Shown here in pieces: positions 1-64,000 of a DNA stretch of 64,000 bases. Position 1 is the stretch's first letter; each line of letters begins with the position of its first letter. The stretch comes from Harriotta raleighana (lineage: Eukaryota): the NCBI GenBank assembly GCA_050575255.1, contig JBNZDD010013689.1, forward strand, positions 6,264,162 to 6,328,161, written 5' to 3'. The notes beneath the pieces were generated by a model. It had not been told where the DNA came from. It saw only the letters and a list, made by a program, of their open reading frames with translations, and searched no databases. The translations under genes and the position numbers were made by a program.

Positions 1-405
1 TGCTCCCTCCTACCTCTCCGACCTAATATCCCCCTATCTACCTGCCCGTACCCTCCATTCCTCTGGCTCTGGTCTGCTCCACATCCCCTGCCCTAACCGC
101 CCTACCATTGGCGGCCGGGCTTTCAGCTGCTCAGCCCCCAGGCTCTGGAACTCCATCCCCCAGTGCCTTCGCCTCGCTCCCTCCCTTTCCTCTTTCAAGG
201 CCGGTCTCAAGACCTTTCTCTTCGACCGTGCCTTCAGCTCCCCTCTCGACTCTCTACCTCCTCCTTGCTCCCACCCTCCCCCTCCCCCCTCGCCCTGAAC
301 ATTTCCCCCTGCTCGGGTCTTAAATCATCTGTCCAGCGCCTTGGGACGTCCTCCTGACGTGAAACGCGCTCTATAAATGTAATTTTGTTGTTGTTGTTGT
401 TGTTG
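1..405 (+). mobile_element. L2-clade LINE 3' fragment
   Basis: L2-type 3' end ending gcgctctataaatgtaatttt(gtt)n. Homologous copies recur across the window. Confidence 0.75.
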
Positions 406-2119
406 TAAAGGCATACAGAACTTTAAGTGTAATTGAAAGTTATAAAGAGTTCACTTTACTTAAAGGGTAATCACCAACTGGAATGCATTAAAAAAAGCTT
501 AATGCAGCACTTGGGGGTGGGGGTGTTGGGGAGGGAGCAGTAGGGTAGGTGTGCTGAAGGATTGCATGGATCAAAGGATCTTCATCTGAATGAAACTTGT
601 GATCTTGTGAAATGCTGCTGACTCTAATGGAGATGAGCTAACTCAGTACAGAGTCGGATTGGAAGCTGGGACTTTCCTGTAGATGGGTTACTAATACATG
701 ATTTCCTCAATCAAGTTGGCCAGGATAGGAAGCAGCTGCTGCGTGGACTCCACGCCGGATGATGCTGGTTTATTTTAAGACCATGGATTATCAATAAAAA
801 CTGACCCATGGCCTCCTAAATGAGTCAAGAGTCTGCCTGAGCAATCTTTTCTCCTTCATGATCCAAATCAGAGCCCACATCTCCTTGTCCAGAGCTGGCC
901 ATGTGAGAAACCATGGCCCTCGAAATGCTTTCTCCCTGACAACTGTTCAGAAGAGATTCAAAGTTTGTTTCTAGTAAGAGTGACTGATAGCAGTGCAGTT
1001 CAGCACATTGTTCTCAGTTTCACTTTTGGTTGTTATCCATTCAGATGTACAATGCAAATAATCCCTCACTCTTTCTTTGCTCAATCACACTCAGAAGTGC
1101 CACATTTACCTATTTGCACCTATTTGCACGTACTATTCTTGTNTCTTTCTTTGCTCAATCACACTCAGAAGTGCCACATTTACCTATTTGCACGTACTAT
1201 TCTTGAATTACTTAGAAATTGCATCAGCGCTTTGGGATGTTACCTCGATGTGAAAGGCACTATACAAATGTAATTTTGTTGTTGTATTCTTGGGCTGGGG
1301 GAATGAGAAAGGTTAGGGAAGAATACTTCACTGGAATATCAATGTTGTGACGGCTCAAAGTCCTGAAGTTAAGGCTTCCTACCCAGAGGCAAAAGTGCTA
1401 CCAGCTGAGCCAGGGACCCCCACAGGAAGGGAATGCGATGCAGAATCTTGGTCTCCTCGGTATTATAATTTAGGAGGTTGTCTCGCTCACTGCATTCTCT
1501 CTTTCTGTGATTCGAAGGGGCAGGAGTCCTGTGGGATTAGTAATGGGCTGAGCATTGCAAGATGTCTTATGGCAGAGGAGAGAATGAGTAAGAGATGGAG
1601 TGGGATGTTTACTGACTAGAGTTTCATTTAGAATTTTAAAATGAGCAGGATCTATAAACAGTCCCCCAGTGATAAACATTATGTGGGCTTGTTAGTGCTG
1701 GCTAACACTGCATAACCACTCATCAGATGACTGGATTGTACTCTGGCCCACATCCAATATAAGCAAGCCAACCTCTCATTGTATCAGGTCAACACTGTTT
1801 TGTTAGTACATGGACACAGGAAAGCAAAACTCCAACCATTAATTCTCCACAAAAAAACAGAGACTGTGCATGATAAGGTCCTTTTAAGAAGTTAATAATC
1901 ACTTATAGTCCATGTTAGCTTTCAAAAGGGAGTTCGATAGAATGGAGTAAACCATAGAGATATGGGGAAAGAACAAGTAAATGGGACTGAAAGAATTGTT
2001 CTCAAAAGAGCCAACGATTGGCAGAATGGTTCTAATTGTTCTATGGTTCTGACAATGTTTAGTAATAATCCTAGCATTTGATGCTGCGCCTATGATGTGA
2101 AACATCTCAAAGAACTGTG

Positions 2120-2388
2120 TAAACCTCCTTGTCCCCCGAATCCTCCATTCAACCATTGGTGGCCATACTTTCAGCCACTGTGCCTCGAGGGTCTGGAACT
2201 CCTTTCCTCACTGCCTTCTCCTCACTGCCTTCTCCTCACCCCCTCTCTTCCCAGTTTCAGGACTCTGCCAAATACCATTCTCTTCCACCTCGCCTTTTGT
2301 CACCTTTCTAACCCTGCCCCTGGCTTGGTCCCGGGATCCGTTATTGTGTCGTGGAGGGTGCTATATAAATCAAAGTTGTTGTTGTTGT
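2120..2388 (+). mobile_element. L2-clade LINE 3' fragment (second tail type)
   Basis: Ends ggagggtgctatataaatcaaa(gtt)n. Confidence 0.7.
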
Positions 2389-2510
2389 AAAAAATTATTT
2401 AGTGATTGGATTTAGTTGGCAAAATGCAACAGCCAATTTGTATATACAGTAACCATGAACTGAATTTTATCTGATGAATCTTTGGGCAGGACACCAAGAG
2501 AAATTCCCTT

Positions 2511-3860
2511 TCATAGAATCATAGAATTTTACAGCACAAAAGCAGGCCATCATGTCTGTGCCGGCTCTTTGAAAAGAGCTTTTCAAAATCAATCCCACTC
2601 CCTGGCTCTCTCCCCATAACCCCACAAACCCGTCCGGTGTGGAGGGTGCTATATAAATTAAAGTTGTTGTTGTTGTTCTCCCCAAATACTGTAACTGTTT
2701 ACCTCCCTTTTAAAAGTTGTTACCGAATCAACCTACATCACCCTTTCAGGCAATGCATTCCAGATTCGAACAATTTTTAGAAACTATTTTAAATCTATGA
2801 CCTCGAGTCACTGACACACCCACCAGTGGAATCAGTTATTCCCTGTTTACCCTATCAAATCCCCTCATGATTTTAAAAACCTCTATTAGGTCTCCTTGTA
2901 ACCCTCTCTGCTCCAATGAAAATAATCCTAGCCTCTCTGACTTTTCCTCATAACCAAAGTCCCTCATTTCTGGTACCATCCTAGTAACTCTCCTCTGTAC
3001 CTTTTCCAATGCCTTAACATCTTTCCTAAACCATGGTGCCCAGAACTGAACACAGTACTCTAGCCGAGGCCTAACCAGCATTTTATACAGGTTAATCATA
3101 ACTTCCTGACTTTTGTACTCCATGACTCTATTTTATAAAGCCTAGTATCCCGCATGCTTTTTCTTAAACAGCCTTATCTACCTGTCCTGCCATCTTCAAA
3201 GATTTACTTTCGTGAACCCCCAAGTCTCTCTGTTCCTTCACCACCTCCCTTAAGATTGTACTATCTAGCCTATATTGCCTCTCCTCATTCTTCCTCCCAA
3301 AATGCATCACCTTGCATTTCTCCACATTAAACTTCATCTGCCATGTATCTACCCATTTTACCAGTCTATCTATGTCCTCTTGCAATCTGCTACTATCCTC
3401 CTCACTATTTACTACGTTTTCTAACTTAATACCCAAGTCCAGATCATTTATATATATAAAAAATATCATTGGTCCCAATATCGATCCCTGGGGGATGCCA
3501 CTGTACAGTTCCCTCCAGTCAGAAAAACAATCGTTCACCACAACTCTTTGCTTTCTGTCTCCCAGTCAGTTCTGGATCCATGCTGCCACTATCCCTTTAA
3601 CACGGTGGTCTTCTATTTTCCTTACAAGTCTCTTATGTGGCACTTTGTTGGCAATATAGAAGAGTAATTTTTCTATTGTTATTATTGTTTGTCAAGTGCC
3701 TTTTGAAAGTCCATATAAACCATATCAACTGCATTACCTTCATCCACCCTCTCCGTTATCTCATCAAAAACCTTTATCAGGGATGTTAGACAAGATTTGC
3801 ATTTAACAAATCCATCCAAACTATCCTTTATTAAACCATATTTTTCTAAGTGAAGATTTA
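2511..3860 (-). mobile_element. CR1 LINE, 5'-truncated and decayed
   Basis: RT motifs GIPQGSILGP and [15 protein letters not shown] plus an (ATTCTATG) tail. A short L2 tail is nested at about 2630-2677. Confidence 0.9.
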
Positions 3861-4684
3861 TTTAACAGTTGGTATCTGTTCCCAGATGAATCATAGCACT
3901 AAATGAACTTGAATGACCAAGAAGAGTTTGGCAGCATTTGATTGTTACTACACTGCCAGCACAGTTTCAAACAAGAGTTAGTTTCTGCGCTGAGTATTGA
4001 TCTCAACCTTTCTGATGGTTTATTACCCAAATCATTGGATTTGGCCAATCACTACCTCATCAATCATGGTACATCAACGTTTCCACGGGCAAAGTGTGGA
4101 GTAGCAGAGAGAAACCAGCCTGGAAGCAATGCTAACAGAAACATAGCTCTGCCAGGCCAGAATCTGTACAGATTAAGGGACAAATGTGTTCCACATTTTG
4201 TGGGGGAACGTAGCTAACCTATATGACATACTATGGAGTAAACATGAGCCCCATACCTTCCTCATTCCCTCCTCTGCCATAAGGCATCTTGCAATGCTCA
4301 GCCAATTACACACCCCACAGAGCTCCTGCACCATCGTAACACAGAAAGAGGAAGTGTAGCGAGCAAGACAACCTCTAGTGGACAGAGGAAATAGCACCTG
4401 AAGTTTGTGGGGTTGAGCTCACAGTCCAGGTTGACTCTCCAGTACTGTATTAGGGAGAACATTATGTTGTCAGAGATGCTGTCCTTTAGATATGCAATTA
4501 AACCGAGTACCACCAACCGAATCCATATCAACTTTGAGATGTTATAGGCACAACATGACATGCAGTTTTAATACAGTGAAGAATTAGCAGCTAATCATGT
4601 TTAGTTGGTTGGACAACCAGCTCCTGATAGCTGGATGTTGCAAATGGATGCTTGCATTAGAACTTGACAAACTAATTTAATAGG

Positions 4685-5095
4685 AACAACCAGCAGGTCA
4701 GGCAGTATCGATGGAGAAAGGAAAAGTGAGTAAACGTTTCGGGTCCATGACCCTTCATCAGAACTGGGGCATGTTGGGAGGGAGAGGCTTTTAAAGATTA
4801 ACAGAGAGGGAGAGGCAGGCAAGGCAAGGAAGACAAAGGAGAAAATGGGGTAAAGGGCAGGAGATGATGGGTTAAAGAGGTATTAATGTTGTGAAACACA
4901 GGGGGAATTGCAACAAAACTGGAGAGAAGAGATGTTAATAACATTAAAACAAAGAGGGGGTGAAATTGCCAAAGACCAGGCAGATCAGATGGTCTTAGAA
5001 GAGGGGGAAGCTGAGCTGTTATGGCTTGAAATTATTGAGATCAATATTAAGGCCAGAGCTGATGGATAAGGTGCTGTTCCTCGAGCTTGCGCCGT
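4685..5095 (-). mobile_element. Penelope-like element 3' end
   Basis: The minus strand encodes a frameshifted RRKLEEQHLI...GLNIDLNNFKP* (GIY-YIG C-terminus), followed by a pyrimidine-rich UTR and a terminal repeat carrying a hammerhead motif. Confidence 0.75.
4729..4765 (-). ncRNA. Minimal type I hammerhead ribozyme motif
   Basis: Reads AGTT-CTGATGA-A-GGGTC-ATG-GACCC-GAAA-CGTT-TACT: both catalytic boxes, a 5-bp stem II and a palindromic ACGT stem III. Confidence 0.7.
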
Positions 5096-6149
5096 GGAAG
5101 AAGTTCTGCTCTTATCTAAGAAGCGACTTCCAATCTTCACTTTTACTCTGCTCACCTGCTTTCCTAACTGTTTCCCTTCTTATGTTTAATAAAACCCACT
5201 TTGACAGCCATATTTCTTTCCTAAGTAACCCGCAGCACATCTATTGGAAGTAACAGATGCATCTATACTCACTGATGAACTGTTCATACAGTATTTGGAA
5301 GGGGCAGCCTTGATTGTGTAGTGGATAGAACTGCAGACTAAGAGCTTGCTGGTTCCAATCCTGGTCTGTGTTGAGTTTGCTGGTCTTATCCAGAGCTGCT
5401 CAGGGAAGCTAACTTGCCTCAGCAATAACTGGATTTTCCTGGATTCCCACTGTTGGTCCCTACAGTAACCTCTGATAGTGCACATGTTTGACAGTCAGGT
5501 GAGGAGAGGTCAGGCTTGGCTTACAGACCCTCTAGTTTGAGTGGGCTGCTGACACTTACTGCCAAGGCTCATGTATCAACAATGGCCACTTGGACAGAGT
5601 ACCAAAGAATAACCAGTGCCTGTTACGCAGCAGGACAAGAGCAGGGAACCAGGAACACAGTACAGTATGTACCAACTTGGAGATATGAGAAAAAAAATTG
5701 ACACAACACAGCATTCGGTTTATCTCAAACCATTTCCATATCCTCACAGACAGCGTTGCTGGCACATTGCCTGAGTCATTCCACAAACCCAGAGAGACGA
5801 TACTTACTGGAGTCAATAAACCAATCCCGAACAGATTTTGTTGTGGATTATATGACTGTTTACATTCCTGTGCAGCCAGCAAGACGGTTGAGATCTATCA
5901 AACTCCCTTTGACCTGACATCTATTAAATAGTAAAAAGCTACATTGAACCCTGCACAGAGCCCTGGGATGTCAATCCAATCACTGTTTATCTAAGTGGGG
6001 GTAAACACTGCTGAATACTCGTCAGAAGAACTAACTCTAAATTCCACATGCAGAAATTGAGCAGGAATAATTTAAGGATAATCTTTTCTTGATCACATTG
6101 TCAGAATGCATACAGCACAGAGAGTGAAAAGCACTACATCAAATGCAAG

Positions 6150-6665
6150 GATTATTATCAGTGGTAGTATTGTCTGCAAACTTGGAAATTTTCCTTCCTC
6201 TATACAAGTCCAGATCATTTATATGTTAACAAAAACAGCAGTGGTTGCAATACCGACCCTTGGAGAACACCACTACACATTTCCCTCGAGACCTTTCAAC
6301 CCCTGTCCCTGGCTTGGTCCCGGGATCCATTGTTGTGAAACGCTCTGAGATACTGTTCGGTGTGGAGAATGCTATATAAATCTAAGTTGTTGTTGTTGAT
6401 ATAAAAACAACAGTTCACCATCACTCTCTACTTGCTGTCTCCTATCCAGTTCTGTAACACTGCTGCCATTGTCCCTTTAATACCACGGGCTTCTATTTTA
6501 CTTACAAGTTTCTTTTGCGGCACTTTATCAAATGCCTTTTGAAAATTAATGTAAACTACATCAACTACTAACTTCATCCACCCTCTCCGTTTCCTTCATC
6601 AAAAACTGTATCAGGTTTGTCAGACATGATTTACCTTTAACAAATCCTTGCTGGCTGTCCTTTCA
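6150..6665 (-). mobile_element. CR1 RT fragment with nested L2 tail
   Basis: Homologous to 3400-3830. An L2 tail is inserted at about 6290-6398. Confidence 0.75.
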
Positions 6666-8102
6666 GATTTGGGGATAGTGGGAGAAGTAAGATTTGAACC
6701 AGCCAAAGGCACATCTTTGAAGCTTGAGCTGAGAGGAGAGGCGATAGAGGAGTATAGAATGGTCGACAATGATGAAGGCTGCAGAGAGGTTGAGGAAGAC
6801 AGAGAGTCAGAGAGACCATTTTGCCTCCACTTTCTGAAATTCCAGTCTGGAGTCACTCTAACTCCCTTCCACTTTTCAAGTCACCCATCTCAAAATGTAC
6901 TTCTTTGACCGTGCTTACCATCATCCTTTCCTTCTCCATCCTCCTCGACTCCCACCCCGGCTCAGGTGCTCAGTACGTGAAGTGCTTTGAGATATTCTCC
7001 CAACATAAAAAGGCATTGTATAAATGTAAATTGTATTGTGTTGTATTTTAAGACAGAGGATGAAAGAGGGATAGACAGCAAAGTGTGAGAGATATAAACA
7101 GAGCAAGGTGGAAAGATAAACTAGTGAGAGAGAGCGGAGGGGTGCAGGGGGGGTGGGTAGGAGTGAGAGAGAAAACAGAGAATGAGCTAAACAGAAAGAG
7201 AATGGCAGACAGAGAAGTGAAAGAGAGGAAAATAGAGAAAGGGACACACAAATGGGAAACAGACACAGGAGCAAGAGGGAGAAATAGACAGAGTAGTGAT
7301 CATGAAAGAACAACTGCAGTAAGAGGGATTGTGGGGGGAGTTCAATTGGCCATTGTAAGAGAGGAGAAAACCAGCTCAGGAAGGGAGCTGTGTCTCAGTT
7401 ACAGCCAACCACACATCAGACAGGAAGTGGGCCCCTGAATGTCAATGGAATGCACTCACTGTAATTCCGACAATGAATACAAATCCTAATAATACTGATC
7501 GCACGGAAAATTTTGCTGTTAGCAATTATATTCCTTGGTATTGTGTAAAACTAAAACATTAAACCAAGGTCGTGTCTGCCTGTTCAGGTGTACTTTACAG
7601 ATACTATGGTACTATTTGGAAAGAGAAGGCAGTTTTTCCCAGTGTCATAGCCAACAACTCTCCAAATAAAATTCACTATTCAGTTAATGGATGTGTGTGG
7701 GACATTGCTGCACACAAATTGGCTGCCACATTCACTCACATATAGTTATTACACTTAACAGAAACTATGTGAAACACTTTGAGACATTCTCTCCCTTATT
7801 GTGTTCGTTTCTCAGTCTGGGATGAAGAGAGTAAACCAGAACAATATTTACATATGCAATGAGACAGTAGAACAAATGGACAGAGGTTCTGGCTAGTGAC
7901 AGGCAATTTCAGGATAGATACCTGGAAGACATTTCATTTCGCCCACAAATATACAGTCAATTCACTTTACAGTATACTCTGTGAAGGCTTTGGGACGTTG
8001 ATAAGATGTGAAAAGCGCTATATCAAATGCAAGGATTATTATTATTATTATTTATCACAACAGGAAAGGCATGATATACATGTAAGTCCAATAATAGTCC
8101 TT

Positions 8103-8285
8103 AACAAAAACAGAAGTTGCTGGGAAAACTCAGCAGGTCAGGCAGCATCCATGGAGAAAGGAAAGTGAGTCAACATTTTGGGTACACGACCCTTTGTCAG
8201 AACTGGGGCATGTTGGGAGGGAGATGTTTTTAAGGACAAGTTAGAGAGTGGGAGGCAGGACAAGGAAGACAATGGAGAAAGGAGG
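8103..8285 (-). mobile_element. Penelope-like terminal repeat, hammerhead core decayed
   Basis: Homologous to 4685-4850; the core reads CTGACAA...CAAAATGTT. Confidence 0.65.
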
Positions 8286-9498
8286 TCCTCCTGATTGATT
8301 CCCATTAACAGCTTCATGCCTCAGGCACTGGCAGCTTCACCACCCATGAATGCAAACTCCACCTCACTGAGCCAGCCCAGAACCTTGCCTCTTGTTTGGA
8401 CCTCAACTGTCCTTTCTCCCCCACATCCATCATGACTTGCTCTGCCTTCCCCCATCTCCACAACATCACCTGGCCCCACCACAGACTCTCCACTAAAGTG
8501 ATAAAACTCTCATCCACACATATTATGAGGCAGTTGGTAGTTGATTGGATGTGGTCTCAGAGAGTCAGCAATGGCAGTGATGGTTTTTAGACAAGTTGAG
8601 GGAGCAAGTCCCTCACAAGCTACCCACCGCACAGGCAGGCCTCGGTCCCTGTGTTGTATCTTTTTACTGTTGGGGTTGTTGACCCCTATGCCAATGTTGT
8701 CCTTGCGCTCCATTCAGCATCGCTTTCAGCTCGATTGGGAGCCGCAGATCCCACTCCAGGTGCCAAATTCCAGCCTCGATTCAGGCCCTGCTCATATTTA
8801 AGCTGCCTCCGTTCCAGGCTTTCCGGCTGCAGGAGGCCTTGAGCTCCTGGTATCCCAGCTCAATTCCAATCAAACTACAATTTTCTCCCTATTTTTGTAA
8901 TAATGAATGGCGAGCTCCTTATCATGTCAGCCTCCTGCCCACTGCCATCCAGNAACTACAATTTTCTCCCTATTTAGCTGATGAAGGCCCTTCATCATCT
9001 TGTTCCTTCCTACCTTGGTTACCTGTTAGCCCCAAATCTACCTATCCACCCTCTCTGCAAGCGGGCTCCAGCCTGCTCCATATCCCCCCTACAACAACTA
9101 CACCAGCATCAGCCTCTCTGACCCCATCCATTGGAATTCCATCCAGAGTCCCTTCACCTTACTACTTCCCTGCCTCCTTCAAGGCACATCTCATACCCAC
9201 CTCTTCGACCGCGCCTTCGGACATTTTCCTATGCCTACCTTCCCGGACCTCTACCCTACCTGATCCCAACCTCGTTCTCGGGTCCAAATCCCTGACTGAC
9301 CACCACCAAGGAACATCCTCCCAAAGTGAAAGACGTTATTCATATATAATTTGTTATTATGGGCTCAAAATGTTGCTACAGTACTTTTCTCTGATGTGTA
9401 GTGTATTTGTAGGCGAAGGCAGCAATTTCTGCACAGCAGTAGTGTCCCATAGGTACGAAGTGAATGATCAATTTTATCTGAAAATGTTAATGGAAGTA

Positions 9499-9839
9499 TA
9501 GTAAAATCTCAATAATCTGGCATGGTTGGGCCCACTTATCTCCTGGATTTTGGAGTTTGCCGCTACTTAAAACCTATCCTAGAAATGGCTGGGGAAGCCC
9601 TTCCCGTACACCACGTGCTCTGAAAACACAGCCCCGAAGCCAAACTTTGCCCCAAGCGGCAATCACAGCACCGGGTGACAAAGTGGCTCCAGCCTGAACT
9701 GCAAGCAGCTGTTCAGAATTTGGGGGGTGGGGGGTAGTTGCCGACATTGGAAAAAAATTTATGCTGTTGGCTTTTTGAAATCTTGCCGGTTTTAGGGAGT
9801 TGCTGTCTTCCGGAATGTGAGATTATCAAGGCTTTACTG
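9499..9839. mobile_element. Tc1/mariner (Tigger-like) MITE
   Basis: Imperfect TIRs tagtaaaatctcaataatct / agattatcaaggctttactg, flanked by TA on both sides. Confidence 0.6.
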
Positions 9840-10219
9840 TATTGAGGAGTATGGTGAGAGTGGGAAGAATTCCTGCCCAGAGTAACTGGTTTGCCCTTCT
9901 AAGTCCTGCCAATGAGCCAGGCTGGTTGGTCTGTCATCAGCTGTGCCCTGAAATATTATGGACTCACCTGACTGAGGAACCAGACAAGATACCATCATAG
10001 AGACTTGATTCTAACATTGCCTTTGGGGCCAGTTCAGCTCCAAGGAGACCCTATTTATATTCTGTGTTTTCAACCCCTGAATTGGAAGTGCTGGGTCCTG
10101 AAACTGGACCCAATAAAGTTGTAAAGGAAAGCATTTGCACCAGCAACTCAGAGACCCCGCAGGCTGAGAAGCACAAAAAATAAGCCGTCAGCCCTAAACA
10201 AGTCAAATTTCAGATCAAT

Positions 10220-10225
10220 TTTATT
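10220..10225 (-). promoter_or_regulatory. Candidate distal poly(A) signal
   Basis: AATAAA on the minus strand followed by T/GT-rich sequence (ttgacttgttt...ttattttttgtg). Confidence 0.55.
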
Positions 10226-10834
10226 AGAAACAATTCTTGAACGTACCTATCTTACGTAAAGTTATGCATGGTAACAATGTTGTAAAAAGACATCAATCAG
10301 ATGACACAAACATTCACCCCTAGAGCACTCAATTTCCTGACTTTGTAATAGGAAATAATTCCTGATACTGTAGTATTTTTAAAAGTATATTTGGTTGTGT
10401 GTGATAGAGACAAAGTGTGTTTTACCACTCAATCTCATGGCTGCAACCTCACTAAGCAAGTATTTTTAAACACTTTTTTTGTTCTTTTGATGTATATGTA
10501 TGTTTGTGTGTTTTAACCTTCTCCTGTTCTGTGTGGGTGTCAGGATCTGCATTTGCTTGTAGAATCACACAGGTCTAAAATAAGCTCCCCTGAATCAACA
10601 CACTGTCTTTGTAACTGCAGTGCTTGCATTTGATGTTGTAAATGCAACTTGTAACTAACCGGAAAAGCTTCTTAATGTTTTCAGCAAAAAAAACCTGTTA
10701 AAAATGGTACAGAAATCTTCCCTCAGCTGATGAGAGTTGAATGCACTTTTTTTCTTAGAAAAAAATAAGGAAAGTTCAATTTTCATTTTTTTTCAAAATT
10801 TCATAGTTCATACCCGGTGCAAAAGTTCACTAGA

Positions 10835-11275
10835 TTAATACCTGGTTTGAAGGGGGTTAAGATAGGATGGGAGGCTGGGCAGACTGTGGTTATATTCACT
10901 GGAGCAAAGAAGGCTAAGGAGTGATTTTAAGTATTTAAAATGTATTTAAGATGAAATTAATTGACAGTTTAGATAGTGGACAACTCTTCCATCATGCATG
11001 ATCTGTTACGCGGGGCATGACTTTAAAATCAGAACTAACTGAAGTCAGGAAAGCATTACTTTCACAGAGAATTGTGAGGAGTTCCAACTCTCTTCCACAG
11101 ATTGCAGTGGAGGTGGAATCAATCCGGGATGTTTAAATGATATAGAGAGAGAGACTTGGACAGTACAGGTTTTAAAGACTATGGCAAAAGAACTGGTAAA
11201 TCTGGTAAGATCTGGTAAATTGGTGGAACAGGCTTGATGGGCTGAACGGCCTTCCCAGTTTCGATTTTCCTATGT
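10835..11275 (+). mobile_element. Old CR1 3' fragment within the putative 3' UTR
   Basis: CR1-like 3' end (ttcactggagcaaagaaggctaagg...gatgggctgaacggcctt). Confidence 0.65.
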
Positions 11276-11458
11276 TTGTATACATCCAGTGAATGCTGTT
11301 AATTTACCCCTGGATTGAAAAGTTGATCAAAGCATATATATATATGCAGTGGAAGCCTCTACTATGGTTTCCCCACCCCCTCATGTTCTTGACCTCGTGT
11401 TAGCATCCGGCTTTAAGACATGTCCCGTGACCATCTTGTTATTTTATGTTTTTTTAAT

Positions 11459-11464
11459 TTTATT
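11459..11464 (-). promoter_or_regulatory. Candidate proximal poly(A) signal
   Basis: AATAAA on the minus strand about 400 nt after the stop. Confidence 0.35.
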
Positions 11465-11862
11465 TTACAAACAATAAAAAGGAAAAAGTGGTGAGCGTAG
11501 TCAGAGGAAGTGTGGAAAATGTAATGAAAGTGTATCATAAAAGGCACACACACCATGGTGTATATATGCAGACACACACACATACACCTGACCAATGAAA
11601 ATGAAAAAAGCTGGGTTGAATGTGGATGTGTGCAACAGTGATTGGATTAATTATCCACAAATACAACACAAACTTTAGCACCATTATAACATGCAGCAAC
11701 TGTGCTTTTCAGATTGGAAGACTTTTCAAGATTAGGTTAATGAAAGCTATTAGCGTTACAGTGTAAGGTGTCCGTGGAACCCTTTAGCGGATTGGAAATA
11801 TGGACAGGCCGTGGATGCCGGCTTCTATCAGAGGTATATATAGGCCAGGGGATCCGTTTACT

Positions 11863-11903
11863 TTACGTTCCCATCGTGTTTGCCATTCCAGGTGAAACCT
11901 GAC
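11863..11903 (-). CDS. COL6A3: Last coding exon with stop codon
   Basis: Acceptor ttcctttttag|GT. Encodes GQVSPGMANTMGT*; human ends ...PGVISVMGT as recalled. Confidence 0.92.
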
Positions 11904-11949
11904 CTAAAAAGGAAAATAGAAATGAACTTACTGCAGCTTGACAGTCAAT

Positions 11950-12310
11950 AATATAATAATAATCCTCGCAGTTAGTGATAATACTAATCGATGCATTTGA
12001 TATAGTGCCTTATCATGTTGTTGAGATGTCTCAAAGCACTTCATGGAATATATTGTAAAGTGGGTGAAATGTGGTAGCCAATTGCCCACAGCAATGTCCC
12101 ACAAACAGTTGTGAAATGAGTGAACATTTTTTTTGCTTGAAGGTTTTTTACCCTGAAAAGCAATCCGTCAATCAACTGACGATCGGATTCCTAGTTACTA
12201 CTAGGTAAACAGAGGGAGGTAGAGTAAGGAAACTTGCTTAAGTTTTCACCCTGCCTATGAATCAAATCCAGGCTCTTTCACTTGCGAGGCCAGTGCGCTA
12301 ACCACTACAC
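11950..12310 (-). mobile_element. tRNA-derived SINE
   Basis: Reverse copy of the family at 22763. Confidence 0.65.
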
Positions 12311-12538
12311 TTGTCCCATGTCCATTCCATATGTCCCAAGGTGCCTATTACATTAGAACATCTCAAAGCGCTTACTTAGCGCAGCTCTCTGGGAAGTGTA
12401 AAGTGTAGTAACTGTTGAAGGCGAACACACACCCAGTTTCTACACAGCAATTTACCACATTCCCTAACCAATTTGTTGTCTCAGTGAAGGAGAAAGTGCA
12501 CATTACATATTATCGAGCTGAATGGCAATAAGACCTAC

Positions 12539-12703
12539 CTTTTGCACACTTCTTGTCACACTCATCCTGCGTGTCAAACCTGTTCTGGTTTCCATTGCAC
12601 CCACCGTACCAGAAGCGAGTACACTGCCCCCTCTTTATTTCATAATACCACTTCAGAACAAAGTTTCGGCACATTCCTTCATCCCGCGGTTGCTGACATA
12701 TGT
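12539..12703 (-). CDS. COL6A3: Kunitz domain 2 (C5/endotrophin-type) exon (165 nt)
   Basis: Encodes [55 protein letters not shown]. Absent from the ORF track; read by hand. Confidence 0.94.
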
Positions 12704-12850
12704 CTGTAACTGGAGAACAATTACATGGGATTAAAAGTAAAGCTTGTAATGATGGTGCAGAGAGGAGAGGATTCCCATTGAGAATTCACATGCATTTTGG
12801 GAGTGTGTTACTGACAGGAATCTAATTTGGGACACCTGGCTCAGTGGGGC

Positions 12851-12863
12851 ATATATATATATT

Positions 12864-12907
<44 letters not shown>
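12851..12907. repeat. (TA)n(GA)n compound microsatellite
   Basis: Directly visible in the sequence. Confidence 0.95.
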
Positions 12908-13139
12908 TACGCAGTATATGTGCAAAACTCTCATGTCTACAAATCATATAATGACCTATACCGTGTAACAGCCAAGTCCGATTCAGTTTCCTATCAAAAC
13001 CATTTAGATTTCTTTGTTTTAGTAGTATTAATCACCTCCTAACCCGTATCACTGCACCCACCCCCCAATCCATCATTACTTCCACACTTACCAGTTGTAT
13101 TGAATCATGAGAAACACAGTCTTGACCGTCATCACAGGT

Positions 13140-13760
13140 GCATTTAAGATGAGGATGAGAATTTTTAATTTGATCCTCTGAGGGATAGGGAGCCAGTGGA
13201 GTCAGGCGAGGATGTGTGTGATGGGGTTATGGAGCCTGGTGCGGAGCCAACACAAGCTGCAGAATTCTGAATCATCTGCAGTTTGTGGAGGGAAAGCTGA
13301 CAAGCATTGGTATAGTTGAGCCTGCTTGTAATAAGGTATTTATGAGGCTTTTGGCAGCCTGACAGGTGAGGAAGTGAAGGAGTCGAGCATTATTGCAGAG
13401 GTGAAGAAAGGCAGAGCAGGTCAAGGCATGGATGTAGGGGAGAAAGAACAGTTGAGGGCATTTGAAACAAGAAGCCTAGGTTCTTAACTGGCTTAGTGAG
13501 GTGGAGTGTACATCCTTGGATGCTGATGCTGCCAGTGCCTGAGGTGCAGAAGCACTGGAGCAAGCCAATCAGGAGACTTAGTCTTGCAGATGTTCAACTG
13601 TAGAAAGTTAGCTCTTGTCCAGGACTTTATGTCAGACAGCAACAATAAGACAACAGTCTGTCCAAGTCAGTTGTGTTCGTGGAATCAAGTGTGGAGACAG
13701 AGAGATAGAGTTGGGTGTCATCCGTGCACATGCCTGCAGATGATGTCACCAAGAAGTAGG
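13140..13760 (-). mobile_element. Decayed L2 RT fragment
   Basis: Similar to the reverse complement of 26000-26550. Confidence 0.6.
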
Positions 13761-14876
13761 AGAATTGTTTTCTGATTCTTTCAAGCTTGAAACTAAATTA
13801 AACAAACATTTCTCCCTTTCACCTTCATACTGCTAATCTGCACCTCCCTCTGACAGAGATTCCTTCTTGCCCCTGGCAAGTGAGAAAGATAAACTTGTTT
13901 CTCTCTACACATCACGTCACTGATATTGCATCTCTGTCGATGTCGCTAAACTACTATTGCGTTGCTGTAATTGATACCACATTACTATACTTTAAACACA
14001 TTGCTGCCAACAGGTTATTTTTGGATAGCCAGGTGTCTGACACATGCAGAGACCCATCACCATGCTTCAGAGTATGCAAAGCAAATTGAGAATTCCAGAG
14101 ATAGATTCCAGAAATTGACCCTTAGAGAAATTGGGAGGAGCAGAGAGGTGTGTAGCCAGTTCCTGCCATAGCCCAAGCAGGAATCTCACTTCACTGCCTC
14201 ACTCCCCACTACCGGAGCTAACATTGTCCTTAGAATTCTCAAAACTCTTTCTCTATCACTTTTTTTAAATGTATAGCTCAATTAACTGTAGTTCCAAAAG
14301 TATTAGAAGTCAAGTTATACCACCCAGCTTAAACTGTAATACATACTCTTTTGATTTCACTTTCGGTCAACTTTCCCCTCCACAGTCCTCTTCAAAAAGC
14401 TCTGTTATACAACCCGACTGATGCAGGATATATACAACCAGAGCTCTGTAATACCACCTGACTGATACATGGGTATATAGAGCAGCTGTATGTACAGGCC
14501 TCTTGTTTAGAATATAGCTCTTATAGCAGTGACAAAAACTTTTCAAACAATTTTGAATGAGACAAGTGTTGTATTGGCAGCAAAAACACCAGCTAATCTT
14601 CACTAGCAGAACCCCACAGGCAGTAAATCGAGGGTGTATAACAGAGCTTTTTTCATTATACAGAATATCCATGTCTCAGTTGGGTGGTATAACACAGCCC
14701 TAACCAGTATAATACTGTACAATACAATTTCCATTGATCCCTTCAGACAGATAGAGCCAATATTGTTGGAAAGCAGCACACAGCACATTGGCTTACCAGT
14801 TTCTTTGAAATCTACAACTCATTTGCCTCAGCAACATCTCACAAACAGAGTTGAATGACAATTAATCAGTATAGTG

Positions 14877-15175
14877 TGGAGCTCCTGTGGCTTAGTGGTT
14901 ATCGCCTTACAAGCATGAGACCTGTGTTCAAATCCAGGCAGATCAGGGCAAAACCTTGTAAATTTCCTTACACCACATGCCTGATAATAATCCCTCAAAA
15001 AAAACCACAATAATAAAAAAAATTGGTCATTTCAATCCATGACTGTTTGTGGGACACTGCTGTGCGCAATTGGCTGCCGCATTCCGAATATACAGTCAAT
15101 TCACTTTACAGTATATTCTGTGAAGCGCTTTGGGACGGCGATAAGATGTGAAAAGCGCTATATCAAATGCAAAGA
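14877..15175 (+). mobile_element. tRNA-derived SINE
   Basis: A/B box head (tgtggcttagtggtt...gttcaaatcc) and tail gcgctatatcaaatgcaaag. Confidence 0.75.
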
Positions 15176-15979
15176 TCAATTAAATTAATGATGAATTATA
15201 TTGGTGAATTTGGCTGAAAGAAGAACATTGGCCACAGACAGTCTCTGCCCCTTTTGTTAACTAGTACTGTGCTGTCTGTCATAGGCTGATGAAACCTCAG
15301 TTAACACCTCATGTGAAGGACAGAACCTCCAACAACACAGCCCAGAAATTCCACCTTGTTTTAGCCTATGAGACCAGTAAAGTAGGATTTAAACCCACCA
15401 AGGCAGCTTGACCCTTCGTACTGAGCAACTGCTGATTATGCAAGGAAATGAGAATCAGAGATTTCTGAGGAGGAAGATACCAGCTTTAATATCTCAGGAT
15501 GTTTGTGCAATGTACACCAGATGCTGAAAACAGCTGTGACTTACTCCACAGACTTCAGCTAGTCTAGAAAATGCAGCTCAGAGCTTTGGAATAGTGAAGA
15601 TCATTGTCTCTGAACACAATAAACCATGATATAATAATATATTGTTATATTATTTATGTTATATTATTATATACAGTATAAGTATAATGATATATTATTA
15701 ATATGTCTATGCCACCTGCAAATTTTATTCTCTCCCTGGATAACTGCATCCCGCTTGCCTAATTCTGGAGAGTATTGGCCCAGGTTGGCAAAACTTAAGC
15801 ATTGAGAGACCCCAGAGTATGCGATGAGCTATCTCCTGGAGTCTAACCAGCTAAAACTGCATAGTTTGCCAGTTAGAGCATTCTCTGTCAAATTTCCTGC
15901 TGCTTGTCCAGCTATCCTACACATTAGGGCTTTGGCTTGCAGGATAACATAAGCTCAGTGTAAAGAATCCCTTCTCCTA

Positions 15980-17350
15980 ATCATAGAATCATATAACACA
16001 AAAGGAGGCCTTTCGGCCCATCGTGTCTGCACTGGTTCCGAAAAGAGCAATCCAACTCAACCCCATTGGCCTGCTTTCTCTCCATAGCCCTGCAATCTTG
16101 TCCTCCCCAAATACCCATCTACTTCTCTCTTAAAAGTTGATATTGAATCAGCTTTCACTACCTTTCATCCCTCTATTTCTTTTAACAACTCTCTTAAATC
16201 AATGTCCTGGGGTTACTGACCCACATGCCAGTGGAAATAGTTTTTCCTGGTTCAACCTATCAATTCCCCTCATGATTTTGAAAACCTTATTAAATCCCCT
16301 CTTAATATTCTCTGCTCTAGAAAGAATAACCCTAGTTTTGCTAACCTCTCCTCGTAACTAAGGTCCTTCATTCTTGGTACCATCCTGGTAAATCTCCTTT
16401 GTACCCTGTTCAATGCCTTAACATCTTTCCTAAAGTGTGGCGCCCAGAACTGAACACAGTACTCCAACTGAGGCCTAACCAGCATTTATATTGATCATTA
16501 TCTCCTGACTTTTTATTCTATGCCCCTATTTATAAATCCTAGTATCCCGTTTGCTTTTTTAAAGCTTTATCTACCTGTCCTGCCACCTTCAGAGATTTGG
16601 TTATATGGACCTCCAGGTCTCTCTGTTTATTTAACTCCTTTAAAATTGTACCACGTAGCTTATATTCTTCCTACCAAAATGCAACACTTTGCATTTTTCC
16701 ATATTAAACCTCATCTGCCATGCTTCTGCCCATTTTACCAATCTGTCTAAGTTCTCTTGGAGTCTGGTGCTATCCTCTTCATCATATAATAACAGCAACT
16801 TCAATTTATTTAGCGCCCTCCACGCCAGACGGCGTCTCAGAGCGCTTCACAATAGCGGATCCCGGGACCGAGCCAGGGGCAGGGGCAGAAACGTGACCAA
16901 AAGCGCGGTCGAAGAGAAAGGTCTTCAGCTGTGACCTGAAACTGGGAAGAGAGGGGGTGAAGCGAAGAGAGTGAGGAAGGGAGTTCCAGAGCCTCGGGGC
17001 GTCGTGGCTGAAGGCCGCTGAGGGTGGAGCAGAGGATTCAGGGGACATGGAGGAGGCCAGAATCAGAGGAGCGAAGGCAGCAGGTGCTGGTTTGGGGGAG
17101 AGGAGATCAGAGAGATAGGGGGGTGCAGAGGAGTGGAGGGATTTGAAAACAAGGGTGAGGATATTGAAGTCGATTCTCTCTAGGATAGGGAGCCAGTGAA
17201 GTCTGGCAAGGACTGGGGTAATGGGGGAGCGAAGCTTGGAATGGGTGAGTATGCGGGTGGCAGAGGGAAAGAGCTGCTGATATACTACTTAGTATCATCT
17301 GCAAATTTGGAAATGGTGCTCACTATATCCAGGTCCAGATAATTTATATA
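15980..17350 (-). mobile_element. CR1 fragment interrupted by a younger L2 copy (about 16790-17270)
   Basis: [17 protein letters not shown] motif. CR1 sequence resumes after the L2 insert. Confidence 0.85.
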
Positions 17351-19436
17351 GATATGTGGACTGTTCCTCCAAGTCCTGCCAACAACATCAAAATTACATT
17401 TATAGAGAGCTTTTTAGGTCAGGAGGACAAAAAGTGCTAAAATGAAGCTAGGCTGGCTATACTGTCATCAGCAATGTCTCAGAGTACTGCAGACCCACTT
17501 GGCTCAGGAATTCAACTAGATACCAACTCAGAGGGTTGATTCAATTCCAATATTCCATTGCCTAACATGTCAGATTGAAACTTACTCACTCCCCCATTCC
17601 AGTCTCCAACCCCGACTCCACCTATAAACAATCCACTATCAACCTGGTCTTTACACACCGTCAACCTAGTCTTTATGCACTATCTACTTGAGAACCCCAA
17701 ATTATAACTGATCTTACCCTTAAGATTATTCACAACTTTGGAAAATTATCCTAAATTGAGTCTGAGTCTCAGGTCACTGCATTTCCTAGAAAAACCCAGA
17801 GAGATTTGTTTAACACCAGCTCTTTCCCTCTGTCAGGCTCACTAACACTTCTCAGCCAGCACCCCGTGTTACTGACTACGTCTACTGATGTTACTCAAGC
17901 TCGCTCGCACTCTCAGGCTCCGCTCCATGTTACTGACTGTTCATGATAAGCACTCTAAGACGCCGTCCAGTGTGGAGGGTGCTATATAAATCAAAGTTGT
18001 TGTTGTTGTAAACCCAAAAGTGGGGCAATCTTTGCTGAAAGCAATCCCTGGATTTATGTCCTTGCATGACATCAAGGCATTTAGAGTTAAAATATTATAA
18101 ATTAACATTCTAAGATAGAAAATAATGCCTCTTGCAACAGGCTTTTCCAAAACCCATTTCCTTCTGTTGACCTGCCAAAACTGACTGCTTGGAAAACGTG
18201 TGAAAGCGGATGAAATTCATCGCATTTCTTTTTTATTCAAAGTATGGTGGAATAGCTGGAATGTAGCTGATCTGCATTTGAAGTAGTGAAAGAACAAACC
18301 CAGCTCCCTGAAGGCAGACAGAAGAGATTCTCCCATGACGGGTTTCCCCGTTGGATGTCTCCCAGGTTTGCAGACCTGTGGACATTGGAATTCTTTCTCC
18401 ACTCTAGCCTGTCCATTCATTGACCTCCAAAGAATCAGTTCCCCATCAAACTCATCTCTGGGTCTGTTTCTAATGTTAGATTCCAAAATTGGTGTCTCTT
18501 GTGTATCTGGGCAGAGAATCAACATCTTCTGTTGGCAGTGAGCAGAGAATAAGACAAAGCAAAGAAGCCAAAATGGAAAATTTGAGCTTGTAACTCTGTT
18601 TCTTGGACGTAGTTCAAGATACTTTTGGCTGTGGCAGCCCCAATCCGTCACTTCAGTTTGATCGCCCTATCCCTGGATCTGGCCTCTCGTTAGTGCCTGA
18701 AGTTGTAATATGGGCAATGTCAAGGGTTCAACAATGCAGGTTGGTTTAACATTAGTCAAAAGAGGTTCAGCTCGCTGTTCTTTTATTCACAGCAAGAATA
18801 TGCCTTACATCTGATCTCGCCTTTCATCTCAACGAAATGTCCCAAATTGCTTCATAGCAAAAAACACTGTTTATTTTGGGGGTGAGCATGATAGCTAGTT
18901 TTGCACACAGCCATCAAGTGAAAAACCACATTTGTTTCTGTAATGCAAAAGAGGCTGGAAAAGATTATTCATCTGGCCCAGATTCAAACAACAAACTTCT
19001 CTCACATTCTATCTCATTCGTCCATTGGTTTCTTCACTAAATAATTATCTAATTCCCACCCTACGCTGCAAATTTCCTGATACAATCTATCGCAACTACT
19101 CTGTCTAACTGGTGTACTCTATATTTTCACTCCACTGTGTCTTTCCATCCATCCAGTCTCCTCTCTCTGTAGCTCCCAAACTCTCAATCTTCACTTTGTA
19201 TCCCCTGCTCTATCTAGTCCCATCTATATATCCCCTGCCTTTTTTGTCTCCTCTTTCTGTCTCCCTGCTTTATGTCTCCCTGTCCTTGCTCAGTTTTTCC
19301 TGTCTGTCTCCTCCTCTTCTCCAGATCATACTGATCATCACTGATGGGCACACATGGCTGAATTGGCATCAGACCCACTGCAGACTATAAGACACAAGTT
19401 TCACTGGACCTGGGGATAACTTGAGTGCTCATTTAC

Positions 19437-19487
19437 CTGGCAGCGAACTTTCCTCACGCACGGATTCTGATGTGCTCCTCTCCGGCA
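19437..19487 (-). CDS. COL6A3: Inter-Kunitz linker exon (51 nt)
   Basis: Acceptor ttctcctacag|TG and donor CCAG|gtaaat. Encodes LPERSTSESVREESSLP. Confidence 0.82.
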
Positions 19488-19635
19488 CTGTAGGAGAAAA
19501 CCAATCACTTTATAAATACGCAGAATTTTGTCTTGCACTCTTAACCTTCTGAATTTCATTTCAATGGAATAAGGAGTGATAGGGGAGGCAGGTGGTGCTC
19601 AGAGAGGTAGGGTACCTGACGGCCACTGTACTTAC

Positions 19636-19806
19636 ATGATTCGCTGCACTCTCTAAGGCACTCAGCTTCTGTATCAAATCTATTGGCATTACCGTCACAG
19701 CCCCCATACCAAAACTGAGTGCAGATCTTGTTTTTCCAATCAAAGAACCATTTCTCAAGATATTCCGAGCACCGAGATCCCAAGTCAAAATCCAGCATGC
19801 ACCGAT
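19636..19806 (-). CDS. COL6A3: Kunitz domain 1 (additional Kunitz) exon (171 nt)
   Basis: Encodes DRCMLDFDLGSRCSEYLEKWFFD...CTQFWYGGCDGNANRFDTEAECLREC, with six Cys. Confidence 0.92.
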
Positions 19807-22762
19807 CTGTGAATTTACACGCAAAGATGTGAGCAATTAATAACCCAGGGCACACTTGCCACAGCTAATTAAAACAGTGGTGGGGGCGGGATAGGAGGGG
19901 AGTTGGGGGGGAAGGGGGTTGTGGAATACAGTGGAAGCCTATTGTAATTAAAATAATCCTTACATTTCATACAATGCCTTATCACGCCACCGATACGTCT
20001 CAAAGCACTGTACTGTAAAGTAAATTGTGTATTTTGAGGGCAAAACGCAGCAGCCAGTTTGCGTGCAGTGATGTCACATACACAGCCATGGAGTGAGTAA
20101 CCAATTTTATTGGAGGATTTTTTGGCTATAACACCGGGAAAAATTCCCTTCTCCTTTCGAATGGTACCATGGGACCTTTTACATCCACCTGAACAGGCAG
20201 ACAGAACCTCAGTTTAACGCCCATTTTGCCTATAAATTACACAGTCAATCCACTTTACAGTATATCCTGTGAAGCGCTTTAAAACAACTCAATGACATGA
20301 AAAGCACTGCATCAAATGCAGGATTCTTATTATCATATTACTGAATTACAATGTCCTCCTAGGTAGTCATCTGATGCATTGAAAATAGCAAGTGCTTCCC
20401 TCCCTTAATAATAGTGACAGTTTGTGGAAAAGTTGCTGGGTGCAAATTGGCTGCCTGTTAACTCTGTTAGTGTACCTCCCAATGTGAAAGGCGCCATACA
20501 AATGTAATTATGTTGTAGTTGTTTCAATAATGTGATATGGTGCTCTGCATGGTGCTCTAAATAAAAGTATTCTCATAATAAGTATTTTTGAAACCTAATG
20601 CAGCATTGTATTGTTTCACAACCATCTCAAAGTGCTTCACAATTTTCTGTAAAGTACAGTAATTGTGCACTTTGCAAAAAAGGTCCCATCTGCTTGTTCA
20701 GGTGGACGTTAAGCGCTCTGAGACGCCGTCTGGTGTGGAGGGCACTATATAAATCCAAGTTGTTGTTGTTGTTAAAGATCCAATGATACTACTCAGAAAG
20801 AGAAGGAGAGTTTTCCCCCGGTTTCCAGGGCAATAAACCTCCATAATAATCAGTTATTCACTTTATGGCTGTGGGTTATTGCTCTGTACAAATTGGTTGA
20901 TGTGTTTTGCTACAAAAACACTCATTACACCGAACAACAATTTCTGTAAATTGCCTTCAGATATTTCAATGTGATACAGGGATATAAAAACTCATGTTCT
21001 TTCATCTCTGATTATACTTGCTGTTAAGTTTGTTCCCAGCCCACCACCTCCATTGGTAGCCAAGGGCATAAAGATGCCTTTTAAGATAGTGCCAAATCAC
21101 ACAGACTAGAATGTCTGAGATTCAAAGCCTGCACTCTTTGCTGAGTGAGCTCATCAAATTGTTAGGATACTGACAATCTGCCCCAGTACTCCGCCAGGCT
21201 ATGAGGGGAGGGGGGAAATCAACCTGGGCTCCTTCTCCCTGTCAAGTTCAGGACTGTGTGTGTGGATATCCATTGACAATAGGTTCATAACCATAAACCA
21301 AGTCCTGAACCAACACATCTAGGAGAAAAGCAGATGAAACAAGCTCCTCAAAATGCTTTCAGTATTGTGCTGCGTTGGATTTATCTTTTATAGCTACTGT
21401 ATATAGAATACTCCATCTAATCCCATATCTTGTGGGTGTGAATGGGAGACCCTGAACACATACACTTTTCCTATCAAACATGCTTCCACATTCTGATAGA
21501 CCCCACCCTGGCTTTGCGGTTATCTATAAAGTGAGGGTGATGGGCAGGCCCTAGTGCCATCGTGCCCCCTTTCCACCCGCTGGCAAACGGCGTAATAGAG
21601 AACGTTGCAACATTCAATGGATATATTTTCCCTATGCATCAGCAACGTAATAACGAAACAATGCTGATCGAAGCAACATTAAGCGGGGTCTACCGGTACA
21701 TATAATATTAATATACAGTATATAAATATATAACAGGAAATTGTGAGGGAAATGCAGCTTGGAGAGAACCTGGCCCAAACCGAGCAGGTGCTTACTCAGC
21801 ACGACTCCATTCCATTCCAACAGCCACTGCCCACTCGCTGAGCCAGGCACTTACACAGCACAGTGTAACCCCATTATAACAAACAGCACATTACATCACA
21901 GATCACGATACACTTCCTGCACAAAACAGCCCACAGGTAGTGACATCAGTAACAATCCAATGACCTGGTAGCGCTGACTGACATCCATTTTTTAGAGCAC
22001 TTTATTATAATGTGGGATCTGTATTTATCGATCCAAACCATCTGCTCCTGATGGGGGCAGCCTGTGGGCACTGATATTTTAATAGGCACCCACTACCTTC
22101 ATAGTGCATGCAATATTATGTACCCTCATAACCTTTAGTGCATACTGTACAACAAGAACAAAAAATTCCATATGTATCGTGCTTGTAGGACGCCCTGTAG
22201 TACATTTCCAATGCATTAGAGTATCAGAACCCTTCCCAACATACAGTGCCGTTACCTTGCACTGAACTGGGCAACAGCAGCTTCTGGTTGTCTTGCTTCC
22301 AGATACTGCTTCCCAAAAGGCTGACTATACTATCACTCCCCTCGCTAGATGAGGGCACGATAACACAAGCCAACCGAACTGCGTGGCGAAGGTGAGAAAG
22401 TGAAAGTGGTGCAATAAGAGGGTTACAGACAGCAAACTATCCATGCAAGAGAGATCAACCACAACAAATTGCATTCAAATATTGCCTTTCAAGTCGTGAG
22501 GACATCCTAAGTTACTGGAAAATAAAGAATATGCACCCATGCTGGGGTTAGAGTCAAGAGTGGTGGAGAGTAAGAAGCTGGGGTAGGGGTGATCAATACC
22601 CAAAGGCTGATCCTTACTTCAGAAGTAAACAGATGCTCTAGAGGGGGAAAGAGTGTCTTTGGATGGGCAAGTAGTGACGGTAGAGTTATTGTCACTGAAT
22701 TAGGGCCTTGATCTCTGAGCCTTGAAGGAACACAGAGTTTGGAATATTACGGTAAAACACAT

Positions 22763-23040
22763 GGGAGTCCTGTAGCTCAGTGGTTAGAGCACTCGCCTCA
22801 CAAGTGAGAGACCTGGTTTTGATTCTAGGCAGGGTGAAACTTTGGGAAAGTTTCCTTACTCCACATGTCTAATTGGTCATTTCATTCCACAACTTTGTGG
22901 GACACTGCCTTGCGCAATTGGCTGCCACATTTCGTCCACATATCTACAGTTAATTCACCTTACAGTATATTCTGTGAAGCGCTTTGAGATGTCTAGAAGA
23001 CATGAAAAGCATTATATCAAATGCAAGGATTATTATTATA
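22763..23040 (+). mobile_element. Full-length tRNA-derived SINE with L2-like tail
   Basis: Head tgtagctcagtggttagagcactcgcc... and tail atatcaaatgcaagg(att)n. Confidence 0.85.
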
Positions 23041-24306
23041 CAAATCGTATCAGTTGGAACTATAACATTTAATATGACTTATGCAAAGTTTGAGTTGCAG
23101 ACAAACTTGCTTCAAGTACTGAATATAAAATCCAATTTAATCAATAATTTACACTGAACATGTGTAATTCAATGCAGCTGTTAAGTTGATAAGTATGCAT
23201 TTGGTGATGGATCAAGACTACATTTCCTGCGATTCAATGTGTCTTCAGAATTTGCCGACTGCGTATTTATTGGAAAGCATTGAAATCACATTGAATTGCG
23301 GGAAATTAAGTTCTTCTGCAAATGCGGCAACGGATCAAAACTATGCTTCCCATGATTCATTGAAGTAGATTGATAAGTGCGCATGTCAGGACAGGTCAGT
23401 ACATAATTTCCCATGTTTTATTGCCACGAGTAAGTGCAGCAGTAATGGAGGATAGAGGAACAGGGTTACGATTTAGGGGTCAAGACAACTAATGCAAAGA
23501 AATCTAAGTAGTTCTGATAAGAAACTGAATGGAACTCGGGTACATGTAAGACTCAGGCAATTATATGATTTAACATTAACGCTAGTTTCATTTTACCGTA
23601 CGTGGGAGGTGTTGGGATAGCAGCAAGGCACGCAGTATGTCCCAATGAGGAGATCACAGTGGGCAGGCACCCATAACCTCTGGGTGAAGATTAATACCTT
23701 TAGGAAATTGCGTTGTGGGATGCAGTTGGGAAGTGACCACATGGAGGTCTAAGTGGGTAATGCAGGAGTGATAGAATGGGGTGTTGGCAGAGGGGAGAGC
23801 ATACGACCATGATGCTGACAATATCAAGTGGCCTGGCTATCTGACTGACTGAACTCCACCCTCAAATGTTCACAATGTGACTCTATTCTGAGATCCTCAG
23901 AAGTTACCAAACACAAAGCTCATTGCAGCACATTGAGTGAATACAGCATCAACAGCAATCTTAAAGCGTCCTGCACATAGGATAACGTTGCAGAGTGCTT
24001 GATAGGGACAGCAAAGAGGGGTGTACGGGGAAGTGACCATAGGCATGGTGAAAACAGTAGATTTTTAGACAAGATTTAAAAAGAGATAGAGAGCGAGTGA
24101 GAGGGAAGGGGTTCCTGAGGGTGGCAGAGTTTTTGCTGAACTATACCCACAGCAACTGTAGTACACTAATGTACATTTATTTAATTTGTCTTTAAGGCAA
24201 ATAAATGGAATGTCTCAGATCGCTGAGAACCAAGACATCCTCATTCAACTCCATCTTAGCCCCATCGGGTTGTCTGTTTGTCCCTACTCTCCTGATTCCT
24301 ACTTAC

Positions 24307-24378
24307 CCGTCGTCGGGTTCTCCAGCGGCTCCTGTCCAGGAATGACGGTTCTGCTTTTGCTGGCAGAGCTTTTTGGAA
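24307..24378 (-). CDS. COL6A3: FN3-Kunitz linker exon (72 nt)
   Basis: Acceptor tctctcccag|TT and donor CGG|gtaagt. Encodes IPKSSASKSRTVIPGQEPLENPTT. Confidence 0.87.
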
Positions 24379-24549
24379 CTGGGAGAGAAATGAGGGTATG
24401 ATTCAGTGGGATAGAATCTTGCCAATTGGAGATATTAATCCTACAATTCATTCTGGAATGAACGCCATATTTACTCAATGGGCTTCATCCACAAACTATT
24501 GAGTGCTGGGTGGATAGCATGGAAGGAGTTTTACTATCTATCTAGCATA

Positions 24550-24760
24550 GAACAACAACAACAACTTGGATTTATATAGCACCCTCCACGCCACACGGTG
24601 TCTCAGAGCGCTTCACAATAACGGATCCTGGGGCTAAGCCAGGGGGAGGGGAAAAAAGCGACCAAAAATATGGTGGAAAACAGAAGTTTTTAAGCGCGAC
24701 CTGAAAATAGAAAAGGAGGGGCAAGGCGAAGGGAATGAGGAAGAGAGTTCCAGAGAAGGA
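24550..24760 (-). mobile_element. L2 3' fragment
   Basis: (aac)n tail followed by L2 3' UTR in reverse orientation. Confidence 0.7.
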
Positions 24761-24992
24761 GCTTTACCATATAACTAACTAATGCTGTTGCTGACCTGGG
24801 AGTGCTGGAACAGAGAGAGCTTTACTCTGTATCTAACCTGTGCTGTAGTTGATGTACAGGTGTACGATTGACCAGGATAGAATCTCATTTAGACTCCAGC
24901 AGAAGATAATATATTCTTAGCATCAATAACAATAGGAAAAGTCAGCTCCTCTCTCTGACTCACTCAGTTTTGTTCACTAGATGGTAACTTAC

Positions 24993-25253
24993 TGGTTGTA
25001 AAGGTAGTGTTATAAAAGGTTTTGGCCTTGGAATGATAGAATCCAGTCACCAGCACGTCATACACTTGCCCATCCTCTAGCTCCTTCAGGAGGATCTCTG
25101 GTTCAGTGACGTTGGTCTTCAGGATAAGAAAGTTCTCGCTGCTTTTGACCACAATGACCTCATAGTAATGGATCTTCAGTGGCTCTGCTTGGCCCCATTG
25201 CAGGAAGATGCTGTCCTCTGTCACGTTGGACACAGAGAACTCTGTTCCCAGTT
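24993..25253 (-). CDS. COL6A3: FN3 (C4) exon (261 nt)
   Basis: Encodes LGTEFSVSNVTEDSIFLQW...GQVYDVLVTG...FTT. Confidence 0.92.
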
Positions 25254-25689
25254 CTGTGAGTGCAAAGGAAACAAAGAAGATGCAAATGAAGAGTTGTCAA
25301 CCAAAGGGGAAAATATTTTCATTGCAATAGTAAAGACATAACATGGAACAAAGAAGGACTGTTTACCAGTTCCTCCGATGGCCTTGTGAGGAAAGGAAGT
25401 GCTCAGAAGCACAAAGCCACACAGACTGGACTGGTTCAAATCTTGGTCTGTCAAGCATTAGCTGATTTTCAATTATAATCAGCCTCAGTGCCATAGTTAC
25501 TTGCCAGAGACACTTCCTACACTTATATTCCACCAATATATTTATCAGCTTAGATGATGAGTTTGTGTCCTGATATGGAGCTTGAACCCATACCCTTCTG
25601 ATTCAATGGGCAGTGTCAAGTACTCCAGACATGGCCCTGAGCAGGAAGGAGATCATATGAAGCTCATAATTCAATTAATTCAACTGAAG

Positions 25690-26673
25690 CTCACCCCTCT
25701 AGTCCAGTTTCCGCCCTGCCCACAGTACAGAGACTGCGCTTGTGAAAGTCACAAACGACGTCCTCTCTATCTGCGACCAGGGCTCCCTCTGCCTCCTTAT
25801 CCTCCTGGATATGTCCGCTGCGTTCGACATAGTCGATCACGCCACCTTCCTCCACTGCCTGTCCTCTGACCGCACTCACCTGGTTCGAGTCCTACCTCAC
25901 AAACCGCCAGCTGTACATCTCCACAAACGTTTTTTCCTCTCGCTCTCACCCGGTTACCTGTGGGTACCCCAGGGATCCATCCTTGGCCCCCTCCTCTTCC
26001 TCATCTATATGCTCCCTCTTGCGGATGTCATCCGCCGACATGGGACACACTTCCACATGTTTGCAGATGACACCCAGCTCTATTTCTCCACTTCACTTTG
26101 CGACCCCCAGTCCCCTGATGTTCTGTCAGCTTGCCTGTCAGACATCAGGAGCTGGATGAGCGCAAATTTCTTGCAGTTGAATGTTGACAAGACGAAGGCC
26201 ATACTCGTTGGCTCTCGTCAACATCTCCATTTACATGGCTCTCACCTCCTGCACCTTCCCGGTCTGCCCCTAAAACTCTCCGAACCTGTGCGCAACTTAG
26301 GCGTCAGGTTCGATCCCCAACTGTCCTTCCTCCCTCACATCCAGTCCCTCACCAGCACCACCTTCTTCCACCTCCGACTGATCGCCCGTCTCCGGTAATA
26401 CCGTACCCCAAAAGCCGCCGAAACCCTGGTCTACACCTTTGTTGCCTCTCAGCTGGACTATTGCAATGCCATCCTCTCTGGTCTCCCCTCCCTCCACAAT
26501 CCATAGAGTCCAGCTTATCCAGAACTCTGCCGCTTGCGTTCTCACCATCACTAAACTTCACTCCCACTTTTCTACCCCTGCCCCTGGCTCGGTCCCTTTG
26601 ATCTGCTATTGTGAAGCGCTCTGAGATGCCGTCTGGTGTGGAGGGTGCTATATAAATCCAAGTTGTTGTTGTT
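25690..26673 (+). mobile_element. L2 LINE RT region to 3' tail
   Basis: Motifs LLDMSAAFD, VPQGSILGPLLF, FADDTQLY and VRNLGV, plus a (gtt)n tail. Confidence 0.92.
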
Positions 26674-26686
26674 GATAATAACATAC

Positions 26687-26724
26687 CTGTGAGTTTGGAT
26701 GGATCGACGGAGATTTTGTTGTCA
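26687..26724 (-). CDS. COL6A3: 38-nt mini-exon at the C3 (unique domain) position
   Basis: Acceptor cttttacatctctag|TGAC and donor ACAG|gtatgt. Phase 2-1 is needed to join the flanking exons. Encodes (N)DNKISVDPSKLT. Confidence 0.82.
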
Positions 26725-26813
26725 CTAGAGATGTAAAAGAAAGAACCATTAGAGCTTCAACACCGGGTTTCATATCAGGTAAAGGAAGTGTCTGTTCCAC
26801 AAGGTCTGCTTAC

Positions 26814-26916
26814 TTGGGTTCGACTTGAGTTCCCCACGATCCTAGGCCTGCATCGTCACTCTGGAGCCATTCGCACTGTTTCTGCAGCTCTGGTGCCAAG
26901 TAGAATGCGTTCTCAT
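26814..26916 (-). CDS. COL6A3: Post-C2 exon (103 nt)
   Basis: Encodes ENAFYLAPELQKQCEWLQSD... Phase 1-2. Confidence 0.92.
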
Positions 26917-27714
26917 CTGAGGAGAAGAAGACATTTATTTACGGCTCTCTCAACTCTCAACAACACAACAAATTGCATTTATACAGTAGCTTTCAAGTTG
27001 GGCGGATGCTCCAATGTGCTGGGCAATGAGGGTTTGCATCCGAGCTTTGGGGTGGAGGAAGGAAGATGATCGAAGGCAAGGTCAAAAAGTAGAGTCTTGA
27101 GATGGGATTTATTGGAGGCAAGAGAGGGGGTGAGGGGCAGGGGCTTGGGGATGAGAGTTCCAGAGACAGGGGCAGGAAGGCTGAAGGCCTGACCGCCGAT
27201 AGTGGAGCAGGCTGGACGGGGAACGTGGAGAGCGTAGGGTATAGACTAGTTGGTGAAGTATTCTCCAGAAAAAGCTCTCAATACACAGCCCTGTGATCAC
27301 CAGTTGACTGATGACAGGTCCAAGGAAGCTCCAGCTTCCCCTGGGCCAGTCTTGTTTCCAGCACAACAGGATGTTGGCAGGAATATTGTCATCACCTTCA
27401 TAAGACCGGAATGATGGGGAACAAGACTGCTACAACTCCATAAAAGAGAGACAGAAAAACAGACATCAGATTCCTGGTTTAATAATCAAGTTAAACCTGG
27501 ACTGGGGCCAACCACTGAGGCAGAGGGTCACTTGGAGCAGAGGATGATAGGTAATGTCAACATCAAGAAGAGGATAATGGATAAATTGGGCAAGGCTTGT
27601 GGACAACCTGCTTTTAGTTATTGTGTAAGATGGCATGGTATGGGGAGGTAGCTGGTGGCTGATGGTGGGTGTCTTTCCCTGACTGTTTGTTACAGGAGAG
27701 TGGCCAGTACTTAC

Positions 27715-28404
27715 TGTTGATGTACTTGGGGAGAAGGCGACCGAACCTTAGTATGGTGTCGCTGTGCAACTGGGAAACGTCGGAAATGTGCTTGAAGAAG
27801 ACATCTTGAGGGGAGCTAGCCAAGTAGGGGAGGGTCTTCCTGATAATCTGTCGCTCAATGTTGAATATGACGAAGAAGTAGCCTTTGCACTTGGCTCTGG
27901 TGACTGCCACCTCCAGCTTCTCATTCTCAGCCTGCGTCAAATCTCCAGTTGTTATAATGACCACCACCTTCAGATTCCTAGGGTGGGGGGCTTTCTCAAA
28001 TACGTTTGCAATGGTCCAGTCGACAGCCTGGCCCAGGGCCCTGGTCCCTTCCAGCAGTGTCATCTTGTCCCGAATGTACTCAGTGATGGCCGCGGCAGAG
28101 GAGTGCCCAGTCAGGGTGAAATCTACCTGCACAGGGGTCAGGCTGCGGTTGGCCTGGAAGTGGTAGGGAGCGTGCTGGACCACAGCCACCCTGGCATGTC
28201 GTTGAGATGTCTCTGGATGCGTGCTGATCTCCAGCTGCTCTGTTACGTGCTCGATGAAACGTTTAATCTCTAGGAACTGGGTAGGGCTGGTGGACTCAGA
28301 GCTGTCTAGCACGAAGGCCATGTCCAGGTCTACGTCGCTGGGTTGGGGCGACCGCTTCTGCCGGAACAGCTTGTCGTCACAGAGGTTGTTGGGCTCGCAA
28401 AAAT
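27715..28404 (-). CDS. COL6A3: VWA C2 exon (690 nt) with RQKR furin-type motif
   Basis: Encodes FCEPNNLCDDKLFRQKRSPQPSDVDLDMAFVLDSSES...RFGRLLPKYIN. Confidence 0.94.
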
Positions 28405-28867
28405 CTGAGCGGGAAGAGAAAAGGGAGACAGAGTCACAGTGTCCTTCAAAATATCCTCATGGGAAGCTAGGTAGTTAGCATTGGAAACAGTGCGCAAAAT
28501 AACGAGCATTTGCAGTGCACCTATAATAAATGCAAGTGGTAATACTCGATTGGGGGAAAGGGGACACCCTGTATTTTATAGTGGGATCGTCTTGTGTTAC
28601 AATAAATAATAAATGATCATTTAACTGTATATCATTTAAAACACTTTGGGGTATCTGCTCAAAGCGAAAGGAGTTATATCAAATATAAGCGTTATTATTA
28701 GTAGTATTTAAACAGCAATTTCTTAATACAGAATAATGCTTTGGAGCACTACAAAGATGCATTGCAGCTCTAATGGTTAGTTGAAGAGGGGGCATGGAGA
28801 CACGATAATGCGGAGAGTCCTCGAGATTAGGGGTGGAGTGGCTGAAGGCACAGCCATCGATGATGCT

Positions 28868-28998
28868 TTGAGGAGGAAATATGCAATTGGATCCGGCTAC
28901 TCTACACAGATATTTGTAGCGCAGTCACAATAAACGGATACGGGATGGGAGACGTTCCCCATCAGGTCGGGAGTAAGGCAGGGATGTCCCCTATCCCC
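28868..28998 (+). mobile_element. Tx1/L1-clade RT fragment
   Basis: Encodes NWIRLLYTDICSAVTING and, after a frameshift, FPIRSGVRQGCPLSP. Confidence 0.75.
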
Positions 28999-29291
28999 CA
29001 CCCCGTTTGTCTGGACGCATTGCACAGGTGGATTTTTCATATTTTATTTTCGTGTCATAATAAATATATTTATAGATAGATATATTTTCAAAACAAAAAT
29101 CGATGATGTCAGGGTAGAATCGGACGCGAAGGAATATATCAAATGCGTCAAAAGGCTGTGTTAGCTCAGTGAAGCGGGCAGACAGGGGAGTGGGTATCAG
29201 CAGGTTAGAGAGAGGCAGGTGCTCGGACATGAAGGGAGTTGTAGGTGAGGGTGAAAGGTAAGTGGTAAACTGACAGATGGAAGTAACGTAC

Positions 29292-29379
29292 CTAAACAAA
29301 TGTGACAAGACATCACCTTTGCCATCGTTGCCTCGCCATCGCGGAAATTTAGGAGCTGCGACAGTCCGGTTTCATTTAT
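29292..29379 (-). CDS. COL6A3: C1 end exon (88 nt)
   Basis: Encodes INETGLSQLLNFRDGEATMAKVMSCHICL(D). Confidence 0.9.
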
Positions 29380-30464
29380 CTAGCAAAACAAATGCATGAC
29401 TTGAGTTAGCGTGTCACTCCTCCACACAGCAGGGACGGATGGCTCTACCATTCAGACAAAGATTCGAAGCAATGAACTGGACAAGAATAAAAACACAGCA
29501 TCCACACGTGGTCTCAAAGATTTGCTCTTTGGGAGAGAAATTCCACCTAGACTTTATTCTTATCTACGTAACATTTCATTCGTAAAGTGAATTGACTATA
29601 TATTTTCTGTGAGAATGCATTGTTTCTACCAGTAGATGTGTCCTCTACTGGTCTTACAGAAAATGCATTCTCACAGAGTAACTGAGAAATCAAACTATCG
29701 AGACTATAAATGTTCGCTCCAAAGTACATTGAATCATTTGGGTTCTGGGATATCGCTATTTTTCCTGGTGTTAGGTAGGAGCTGATGGTATTGCTCTATT
29801 ATTTTAGGTAAATCTGTGCAGATTATAAAAATATTTTTTACATTTGATTCTAATGCATTAATAATGGAATTTCTCCTCAAAGTGCTTCACACGATTCACT
29901 GTAATAAAGTGCAGTTACTCTATTTGTAGATTTAAAGCCTCATAAATTAGATTTGATGATTTGTTCATGGAATTATGGGGCTTTATTTAAGCAACTATGT
30001 ATTATACACAAAGTACAAACGATGTCGAGGAATATATCAAAAAGTCTGAATTTGACTGTACACTTCAGCTAAAGGTGGAATGAAAACATTATCTGAAGGA
30101 ATATATATGTAGCTGTGTTGACCAAATGGGAGTGTGATTTTCTGCATTTAATGAGCAGCTGCTTTATGGCCACATCCTTCCTCATGTTATCGCTTTAGAT
30201 CAGCTAACATGAATGCTCATTATGTGATTTCCTTCAGAATAATGTTTTGAGTCCCTTTTTGAGTCCCTACCTGAACAGGCAGACAAGACAGGACAGGACC
30301 ATAGGACAGGACCTCCGACAATGCAACATGCCCCCAGCAATGCACTGGATTGTCACCTTCGGCGACGTGAATTCCAAGTCCTGACTCAGAGGTGAGAGTT
30401 TTACCACTGGGCTAGGCTGACACACAATAGCAAAAGGCATGACGAGATGGGGTCAAAGCCTCAC

Positions 30465-30958
30465 CTGCAGTGCCCGGTTCAGCACGTTGTCATCTTTGGG
30501 TGGGAGGAAGACGGAGATGATGTTCTCATCGTAGATCTTCAGAACGGCTTCATTCAACTCCGGGGAGCGTTTTGTGGATCCGCTGGGGATGAACACAGCC
30601 ACCTTCCTAATCAGGAAGCCGCTACGCACGCGTTTGAAGGTATTCTTGGCCACAAATTGCATGGCATTGGCAAGGCTGGACTCCCTGCTCGAGCGGGTGA
30701 ACTGCATGTTCTGGATACGCTCGATCAGATCCCGTTTGTTCCTGGCGCTGCTGAATCGTATCTCCGTCATCACCTCAGAGTTGTAGGTCAGCACTGCCAC
30801 CCGGGCTCCCTTGGGGCAATTGCTCTCTACTATGGTCAGATTACCCACTATTTTGAGAATGAAGTCCTTGTAGCTGTTAAACTGGGCAGCACTCGAATCC
30901 TTGGATGAATCAATCACAAAGGCCAGCTCGGTTGGATAAACAGGACACTCCTTTTCAC
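30465..30958 (-). CDS. COL6A3: VWA C1 exon (494 nt)
   Basis: Encodes EKECPVYPTELAFVIDSS...NRALQ. GT-AG flanked. Confidence 0.94.
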
Positions 30959-31056
30959 CTGAGGCCAAGGAATAAGTGTGAACCAGCTTTCCTTTCAAAT
31001 CATCAAGCAAACGTCACAAAAATTTAAAAGCATTTACTTTATCCAGAGTAACTTAC

Positions 31057-31068
31057 CATAGCAGCAAG
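31057..31068 (-). CDS. COL6A3: 12-nt microexon (P)CCY(G)
   Basis: Sequence tctccttttcag|CTTGCTGCTATG|gtaagt supplies the conserved CPCCYG motif. Confidence 0.9.
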
Positions 31069-31429
31069 CTGAAAAGGAGACAAAAACAAACACAGTATAA
31101 GTGTATTTATCTGGGATGATCAACCTTCAAAGGAACTTTATATGCACAAAGCTATGCTGGGAAAAAAAAATCTCTATTTGGCACATATTCATCTTGATGA
31201 TGAAACAATTGATATGAAATATTTTATCATGATAATAATCCTTGCATTTGTTATAGTGCCTTATCACATTGTCGAAACATCTCAAAGCGCTTCATAGAAT
31301 ATACTGTAATACTGTAAAGGCTGTCTATTTTGTGGACAAAACACACCAGCCAAGTGCACACAGTAATGTCTTACAAATGCAATGGAGTAAGTGACCAATT
31401 TTATTTGGGAGATTATTGGACGGAACACC

Positions 31430-31800
31430 AGGGGAGGAGGCAGGAGGAGGAGGATGTCACCATGTGGAGCATGTAAATGTTGAAAAGTAGGGGTCCAAGA
31501 ACAGAGCCCTGGGGGACATCACAGGTGAAGTGGATGCGTTGTTGGTGGCGACAAAGTAGAGATGATGAGAGAGGTAAGAGTCGAACCAGGTGAGGGCAGG
31601 TCCGCAGAGATTGAGGTGGGAGGGAGAGGTGATGTAGGAGGATGGAATAGTCAACAGTGTGGAAGGCAGCAGAGAGGTCAAGGAGTCAGAGAGAGACCTG
31701 ATCGCTGATGTTTAGAATGTCATTAGAGACTTTGACCAGGACTGTCTCCCTACTATGGGCAGCACGGAAGCCCGATTGCAGGGGTTTGAGGAGGGAGTGG
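31430..31800 (-). mobile_element. Decayed L2 RT fragment
   Basis: ALTWFDSYLS and VPQGSVLGP-like remnants. Confidence 0.7.
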
Positions 31801-32042
31801 CCCTCAATTGTGTGTGGAACTAACCATTCTTCTGTTAAAATACAGAGGGGGAAAAAAATCAGTGGAGTTTTACTCCAGGTGCCTTTGCCTAGAGTAACAT
31901 GAGCTACTCTAATGGCGTAGCAGTCAACAGCGCCAAAGTGCTATATGTGACACTAATTGGAATTTCTACCCACACGTGTGAGTGAGTCAGACAGAGAGGA
32001 ACATCTGTCCACAGAGGTAGCTATATAACATGCGTGACTTAC

Positions 32043-32079
32043 GGCAGGAATCTCTGATCTGCTTTACGAGATCGCAAGT
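32043..32079 (-). CDS. COL6A3: Post-helix Cys exon (37 nt)
   Basis: Encodes TCDLVKQIRDSC(P). Confidence 0.9.
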
Positions 32080-32165
32080 CTGAAAAATTCGGAAACAAAT
32101 TAGATGGTTAGTTGCTGCACAATAAAATCCAAGCTGTATTTTGTAATCTGAAACACTTTACTTAC

Positions 32166-32198
32166 TCTGACAGACAAACCACGCCTTCCCTTTGAGCC
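32166..32198 (-). CDS. COL6A3: End of triple helix (33 nt)
   Basis: Encodes GSKGRRGLSVR. Confidence 0.9.
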
Positions 32199-32821
32199 CT
32201 GCAAAAAAAAGGACAGATGATAGTGTCAAAAAATCTTCAGAAATATGCGACCACTTTGCGCTCTATTTGGGCTGAGCATCGATTATGTAAAATAATCATC
32301 ATCCTTTCATTTGATAAAGCCCATTATCAAACCATTGAGATATCTTGAAGCACTTCACAGAATCTATTGTAAAGTGGATTGGCTTTATTTTGTGGGCAAA
32401 ACATGGCAGCCAATTGTGCACACCAATGTCCCACAAACAATTGTGGATTGAGTGACTATTTTTTTCTTTTTTTGAGGAATTATTATGCTAGAAAGCTATG
32501 CACCAATCAACTAACCACCAGGTTCCTACTCCTCCTAGATAAACAGGTGAGTGGAGTAAAGAAACTGGACGAACATTTTGTCCTGTCCAAGGATTGAGCC
32601 TGGGGTCTGCTCACTTTTGAGGCAAATTACCGAGGCCAGACTGCAGTGCCACACATTGTGTGTTTAAATGTGAATGATTTGCAGGAAAGGCTGAGACCAG
32701 GCGGTACGAGGGACAAGGTAGTTGAGCAGAAGGGGCCATCTTCCACCAAACTATTATGAAATTGTACAGAGATCAATTCATAAAATACTTGCGTTCCTAA
32801 ATCAAATCAAAGATACTGTAC

Positions 32822-32884
32822 CTCTGGGCCTGAATAACCATACTCTCCTTTCTGTCCGTCTGCTCCTGGCTCTCCTGAATATCC
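32822..32884 (-). CDS. COL6A3: Collagen helix exon (63 nt)
   Basis: Encodes GYSGEPGADGQKGEYGYSGPE. Confidence 0.92.
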
Positions 32885-33085
32885 CTATGTGGGGGGGAGC
32901 AAAACAATACTGTCAACATTAAAGCCGTCACCGAGGCCGTCACACACTGACCAACAGTAGAAAATGTAAAATGTGAAAGCTACTCAGCAGCAATACAAAA
33001 TCCGCAGCAAAAAGTAATCTTTAACACTGTGAAAGTGAAAAATGTCAATACCTGGTACTGCCTTTTATTTTTGGAGACCACTTAC

Positions 33086-33148
33086 CCGCCTGCCTCGGTT
33101 TCCTTTCACACCTTCCTTGCCTTTCACTCCTTTGTCCCCAAGGTAACT
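33086..33148 (-). CDS. COL6A3: Collagen helix exon (63 nt, first codon Ser instead of Gly)
   Basis: Acceptor tcaaatcag|AGT. Encodes SYLGDKGVKGKEGVKGNRGRR. Confidence 0.9.
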
Positions 33149-33244
33149 CTGATTTGAAGAACACAACACTATCTTATAAGATGATCAAAATGAGAAATGC
33201 AAAGCAGAAAAGCGAGGTGATCAGTGGGAACTTAATCCTTTTAC

Positions 33245-33280
33245 CTTTGGTCCTGGGAGTCCTAGTGGACCGCTCTCTCC
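33245..33280 (-). CDS. COL6A3: Collagen helix exon (36 nt)
   Basis: Encodes GESGPLGLPGPK. Confidence 0.92.
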
Positions 33281-34200
33281 CTGGAAAACAAAGGCCAGTC
33301 CCATCAAAACATAACTGAGGGCTTACTGCAGTGACAGAACAATTCCTTTGACTGTTGGTTATTTGATGTGGACTGGAAACAATGTGTAAAGAGCATGCTT
33401 CATTCTACGTTAATGAGGGATCAATTCACAGGCGACAGAGAGCAGAGCTGCACACAACCCCACACTATTCCTGCTGTTTTCCTTCAGTCGTTGCCCATGT
33501 GTGCAGTACTTCCACCCTGCTCTTTCCTCCGATCCATACTGACCTATCTGCTCCCTCTGCTTAGTGGCCTGCTCCACAGCCTGCCCAGCATCAGCCATCG
33601 GCCTTTCTGCCACCCTCCCTTTGAAATGCTTTCTCACAGTCCTTTCGCTCCCCTGCCCCCTTCAGAGCCTGTTTCAAGACCCTCCTCTTCAATCACACTC
33701 TCATTCACCCTCCTACCGCCCACCCTCCCTATCCTCCACCCATCTTGATTACAACCCCAATTGGGTCCAAATCCTTGACTGTCCAGCGCTTTGGGATACC
33801 TATCAACATGAAATGGAATTTGTTGGTATCGGTAAACTTCCACAAAAGCCTAGAAATTTGCGGCACAGAAGAGCCATACTTTCAGTCCCATTTCCATGCA
33901 TTTCACCTTGTAGCCACATAAATGATATTTTTAGATATCTAGTTAGCTCTCTCTTGAAAGCTAATATGGATTGTGTCTCGACTGCCACACCTGGCAGTGC
34001 ATTCCACATCCTAACAACTTCCTGTAAAGATCCTACTAATCTCTACCACTTTGTTCACTTATCAATGTTTGCAAACTGATGTCCTCAGGATACTCACTTA
34101 CCGACCAGTGGAAATATTTTCTCCCCATTGTGAACTATATGTTAATTTCACACTCTTTTGCATTTAAACAAATTTATTTTCTTCCCTGAACTTCACTGAC

Positions 34201-34251
34201 CTTTCTGCCTCTGGGTCCTGAAGTTCCGATTCCATCTTTCCCATCCTCGCC
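34201..34251 (-). CDS. COL6A3: Collagen helix exon (51 nt, conserved G-X-G interruption)
   Basis: Encodes GEDGKDGIGTSGPRGRK. Confidence 0.92.
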
Positions 34252-35058
34252 CTGCAAGAGCACAGAAATAGGCTGAGTAAATACTTGCCATACAATTATT
34301 CTGGAACAATCCTTGCTCATGATATAACACCTATACTATTGAAACATCTCAACGTGCTTTACAGTAACAAATGTTAGCGACTATGCATTTGTGGGCGAAT
34401 GAGGTAACCTAGTCCAGTACTTGGGTTCATCAGGATAATTATTTTACTAGTTCAAATTTTAAGAGGATACCAGAGATCTGTGATATTCTGTACTAAACTG
34501 TATGCTTTAAATGCACTCAGTGTACTTTGCATGAGGTACGTTGTCTATTGAGCATCCTTTTTTCGGTCAGCCAGGTATCTGCACATACAGAAACCCATCA
34601 CCAAACTGAGAATTCTATGCATCCCACCTACATGTGGAAATTCCACAGATAGATTGTTGGAATGGAGTATGCACGCTCTCCCTGAAGGAACGCACCCCAT
34701 TTGCAAGAGCGAAGGCTTTGGGGTCCCAGAGTGAGGGTTGGAGTGCCTGCTGGAGACAAACCAGCTAAAAATACATAACTTGCCATTGATATTGCTATCT
34801 GGTAAACATTCCCCTGCTTGTCCAGGTAGGAAACCCTACCCATAGGGGCTTTGGCTTGCAGAGACAACAGGAGTTGAGTGGGAGGGTTCCCTGTTCCTAT
34901 TGAGTCGTCAGCCCTTCCAGGTCCTACCGATTAGCCAGGCTGGCTGATCTTTCATGAGCAGTGCCCTGGAATACTGCAGACACATCTGACTCAGCTACTT
35001 GACAACAGATCTTATCAAGATTCTAGCAAACAGGACAATGCAAAGAGTGAGCACTAAC

Positions 35059-35121
35059 CATTTCTCCACGAGGTCCAACAGGTCCACGTTCGCCCTTCAC
35101 ACCAGAGATGCCGGGCTCACC
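35059..35121 (-). CDS. COL6A3: Collagen helix exon (63 nt)
   Basis: Encodes GEPGISGVKGERGPVGPRGEM. Confidence 0.92.
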
Positions 35122-35221
35122 CTGAAAGCAACACATCAGTTAAAACTGAGCATCAGTAAACCGCAAATCAATTAATTTCATGAACTCAATGGAATCAGGT
35201 ACTTTATAGAAGTCCACTCAC

Positions 35222-35284
35222 CTTCCTCCCATTTGGCCCACTCCTACCATTGTCACCATCTGTTCCTGGAGCCCCAAGTGGTCC
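35222..35284 (-). CDS. COL6A3: Collagen helix exon (63 nt)
   Basis: Encodes GPLGAPGTDGDNGRSGPNGRK. Confidence 0.92.
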
Positions 35285-36115
35285 CTAAACAAAAGAAAGA
35301 ACCTCTTAAACAATTATCAAAAAGTAGACAGCAACTCAGCCCTGCAAAGCACTGTTAACCTTCATATTCCCTTTGCACACTCCATCACCCTCACCTCCTC
35401 CCCACCCAAAATAATGTTTTAACTTGTGCTCATTGGCAGGAGGAATATCAGGGTTTAAGGGACGGGAAAACCAGACAGCAATTTTAGATCTAGTAAAGCC
35501 TAGGCAAAAGCCAGATCTATTTGATCTCAGATCAGTTGCAGTATTGGTTAGATACAGAATGAAGATCTCTCCATACTGTCCTTTCCGCATCCCATGCCAT
35601 TTACAGTATGAGTTACAAATAGAGTGTAACTTCTTCGACCCGGCCCATCCAGCACTCTCGGATCAGCTACATTTCAGTTATCTACATATTTACTCACTCT
35701 GGAAAATGCATTCCTCTGCAGGTAAACCCATAAACCTCACAATTATATTCTAGGTTTTAACTCACAAAGGGTGCTGAAAGTTACCTTGGGGAAATACATG
35801 CCTGGGGGAAAATATAAATTAGATGGAAAATCACATTAAATTGATTTAGGACTGTTACAGCTGCCAAAAGTTTATTCTGAATTGATACAGGATAGAGAGG
35901 ATTTTTTTTTGAAAACCATTGGGAGACCCTATACAATTAGATCAGATCAAGTCTAGAGCTCACGCGTTTAGGGTAAAACTCCCTAGCTCAGAGTCAAACA
36001 AAGCTAGTGAAGTTGTCTGAGACCCTACCGCACTTGAAGTGGACTATTTAAAGTGTTGTATGTATCTGAGAAATGGTTACATGTTCCTTGTCGTTCCTCC
36101 TTCAGCTCAACTTAC

Positions 36116-36178
36116 CCGTGGCCCTCGCATGCCGGGTGCACCAATTAACCCAGGCTGGCCTCCGCTTCCCGGTGGACC
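36116..36178 (-). CDS. COL6A3: Collagen helix exon (63 nt)
   Basis: Encodes GPPGSGGQPGLIGAPGMRGPR. Confidence 0.92.
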
Positions 36179-36841
36179 CTGACAATAAAAACAAAATGAT
36201 CAGTTGTGTGATCTGCATTTCAATGATCCTTGAGATCTTATAAATTATAATACAATAAACTTTGCATAAGTTGTATCAGTCAGGAGCATAACATGCCTTA
36301 CATGACTTGCGCACAGTCCGCGTTGCATGCAAACTATTTAACTTATGTATAATTCAGCGCCTTGGGACGTCCTCCTGACGTGAAACGCGCTCTATAAGTG
36401 TAATTTTGTTGTTGTTGTTGTTGTAGATGGTAAGTGCGCATAAGGTAGTTTGTCACTACAGATGGTAAGTACTTATGCAGTGACGGGTCAAGACTACATT
36501 TCTCCCAATACAATGCGACATCCTTGCGGGCGCACATGAAGCAACAAGTGTCGGAATTGATTCATGAAGAAATTAAGTTCTTCTGTGCACGCACGGTATA
36601 TCAAGACTATGTTTACCGAGATTCAAAGCAACTGGTAAGTGCAGGAGTAATGGAGGATAGAGCAGTGTTATGAGTTATTAGGAGAATAATATTACTAGTA
36701 CAAAGAAATCTAAATGATTTTTTATTGGAAATTGAATGGGAATCTGGTGAATATACGATTAGGCAATTATATCATTTATAAACATAAGACTTATGCAAGT
36801 GTTACATTTGTCAAAGGTCTTTTTACGTATCTAATACCTAC

Positions 36842-36904
36842 TTGTGGGCCTCTGAATCCTGACTCCCCCGCACTGCCTGGGGGTCCTGCAGCACCTTTGT
36901 CGCC
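36842..36904 (-). CDS. COL6A3: Collagen helix exon (63 nt)
   Basis: Encodes GDKGAAGPPGSAGESGFRGPQ. Confidence 0.92.
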
Positions 36905-38065
36905 CTAAACATGTCACATGAAATAAGTTTTAATACATGTAAACATTTTTTTAAACAACCTTAGACTAACATAAGGATTGCAGCAAAAGCGTATCTGAGC
37001 TTTTTTTTGTGTGGTCAACTAGGTGAATGACAAGTGTGGTAACCTATCACCTTGCTTGAGAGTATCCAAATCAAACTGAGAATTACATGCATCCTATTTG
37101 CATATGGAAATTCCCGAGATAGAATGGAATGTGCACTCTCTCCACTCTTAAGATCTTCCTCTCTGACCATGCCTTCCTCCACCCTGCTACCCCTATGCTC
37201 CCAACCCCTTGCTCGGGTACAAATCCCTGAATGCCCAGAGGCTTGGGAGTTCCTCTCAATGTAAAGGGCACTATACAAATATAATAGTATTATAATTGTT
37301 GTTGTTGCTTACCTAAGTATTAGTTGCACGATGACAAAAGCCAAAGCTTGTTGTGGGTACTGCAGGAGTCTAACCAACTAAAACTGCATTGCTTGCCATT
37401 GATGGCACTGTCTGGCAAGTTTTCCTATTGCTTATCCAGCTAGGACCGCACTGTTAGGGATTTGGTTTAACAGGAAGATGCCCTGTCCGCAATGACAGTT
37501 CTAGACTTCCAAGTCCTGCCGATGAGCCAGGCTCTGCTGTGCTGTCATCAGCAGTGTCCTAGAATACTGCACACTGGCCTGGTTCAGTGGATCAGTGCGC
37601 TGTTCCAGAGAGACTCCATTCATTTGAGTGCAGAATGGTACCCCAACAATCAGCCAACCCAACAATGAACATGGTACAGTGACAGTGCCTTTTGGAATAT
37701 TTATACCATAATTGTAGCTTTGTATGTCACTTTTTCTCACTCCATGCTGTAAGCTGTGTCCCTCACCCCGCAGTGCTCAATGTCTCTCACTTCACAATGT
37801 TAGGTGTGCCTCACACTGCACTGTTAGCTGTTTCTAACTCAAAACTGTCCGATGCCTCACTCTGTCTTGTTAAGATGTTTTCCAATCTGCACTGTTTGAT
37901 ATCTCTCACACTATGCTTCTAGCTATCATCCTTCATAATATACTCTCTTTCAATGAAAGAAATTCTTGCAGAAATATTGAATAAACCATAAACGCGAGAG
38001 TGCTCTCCCTAACCCTAAGAAAACAATGAGAAAAATATTTCTTCTAAGAAGAAAGTAAACTGTAC

Positions 38066-38101
38066 TCTGGGTCCAGCTGATCCCCTGCGGCCAGTCGGTC
38101 C
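38066..38101 (-). CDS. COL6A3: Collagen helix exon (36 nt)
   Basis: Encodes GPTGRRGSAGPR. Confidence 0.9.
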
Positions 38102-39342
38102 CTGTAATGACATAAACAAACACTGAATTACTGATATGATATCAAAACCAGGAGACATACCATTAGCATAGCTTCCATTCAATTTGTCTATTTAGAAATA
38201 TTGCCCTTTTTCCCACAGATTGACACTAATTGGCCCATCGTGTCTGTGGCACTGCTTCCCCTTTTTTGTTCTTTTTTATTAATCGAATGTGTGACTATAG
38301 AAATTTACAGCATAGTAGAGGCCATTTATCCCATTGTGTTTGGGTTGCTCCTTCAAGAACAACCCTTTCCGACCCATTTATCAGCCCTTTCCTCTATAGC
38401 TGACTCCTTTTAAAGTATGTGTCTAAAAATAGTTATTTACTTTACTGCAACTCACCTCTATTGCTTCCCTACAAATACATCAACACTGTACTTTGCAGTG
38501 AAGCACTTGTAGGCATTTTGTTGATGTGGTAAAGACTCCGTATCAACTGCAAGGATTATTATTATTATAACAATCAAAAGGAGAGTTTAGGCAAAACATT
38601 TTTTACTCAGAGAGTAGATGGGAATGAATCCCAAGGCAGGGTAGAGTACATCTTTCTCTGAGAGTTGTTGGACATTCAATGGGCTGCATGGCTTTCTGTG
38701 GTACTGTGAATTTCTCTGATTCACAATTACACTGGGAAGATACAGTAGGGTCTGAACTGTTCACTCCCTCATGCAAGAGAGATTTTCAAACCAGCCTCTA
38801 ATGACTCAGTCATAGGCCGTGTCTTCTGGTTCTACTGTTCAGTTTAAGGTAAAATGCTTGTCTTGGTCTACATTTTCTATTCTCTTCAGAATCTTAAAGA
38901 CATAAACGTATCGACCCTCAACCTTCTCTTCTCCAGTGTGAACATACCCAGTTTATCTAATTACTCTTTGTAATCCAGTCCCTCTATGCCCTCAATTATT
39001 TTGGGTGCCCTCCTCAGCATCCTCTTAATCGCAGCAATATCCTTTTTATATATTATGTATACAGCTCCTTGGAACGTCCTCCCGACGTGAAAGGCGCTCT
39101 ATAAATATAATTTTGTTGTTGATGACAAGACCCGCAAACAGTATTCCAGGTGTTATTTTACATAATATTCCATGATATTGTCCTTTTAATACAGCCTAGC
39201 ATCTGGTTTGCCTTACTCACTGCTACCGAGTACTGTTTGGATAGTTTCATTTTATTATCAATCAGGATCTCTGGGTCCTTTTCATTTTCCATTCATTAAT
39301 TCCTCCACTTAATAATTCCTTAAATAACAAAGTCTCACTTAC

Positions 39343-39396
39343 ATTCTTGCTAGCTGGTCCTTTCTGTCCCGGAGTGCCATCTATACCAGGTTCTCC
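39343..39396 (-). CDS. COL6A3: Collagen helix exon (54 nt, Ser at a Gly position)
   Basis: Encodes GEPGIDGTPGQKGPASKN. Confidence 0.9.
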
Positions 39397-39596
39397 CTAC
39401 ATTCAAAGTAAAATGTTAGAAATACCATGAACAGGTTAACTATTGCTTATTCAGGTGGTACAATTCACTGTGCATGATGACGTACATTTTGTTGGTGTTA
39501 ATATGACTAAAAGGTTAACACTAGCTGTAGGTTTGACATTGTGATTATTATTCAATAGTAGCACTTTGAAAATATCTGGTGCAAACTATACATTAC

Positions 39597-39662
39597 CGCT
39601 AAGCCAGAGTCACCCCTCTGCCCTTTGATTCCTCTCTGAGTGTTGTCAGGTCCTGATGTACC
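39597..39662 (-). CDS. COL6A3: Collagen helix exon (66 nt, conserved interruption, RGD)
   Basis: Encodes GTSGPDNTQRGIKGQRGDSGLA. Confidence 0.92.
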
Positions 39663-40077
39663 CTGTAGGATCACAGAGAATCACATTGATATTTTTTGTT
39701 TTCTAATGAATTGTGCTGTTTTCCTATAAAACCCACAATACTAGTACGAGTAGTTCTGAATGCTGCCGGTAGTGGCTTAAAGTGGTACTTTAAGAGGAAA
39801 AAAAACTCTTCCATCCGCCATTGTAGAAAGTTGCTTTGTGATTGTGCGCTTTGTTTATAAACTGTAATCAATATTTATTGCTTTATTGGTAAAAAAAAAC
39901 GTATTCATACAATATTCTGTTATTATTTATTCTATTATTAATATGATATGTTTAAAAAACAGTTACATTTTTGAGTTGGATTTTCGGCAACCGAATATCT
40001 TGCACATTCCACTGGTCAGGTCCTGAGGGTGCCAGATACACTGACTTTTACTATAGATTGAAATATGGACAAAATGC

Positions 40078-40325
40078 TAAAAAATGCAGATGCTGGAAGT
40101 CTCAAACAAAAATCGCTAAGAACACTCAGCAGATTTGTCAACATTTATAGAGAAAGGAAAGTGAGTCAACATTTCGGGTCCACGACCCCTTATCAAAACC
40201 CTCTGAGACTGAGACCCGTTCTGACGAAGGGTCCTAGACCCGGAATGTTGACATACTTTCCTTTCTCCATAGATGCTACTTGATCTGCTGAGTGTTCCTG
40301 GCAATTTCTGTTTTTGTTTCAGATT
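40078..40325. mobile_element. Inverted pair of Penelope-like terminal repeats
   Basis: Two roughly 110-nt arms in opposite orientation, each with a hammerhead-like core. Confidence 0.75.
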
Positions 40326-40359
40326 GAAATATGGATTTGAAGTTATATTAGCAGCTTAC

Positions 40360-40422
40360 CGGGTCACCTCGATGCCCCATTTCACCCCTTTCTCCTCTCC
40401 CACCTTTGGGTCCTTTCAAACC
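40360..40422 (-). CDS. COL6A3: Collagen helix exon (63 nt, RGD)
   Basis: Encodes GLKGPKGGRGERGEMGHRGDP. Confidence 0.92.
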
Positions 40423-40560
40423 CTGCACAGAAAGAAGCATAGATTAATGCACAGCTTGATTTGACTCTATTATTGCTAAGTGTGTATAATTTCAACCCTC
40501 TGAGCATTCATCGATCTCTATTTATCTGCCCCTAACTAGTTCAGATACTGTGAATGTGTA

Positions 40561-40842
40561 TAATAATAATAATCCTTGCATTTGATATAACGCTTTTCAT
40601 GTCTTCTGGACGTCTCAAAGCACTTCACAGAATATAATGCAAAGTGAATTGATTGTATACTTGTGGGCAAAACGCGGCAGCCAATTGTGCACCGCAGGAT
40701 CGGACAAACAGTCAAGGATTGAAGTGACCAAATTTTTTTTAGATGAGTGGAGTAAGGAAACTTGACCAATGTTTTGTCCTGCCTGGAATCAAACCCAGGT
40801 CTCTCACTTGTAAGGCGAGTGCTCTATCCGCTGAGCTACAGG
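40561..40842 (-). mobile_element. tRNA-derived SINE
   Basis: Reverse complement of the family at 22763. Confidence 0.85.
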
Positions 40843-40990
40843 TTTATCTTAACATCTGTCTGTATCTCTCTACAGCTATCTGTGCATGAAAACTGTGGTT
40901 GTATAAATACAGCATGTACCCCAAGCAATTCTAATACTGTACCATTTAGTGACAAATGGCCATATTATGGATAACACTATCTAGACTTAC

Positions 40991-41044
40991 CCGTTCACCC
41001 AGGTTACCCCTTTCTCCTGACGGGCCTGCTATTCCATATATTCC
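40991..41044 (-). CDS. COL6A3: Collagen helix exon (54 nt)
   Basis: Encodes GIYGIAGPSGERGNLGER. Confidence 0.92.
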
Positions 41045-41143
41045 CTGCAAAGGACATAACAGTGGCATTTACTGTAATGTTGCAGCAATCCAAGTAAATT
41101 ATTGACAAATGAAAGATGTGGAACGCAATGGTCTGTAACATAC

Positions 41144-41188
41144 CTGCTCGCCATTTATTCCATCAAGACCAAGTTCTCCATCTAGACC
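41144..41188 (-). CDS. COL6A3: Collagen helix exon (45 nt)
   Basis: Encodes GLDGELGLDGINGEQ. Confidence 0.92.
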
Positions 41189-41520
41189 CTACCAAAGAGA
41201 ATACAAACAGTAAATGAGTTCTAGCTCATCCCTCTGACAATGGAGATCAACTTCTGCTCTCTCTATAAGACTGAGTGATACTAAATGTTTAACTTGGAAT
41301 GAATCATTTTATTTCCTGAAAATCAAGACTGATATTTTATTCACTAAGTTTTACTGTCGGTGCCAACTATTGTCATTGTCATCACTAGACTTGAGTCCAC
41401 AGAACTGTTTCACTGAGCACTCTGCAGATATCACCTGAGGTCTTTGTAGCTCGTCTGCCTCAAAAGAAGCACATAGTCAAAAATAGCAACTGCTGCTGGC
41501 TCAGTATGCTGGGTACATAC

Positions 41521-41547
41521 CTTATCTCCTGGGTATCCACGGGTGCC
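41521..41547 (-). CDS. COL6A3: Collagen helix exon (27 nt)
   Basis: Encodes GTRGYPGDK. GT-AG flanked. Confidence 0.9.
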
Positions 41548-41644
41548 CTGTTTTTGAAAGAAAAGCAAACGTTATTCATGTGCAACTTTAAAATCTTCTT
41601 TTGGAATTTGTAGATAAGTCGTTGGAAGAGGTATTCAAGGTTAC

Positions 41645-41716
41645 CTTCATTCCACTTTGTCCTTGGCATCCCTGAAAGCCTTGAGTTCCATTTACTCCAG
41701 GCGGACCTCTCTCACC
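41645..41716 (-). CDS. COL6A3: Collagen helix exon with the conserved helix Cys (72 nt)
   Basis: Encodes [24 protein letters not shown]. Confidence 0.94.
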
Positions 41717-42030
41717 CTGTGAAAGACACCCAAGAATTTATGTTGCAAATTTGCTTCAGATGAAGTAGGCAGCCTCCTTGGCTCTTTTAACCTCATCGTT
41801 GCTTTTTTGAGAGAGTCGGCTGGGCGCCTGACACATAGGTAGGTTCCATAAGAGGGAGAAAGGTTTCATGGGAGCAGATGGCAAAACTCCACGACTGGGA
41901 GAAGGAATTAGTAATTCAGTTCGATCCAAATAATGTGAAAAGGGCTGCAGAACATTCAGATGTAACAGTATGCCAATTACATGTTAAATGAGAAAGCAGG
42001 GAGTATGCAGCAAAAGCAGATTCTACTTAC

Positions 42031-42084
42031 CGGTCCACCTTCATATCCTGGGTGACCACTGAATCCTTTAGGACCTGAGTTACC
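42031..42084 (-). CDS. COL6A3: Collagen helix exon (54 nt)
   Basis: Encodes GNSGPKGFSGHPGYEGGP. GT-AG flanked. Confidence 0.92.
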
Positions 42085-42417
42085 CTGGAGGAAGGACAAT
42101 GCAGGAAAATTGATAAATTTGTTCGGATAATGCTGCCTTGTTTTTAATATAGTCCCAGGTTTACAATATCGTGGGCATGCTTGCTTGTTGTCTTGCTTAC
42201 ATTACATTTTGAAACTTTGATCATCAGTAAATGCACTGCCCATGGAGGTGAGCACGTTTGATTCTTGGAAGGATGATAAATGTCCTGATCTTGACATTGT
42301 TAACTGATAATGCTCTCAGCAGCATACCAGTACATTGATGGCCAATAGGGAACCATTCCCTGAAACTGTTAGTGTGAGCCCAGTTCAATGGCCTTATTCA
42401 TGGATAATAAAGGTCAG

Positions 42418-42722
42418 TGGAATCCTGTAGCTGAGTGGTTAGAGCACTCGCCTTACAAGTGAGAGATCGGGGTTCAATTCCAGGCAGAGCAAAACCTTTG
42501 GAAAGTTTCCTTACCTCACACATCTAATAATTATCCAGTAACACAAAAAAAAGTTGTCATTTCAATCCATGACTGATTGTGGGAGACTCCTGTGCAAAAT
42601 TGGCTGTCATGTTTTGCTCACAAATATACAGTCAATTCACTTTTCAGTATATTCAGTGAACCGCTTCGAAACGTCTGGAAGACGTGAAAAGCGCTATAGC
42701 AAATGCAAGGATTATTATTATT
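42418..42722 (+). mobile_element. tRNA-derived SINE
   Basis: Head tgtagctgagtggttagagcactcgcc...ggttcaattcc and an (att)n tail. Confidence 0.85.
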
Positions 42723-43320
42723 GTGTATGTGTAAGCGAACAATAGCCAATTTGCAAACACCAATGTGGCGTGATTTTATCGAGGGGATTATTGGCCAGGA
42801 CATCAGAAGAAACTCCCTTCTCTTTTCCAATAGTGCCATGAGATTTTTAGTGTCCACCTGAATGGGTTCTCAGTTTAATGTCTTCTACAATACAGCATAC
42901 CCCAAGGAACACAGGAGTATCAGCAGAGACTGTGAGCTGCAAGCCCACAATTACAACCACAAAATTACATTTATTTAACACCATCCACTTCGGAAGGACT
43001 TCCCAAGGTGTTGCTTGGACATGAGCTGGGGTTCGAATTGGGTGGAGGGAAGGAGGGCTAAAGAATGGTGACCGATGGCACAGATAAGCAGGAGGGTCTT
43101 GAGGCAGGACTCAAAAGTGGCTACGGTGGGGGCAAGGTGGAGGGATTGCAGGATTGAGTTCCAAAGGTTGTGGGCAGAGTGGATGAAGGATTGCGGGAGA
43201 TTGTGGGGCGGGTAGAGCGAGGAACGTGCAGCAGAACAGAGCCCGCTGAGCGTAGGGAACGGACACTTAAAAAACAGTTGATAACATGTAAAACACAAAC
43301 TGCTTCATCAATTTATTTAC

Positions 43321-43413
43321 CTTCGAGCCTCGTAGTCCCTGAGGACCTTTGTCACCAGGCTGACCAAGGCACTTACAAGGAACATCACAGCACACTCTCT
43401 CCGCAATGTTATC
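43321..43413 (-). CDS. COL6A3: Cys-rich junction and start of triple helix (93 nt)
   Basis: Encodes [31 protein letters not shown]. Confidence 0.93.
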
Positions 43414-43515
43414 CTGTCAAGACAAACCCATACAGCAGTTTGGGCAATACATTGTTAAGGTGACCACACTTTAAAATTCATTTTGAAACCACTCCAAATA
43501 ATAATTTCATCTTAC

Positions 43516-43661
43516 AAGTTCTTCCGCCAACTCGTACTCTAAATCCAGCTGGCTGATTGACAGTGGCCTTCTGTACCGAAACCCTCGGCCGAACTCCAGC
43601 AAGGCAGCTTCTTCAAACTGTGCTACATTCTCCATAGCAACCAGCAGCAATGAGTGGATAC
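43516..43661 (-). CDS. COL6A3: VWA N1 exon c (146 nt)
   Basis: Encodes GIHSLLLV...LEFGRGFRYRRPL...YELAEEL. GT-AG flanked. Confidence 0.93.
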
Positions 43662-43989
43662 CTGTTGGGAGAGGATAGAGGCAGCACATCAGCAACTTAA
43701 TTGTGATTCTCTTCTCCCGCCCCACCACCACCCCGTCACTTTCCTCTCTGCAAACTGGTCAGGATTGGTTTTGATGCCCTGTACATCAGAGCAGCCTGTT
43801 GACACACCTGCTCGCATGTGTACAAAGGCCACTTAGGTCATGTACTGGAGGGCAACATGTGCAACGAGGATGCCAGATCACGAGCAGAGAGGCGTATGCA
43901 AATGAGGAGAGGATTAGAAAATAATTGGACACACTAAAATTTCTAGAAAAACAACTACACAATGGGAGACAGATGGAACATTTTTATAC

Positions 43990-44068
43990 CTGCTCTTCGT
44001 AATGTCTCGGCTTCTGTCTTCAACAAATTAATGTCTTCATCAAGCCCATCCGTGAAATGAATTATGAC
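43990..44068 (-). CDS. COL6A3: VWA N1 exon b (79 nt)
   Basis: Encodes VIIHFTDGLDEDINLLKTEAETLRRA. GT-AG flanked, phase 0-1. Confidence 0.92.
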
Positions 44069-45340
44069 CTATAAAAGGAGGAAATGAGATAAGAGCAAAA
44101 ACTACAGCAGCATCAATTATATTTAGTCTTCCACAAAATATGCAGTCAATCCACTTTACAGTATATCCTGTGAAGCACATTTGAGACATCTCGACAACAT
44201 GATACAGTAATGTGTTCTATGCAATTGCGAGGATTATTATTTAACATCAGGAGGGCATCTCAAAGCGCTTTTCACACAGAAGGCGTGAAAAGCGCTACAT
44301 CAAATGCAAGGATTATTATTATATAAATGAAAATCGTCTTGTATTCAATAATAATTATTGCATTTGATATAGCTTAAACGTCAAAGTGCTTCGACATCAA
44401 AGGATTTACTATAAAGCATTTTATAAACCCACAACATTAAGTCCTGTGTGTTTTGTAGATAATGCAGCAGCCAATTTGCACACAGCAATGTCCCAACAAC
44501 AACAACTTCGATTTATATAGTGCCCTCCAAGCCAGACGGCACCTCAGAGCGCTTAAAAGAAGCAGGGAGTAAATAATCAACTTTATTTGGGGGATTATTA
44601 ACAACGACACTCCATTCTCTTTTTGAATAATTCCATGAGATCTTCAACAACAACTTGAACAGGCAGATGGGACCTTGGTTTAATGTCTCACCTGACAGTA
44701 CCTCCAACAATACCGTGATCCCCTAGAATTCAAAGTCCCGACATAGGGCTTGAACCCACAATCTTGTGACTCATAAGCGAGAGTGTCATCAACTGAGTGA
44801 ATCTGAACCATTTAAAGAGGAATGAAAATAAACTGTACTTTGATGAAATCATTCAAAGATGGGATTTGATTAGCGAGGCTCTGTTCTTCGGCCCTTGGTT
44901 GGAGCTCAATCAATTGCCTTTGGGAGGTGGGAGCAACTAATTAGAGTTAGTTTTTTTCCTTGAATTGACCTTGCCAATTCTCTTTGTTTGGTTCTTTCTG
45001 TTTTTCACTTTGTGTGGTTGGGAAGATCCCATTTAAGAGGATAAGGTGAGAAAGTAAATAGGGGAGTTATTCCATGAGTGGAATCAATGGGACACAAACA
45101 CGCCACAAACATTTCCACAGAATAAATTTTACAGACATAGCTGTGTAAAGGCAGGTTTAAAATGCACTCTGTGGAAATGTAGAATAGTTACAGAAACCCT
45201 GATTTATATCCCAATATCCCAACAATTATTCTTGTTTTCTTTACACATGGTTTGTACCTACATTGTTATTACATGGTGCGTAACAACCACCGCCACCCCG
45301 CTCCACACACATATGTGAAATGATGTACTGAAAGACTTAC

Positions 45341-45687
45341 CTTCACACTCGCTGAGCTGCTATCTCTAAAAGTTTGTAGGTAAGCATTTAAAGTCCTTCT
45401 ATCAAGGACATATGGAGCATCATCTCGCAGAGTTTGGAAATTGCTCATTATTTCTGGTGTGTAGTCTTCAAAGTTGAAGAATTTCCGCTGGCCTCCACGA
45501 GTGTAAGCCATGATGCCGACTCTCACTGATGGCACCTTCGAGCCAGAGCAGCTTAATGTACGCAACTGGGAGATTCTCTGCATAATGTCTCCCACCTTGG
45601 ACTCCAAAGCCCTCAGAGGTACAAAGACGGTGTCTCCACGACCACCACTGCTGACATCTAAGCCAAGCAGAATGTCAATGTTGCAGT
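45341..45687 (-). CDS. COL6A3: VWA N1 exon a (347 nt)
   Basis: Acceptor ctccccag|ACTGC and donor AAG|gtaagt. Encodes CNIDILLGLD...SVK. Confidence 0.92.
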
Positions 45688-46309
45688 CTGGGGAGGAAAC
45701 AGAGAGAAAGGCCTTAGCACCTAAATGCAACAACTATAAAGTAAAGAAACTTAATCATGATTCTTAGGTTCGATAAAGCCCTTTTTATGCGGGAGAACAT
45801 CAAAGTGCATGAGATACTGTAAAGTGGAGTGGATACATATGCATAGGTAAACTCAGCAGCCTATTTTGCACAGGATGCACAAACAGCCATGGAGTGAATT
45901 ATAGTAAAACCTTTTTTATCCATGACCCGATCAACCGGATTGCTCTAACCCCTCCCGGGGCAATTCCCTATTCCAGGCACTTATTAAACTTATGCACTTG
46001 TTTTTTTTCCCCCAATCGGTAAAAAATGCTGTTTTACTGATCTTTTTACCGACTGTGCTGGAATGTTTTATTGGTAAGTATCTATATGATATTCTGTTAC
46101 TATTTAGTCTATTATTAACATGGTATGTTTTAAAGTAAGTTAATTTTTTATGTTGGGTTTTCAGCAACTTGTCCCCCGTTTATCCATCAGAGTCAATTGG
46201 TCGACCCCCCATCAAGCACTTATCTTAAGACAGAATATCATTAGTTCTTAATTTATATCCATCCATTATATCCATCCATTACTATTTCAGCAATTTCTCA
46301 CATTCTTAC

Positions 46310-46918
46310 CTTTCACTTTATCAGGTACCTTGGGGCACAGTTCACCTGAAATGCTGTCAGCCAAGGTCAGCAAGATGTCCTCAGTCAGGCCAGACAGGCC
46401 ACTGTAGGTGGTGACCCTGAATGCTGCCGCCTGCTCACTTGCTATATGGCTCATTTCATCCACATCGGCATTTGGTAACGCCACGGTGAAGAGCTTGATC
46501 TGTGAGTCTCTCAGCTCTCTGGCAGCCAACAAGGCATCGTCAGTCGACTTCCCGCCTGTCAAGAGGATAACAATCTGTGGCACACCCTCGTCGACCCTGC
46601 TACCTGCCGGCCGGATTAGTTGTCTGATTTTAATCTGCCTCAGGGCTTCCGCAGTGTTCAGTACTCTGCCCCCTTTATACTGGATATTCTGGATAGCATT
46701 GATGACATTCTCTCTGTCTGTGAAGGAATTGAGGAAGAATTCGTGCGACACGTCTGAGCTATACTGGACCACACCAACTCGGAACGATCCATCGTCTGTA
46801 TAGCTCGCATCCACAAAGCTCCTGATGAACTCGATCAAAACAGGGAAGTTCGTCCTTCCAACATTCATGGAACCATCCAAAGCAAACACAATGTCGGCCT
46901 TTTTCTGACACAGGGTTG
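46310..46918 (-). CDS. COL6A3: VWA N2 exon (609 nt)
   Basis: Acceptor ttcttcacag|CAACC and donor AAAG|gtaaga. Encodes KKADIVFALDGS...ELCP. Confidence 0.92.
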
Positions 46919-47574
46919 CTGTGAAGAATGTATAAAAAGTGGTGAGTTTGTTTAATAGGAGTGAATGATACTTGCGATCGATTCATAAGATTGACAGTTA
47001 ATAATGGCTTTCAAGGGCAGTAGCAAACACAGTAGCCAGTTTGCAAATAGGAATCGTACAAAGTCATTAGATGAATGCTGAATTTTATCTGGCGATTACT
47101 GGCCAAAAGATCTTCCAGGTGCACCTGAATAGGCAAACAGAATTTCAATTAACATTGCATCAGAGGATGACAACTCTGACAATGAAACACTTCCCAACAC
47201 TGTACTGGATATTAAACGCGACGTCCTGCTGTGAGGCTTCATCCCACAACCACTGGTGAAAATGCTAACAAATGACCTGAGCTAAATTTATTGTGTGTTT
47301 GGCGTGAAAAATTACTAATAATTGACCGTACATTCTTTGGCTGGTCAGCCAGGTGTGTAACACATGGAAATCAATCACTGTTCTTAATCTCTAAAACAAG
47401 TTACTGAGTACTCCACATATGTAAAATTATTTGTTAGTTTGGTATGCAGTTCCCTAGAGCAGTGGTTCGTAACCTCAGGTCCCGACCAAATCAGGGTCGT
47501 GGGGGTGTTCAGTAGGGTCGCAAAGGATTATCAGAATTTTGTTTTGTTGCTTTTTTTAATGCTGAAAATGCTTT

Positions 47575-49630
47575 TTGGAAAAAAGGAGGGGGAGGTGGCA
47601 ATATTAATTAAAGACACGGTTACACCTTGGAAGTGGACAAGGTGCTAGAGGGCCTAAAAACACAATCTATCTGATTATAGTTAAGGAATAAAAATGGTAC
47701 TGTTATGCTGTTAGGGGTATACTAATAGAGTACCAAAAAGTGGTAAGGAGATAGAGGAGCAAGCAGATTTCAGAAAGATGCAAAGCCAATAGAGTAGTGA
47801 TAATGGGGTCTTCAATTATCCCAACACAGACAAGCAAAATAATAATAATCCTTACAATTGTATAGCGTTTTCCACATCTTATCGATGTCTCAAAGCACTT
47901 CACAGAACATCCCAGAGTAGGGACCAGAGCAGGGGAGGGGTCGGTGTGGGGAGAAGAAAAGAGGGAAGTAAAGGGGGAAAAGAGGTAGTGACCAGATTAG
48001 TGGGTAGGGGTCATGGTAGGGAAAGAGAGTAGCAAAATAACAGCATAAAAGACAAGGAGGGGAAAGGATTCCTGAAATGTGTACAAGCAACTTTCTTGAT
48101 CAGTAGGTTTCCAGCCCAACAAGGAAGGAAGCAGTGCTGGATCTAGTTCTGGGGAATGAAATGGGGCAAGTGGAGCAGATATCAGTAGGAGACCATCTGG
48201 GCAATAGTAAGCATAGCATCATTAGATTCAAAGTACTTATGGAATAACAATCAAATGTGAAGAAACTCAACTGGAAGAGGGTTAATTTCAGTGAGTTAAA
48301 AAGGGACCTAGCCAAGGTGGATAGAAAGATTGGCAGGTAAAATAGCTAAAGAGGAATGGAAAGCTTTCAAGGAGGAGATAGTTCAGGGATAAAAATAAAT
48401 ACATTCCCACAAAGTGAAAAAGTATGGCATCCAAACTTTACTGGATGACTAAGGAAATTGGGACTAAAATAAAACAGAAAAAGGAGGCCCAACATTCAGA
48501 AGACAATCAAATTGAATATAGGAAGTGCATATGAGAAATGAAAAAGTAAATAGGAGGGGCAAAACGATTATACGAAAAAAGATTAGTGGGTAGCATTAAA
48601 GGGAATCCTAAGATATTTTACAAGCATCTCAAGAATAAAAAGTTAATCAAAGGTAGGGTGGGGCAAATTAGGGACAAAGGCGGAAATCTTGTGGAAGCTG
48701 ATGCACTGAATAAGTACTTTGCATCCCGTTTCATATAAAAAAAGGATGCAGCCAATGCCACAATATCGGAGGAGATGATAGAGTAATTGGATAGGATAAG
48801 TATAAACAGAGAGGAAGTACTAAAAAGTGCTAAAAAGGAAATACTAATGACGGTGCTCAAGGCAGATAAGTCACCTGGTCCAGACGGGACACTTCCTTGC
48901 TAAGGAAAGTACAGATGCAAATAGCAGAGCCTCCGACCAAAATCTTTCAATCTTCCTTGGACACAGGGATGGTGCCAGAGGACTGGAAGGTTGCTAATGT
49001 TACTCCCCAGTATAAAAAGGGACAGAAGAACAAACCTGGGAACTACAGGTCAGTCATCTTAATGTCAGTAGTAGTGGGGAAACTTCTAGAGACTATAATC
49101 CAGGGCAAAATAAATTTTCACTTGGGAAAATATAGGTTAATAAAGGACAGCCAGCATGGATTTGTTAAAGGCAAATCTTGACTAACAAACCCGATAAGAG
49201 TTTTCTGATGAGGTAACGGAGAGAGTGGATGAAGATAGTGCAGCTGATGCAGGTTATATGGACTTTCAAAACGCATTTGACAAAGTGCTATTTAAGAGAC
49301 TTGTAAGGAAAATAGAAGCCTATAGTATTAAAGGGACAGTGGCAGCATGGGTCCAGAACTGGCTGGGAGGCAGAAAGCAGAGAGTTGTGGTGAACGGTTG
49401 TTTTTCTGACTGGAGTGGCGTCCCCCAAGGATCAATATTAGGTCCAATCTCTTTTTAGTATATACATATATATAAGTGATCTGGACTTGGGTACAGGGAG
49501 TACAATTTTCAAGTTTGCAGATGATATTAGGTTAGGAAAAATGGTAAATAATGAGGAGGCTAGTAGCAGACTGCCAGAGGACATAGACAGAATGGTAAAA
49601 TGGGTAGACACATGTCAGATGAAGTTTATT
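47575..49630 (+). mobile_element. CR1 LINE ORF2 remnant (endonuclease-RT)
   Basis: Motifs VPEDWKVANVTP, PGNYR, SQHGFVKGKS, YMDFQNAFDKV, GVPQGSILGP and KFADD, with many frameshifts. Confidence 0.92.
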
Positions 49631-50803
49631 ATGAAGACATGCGATATAGCACTTTTCATGTTATTTGGACATCTCAAAGCTCTTCATAGAATATACTGTA
49701 AAGTGAATTGACTGAATATTTGTAGGCAAAACACGGCAGCCATTTTACACACAGCAGTGTCCCACAAACAGTTGTGAATTGCATGACCAAATTATTATTG
49801 TGCTTTTTTTTGGAGGGATTATTATTAGGTGTGTGGGGTAAGGAAATTTGTCCAAGGTTTTGCTCTGCCGGGAAACACAAACCTGAACTCTAGATCATGT
49901 CTTCCAGCAGCTGCCAGCCAGAGTTTTGCTCACCAACTGTTTGATGGCATCTAGCCTTCAGCATGTGGAAGAATTGCTTAAATTTTAGCGTGTGAAATGC
50001 CAGCCATCTTGATGTTATACAAATGTAATTTTGTTGTTGTTAGAGAATCCCAGACTTACTAACATTAACTGCTTAATCCAGGTCCCGTTGTGAGGGGCTT
50101 TGGCAAGGAGCCACACGTGCCAACCATGATAGCAACTCAGCTTCCATGGTCTCAAGTGACATCTCAGTACAGATTAGAGCACACTACAAATGTATGCCTT
50201 ACAGCTTGTTTGTACATCCATTAACTTACAACTTTTCCAACTGCTGAAGTTGAAAACCTATTGGAAATTGCCAAATATAATATTGATGGGTTTTCCCTGA
50301 ACCTTATGACATTCTGTGATCTCATATAAAGCCCTGATTTGTCCTGCACACTCCTCGTGAGAATGAAATCCAGCCTGTACCTTCCTGATTACACTGCAGG
50401 CCTCGCAATGCATCCATACACATGCCATGACCACCTGAAGAACCACCTTAATAGCCAATGAAAGTAGTGACATGCCTTATTAGGTCACTTCTCACTCGGA
50501 TCACACTTCTTGTGTATATCTACTGCACAAGCACTGGGTCACTGATGGTTTGATACAATCCTATTATCTAGACCTATAAGGGTAGATACCAAGGGAAACA
50601 GTCAAACAAAATAGAAAATTTGTCCATTGATCTATAAGAATCCTGTCATTTTATGTTCCCTCCCACACACCACAGCAGCTCTGAAATACTTACGTTCCAT
50701 TGACCATCCATGCACACACAGAATTTTTTATAAACTTTCTCCCCCCATACATAAGAGCCACAACCCATTAATTAAAGGATAAGAGGCAGCAGCAGGTACA
50801 GAC

Positions 50804-51409
50804 CTTCAGTTGTGGGGGGTTCGGGTGTCTCATAACTCACTGGATCAACCATAAGCAGCTGGTTGCGAAGTCCCTCCTGCATGGTGGGGAGCTGCTGGAA
50901 GGTATCGAGAATGTACACGCTATAGGGCAGGGACCCAATAATTTTCAACTCATCACTGTCAGGATTTTTTGCGCCAACAACAAAAGTGTGAATTCCTGAA
51001 TTTTTTAGCAAATCTGAGGAAGCTCGGATGTCATCTTGAGACTTCCCGCTGATAATTAATATCAGATACTGTGGCACGCCCTCATCCTTCCTGCTTCCAG
51101 CTGTTGAGATGAAGTGGTTTTGGATAACAAAGTCCACGGCTGCCCCAATGTTGAGCCTCAAGCCCCCTACTGGTCTGATTCGCCGAATGGCCCCCTGCAG
51201 GGAATCCTTCCTCAGATGCTCTTTAAGGAGGATCTCGGTTTTCGGCCTGTCACTGAACTGAGCCAGGCCAATTCGGATCTTGTTGGCTTTGATGTCCAGA
51301 TTGTCAATTAGGTACATGATGAAATCACGGATGTGAGCAAAATCTCTAGAATTCACTTTGCTGGATCCGTCAATCAGGAACACTACGTCTTTCCTATCAA
51401 CGTCGGGCT
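50804..51409 (-). CDS. COL6A3: VWA N3 exon (606 nt)
   Basis: Acceptor gttttccag|AGCCC and donor GAAG|gtctgt. The DFAHIRDF motif is N3-like. Confidence 0.9.
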
Positions 51410-51509
51410 CTGGAAAACATTAGGTCAGTATGTTACAAGAGATAATGGAAAAGTTACACAAGAAGAATAGGAGGAATACTATTGAAGTAAAGCTCTAGAA
51501 GCATTGATC

Positions 51510-52510
51510 TGGGTCAGATCAACAAGCTCTCATCCAGGACTTGATGTCTGACAGACATTCTGTCAGGACAGCAGAAGTCCTGAGATTCAAGTGTGGAGGC
51601 AGAGGAATAGAGTTGGCTGTCTTCCGCATACAAGTATAAGTTGAAGAGGAGAGGACCAAGAACAGGGCCCTGTGGAACACTGCATAAAACTGTGCGGGGT
51701 CTATGGAGATAAAGTGGAGACAGTATGAAAGGTAGGATCTGCAACACTCAAGGACTGAATCATGAAGGTTGAGATGGTGGATGAGGATAAAGTGGTCGAT
51801 GGTATCAAAGGCAGCAGAGAGGTCGAGGAGGATGAGGAGGACCCAGAGGAGCCCTGGTCACTCATGGACAGAATGTGTTTTATCACCTTGATGAGGGCAG
51901 TTTCTATGCTTTGGGAGACACGGAAACTTTTTTGGAGGGGTTCATACAGGAAGTGGCGGGAGAAGAAAGAGCATAGCTGGGAAGTAACGATTCTTTTAAG
52001 GAACTTGGGAAAAGAAAGGGAGTTTGGAGATGGGGCAATATTTGAGAACAGGGATGGGTCCAAGGAAGGTCTTTTGAGGAGAGAGGTGATGGCAGTTGTT
52101 TTTAAGTGGATGGGAATGGTGCCAGTGGACAGGATGGAGTTGATGAGGTCTATGAGTAGAGGGGTAAGAAGATGGAGCTGGGAGGTAAAGAGAGAGATAG
52201 GTATGGGGTTGAAGGAGCAAGGGGAGGGTTCCATGCATGTTAAAGTGGTAATGAGAGATGAGGGGGAGATGGGTTCAATGGTAGAGGGTAACGTGCTTAA
52301 AGGCGAGGAATGAACCAGAGAAGTGGAGAGGCCAAATGATGACTTGGAGATGAGCCAAACCACAACCACAGCAGTTAGGTGTGGTGTATGGGGGAACGTA
52401 TCGCTGTGTAGTGTGGTCTCAGTCAGTGGGGAGGTGTTGCCTGGAGTGATCCAGCTTTTTGTGAGGGCCAAGATTTCAAAGTTTCCATCAACAATTAGGT
52501 AATTGAGGGC
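51510..52510 (-). mobile_element. Decayed L2 ORF2 fragment
   Basis: Motifs KRPSLDP, SIETALIKV, VPQGPVLGPLLF and YAEDSQLY. Confidence 0.85.
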
Positions 52511-53238
52511 TTTTTTGGAATGGGAGCAGACATTTTGATACTGTCTCATTGCATAGTTAAGACATCTCAAACTGCCTCACAGGATATACTGTACTGTAAA
52601 GTTTTGTGCTGAATTGACTATGTTACATGTATAAATTCTGGGCGAAACACGGCAGCGCACAGATAATCATGAATTAAGTGATCAAATTATTATTTAATTA
52701 TTCTCCTCGTGTTGAATGAGGATGCACATACTCTCTCCCCCTGGAGTACACACCCTTAACATATCTAAACAGGCAGATGGGACCTTAGCTTAACGTCTCA
52801 TCTGAAACCAGCAATGCAATACACTCCCAGAACTGCAATGGATTGTCAACCTAGACTATGAGTTCAAAGTCCCAATGTGCAGCTTGAACCCACAATCATG
52901 GAATTCAGAGTGGGGAGTGTTACCAACAAAGCCAATCTGATATCTGAAACAGAAAAGTGAGATACAAGGGAGAAGGAAGAGTGTGTAAAATGACGAATGG
53001 ACAACTTGAATCAAAGCTGTTCAGAGAAGAATTGGCAACATAGAAAGAAAGGCTATCATGATTGGTTGTAAGGGGACAGTTCAGAGAATTGTCTATCCCA
53101 GTATTCCACCCAAGTGTTCAGCTACTGAGGCATTGTTACATTATGCTGGCACATTAATATAATGCACCACAGGACTAAGCCTGGTCAATTGGTTCAAACT
53201 CTTCGTAAAACACGCCAGAAAGATTACGTCTTCTTTAC

Positions 53239-53829
53239 CTGTTGTTTGGTGGATTCTGTTTATTTCAGTTGCTTTCATGTTCAATAAAGGCCTCAACAGA
53301 CGTTGCTCAAGTGTTCCAACATCCCGCAGATCATCCACCTTGAAGATGTAATTGGGAGACAGTGAAATCTGTCGTAGCTCCTCATCGTCTGTATCCCTGG
53401 ATCCAATAGTGAAAGGTGCCACACCAGCATTTTTCAGTGCCAGCGCTGCCTGACCAACATCATCGGAAGACTTGCCAGCAGTTATCAGGATCAGAAACTG
53501 TGGCACGTCTTCCTCGATTCTACTGCCGGCAGGCTTGGTAAATAGGTTAGCTCTGACGAAAGCTAGTGCTTTTCCAGTGTTGGCATTTGGTCCTCCTAAA
53601 ACTGCAAGGTTTCTCACTGCACCCAGGACCTCAGCCTTGGTGGAGTGAGTGTTTAAGAGGAAGTTCACCTTGGGATCATTACTGTACTGTACCACTGAGA
53701 TACGCACTTTCTTCAATCCAACATCCAAGCCTTCAACAAGTTTAATAATGAAGCGTTGGACTACAGGGAAAACACGTCTGAATTTGTTTGATCCATCGAT
53801 GAGGAATACAATGTCTCTCTTGATGGTAT
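53239..53829 (-). CDS. COL6A3: VWA N4-like exon E, more diverged (591 nt)
   Basis: Acceptor tctacatccag|ATACC and donor ACAG|gtaaag. Encodes TIKRDIVFLIDGS...GVAPF...ISLSPNYIF. Confidence 0.93.
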
Positions 53830-54607
53830 CTGGATGTAGAAGAGAACCACATGTTTACCATTTCACCAAGAAAAAATAACCCTAACTCCCTCAAAAAAGT
53901 ATTCTATACTATTCAATGAAATGTAGCTTGGTATAGCAATTTGAACATTGGACTGACTTTGTAGGGACCGAAAGGATTTCTGCCCATTGTGGTTATATTA
54001 TTTTTATTCTTCACAAGCTGGAAGAACAACCCTGTTGGGGGGGAGTTAACTGCATTGAAGTGGTTCCCGGTGTGGAGGGCTCCATATCAGTGCTAGTTGT
54101 TATTGTTGTTATTGTAAGGGAGTCTTCTTGGAGCTTAACTGGTTTCAAGGTGACATCTTTGACAATGGAATGTCAGAATTGAGCCCAATCTTTGTGGTGT
54201 TCACATTCATAATATATATTTTTAAAACAACAAAAATCATGAAGTGGGAGATGAATATACAGTATTTCCCACATCAGCTTGTATGTAAAATACTGCTTGA
54301 TAAGTTCACATTATTGTCTTGCATTTTTCTAATGTTAAATCTCAATCAATAAGCTACAGGACTCCACAAGTCTGGTTCCTGGTCTGCAGCACTCCAACTT
54401 GCCTCATTGGCAGGACATAAAGGACACATTAGTCACTGATCCCTAAGGTCAAGGGGTCTCTAAAGGAAAATACAAATGAATCTTCTCTATTTAGGCTTCA
54501 CAAAATTCCTGCATTTTACTCTGAGCAATCCATGTATGAATAGGAACATGAGAAGGGACTCAATGGTAGGATTCTACACAATACTTAACCTTCATCTCAA
54601 TCCTTAC

Positions 54608-55204
54608 CTTCATCTATCTTTCTCCGGATCTCAGTTAGCTGAACTCTAGTCAGTGTTGACAGAGGAGATTGGAGACGTTGCTCAAGAGTTCCGACATTCC
54701 GCAGATCATCCACCCTGAAGATGTAGTCAGGGGACAATGAAATTAGTTGCAGCTCTTCACTGTCCGCGTCCCTGGATCCGATAGCGAAAGGTGCCACACC
54801 AGTCTGTTTCAGTGCTAGTGCTGCCCGCCCAACATCATCAGTGGACTTGCCAGCAGTGAGCAGGATCAGAAACTGGGGCACGCCTTCCTGGATTCTGCTG
54901 CCAGCATTAGTTATGAATACCCTCCTCGTGACATAGCCCAGCGCTGCCCCAGTGTTTGCCTGCCTTCCTCCTTTAATTCTGAGTCTTCTTATTGCATTCA
55001 TCACATCCTGTTTGTTTGAGTGGCTGTTTAACAGGAAATCGGGTCTGGGATCATCACTGTATTGCACTACACTGACTCTCACTTTGTCACTTCCAACATC
55101 AAGTTTGTCGACCACTCTAGAAATGAAGCTCTGGACTGAAGGGAAAGAGGATCTGACTTTGTCTGATCCATCAATCAGGAACACGACATCTCTCTTAGCA
55201 GCAC
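54608..55204 (-). CDS. COL6A3: VWA N4-like repeat exon D (597 nt)
   Basis: Acceptor tgtgttccag|GTGCTGCT and donor GAAG|gtaagg. Open frame. Confidence 0.93.
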
Positions 55205-55756
55205 CTGGAACACAAAGGGAAATGCATTCTTGTTCAGCGGTTATTCTGTCTGAAACACAAGTATCTTGTACAGTATCAAGATTAGATCAATAAGTTGAAG
55301 AAATATTCATATCAAGAAATTTCTGTCATTTTTCAAGAGTCCAAATTTTATAGATTCTTCACACAACAGTAAGTTCACCCCAAAATTGGACAATAGTCTT
55401 GCACTAATCCACCAAACCAAGTAAATGCTGCATGCAGGATTTCTTGATGTCATTCCCTTTCAACCATGGAAACTAAATGAGTGACAGGTAGGGTGATGCC
55501 AACTGGACACAAGGCCGGAAGCTTGCCAAATAGCACTCTCAAAAGATATGCAGTTTTACCTGAAAATTTCCAGCAGGACCTAAATACGCAGTCTAGGGCT
55601 ACATGTGGTACGTGGGCCAGGAGTGACTCACGGGCCTTTCAAGAAGCAAACCTCTCCCCGACTCTGAATATTCACCCGAGTCTAGGCAAGTCCATATTCC
55701 ATCAGTAATGTGTTTTCAGTTTTTTCTTGATTAAATATTTCTTGGCCTGAATATTT

Positions 55757-56082
55757 CTTGGCCTGCTCCATATTCCCCGCCCGAACCACTGTACCATCGG
55801 AGGCCGAGCTTTCAGCCTCTCTGCCCCGATGCTCTGGAATTCCATCCCGCAGTCCCTTCAACTCGCTTCTTCCCTCTCCTCCTTCAAGGCCAGTCTCAAG
55901 ACCTTCCTATTTGACCGTGCCTTCTGCTCCCCATCCTAATTCTCCTGCCTCTCCTATACACCTTGTCCCTATCCCCAACATCCTCCCACAAGTTGCTCGG
56001 GTCCCGACCTAACTGTTCAGAGCCTTGGGATGTCCTCCCAGCATGAAAAGTGCTCTATAAATGTAATTTTGTTGTTGCTGTT
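55757..56082 (+). mobile_element. L2 3' fragment inserted after the exon duplication
   Basis: L2 tail; absent from the paralogous intron at about 57885. Confidence 0.8.
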
Positions 56083-56200
56083 CTTCATTCATCATATAGA
56101 TCTTGTACCCAGGCAGAATTGTCAACTGCTTTGTGCGTTCTCCTAGCATTCAAGGCACTATCTTAAGAGAAATGTTTATTGTAAATTACAGTATATTCTA

Positions 56201-56306
56201 AGAATCGAGTAACCAGTTTTATTTCCGGATATTATGGCCAGGACACCAGAGGAAACTCTGGTGTCCTGGCCATAATATCCAGAAATAAAACTGGTTACTC
56301 GATTCT
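56201..56306. repeat. 51-bp inverted repeat with a 4-nt loop
   Basis: 56201-56251 is the reverse complement of 56256-56306 with one mismatch. Confidence 0.95.
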
Positions 56307-56484
56307 CTTTTCAATAATGCCAAGGAATCTCTACAGCCCATCGGAAAATGCAGATGAGTCTTCAGTATTTAGGCTTCCCAATATTCCTATATTTTACTCT
56401 GAGCAATACATGTAGGAATATGAATATAGGAAGGGACTCAATAATAGGATACAACACAATACTTAACAGAAAGAGCCTCCTTAC

Positions 56485-57081
56485 CTTCATCTATCCTTCT
56501 CCGGATCTCAGTTAGCTGAACTCTAGTCAGTGTTGACAGAGGAGATTGGAGGCGTTGCTCAAGAGTTCCGACATTCCGCAGATCATCCACCCTGAAGATG
56601 TAGTCAGGAGACAATGAAATTAGTTGCAGCTCTTCACTGTCCGCGTCCCTGGATCCGATAGCGAAAGGTGCCACACCAGTCTGTTTCAGTGCTAGTGCTG
56701 CCCGCCCAACATCATCAGTGGACTTGCCAGCAGTGAGCAGGATCAGAAACTGGGGCACGCCTTCCTGGATTCTGCTGCCAGCATTAGTTGTGAACACGCT
56801 CCTCGTGACATAGCCCAGCGCTGCCCCAGTGTTTGCCTGCCTTCCTCCTTTTATTCTGAGTCTTCTTATTGCATCCATCACATCCTGTTTGTTTGAGTGG
56901 CTGTTTAACAGGAAATCGGGTCTGGGATCATCACTGTATTGCACTACACTGACTCTCACTTTGTCACTTCCAACATCAAGTTTGTCGACCACTCTAGAAA
57001 TGAAGCTCTGGACTGAAGGGAAAGAGGATCTGACTTTGTCTGATCCATCAATCAGGAACACGACATCTCTCTTAGCAGCAC
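56485..57081 (-). CDS. COL6A3: VWA N4-like repeat exon C (597 nt)
   Basis: Acceptor tgtgttccag|GTGCTGCT and donor GAAG|gtaagg. Open frame. Confidence 0.93.
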
Positions 57082-57593
57082 CTGGAACACAAAGGGAAAT
57101 GGATTCTTGTTCAGCGGTTATTCTGTCTAAAACACAAGTGCCTTGTACAGTATCAAGATTAGATGAATCAGTTGAAAGTATGTTTACATCAAAATAATTT
57201 CTGTCACTTTTCAATAGTCAGAATTTTATAGATTCTCCAAACAACAGTAAGTTCACCCAAAAATTGGACAATAGTCTGCATTCATCCACCAAACCGACTA
57301 AATACTGCCTGCAAGATTTCTTGCCTTCATTCCCTTTTAACCATGGAAACTAAAACAGTGATATGTAGTATAATGCCAACTGGATACAAGGCTGGAAACA
57401 TGCCAGACAGCACTCTGAAAAGATATGCAGTTTTAGCTGTTAATTTCCAGAATAATCTAAATACATAGTAGAGGGCAACATGTGGCCAGAATGTGGCTGT
57501 GGGCCAGGAGTGACTCACGGGGTTTCAAGAAGCTCACCCATCCCCCACTCTGAATATTCACTCGTGTCTAAACAAATCCGTATTCCATCAGTA

Positions 57594-57850
57594 CAGGTAT
57601 CCCCCAGTTTAAGACGCCTCTATTTACATTGTTTCGATTAAAATAATAAAGTTGTTTAACACCTTTTTAATGATATACAATATTTGGTTTTGTTTTAACA
57701 ACAAAAAACATGTGGCGCATCTGTTTTGCGCAAGCGCAGTACATAGTGTATTTCATGGGACTGCATGGGAAACTACGTTTTGATTTAAGACGTTTCGATT
57801 TACGTAACATTTTCAGGAACGCAACCCTGTCGTAAATCATGGGATATCTG
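57594..57850. mobile_element. Tigger-like MITE (257 bp)
   Basis: Structure TA|caggtatccc...gggatatctg|TA. The empty site is visible in the paralogous intron at about 55705. Confidence 0.88.
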
Positions 57851-58236
57851 TATTGTGTTTTCAGTTTTTTCTTGATTGAATATTTCTTGATTAATTACAT
57901 AGATCTGGTACCTAGGCAGAATTGTCAAATGCTTTGTGCGTCCACTAGCATTCAAGGCATTATGTTAGTGAAATGTTTATTGTAAATTGCAGTATATTCC
58001 AAAAAGCGAGTAACCAATTTAGTTTGGGGGTATTATGGCCAGGACATCAGGGAAAACTCTTTTCAATAATGCCAAGGAATCTCTACAGCCCATCGGAAAA
58101 TGCAAACGAGTCCTCAGTATTTAAGCTTCCCAATATTCCTACATTTTATTCTGAACAGTCCATGTAGGAATAGGGATATAGGAAGAGAATCAATAGTAAG
58201 ATTCCACATAATACTTCACAGAAAGAGCCTCCTTAC

Positions 58237-58833
58237 CTGCAAGTATAGTTCTCCGGATCTCAGTTAGCTGAACTCTAGTCAGTGTTGACAGAGGAGATTG
58301 GAGGCGTTGCTCAAGAGTTCCGACATTCCGCAGATCATCCACCCTGAAGATGTAGTCAGGAGACAATGAAATTAGTTGCAGCTCTTCACTGTCCGCGTCC
58401 CTGGATCCGATAGCGAAAGGTGCCACACCAGTCTGTTTCAGTGCTAGTGCTGCCCGCCCAACATCATCGGTGGACTTGCCAGCAGTGAGCAGGATCAGAA
58501 ACTGGGGCACGCCTTCCTGGATTCTGCTGCCAGCATTAGTTGTGAACACGCTCCTTGTGACATAGCCCAGCGCTGCCCCAGTGTTTGCCTGCCTTCCTCC
58601 TTTAATTCTGAGTCTTCTTATTGCATCCATCACATCCTGTTTGTTTGAGTGGCTGTTTAATAGGAAATCGGGTCTGGGATCATCACTGTACTGCACTACA
58701 CAGACTCTCACTTTGTCACGTCCAATGTCAAGATTGTCGACTACTCTAGAAATGAAGCTCTGGACTGAAGGGAAAGAGGATCTGATTTTCTCTGAGCCAT
58801 CAACTAGGAACACAATATCTCTTTTAGCAGCAC
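58237..58833 (-). CDS. COL6A3: VWA N4-like repeat exon B (597 nt)
   Basis: Acceptor gttttccag|GTGCTGCT and donor GCAG|gtaagg. Open frame, near-identical to exons A, C and D. Confidence 0.93.
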
Positions 58834-59539
58834 CTGGAAAACAAAGGAAAATTAATTTCTGTTAGCATTATCTCTCTGAAACCTATGTGCCTTGAACACT
58901 ATCAAGACAATATTTATTCTAAAATAATGTTTGCCTCAAAGGAATTCCTGTCACTTTTCAAGAGTTAAAAGTATATAGATTCACCAACTCTTCTGATGTT
59001 CAGGCAAAAAGCAGATGGAATGTACGTTGCTCCATGAGATCCAGCATGTTTATTGTAGCAAATCAGAAATAGCAACCTTTATTGAACTTTTTTGTAATCC
59101 CATTATGAAATAGATCTGAAAGCAATAAGCTAAATAGAGCATACTGGTATCAGCAACTCAAAAAGAAAACCAAGTGGAATCTGCTTCAGCCAGTCGCATT
59201 GAAGCAGGGAGGTTTGTCTGATTTCCCTGGCAAAGGCCAGTAACCAAATTTCTTCCTTTTCTTTGCTTTTTCCCGACAAGTCCTCTACTGAATCTCTGTT
59301 CCCTCCCATTGGCGTTCCCATTGAATAGGAAGGGGATAAATTAGCGGCGGTTCTGGAAGTTGTCAATCACCTAGGAGCCGCGAATTGGTCCTCTCCTCAT
59401 CCACTGATACAATTACTGCCCTCCCTACAGCCATTTGTGAATGGTTGGAGTCCGCAGTCAATCACAAGGTGTCTTTTCCCGTCCCTATCCTGGAGCAAAT
59501 CTTGGTTGAATGGAGCAGCTCATGACACAAAGTGTGTAT

Positions 59540-59690
59540 GAAACAAAAACAGTAATCGCTGGGAACACTCAGGGGTTCAGGCATTGACTCACTTTTCCTT
59601 TGCCGTTGATGCTGCTTGACCCGCTAAGTGTTCCCAGTGATTGCTGTTTTTGTTTCAGATTTCCAGTGCCTGCAGTGTTTTGCGTATTTG
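59540..59690. mobile_element. Inverted Penelope-like terminal repeat remnant
   Basis: aaacaaaaacagtaatcgctgggaacactcag pairs with ctaagtgttcccagtgattgctgtttttgttt. Confidence 0.65.
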
Positions 59691-59999
59691 CATGAGTGAG
59701 TATATTTAGCGGTGTTCAATGCAATATTTTGCTCTACTTTACTGGATTTTCATGCAAATTAACAGTGATATTTCAAACACCTAAGCATACAAATGAATTG
59801 GGTAAATGTGTTTCATCTGATTTGTCTGGTGACCAGGGTTAACAGATGTCCAGCTAAACCGGATTACACTGTACAATACATTAGAATATACAGCATAGAA
59901 ACAGGCCATTTGGCCCAACTGATCTCTGCCAGAATTTATGCTCCACATGAGCCTCCTCCTGCCCTTCCTAAACTAAGCCTACAAGCATAATTTTCTAAA

Positions 60000-60155
60000 G
60001 AAAAAACGCAAAGTACTGCAGATGCTGGAAATCTGAAACATAAATAGAAATCCCTAGGAACACTCAGCAGTCAGTCAGTATCTATGGAGAAACGAAAAGT
60101 GAGTGAACGTTTTGGATCCATGACCCTTCGTCAGAACTGACAGAACTCGTCAGAA
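60000..60155 (-). mobile_element. Penelope-like terminal repeat with mutated hammerhead core
   Basis: Reads CTGACGA-A-GGGTC-ATG-GATCC-AAAACGTT; the G of GAAA is lost. Confidence 0.7.
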
Positions 60156-60384
60156 TAGAAGCATAACAATCCATTGCTTTTGCCTTCTGGTACTTGTCTA
60201 GCTTCCCCTTAATTACATTTATGCTATTTGCATCAACAACTCCTTGTGGTAGCAAACAGCTGTTCTAAACTTCAGGATTTGCCAGTCATTGGTAAAAAAA
60301 AGTAATACTGTATGTGTTTTGAAATTTTGCTGGTTTTAGGGAGTTTCTGGCTTTCGGAATGTCATATTATTGACATTCTACTGT

Positions 60385-60815
60385 ACAATAAGCCTTGTAT
60401 TTGATATAGCAATTTGTCAGTTCGTTGAGATGTCTCAAAGCACTTTGCAGAACATTCTGTAAATTGTAGTGACTGTATATCTTCGGGTGAAGCATGACAG
60501 CCAGTAATACACACAGTAATGTTGCACAAAGAGCCATGGAGTGAATGACCATTTTTATTTGGGGGATTGTCGGCCAGGACACTGGGAGAAACTCAGTTCT
60601 TTTCCAAATAGCATCATGGGATCTTAAAAACCCACACAAACAGGCAGATGGGACCTTAATTTAATGTCTCATCTGATGGACGGCACCGCCAACAATACAG
60701 CATATCCCCAGCACTGCCTAGGAATGTCATCTTAGACAATGTGATTCCAAGTCCCAACATGAGGATTGAACCTACAATCTTCTGACTAAGAGGTGAGAAT
60801 GCAACCACTACACCA
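60385..60815 (-). mobile_element. Deu-domain-type SINE
   Basis: tRNA-like head, gatgagacattaaa...ggtcccatctgcctg core and L2-like tail. Similar cores at about 4470, 7560, 20190, 44660 and 52780. Confidence 0.6.
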
Positions 60816-61214
60816 TTACACATGTTAAATGGCATAGTACTACATTTTATAGAAGCTCTGTGAAACGCTTTGAAACGTTTCAATATGATCAGGCACTGTA
60901 CAATATGCACAGATTATTAATGCTGAAACTATTTATGCCGCCATCCTTCTAAAGAGCAGTTTGTAATCTTCAATGTCTGGTTTACTATCAAAATGAAAAG
61001 CCCAGTCTTAACAATGAGATGACTAGGTCAGCTTATGATGTATGACAAGGTCAGCTTCTGAAGCGTGTTCAATGAGTGTAACATGTCAGGGCTGCGCATG
61101 TACAAATTACAACAGGCACAGCATGATATACATTGCAATAATGTGTTACTGATTTTTAAGTTTCTTGATATTTCTAAATTTGATACCTAGTCTCCCCCCA
61201 CATCCAAGCAATGA

Positions 61215-61850
61215 ATCGCTCCGCCTTTCCCCATCTCCGCAACATTGCCTGACTCCGTCACTACCTCACAACCAAAGCCACTGAAACCCTCATCCATGCC
61301 TTCATTACATCCCAGCTCGACTATGCAATGCCCTGCTTATTGGCCTTCCCAATTCCTCCCTCCACAGGCTGTAGATAATCCAGAACTCTGCGGCCCATGT
61401 CTTCTACCGTTCCAAACTCCATGACCTCCCAGCTCACCCATCCTCACCTGGCTCCCCATCACCCAGAGGATCCAATTCAAGATCCTGGTCCTCACATTCA
61501 AAGCACTTCACAATCTCGCCCCACCCTACATCCGTGACCTTCTAACACTTTACCAACCTGCTCGCCCCATCTGCTCAGCAGGTTCTGGCCTACTCCACGT
61601 CCCTGAACCCATCCACCCCACTATTGGTTGCCGAGCCTTTAGCCACTCTGCCCCCAACTTCTGGAACTCCATCATCCAGTTCCTCCGCCTCGGCCCTCCC
61701 TGGCCTCCTTCATGTCCTGCCTCAAAACTCTCCTTTTCGATGGTCCCACTGGCAACTCTTAAACTCCCACTTCCCTCCCACTCCGTCCCCAGCTCGGGTC
61801 TGACACAGTGACTGTCTAGCACCTTGGGATGCCTTCCTGATTTGAATCAA
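61215..61850 (+). mobile_element. L2 3' fragment
   Basis: ETLIHAFITSQLDY and LTWLPITQRIQFKILVL-type remnants. Confidence 0.85.
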
Positions 61851-62072
61851 TCAATCAAAACTACATTTATAAAGCGCCTTTCACATTGGGAGGATGTCCC
61901 AAGGCGCTGAACAGTCAAGTAGTGATCAGAGCAGGAGGGGAGAGGTCGGGGGAAGGAAAGTAGGAAAATTGATTGTATATTTGTGGGCGATTTTTGAAAG
62001 GCACTATACAAGTGTAATTTTGTTTTTTTTGTGGTCTCCATGTAGTTTCTTCAACATAAAGAGCCTCCTTAC

Positions 62073-62669
62073 CTTCAAGAATAGTTCTCCGTATCTCGAC
62101 TACCTGATCTCTAGTCAGTGTTGACAGAGGAGATTCAAGACGTTGCTCAAGAGTTCCGACATTCCGCAGATCATCCACCGTGAAGATGTAGTCAGGAGAC
62201 AATGAAATTAGTTGCAGCTCTTCATTGTCTGCGTCCCTGGATCCGATAGCGAAAGGTGCCACACCAGTCTGTTTCAATGCTAGTGCTGCCCGCCCAACAT
62301 CATCGGTGGACTTGCCAGCAGTGAGCAGGATCAGAAACTGGGGCACGCCTTCCTGGATTCTGCTGCCAGCATTAGTTATGAACACCCTCCTCGTGACATA
62401 GCCCAATGCTGCCCCAGTGTTTGCCTGCCTTCCTCCTTTAACTCTGAGTCTTCTTATTGCATCCATCACATCCTGTTTGTTTGAGTGGCTGTTTAACAGG
62501 AAATCAGGTCTGGGATCATCACTGTACTGCACTACACTGACTCTCACTTTGTCACTTCCAATGTCAAGTTTGTCGACCATTCTAGAAATAAAGCTTTGGA
62601 TTGAAGGGAAAGATGATCTAGCTTTCTCTGATCCATCAACCAGGAATACGATATCTCTCTTAGCAGCAC
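62073..62669 (-). CDS. COL6A3: VWA N4-like repeat exon A (597 nt, phase 1-1)
   Basis: Acceptor tgtgttccag|GTGCTGCT and donor GAAG|gtaagg. Encodes AAKRDIVFLVDGS...GVAPF...ISLSPDYIF. Confidence 0.93.
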
Positions 62670-63329
62670 CTGGAACACAAAGGGAAATGGATTCCCATTC
62701 ATACACTCCATCTGAAACCTGCAAGTAAAGTCCCTCATAATGTGAGCATTTGGTGGGTATTTGGTGGTCAGCCTGAAGTAATATTCTTCCCAAACAAATG
62801 CATGACATTCTTGAAGCATCAAACTACAGCATAAATTCTTATCATTAGTATGTTTATCAAACCCATGGGGATTGTAAGGTTCTCTTTCAGTTAATGAATC
62901 TGATATCATAACCCTTGTATTTCAGATATCAACCTTGCATGTTGCAGAAACTAGAACAACATAGGTGTGGCCTGAACACAGTACTATATGGTATAGTACC
63001 ATCTCATCCTTCCTGAACACGCACCCTACCATTACTCATTCACAGCATCCAGTTGGTGGCCTCAACCACTTAATATTTTGAAAAATTGGTCACTCACTCC
63101 ATGGCTGTTTGTGGAACTTTGCTGTGCAAACTGGCCCACAAAATACGCAGTCAATCCACTTTACTTGTGAAGTGCTTTGAGGAGGACATGTTAAGGCGCT
63201 ATATCAAATGCAAGTATATTATTATTATTATTATTATAATACCTGCCGAGGCATAATCAGTCTGTCTGACTTGATGAGTGTTCTCAGCGAGTTCTATTTT
63301 CTTCTTATTGCTCACATATGCACGGGGGA

Positions 63330-63680
63330 GGTGGCCATGAGCATGGTTGAAGAGGAAGGCTTGAAAAGGGGGAGGGGCAGGGGAGCGGCAGAGGGATTGA
63401 GGGAGAATGTTCTGGAGTTTGTGGCAGTCGTGGCTGAAAGCGGGACTCCAATTATGGGGTGGAGGTTGCGAGGGACGAGCAGGAGACCGGAGCCAGGCAA
63501 GCGAAGGCTCCAGGTGGTAGTTTGGGGAGTGAGGAAGTCGGAAAGGCAGGCAGGCAGGCAGTCAGTGAACGAGCAAGCACTGGCCTTTGAAGCCAAGTCA
63601 ATTGACATCATTTCAAAAATATTATCAGTTGACAACATTTTGAGAATAAAGTCAGCATGGAAGACTGAATGGGATTAGAT
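63330..63680 (-). mobile_element. Decayed L2 fragment
   Basis: Reverse L2 3' region. Confidence 0.55.
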
Positions 63681-64000
63681 GACTCCGGAGAAGGGGTTGG
63701 CTCTAGTATAGGCACAGATGGCTATCTTCTGTTCTGAAGTTAATAAATTCTAATGCCAGGTTTGTTTAGGACTAAATTAATTCAGTGAACAGATTTGAGT
63801 TAAGTGAACCTCTGAGAATTTCTTAATTCAAGCATTACAGGACACTGAGTTCATCATCTTGGCTGATGCTCCAGGGCAGTGGTAGGGAAATGTTCCATTG
63901 CCAAAGGCGCCAATCTTCAGATTAGATTTTTATCCAAGTTCCTGTCTGTTCTGATTGGTGGTAAATATCCCATGCCATTGTTTAAAAATAGAAGGTAGTC

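What the first reader, a model, noticed from the sequence alone, without database searches (positions are those of the whole stretch)
54608..62669. Mosaic exon copies suggest ongoing gene conversion (concerted evolution)
Seen: exons C and D differ at only about 8 of 597 nt by manual count, including silent sites, while adjacent duplicated introns are visibly more diverged and carry copy-specific insertions. Variants are shared in incompatible patterns. A+D have RRVFITN versus B+C RSVFTTN. A+B have IVFLVDGSEK versus C+D VVFLIDGSDK. B+C+D share LQSPLSTLTRVQLTEI. No single duplication tree fits all of these. Inference: conversion or unequal crossover homogenises the exon cores.
Basis: partly seen in the sequence, partly recalled or inferred. 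Interest (0 to 1): 0.7.

Follow-up and report, generated by a model that had tools for sequence, protein, structure and literature searches.

The report
Self-homogenising collagen VI exon array
In a chimaera-like fish, one exon of the collagen VI alpha-3 gene sits in four near-identical tandem copies while the introns between them have drifted apart, likely because gene conversion keeps copying sequence between the exons; sharks and rays carry a similar self-similar array at the same place in the gene.

Summary
Exons A-D (597 nt each, minus strand) encode N4-like vWA domains of COL6A3. C and D differ at 8 of 597 nt (4 of about 148 synonymous sites) against 88 of 617 in their homologous introns (p=2e-5). 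B and C share an identical 220-nt core between divergent ends (Sawyer-type p=0.0015). Only 3 of 55 variable sites break a single tree, so the mosaic argument alone is weak. Other species carry the case. Contigs of a related species show four copies, two with recognisably matching intron flanks, yet 11 exon sites uniform in A-D carry another letter in its multi-copy contigs. Callorhinchus milii has six copies (97-100% alike, 88-89% to the window) and 11 residues fixed between the species. All 15 shark and ray orthologues examined (score-picked) have 6-10 copies; inner copies group by species, edge copies by position. Likely mechanism: DNA-level non-allelic gene conversion, with occasional unequal crossover changing copy number. 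'Ongoing' is only partly shown: the small A+D patch may be polymorphism or assembly error. A known process; I found no paper reporting it for COL6A3.

The parts
62073..62669 (-). Exon A: first N4-like vWA copy, most divergent of the four (25 private sites)
   Evidence: Pfam VWA for sister copies
58834..62072 (-). Intron A-B; only its last ~150 nt align with introns B-C and C-D (70-77%)
58237..58833 (-). Exon B: divergent 5' 173 nt and 3' tip, core 174-585 nearly identical to C (220 nt identical)
57082..58236 (-). Intron B-C, homologous to intron C-D (about 85% outside insertions); copy-specific insertion about 57594-57845
56485..57081 (-). Exon C: 8 nt from D, 24 from B
55205..56484 (-). Intron C-D; copy-specific insertion about 55745-56080
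54608..55204 (-). Exon D; carries the short A-like patch at exon positions 284-292
53830..54607 (-). Intron D-E; first ~140 nt homologous to the flanks downstream of B and C, then unique
53239..53829 (-). Exon E: older edge copy that escaped homogenisation; orthologous to the last C. milii copy (87% aa)
12534..51419 (-). Rest of the COL6A3 gene: N3, N2, N1, collagen exons, C1, C2 and C-terminal exons
   Evidence: tblastn with C. milii XP_042192432; tree

Best explanation
Four tandem copies of an N4-like vWA exon of COL6A3 are far more alike than their introns and are likely kept alike by repeated DNA-level non-allelic gene conversion, with unequal crossover likely changing copy number now and then. 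Inferred steps: protein constraint keeps the 597-nt exons similar enough to pair out of register (copies lie 1.75-7.5 kb apart); break repair copies tracts of roughly 10-400 nt from one exon to another; diverged introns with insertions stop tracts from running on, so cores are homogenised, exon ends and introns are not, and the edge copy E has escaped altogether. The predicted protein result is a lengthened alpha-3(VI) N-terminal arm of near-uniform domains.
For: Shown: C-D synonymous 4 of ~148 vs introns 88 of 617, p=2e-5; four-fold sites 3 of 98, p=0.0009; B-C core four-fold 2 of 73 vs introns 78 of 501, p=0.002. Run test B-C p=0.0015/0.0004, B-D 0.039/0.002, C-D 0.044, none for pairs with A. 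Organism B contigs: four donor flanks, loose ends that match the window's A and B flanks by eye, core contigs at about 3 times single-copy depth (105 and 115 vs 33-45 in X5; 69 and 73 vs 24-28 in X6) differing from exon C at 9 of 216 and 4 of 220 nt; 147 of 186 31-mers of the first contig overlap such a difference, so the differences are multi-copy. 11 of the 31 exon rows shown are uniform in A-D yet different there. C. milii XP_042192432: six copies 97-100% alike, 88-89% to the window, 11 residues fixed between species and uniform within both; AU test rejects Window_A+Cmilii_1 (p=0.001) and Window_D+Cmilii_6 (p far below 0.001), while E+Cmilii_8 has 100/100 support. [quoted passage not shown] Tracts may cross the acceptor: C-D differ at 2 of the first 50 intron nt, then 4-12 per 50; one organism-B contig at two-copy depth runs 64 nt into the intron (X6 record 24).
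Against: Only 3 of 55 sites are tree-incompatible. Reads of individual S8 carry the A+D allele at 54913 in 2 of 18 reads (9 expected) and D's private allele at 54918 in 0 of 16 (reads not fully independent), and S1 and S8 show a C-like acceptor flank with three letters that no assembled copy has: the assembly's fine mosaic may be partly wrong. Logan contigs drop minority paths (no separate A core in X2), and only 40 of 141 and 40 of 95 difference rows were shown. The window A-D clade has only 88/87 support. The splice-crossing contig was seen in X6, not in X5. Exon ends encode linker residues that are probably less constrained, which adds to the end-versus-core contrast.
Confidence: 0.8

Rival explanations
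1. Assembly artefact: collapsed or cross-polished repeats made the cores identical and mis-joined exon ends.
For: The assembly is fragmented with N gaps. Other individuals differ from it at D's 284-292 patch and at C's acceptor flank. Exon depth is about 5.4 times single-copy expectation (22.9 vs 4.2), so a collapsed extra copy is possible.
Against: Multi-copy k-mer depth of an identical core in an independent individual and in two other species; the same within-species identity in C. milii and 15 elasmobranch annotations from separate assemblies. An artefact could explain the A+D patch (I put that at about one in three) but not the homogenisation.
Confidence: 0.06
2. RNA-templated conversion: a reverse-transcribed spliced message repairs the exons, which would explain the exon-limited pattern.
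For: Identity falls quickly outside the exons; C and D differ at once beyond the donor.
Against: B-C and A-B identity breaks down inside the exon, well before the splice sites (bins), and raised identity extends 25-60 nt into the acceptor intron (that evidence is thin).
Confidence: 0.06
3. Birth-and-death turnover: the copies are young whole-unit duplications made separately in each lineage by unequal crossover, with no conversion.
For: Copy number varies: 4 here and in organism B, about 6 in organism C by depth, 6 in C. milii, 6-10 N4-like domains in sharks and rays. At protein level species-specific clades cannot tell turnover from conversion.
Against: Whole-unit duplication copies introns too, but paralogous introns differ by 12-23%, more than orthologous flanks differ between species (about 5-8%: 7 of 89, 6 of 114, 4 of 85, 6 of 91, stretches partly exonic), and A- and B-type flanks exist in organism B.
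Confidence: 0.05
4. Purifying selection alone, including on synonymous sites, keeps the exons alike.
For: dN is below dS in all six pairs; exons are constrained.
Against: The same synonymous sites differ between species (7 synonymous differences over 436 nt of contig, roughly 6% of synonymous sites), more than C and D differ within the genome (2.7%). Selection cannot put the same new synonymous or amino-acid change into all copies of one species only.
Confidence: 0.03

Closest known systems
Vertebrate COL6A3 N-terminal vWA domains N10-N1 (bovine chain PDB 9HAN_C, mouse N5 PDB 4IGI; PMC3919171, passages read)
   Same: One vWA domain per symmetric exon, beads-on-a-string arrangement; best match is the sixth scored domain of 9HAN_C, which I read as N4 (209.5 bits vs 177.4 for the one before); tree clade with tetrapod N4.
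   Different: Mammalian and bird domains are single-copy and under 50% alike; here five related copies fill the slot between N6 and N3, four of them 91-98% alike.
[quoted passage not shown]
   Same: High repeat purity, copy-number change, repeats grouping by species.
   Different: That paper calls the process rare and lineage-specific and has no passage on vWA domains in my word search; here it is seen in every cartilaginous fish examined, and introns separate the units so conversion can be told from whole-unit duplication.
Gene conversion among clustered protocadherin variable exons (PMC3966226 and PMC2764143, passages read)
   Same: Tandem exons with part of the exon homogenised and the rest diverged.
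   Different: Protocadherin exons are alternative and give diversity; these exons look constitutive (joined in annotated proteins, not tested with RNA). PMC2764143 reports only limited conversion in elephant shark protocadherins, so this locus is a contrast within chimaeras.
Conversion between duplicated exon 26 copies of newt Nav1.4 (bioRxiv 10.1101/2021.03.25.437018, passages read)
   Same: Old intragenic exon duplicates share lineage-specific substitutions through non-allelic conversion.
   Different: Two alternative terminal exons and a known adaptive target there; four to ten internal exons and no known selective driver here.

Membership tests
COL6A3 (collagen VI alpha-3) | N-terminal vWA array, short collagen helix, C1-C2 vWA and C-terminal domains in one gene | tested here: met
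   tblastn of C. milii XP_042192432 covers the window in order at about 65-95% identity; Pfam VWA in 7 of 8 frames scanned
COL6A3 N4 domain | Groups with tetrapod N4 and lies before N3 | tested here: met
   SH-aLRT 96 in a quick tree; best PDB domain score. The array fills both the N5 and N4 positions, so an N5 origin of some copies is not excluded
Concerted evolution | Copies more alike within a species than between species | tested here: met
   11 residues fixed between window and C. milii
Concerted evolution | The array is older than the species split | tested here: met
   A- and B-type intron flanks in organism B (compared by eye); edge copy E orthologous to C. milii; paralogous intron divergence above orthologous divergence
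Non-allelic gene conversion | Local tracts of lowered divergence incl. synonymous sites, flanking markers not exchanged | tested here: met
Non-allelic gene conversion | Sites incompatible with one tree beyond homoplasy | tested here: inconclusive
   3 of 55 sites, p 0.0003-0.035, but two of them are not supported at expected share in another individual
Ongoing conversion | Polymorphism shared between copies in phased haplotypes | tested here: inconclusive
   Short reads of one other individual differ from the assembly but cannot be assigned to copies
Non-allelic gene conversion | Non-reciprocal transfer seen directly in meioses or pedigrees | not testable with these tools
   needs sperm typing or families

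The most novel reading that the evidence does not exclude
The N5/N4 slot of COL6A3 is an ancient, copy-number-variable vWA array of jawed fishes that has been re-homogenised by conversion within each lineage for hundreds of millions of years (N4-like in cartilaginous fishes, N5-like in ray-finned fishes, also expanded in coelacanth), acts as an adjustable spacer on the collagen VI microfibril, and was cut back to single N5 and N4 domains in most tetrapods, with a fresh N4 triplication in a shrew.
Probability: 0.4. Interest if true: 0.68.

Novelty: new member of a known kind. Interest (0 to 1): 0.52.

Why it matters
It is an unusually clean vertebrate case in which introns date the duplications while exons are reset, so tract length, the identity needed for conversion and the edge effect can be measured across many fish genomes. 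It also suggests that the textbook ten-domain alpha-3(VI) N-terminus is not general: fish chains of 3,900-7,400 residues with near-identical vWA arrays are common in the search results. This bears on fish models of collagen VI myopathy and warns that short-read assembly and variant calling in these exons are unreliable.

Tried and rejected
Two homologue searches were limited to 2000 residues and returned mostly teleost arrays and a vWA-only shark paralogue; true shark orthologues came only. The self-BLAST returned nothing because only the diagonal was reported; replaced by domain cutting. No RNA holder listed, so splicing was not examined. No remnant of the divergent C. milii seventh domain in intron D-E (best tblastn E 0.17). 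The max-chi-square scan mostly picked up the divergent exon tips and was not used as evidence. The R-to-T difference at 57030 between two organism-B runs lies near a contig end and was not counted. The careful tree did not finish; the quick tree is reported and five species were left out of it. Ten paper searches found no report of vWA array expansion or concerted evolution in fish COL6A3; the library lacks most subscription papers, PubMed 26362255 was not held, and supplements (e.g. Fig. S1 of PMC6934817, domain schemes) were not seen, so prior mention is not excluded. Three look-ups of earlier scan findings returned nothing.
Full report
What the region is. The minus strand of the window holds most of a COL6A3 gene: tblastn with the Callorhinchus milii protein XP_042192432 maps N-terminal vWA, collagen and C-terminal exons in order, and the gene continues upstream in L001-L002. 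Single-copy domains are 79-92% identical to C. milii, so the source is inferred to be a chimaera other than C. milii. The finding covers four 597-nt phase 1-1 exons, A 62073-62669, B 58237-58833, C 56485-57081 and D 54608-55204, followed by an older copy E at 53239-53829. All five group with tetrapod N4 in a quick tree of 200 domains (SH-aLRT 96) and score best on the domain I read as N4 in PDB 9HAN_C. They fill the space between N6 and N3. A DNA search of the own genome found no further close copy (6 matches: the five here and a 67% paralogue).

Check of the observation. C and D differ at 8 nt, as stated; the other pairs at 24-40. Of 55 variable sites 41 are private, 10 are AB|CD, 1 is three-state, 3 are AD|BC, none AC|BD (reversed labels there). 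The mosaic claim is therefore true but thin.

Within-genome evidence. Homologous introns differ by 14-15% for C-D and 12-23% for B-C, with copy-specific insertions. C-D synonymous differences are 4 of about 148 sites against 88 of 617 intron sites (p=2e-5); four-fold sites 3 of 98 (p=0.0009). B and C differ at 10 of 57 third positions in the first 173 nt but 3 of 137 in positions 174-585, with 220 nt identical; four-fold sites in that core 2 of 73 against 78 of 501 intron sites (p=0.002; core limits were chosen after seeing the data). A Sawyer-type permutation over polymorphic sites gives p=0.0015 (longest run) and 0.0004 (sum of squares) for B-C, 0.039 and 0.002 for B-D, about 0.044 for C-D and nothing for the three pairs with A. 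A's flanks align with the others for only 20-50 nt, yet its dS to them is about 0.15.

Other individuals. Organism A contigs match the window at 0-1 differences in unique parts, so it is taken as the same species. In X2 a 299-nt core contig has no difference to C at depth 14.6 against 4.4-6.2 for single-copy contigs, about three copies. Raw reads of S8 give 22.9-fold exon depth against 4.2 expected for one copy, compatible with four to six copies. Against the assembly's details: the A+D allele at 54913 is in 2 of 18 reads, D's private allele at 54918 in 0 of 16, and a C-like acceptor flank with three unassembled letters is in an S1 contig and in 12 of 26 S8 reads at 55213. This is polymorphic conversion or local assembly error; short reads cannot decide. 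Only 40 of 141 difference rows were shown.

Other species, DNA. Laid on exon C, organism B (two runs, two studies) shows four single-copy donor flanks; loose ends match the window's A downstream flank (both runs not equally listed; seen in X5 and X8), A upstream flank (X5) and B upstream flank (X5, X6), compared by eye. Its core contigs have about three times single-copy depth and differ from C at 9 of 216 and 4 of 220 nt. Since 147 of 186 31-mers of the first overlap a difference, these letters must be in several copies. Of the 31 exon rows shown (40 of 95 rows in all), 11 are uniform in A-D but different in those contigs; 5 of the 11 match E's letter, and four of the affected residues match C. 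milii (columns 56, 87, 141, 154), so those changes are inferred to have arisen in the window's lineage and spread to all four copies. Organism C reaches 510 depth against 55-84 single-copy, about six copies. Logan contigs drop minority paths, so copy A's state in these species is unknown.

Other species, protein. C. milii XP_042192432 has six copies at 97-100% adjacent identity, 88-89% to C, then a divergent domain absent here, then an E orthologue at 87%; 11 columns are fixed between species and uniform within both. AU tests reject pairing first with first (p=0.001) and last with last (p far below 0.001); E pairs with its orthologue at 100/100; the window clade itself has 88/87. All 15 elasmobranch orthologues that I took from the 120 hits have 6-10 N4-like domains with best adjacent identity 95-100%; the hits were ranked by summed score, which favours arrays, and some 100% pairs may be false duplications. 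In the quick tree of 111 rows inner copies mostly group by species and edge copies across species. Coelacanth has a similar array. In the first search 54 of 120 proteins, by my count and with many isoforms per species, had an internal pair at 95% or more; ray-finned arrays fall in the N5 clade and a shrew protein has three N4 copies. The splits involved are roughly 170 and 420 million years old (recalled, not from a call).

Mechanism. Shown: exon cores are more alike than introns and than orthologues, in patches, in an array older than the species compared. Inferred: out-of-register pairing of constrained exons and non-reciprocal copying during break repair; intron divergence and insertions limit tracts; unequal crossover alters copy number; edge copies escape. 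DNA-level rather than RNA-templated conversion is preferred because tracts end inside exons and may run into the acceptor intron, but that evidence is thin. Selection alone fails because the same synonymous sites differ between species by roughly 6%. The protein consequence, a longer bead-on-a-string N-terminal arm, is extrapolated from PMC3919171 (passages), which also notes that N1-N5 matter for suprastructure; no function was tested.

Comparison and novelty. Concerted evolution of domain repeats (PMC5100051, passages), of protocadherin exons (PMC3966226, PMC2764143, passages) and of duplicated Nav1.4 exons (bioRxiv 10.1101/2021.03.25.437018, passages) is known. PMC6934817 (passages) discusses collagen VI gene duplications in fish but the passages found do not mention domain arrays; its supplements were not seen. 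Ten searches found no report for COL6A3. Verdict: a real, new member of a known kind; interest 0.52, higher if the clade-wide array is confirmed as undescribed.

Noticed in passing
G000:C13708:45700-67500; L003:434-7671: A second, COL6A3-like locus with many vWA exons, matching a vWA-only C. milii protein at about 80%; four units of ~2.3 kb are duplicated with their introns (92-95% overall), exons 1-3% apart and introns 3-14% apart. Shark homologues are vWA-only proteins of 1,400-6,300 aa, often annotated col6a3.
   Followed up: partly
window 53830-54607: A divergent vWA domain present between the array and E in C. milii and grouping with domains of some sharks and rays has no trace here; likely lost in this lineage.
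   Followed up: partly
window 57592-57852: Copy-specific insertion in intron B-C with short terminal inverted repeats flanked by TA, resembling a MITE (seen by eye; family label recalled).
   Followed up: no
window ~56205-56310: Near-perfect palindrome with arms of about 50 nt in intron C-D; intron B-C lacks 49 nt of it.
   Followed up: no
P0080 (Sorex fumeus XP_055964275): Three N4 copies at 95-97% identity in a shrew: an independent expansion of the same domain, or an assembly artefact.
   Followed up: partly
proteins: Teleost col6a3 products of up to about 7,400 aa; the shorter ones examined have two- or three-domain higher-order vWA repeats up to 100% identical within a species.
   Followed up: partly
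window 57090-57101 (laid as 55213-55224): Other individuals carry three letters in a C-like acceptor flank that no assembled copy has: a common allele, a fifth copy, or a polishing error in the assembly.
   Followed up: partly
L002:2300-4430: An assembly gap of about 2.1 kb cuts an upstream vWA exon of the same gene.
   Followed up: no
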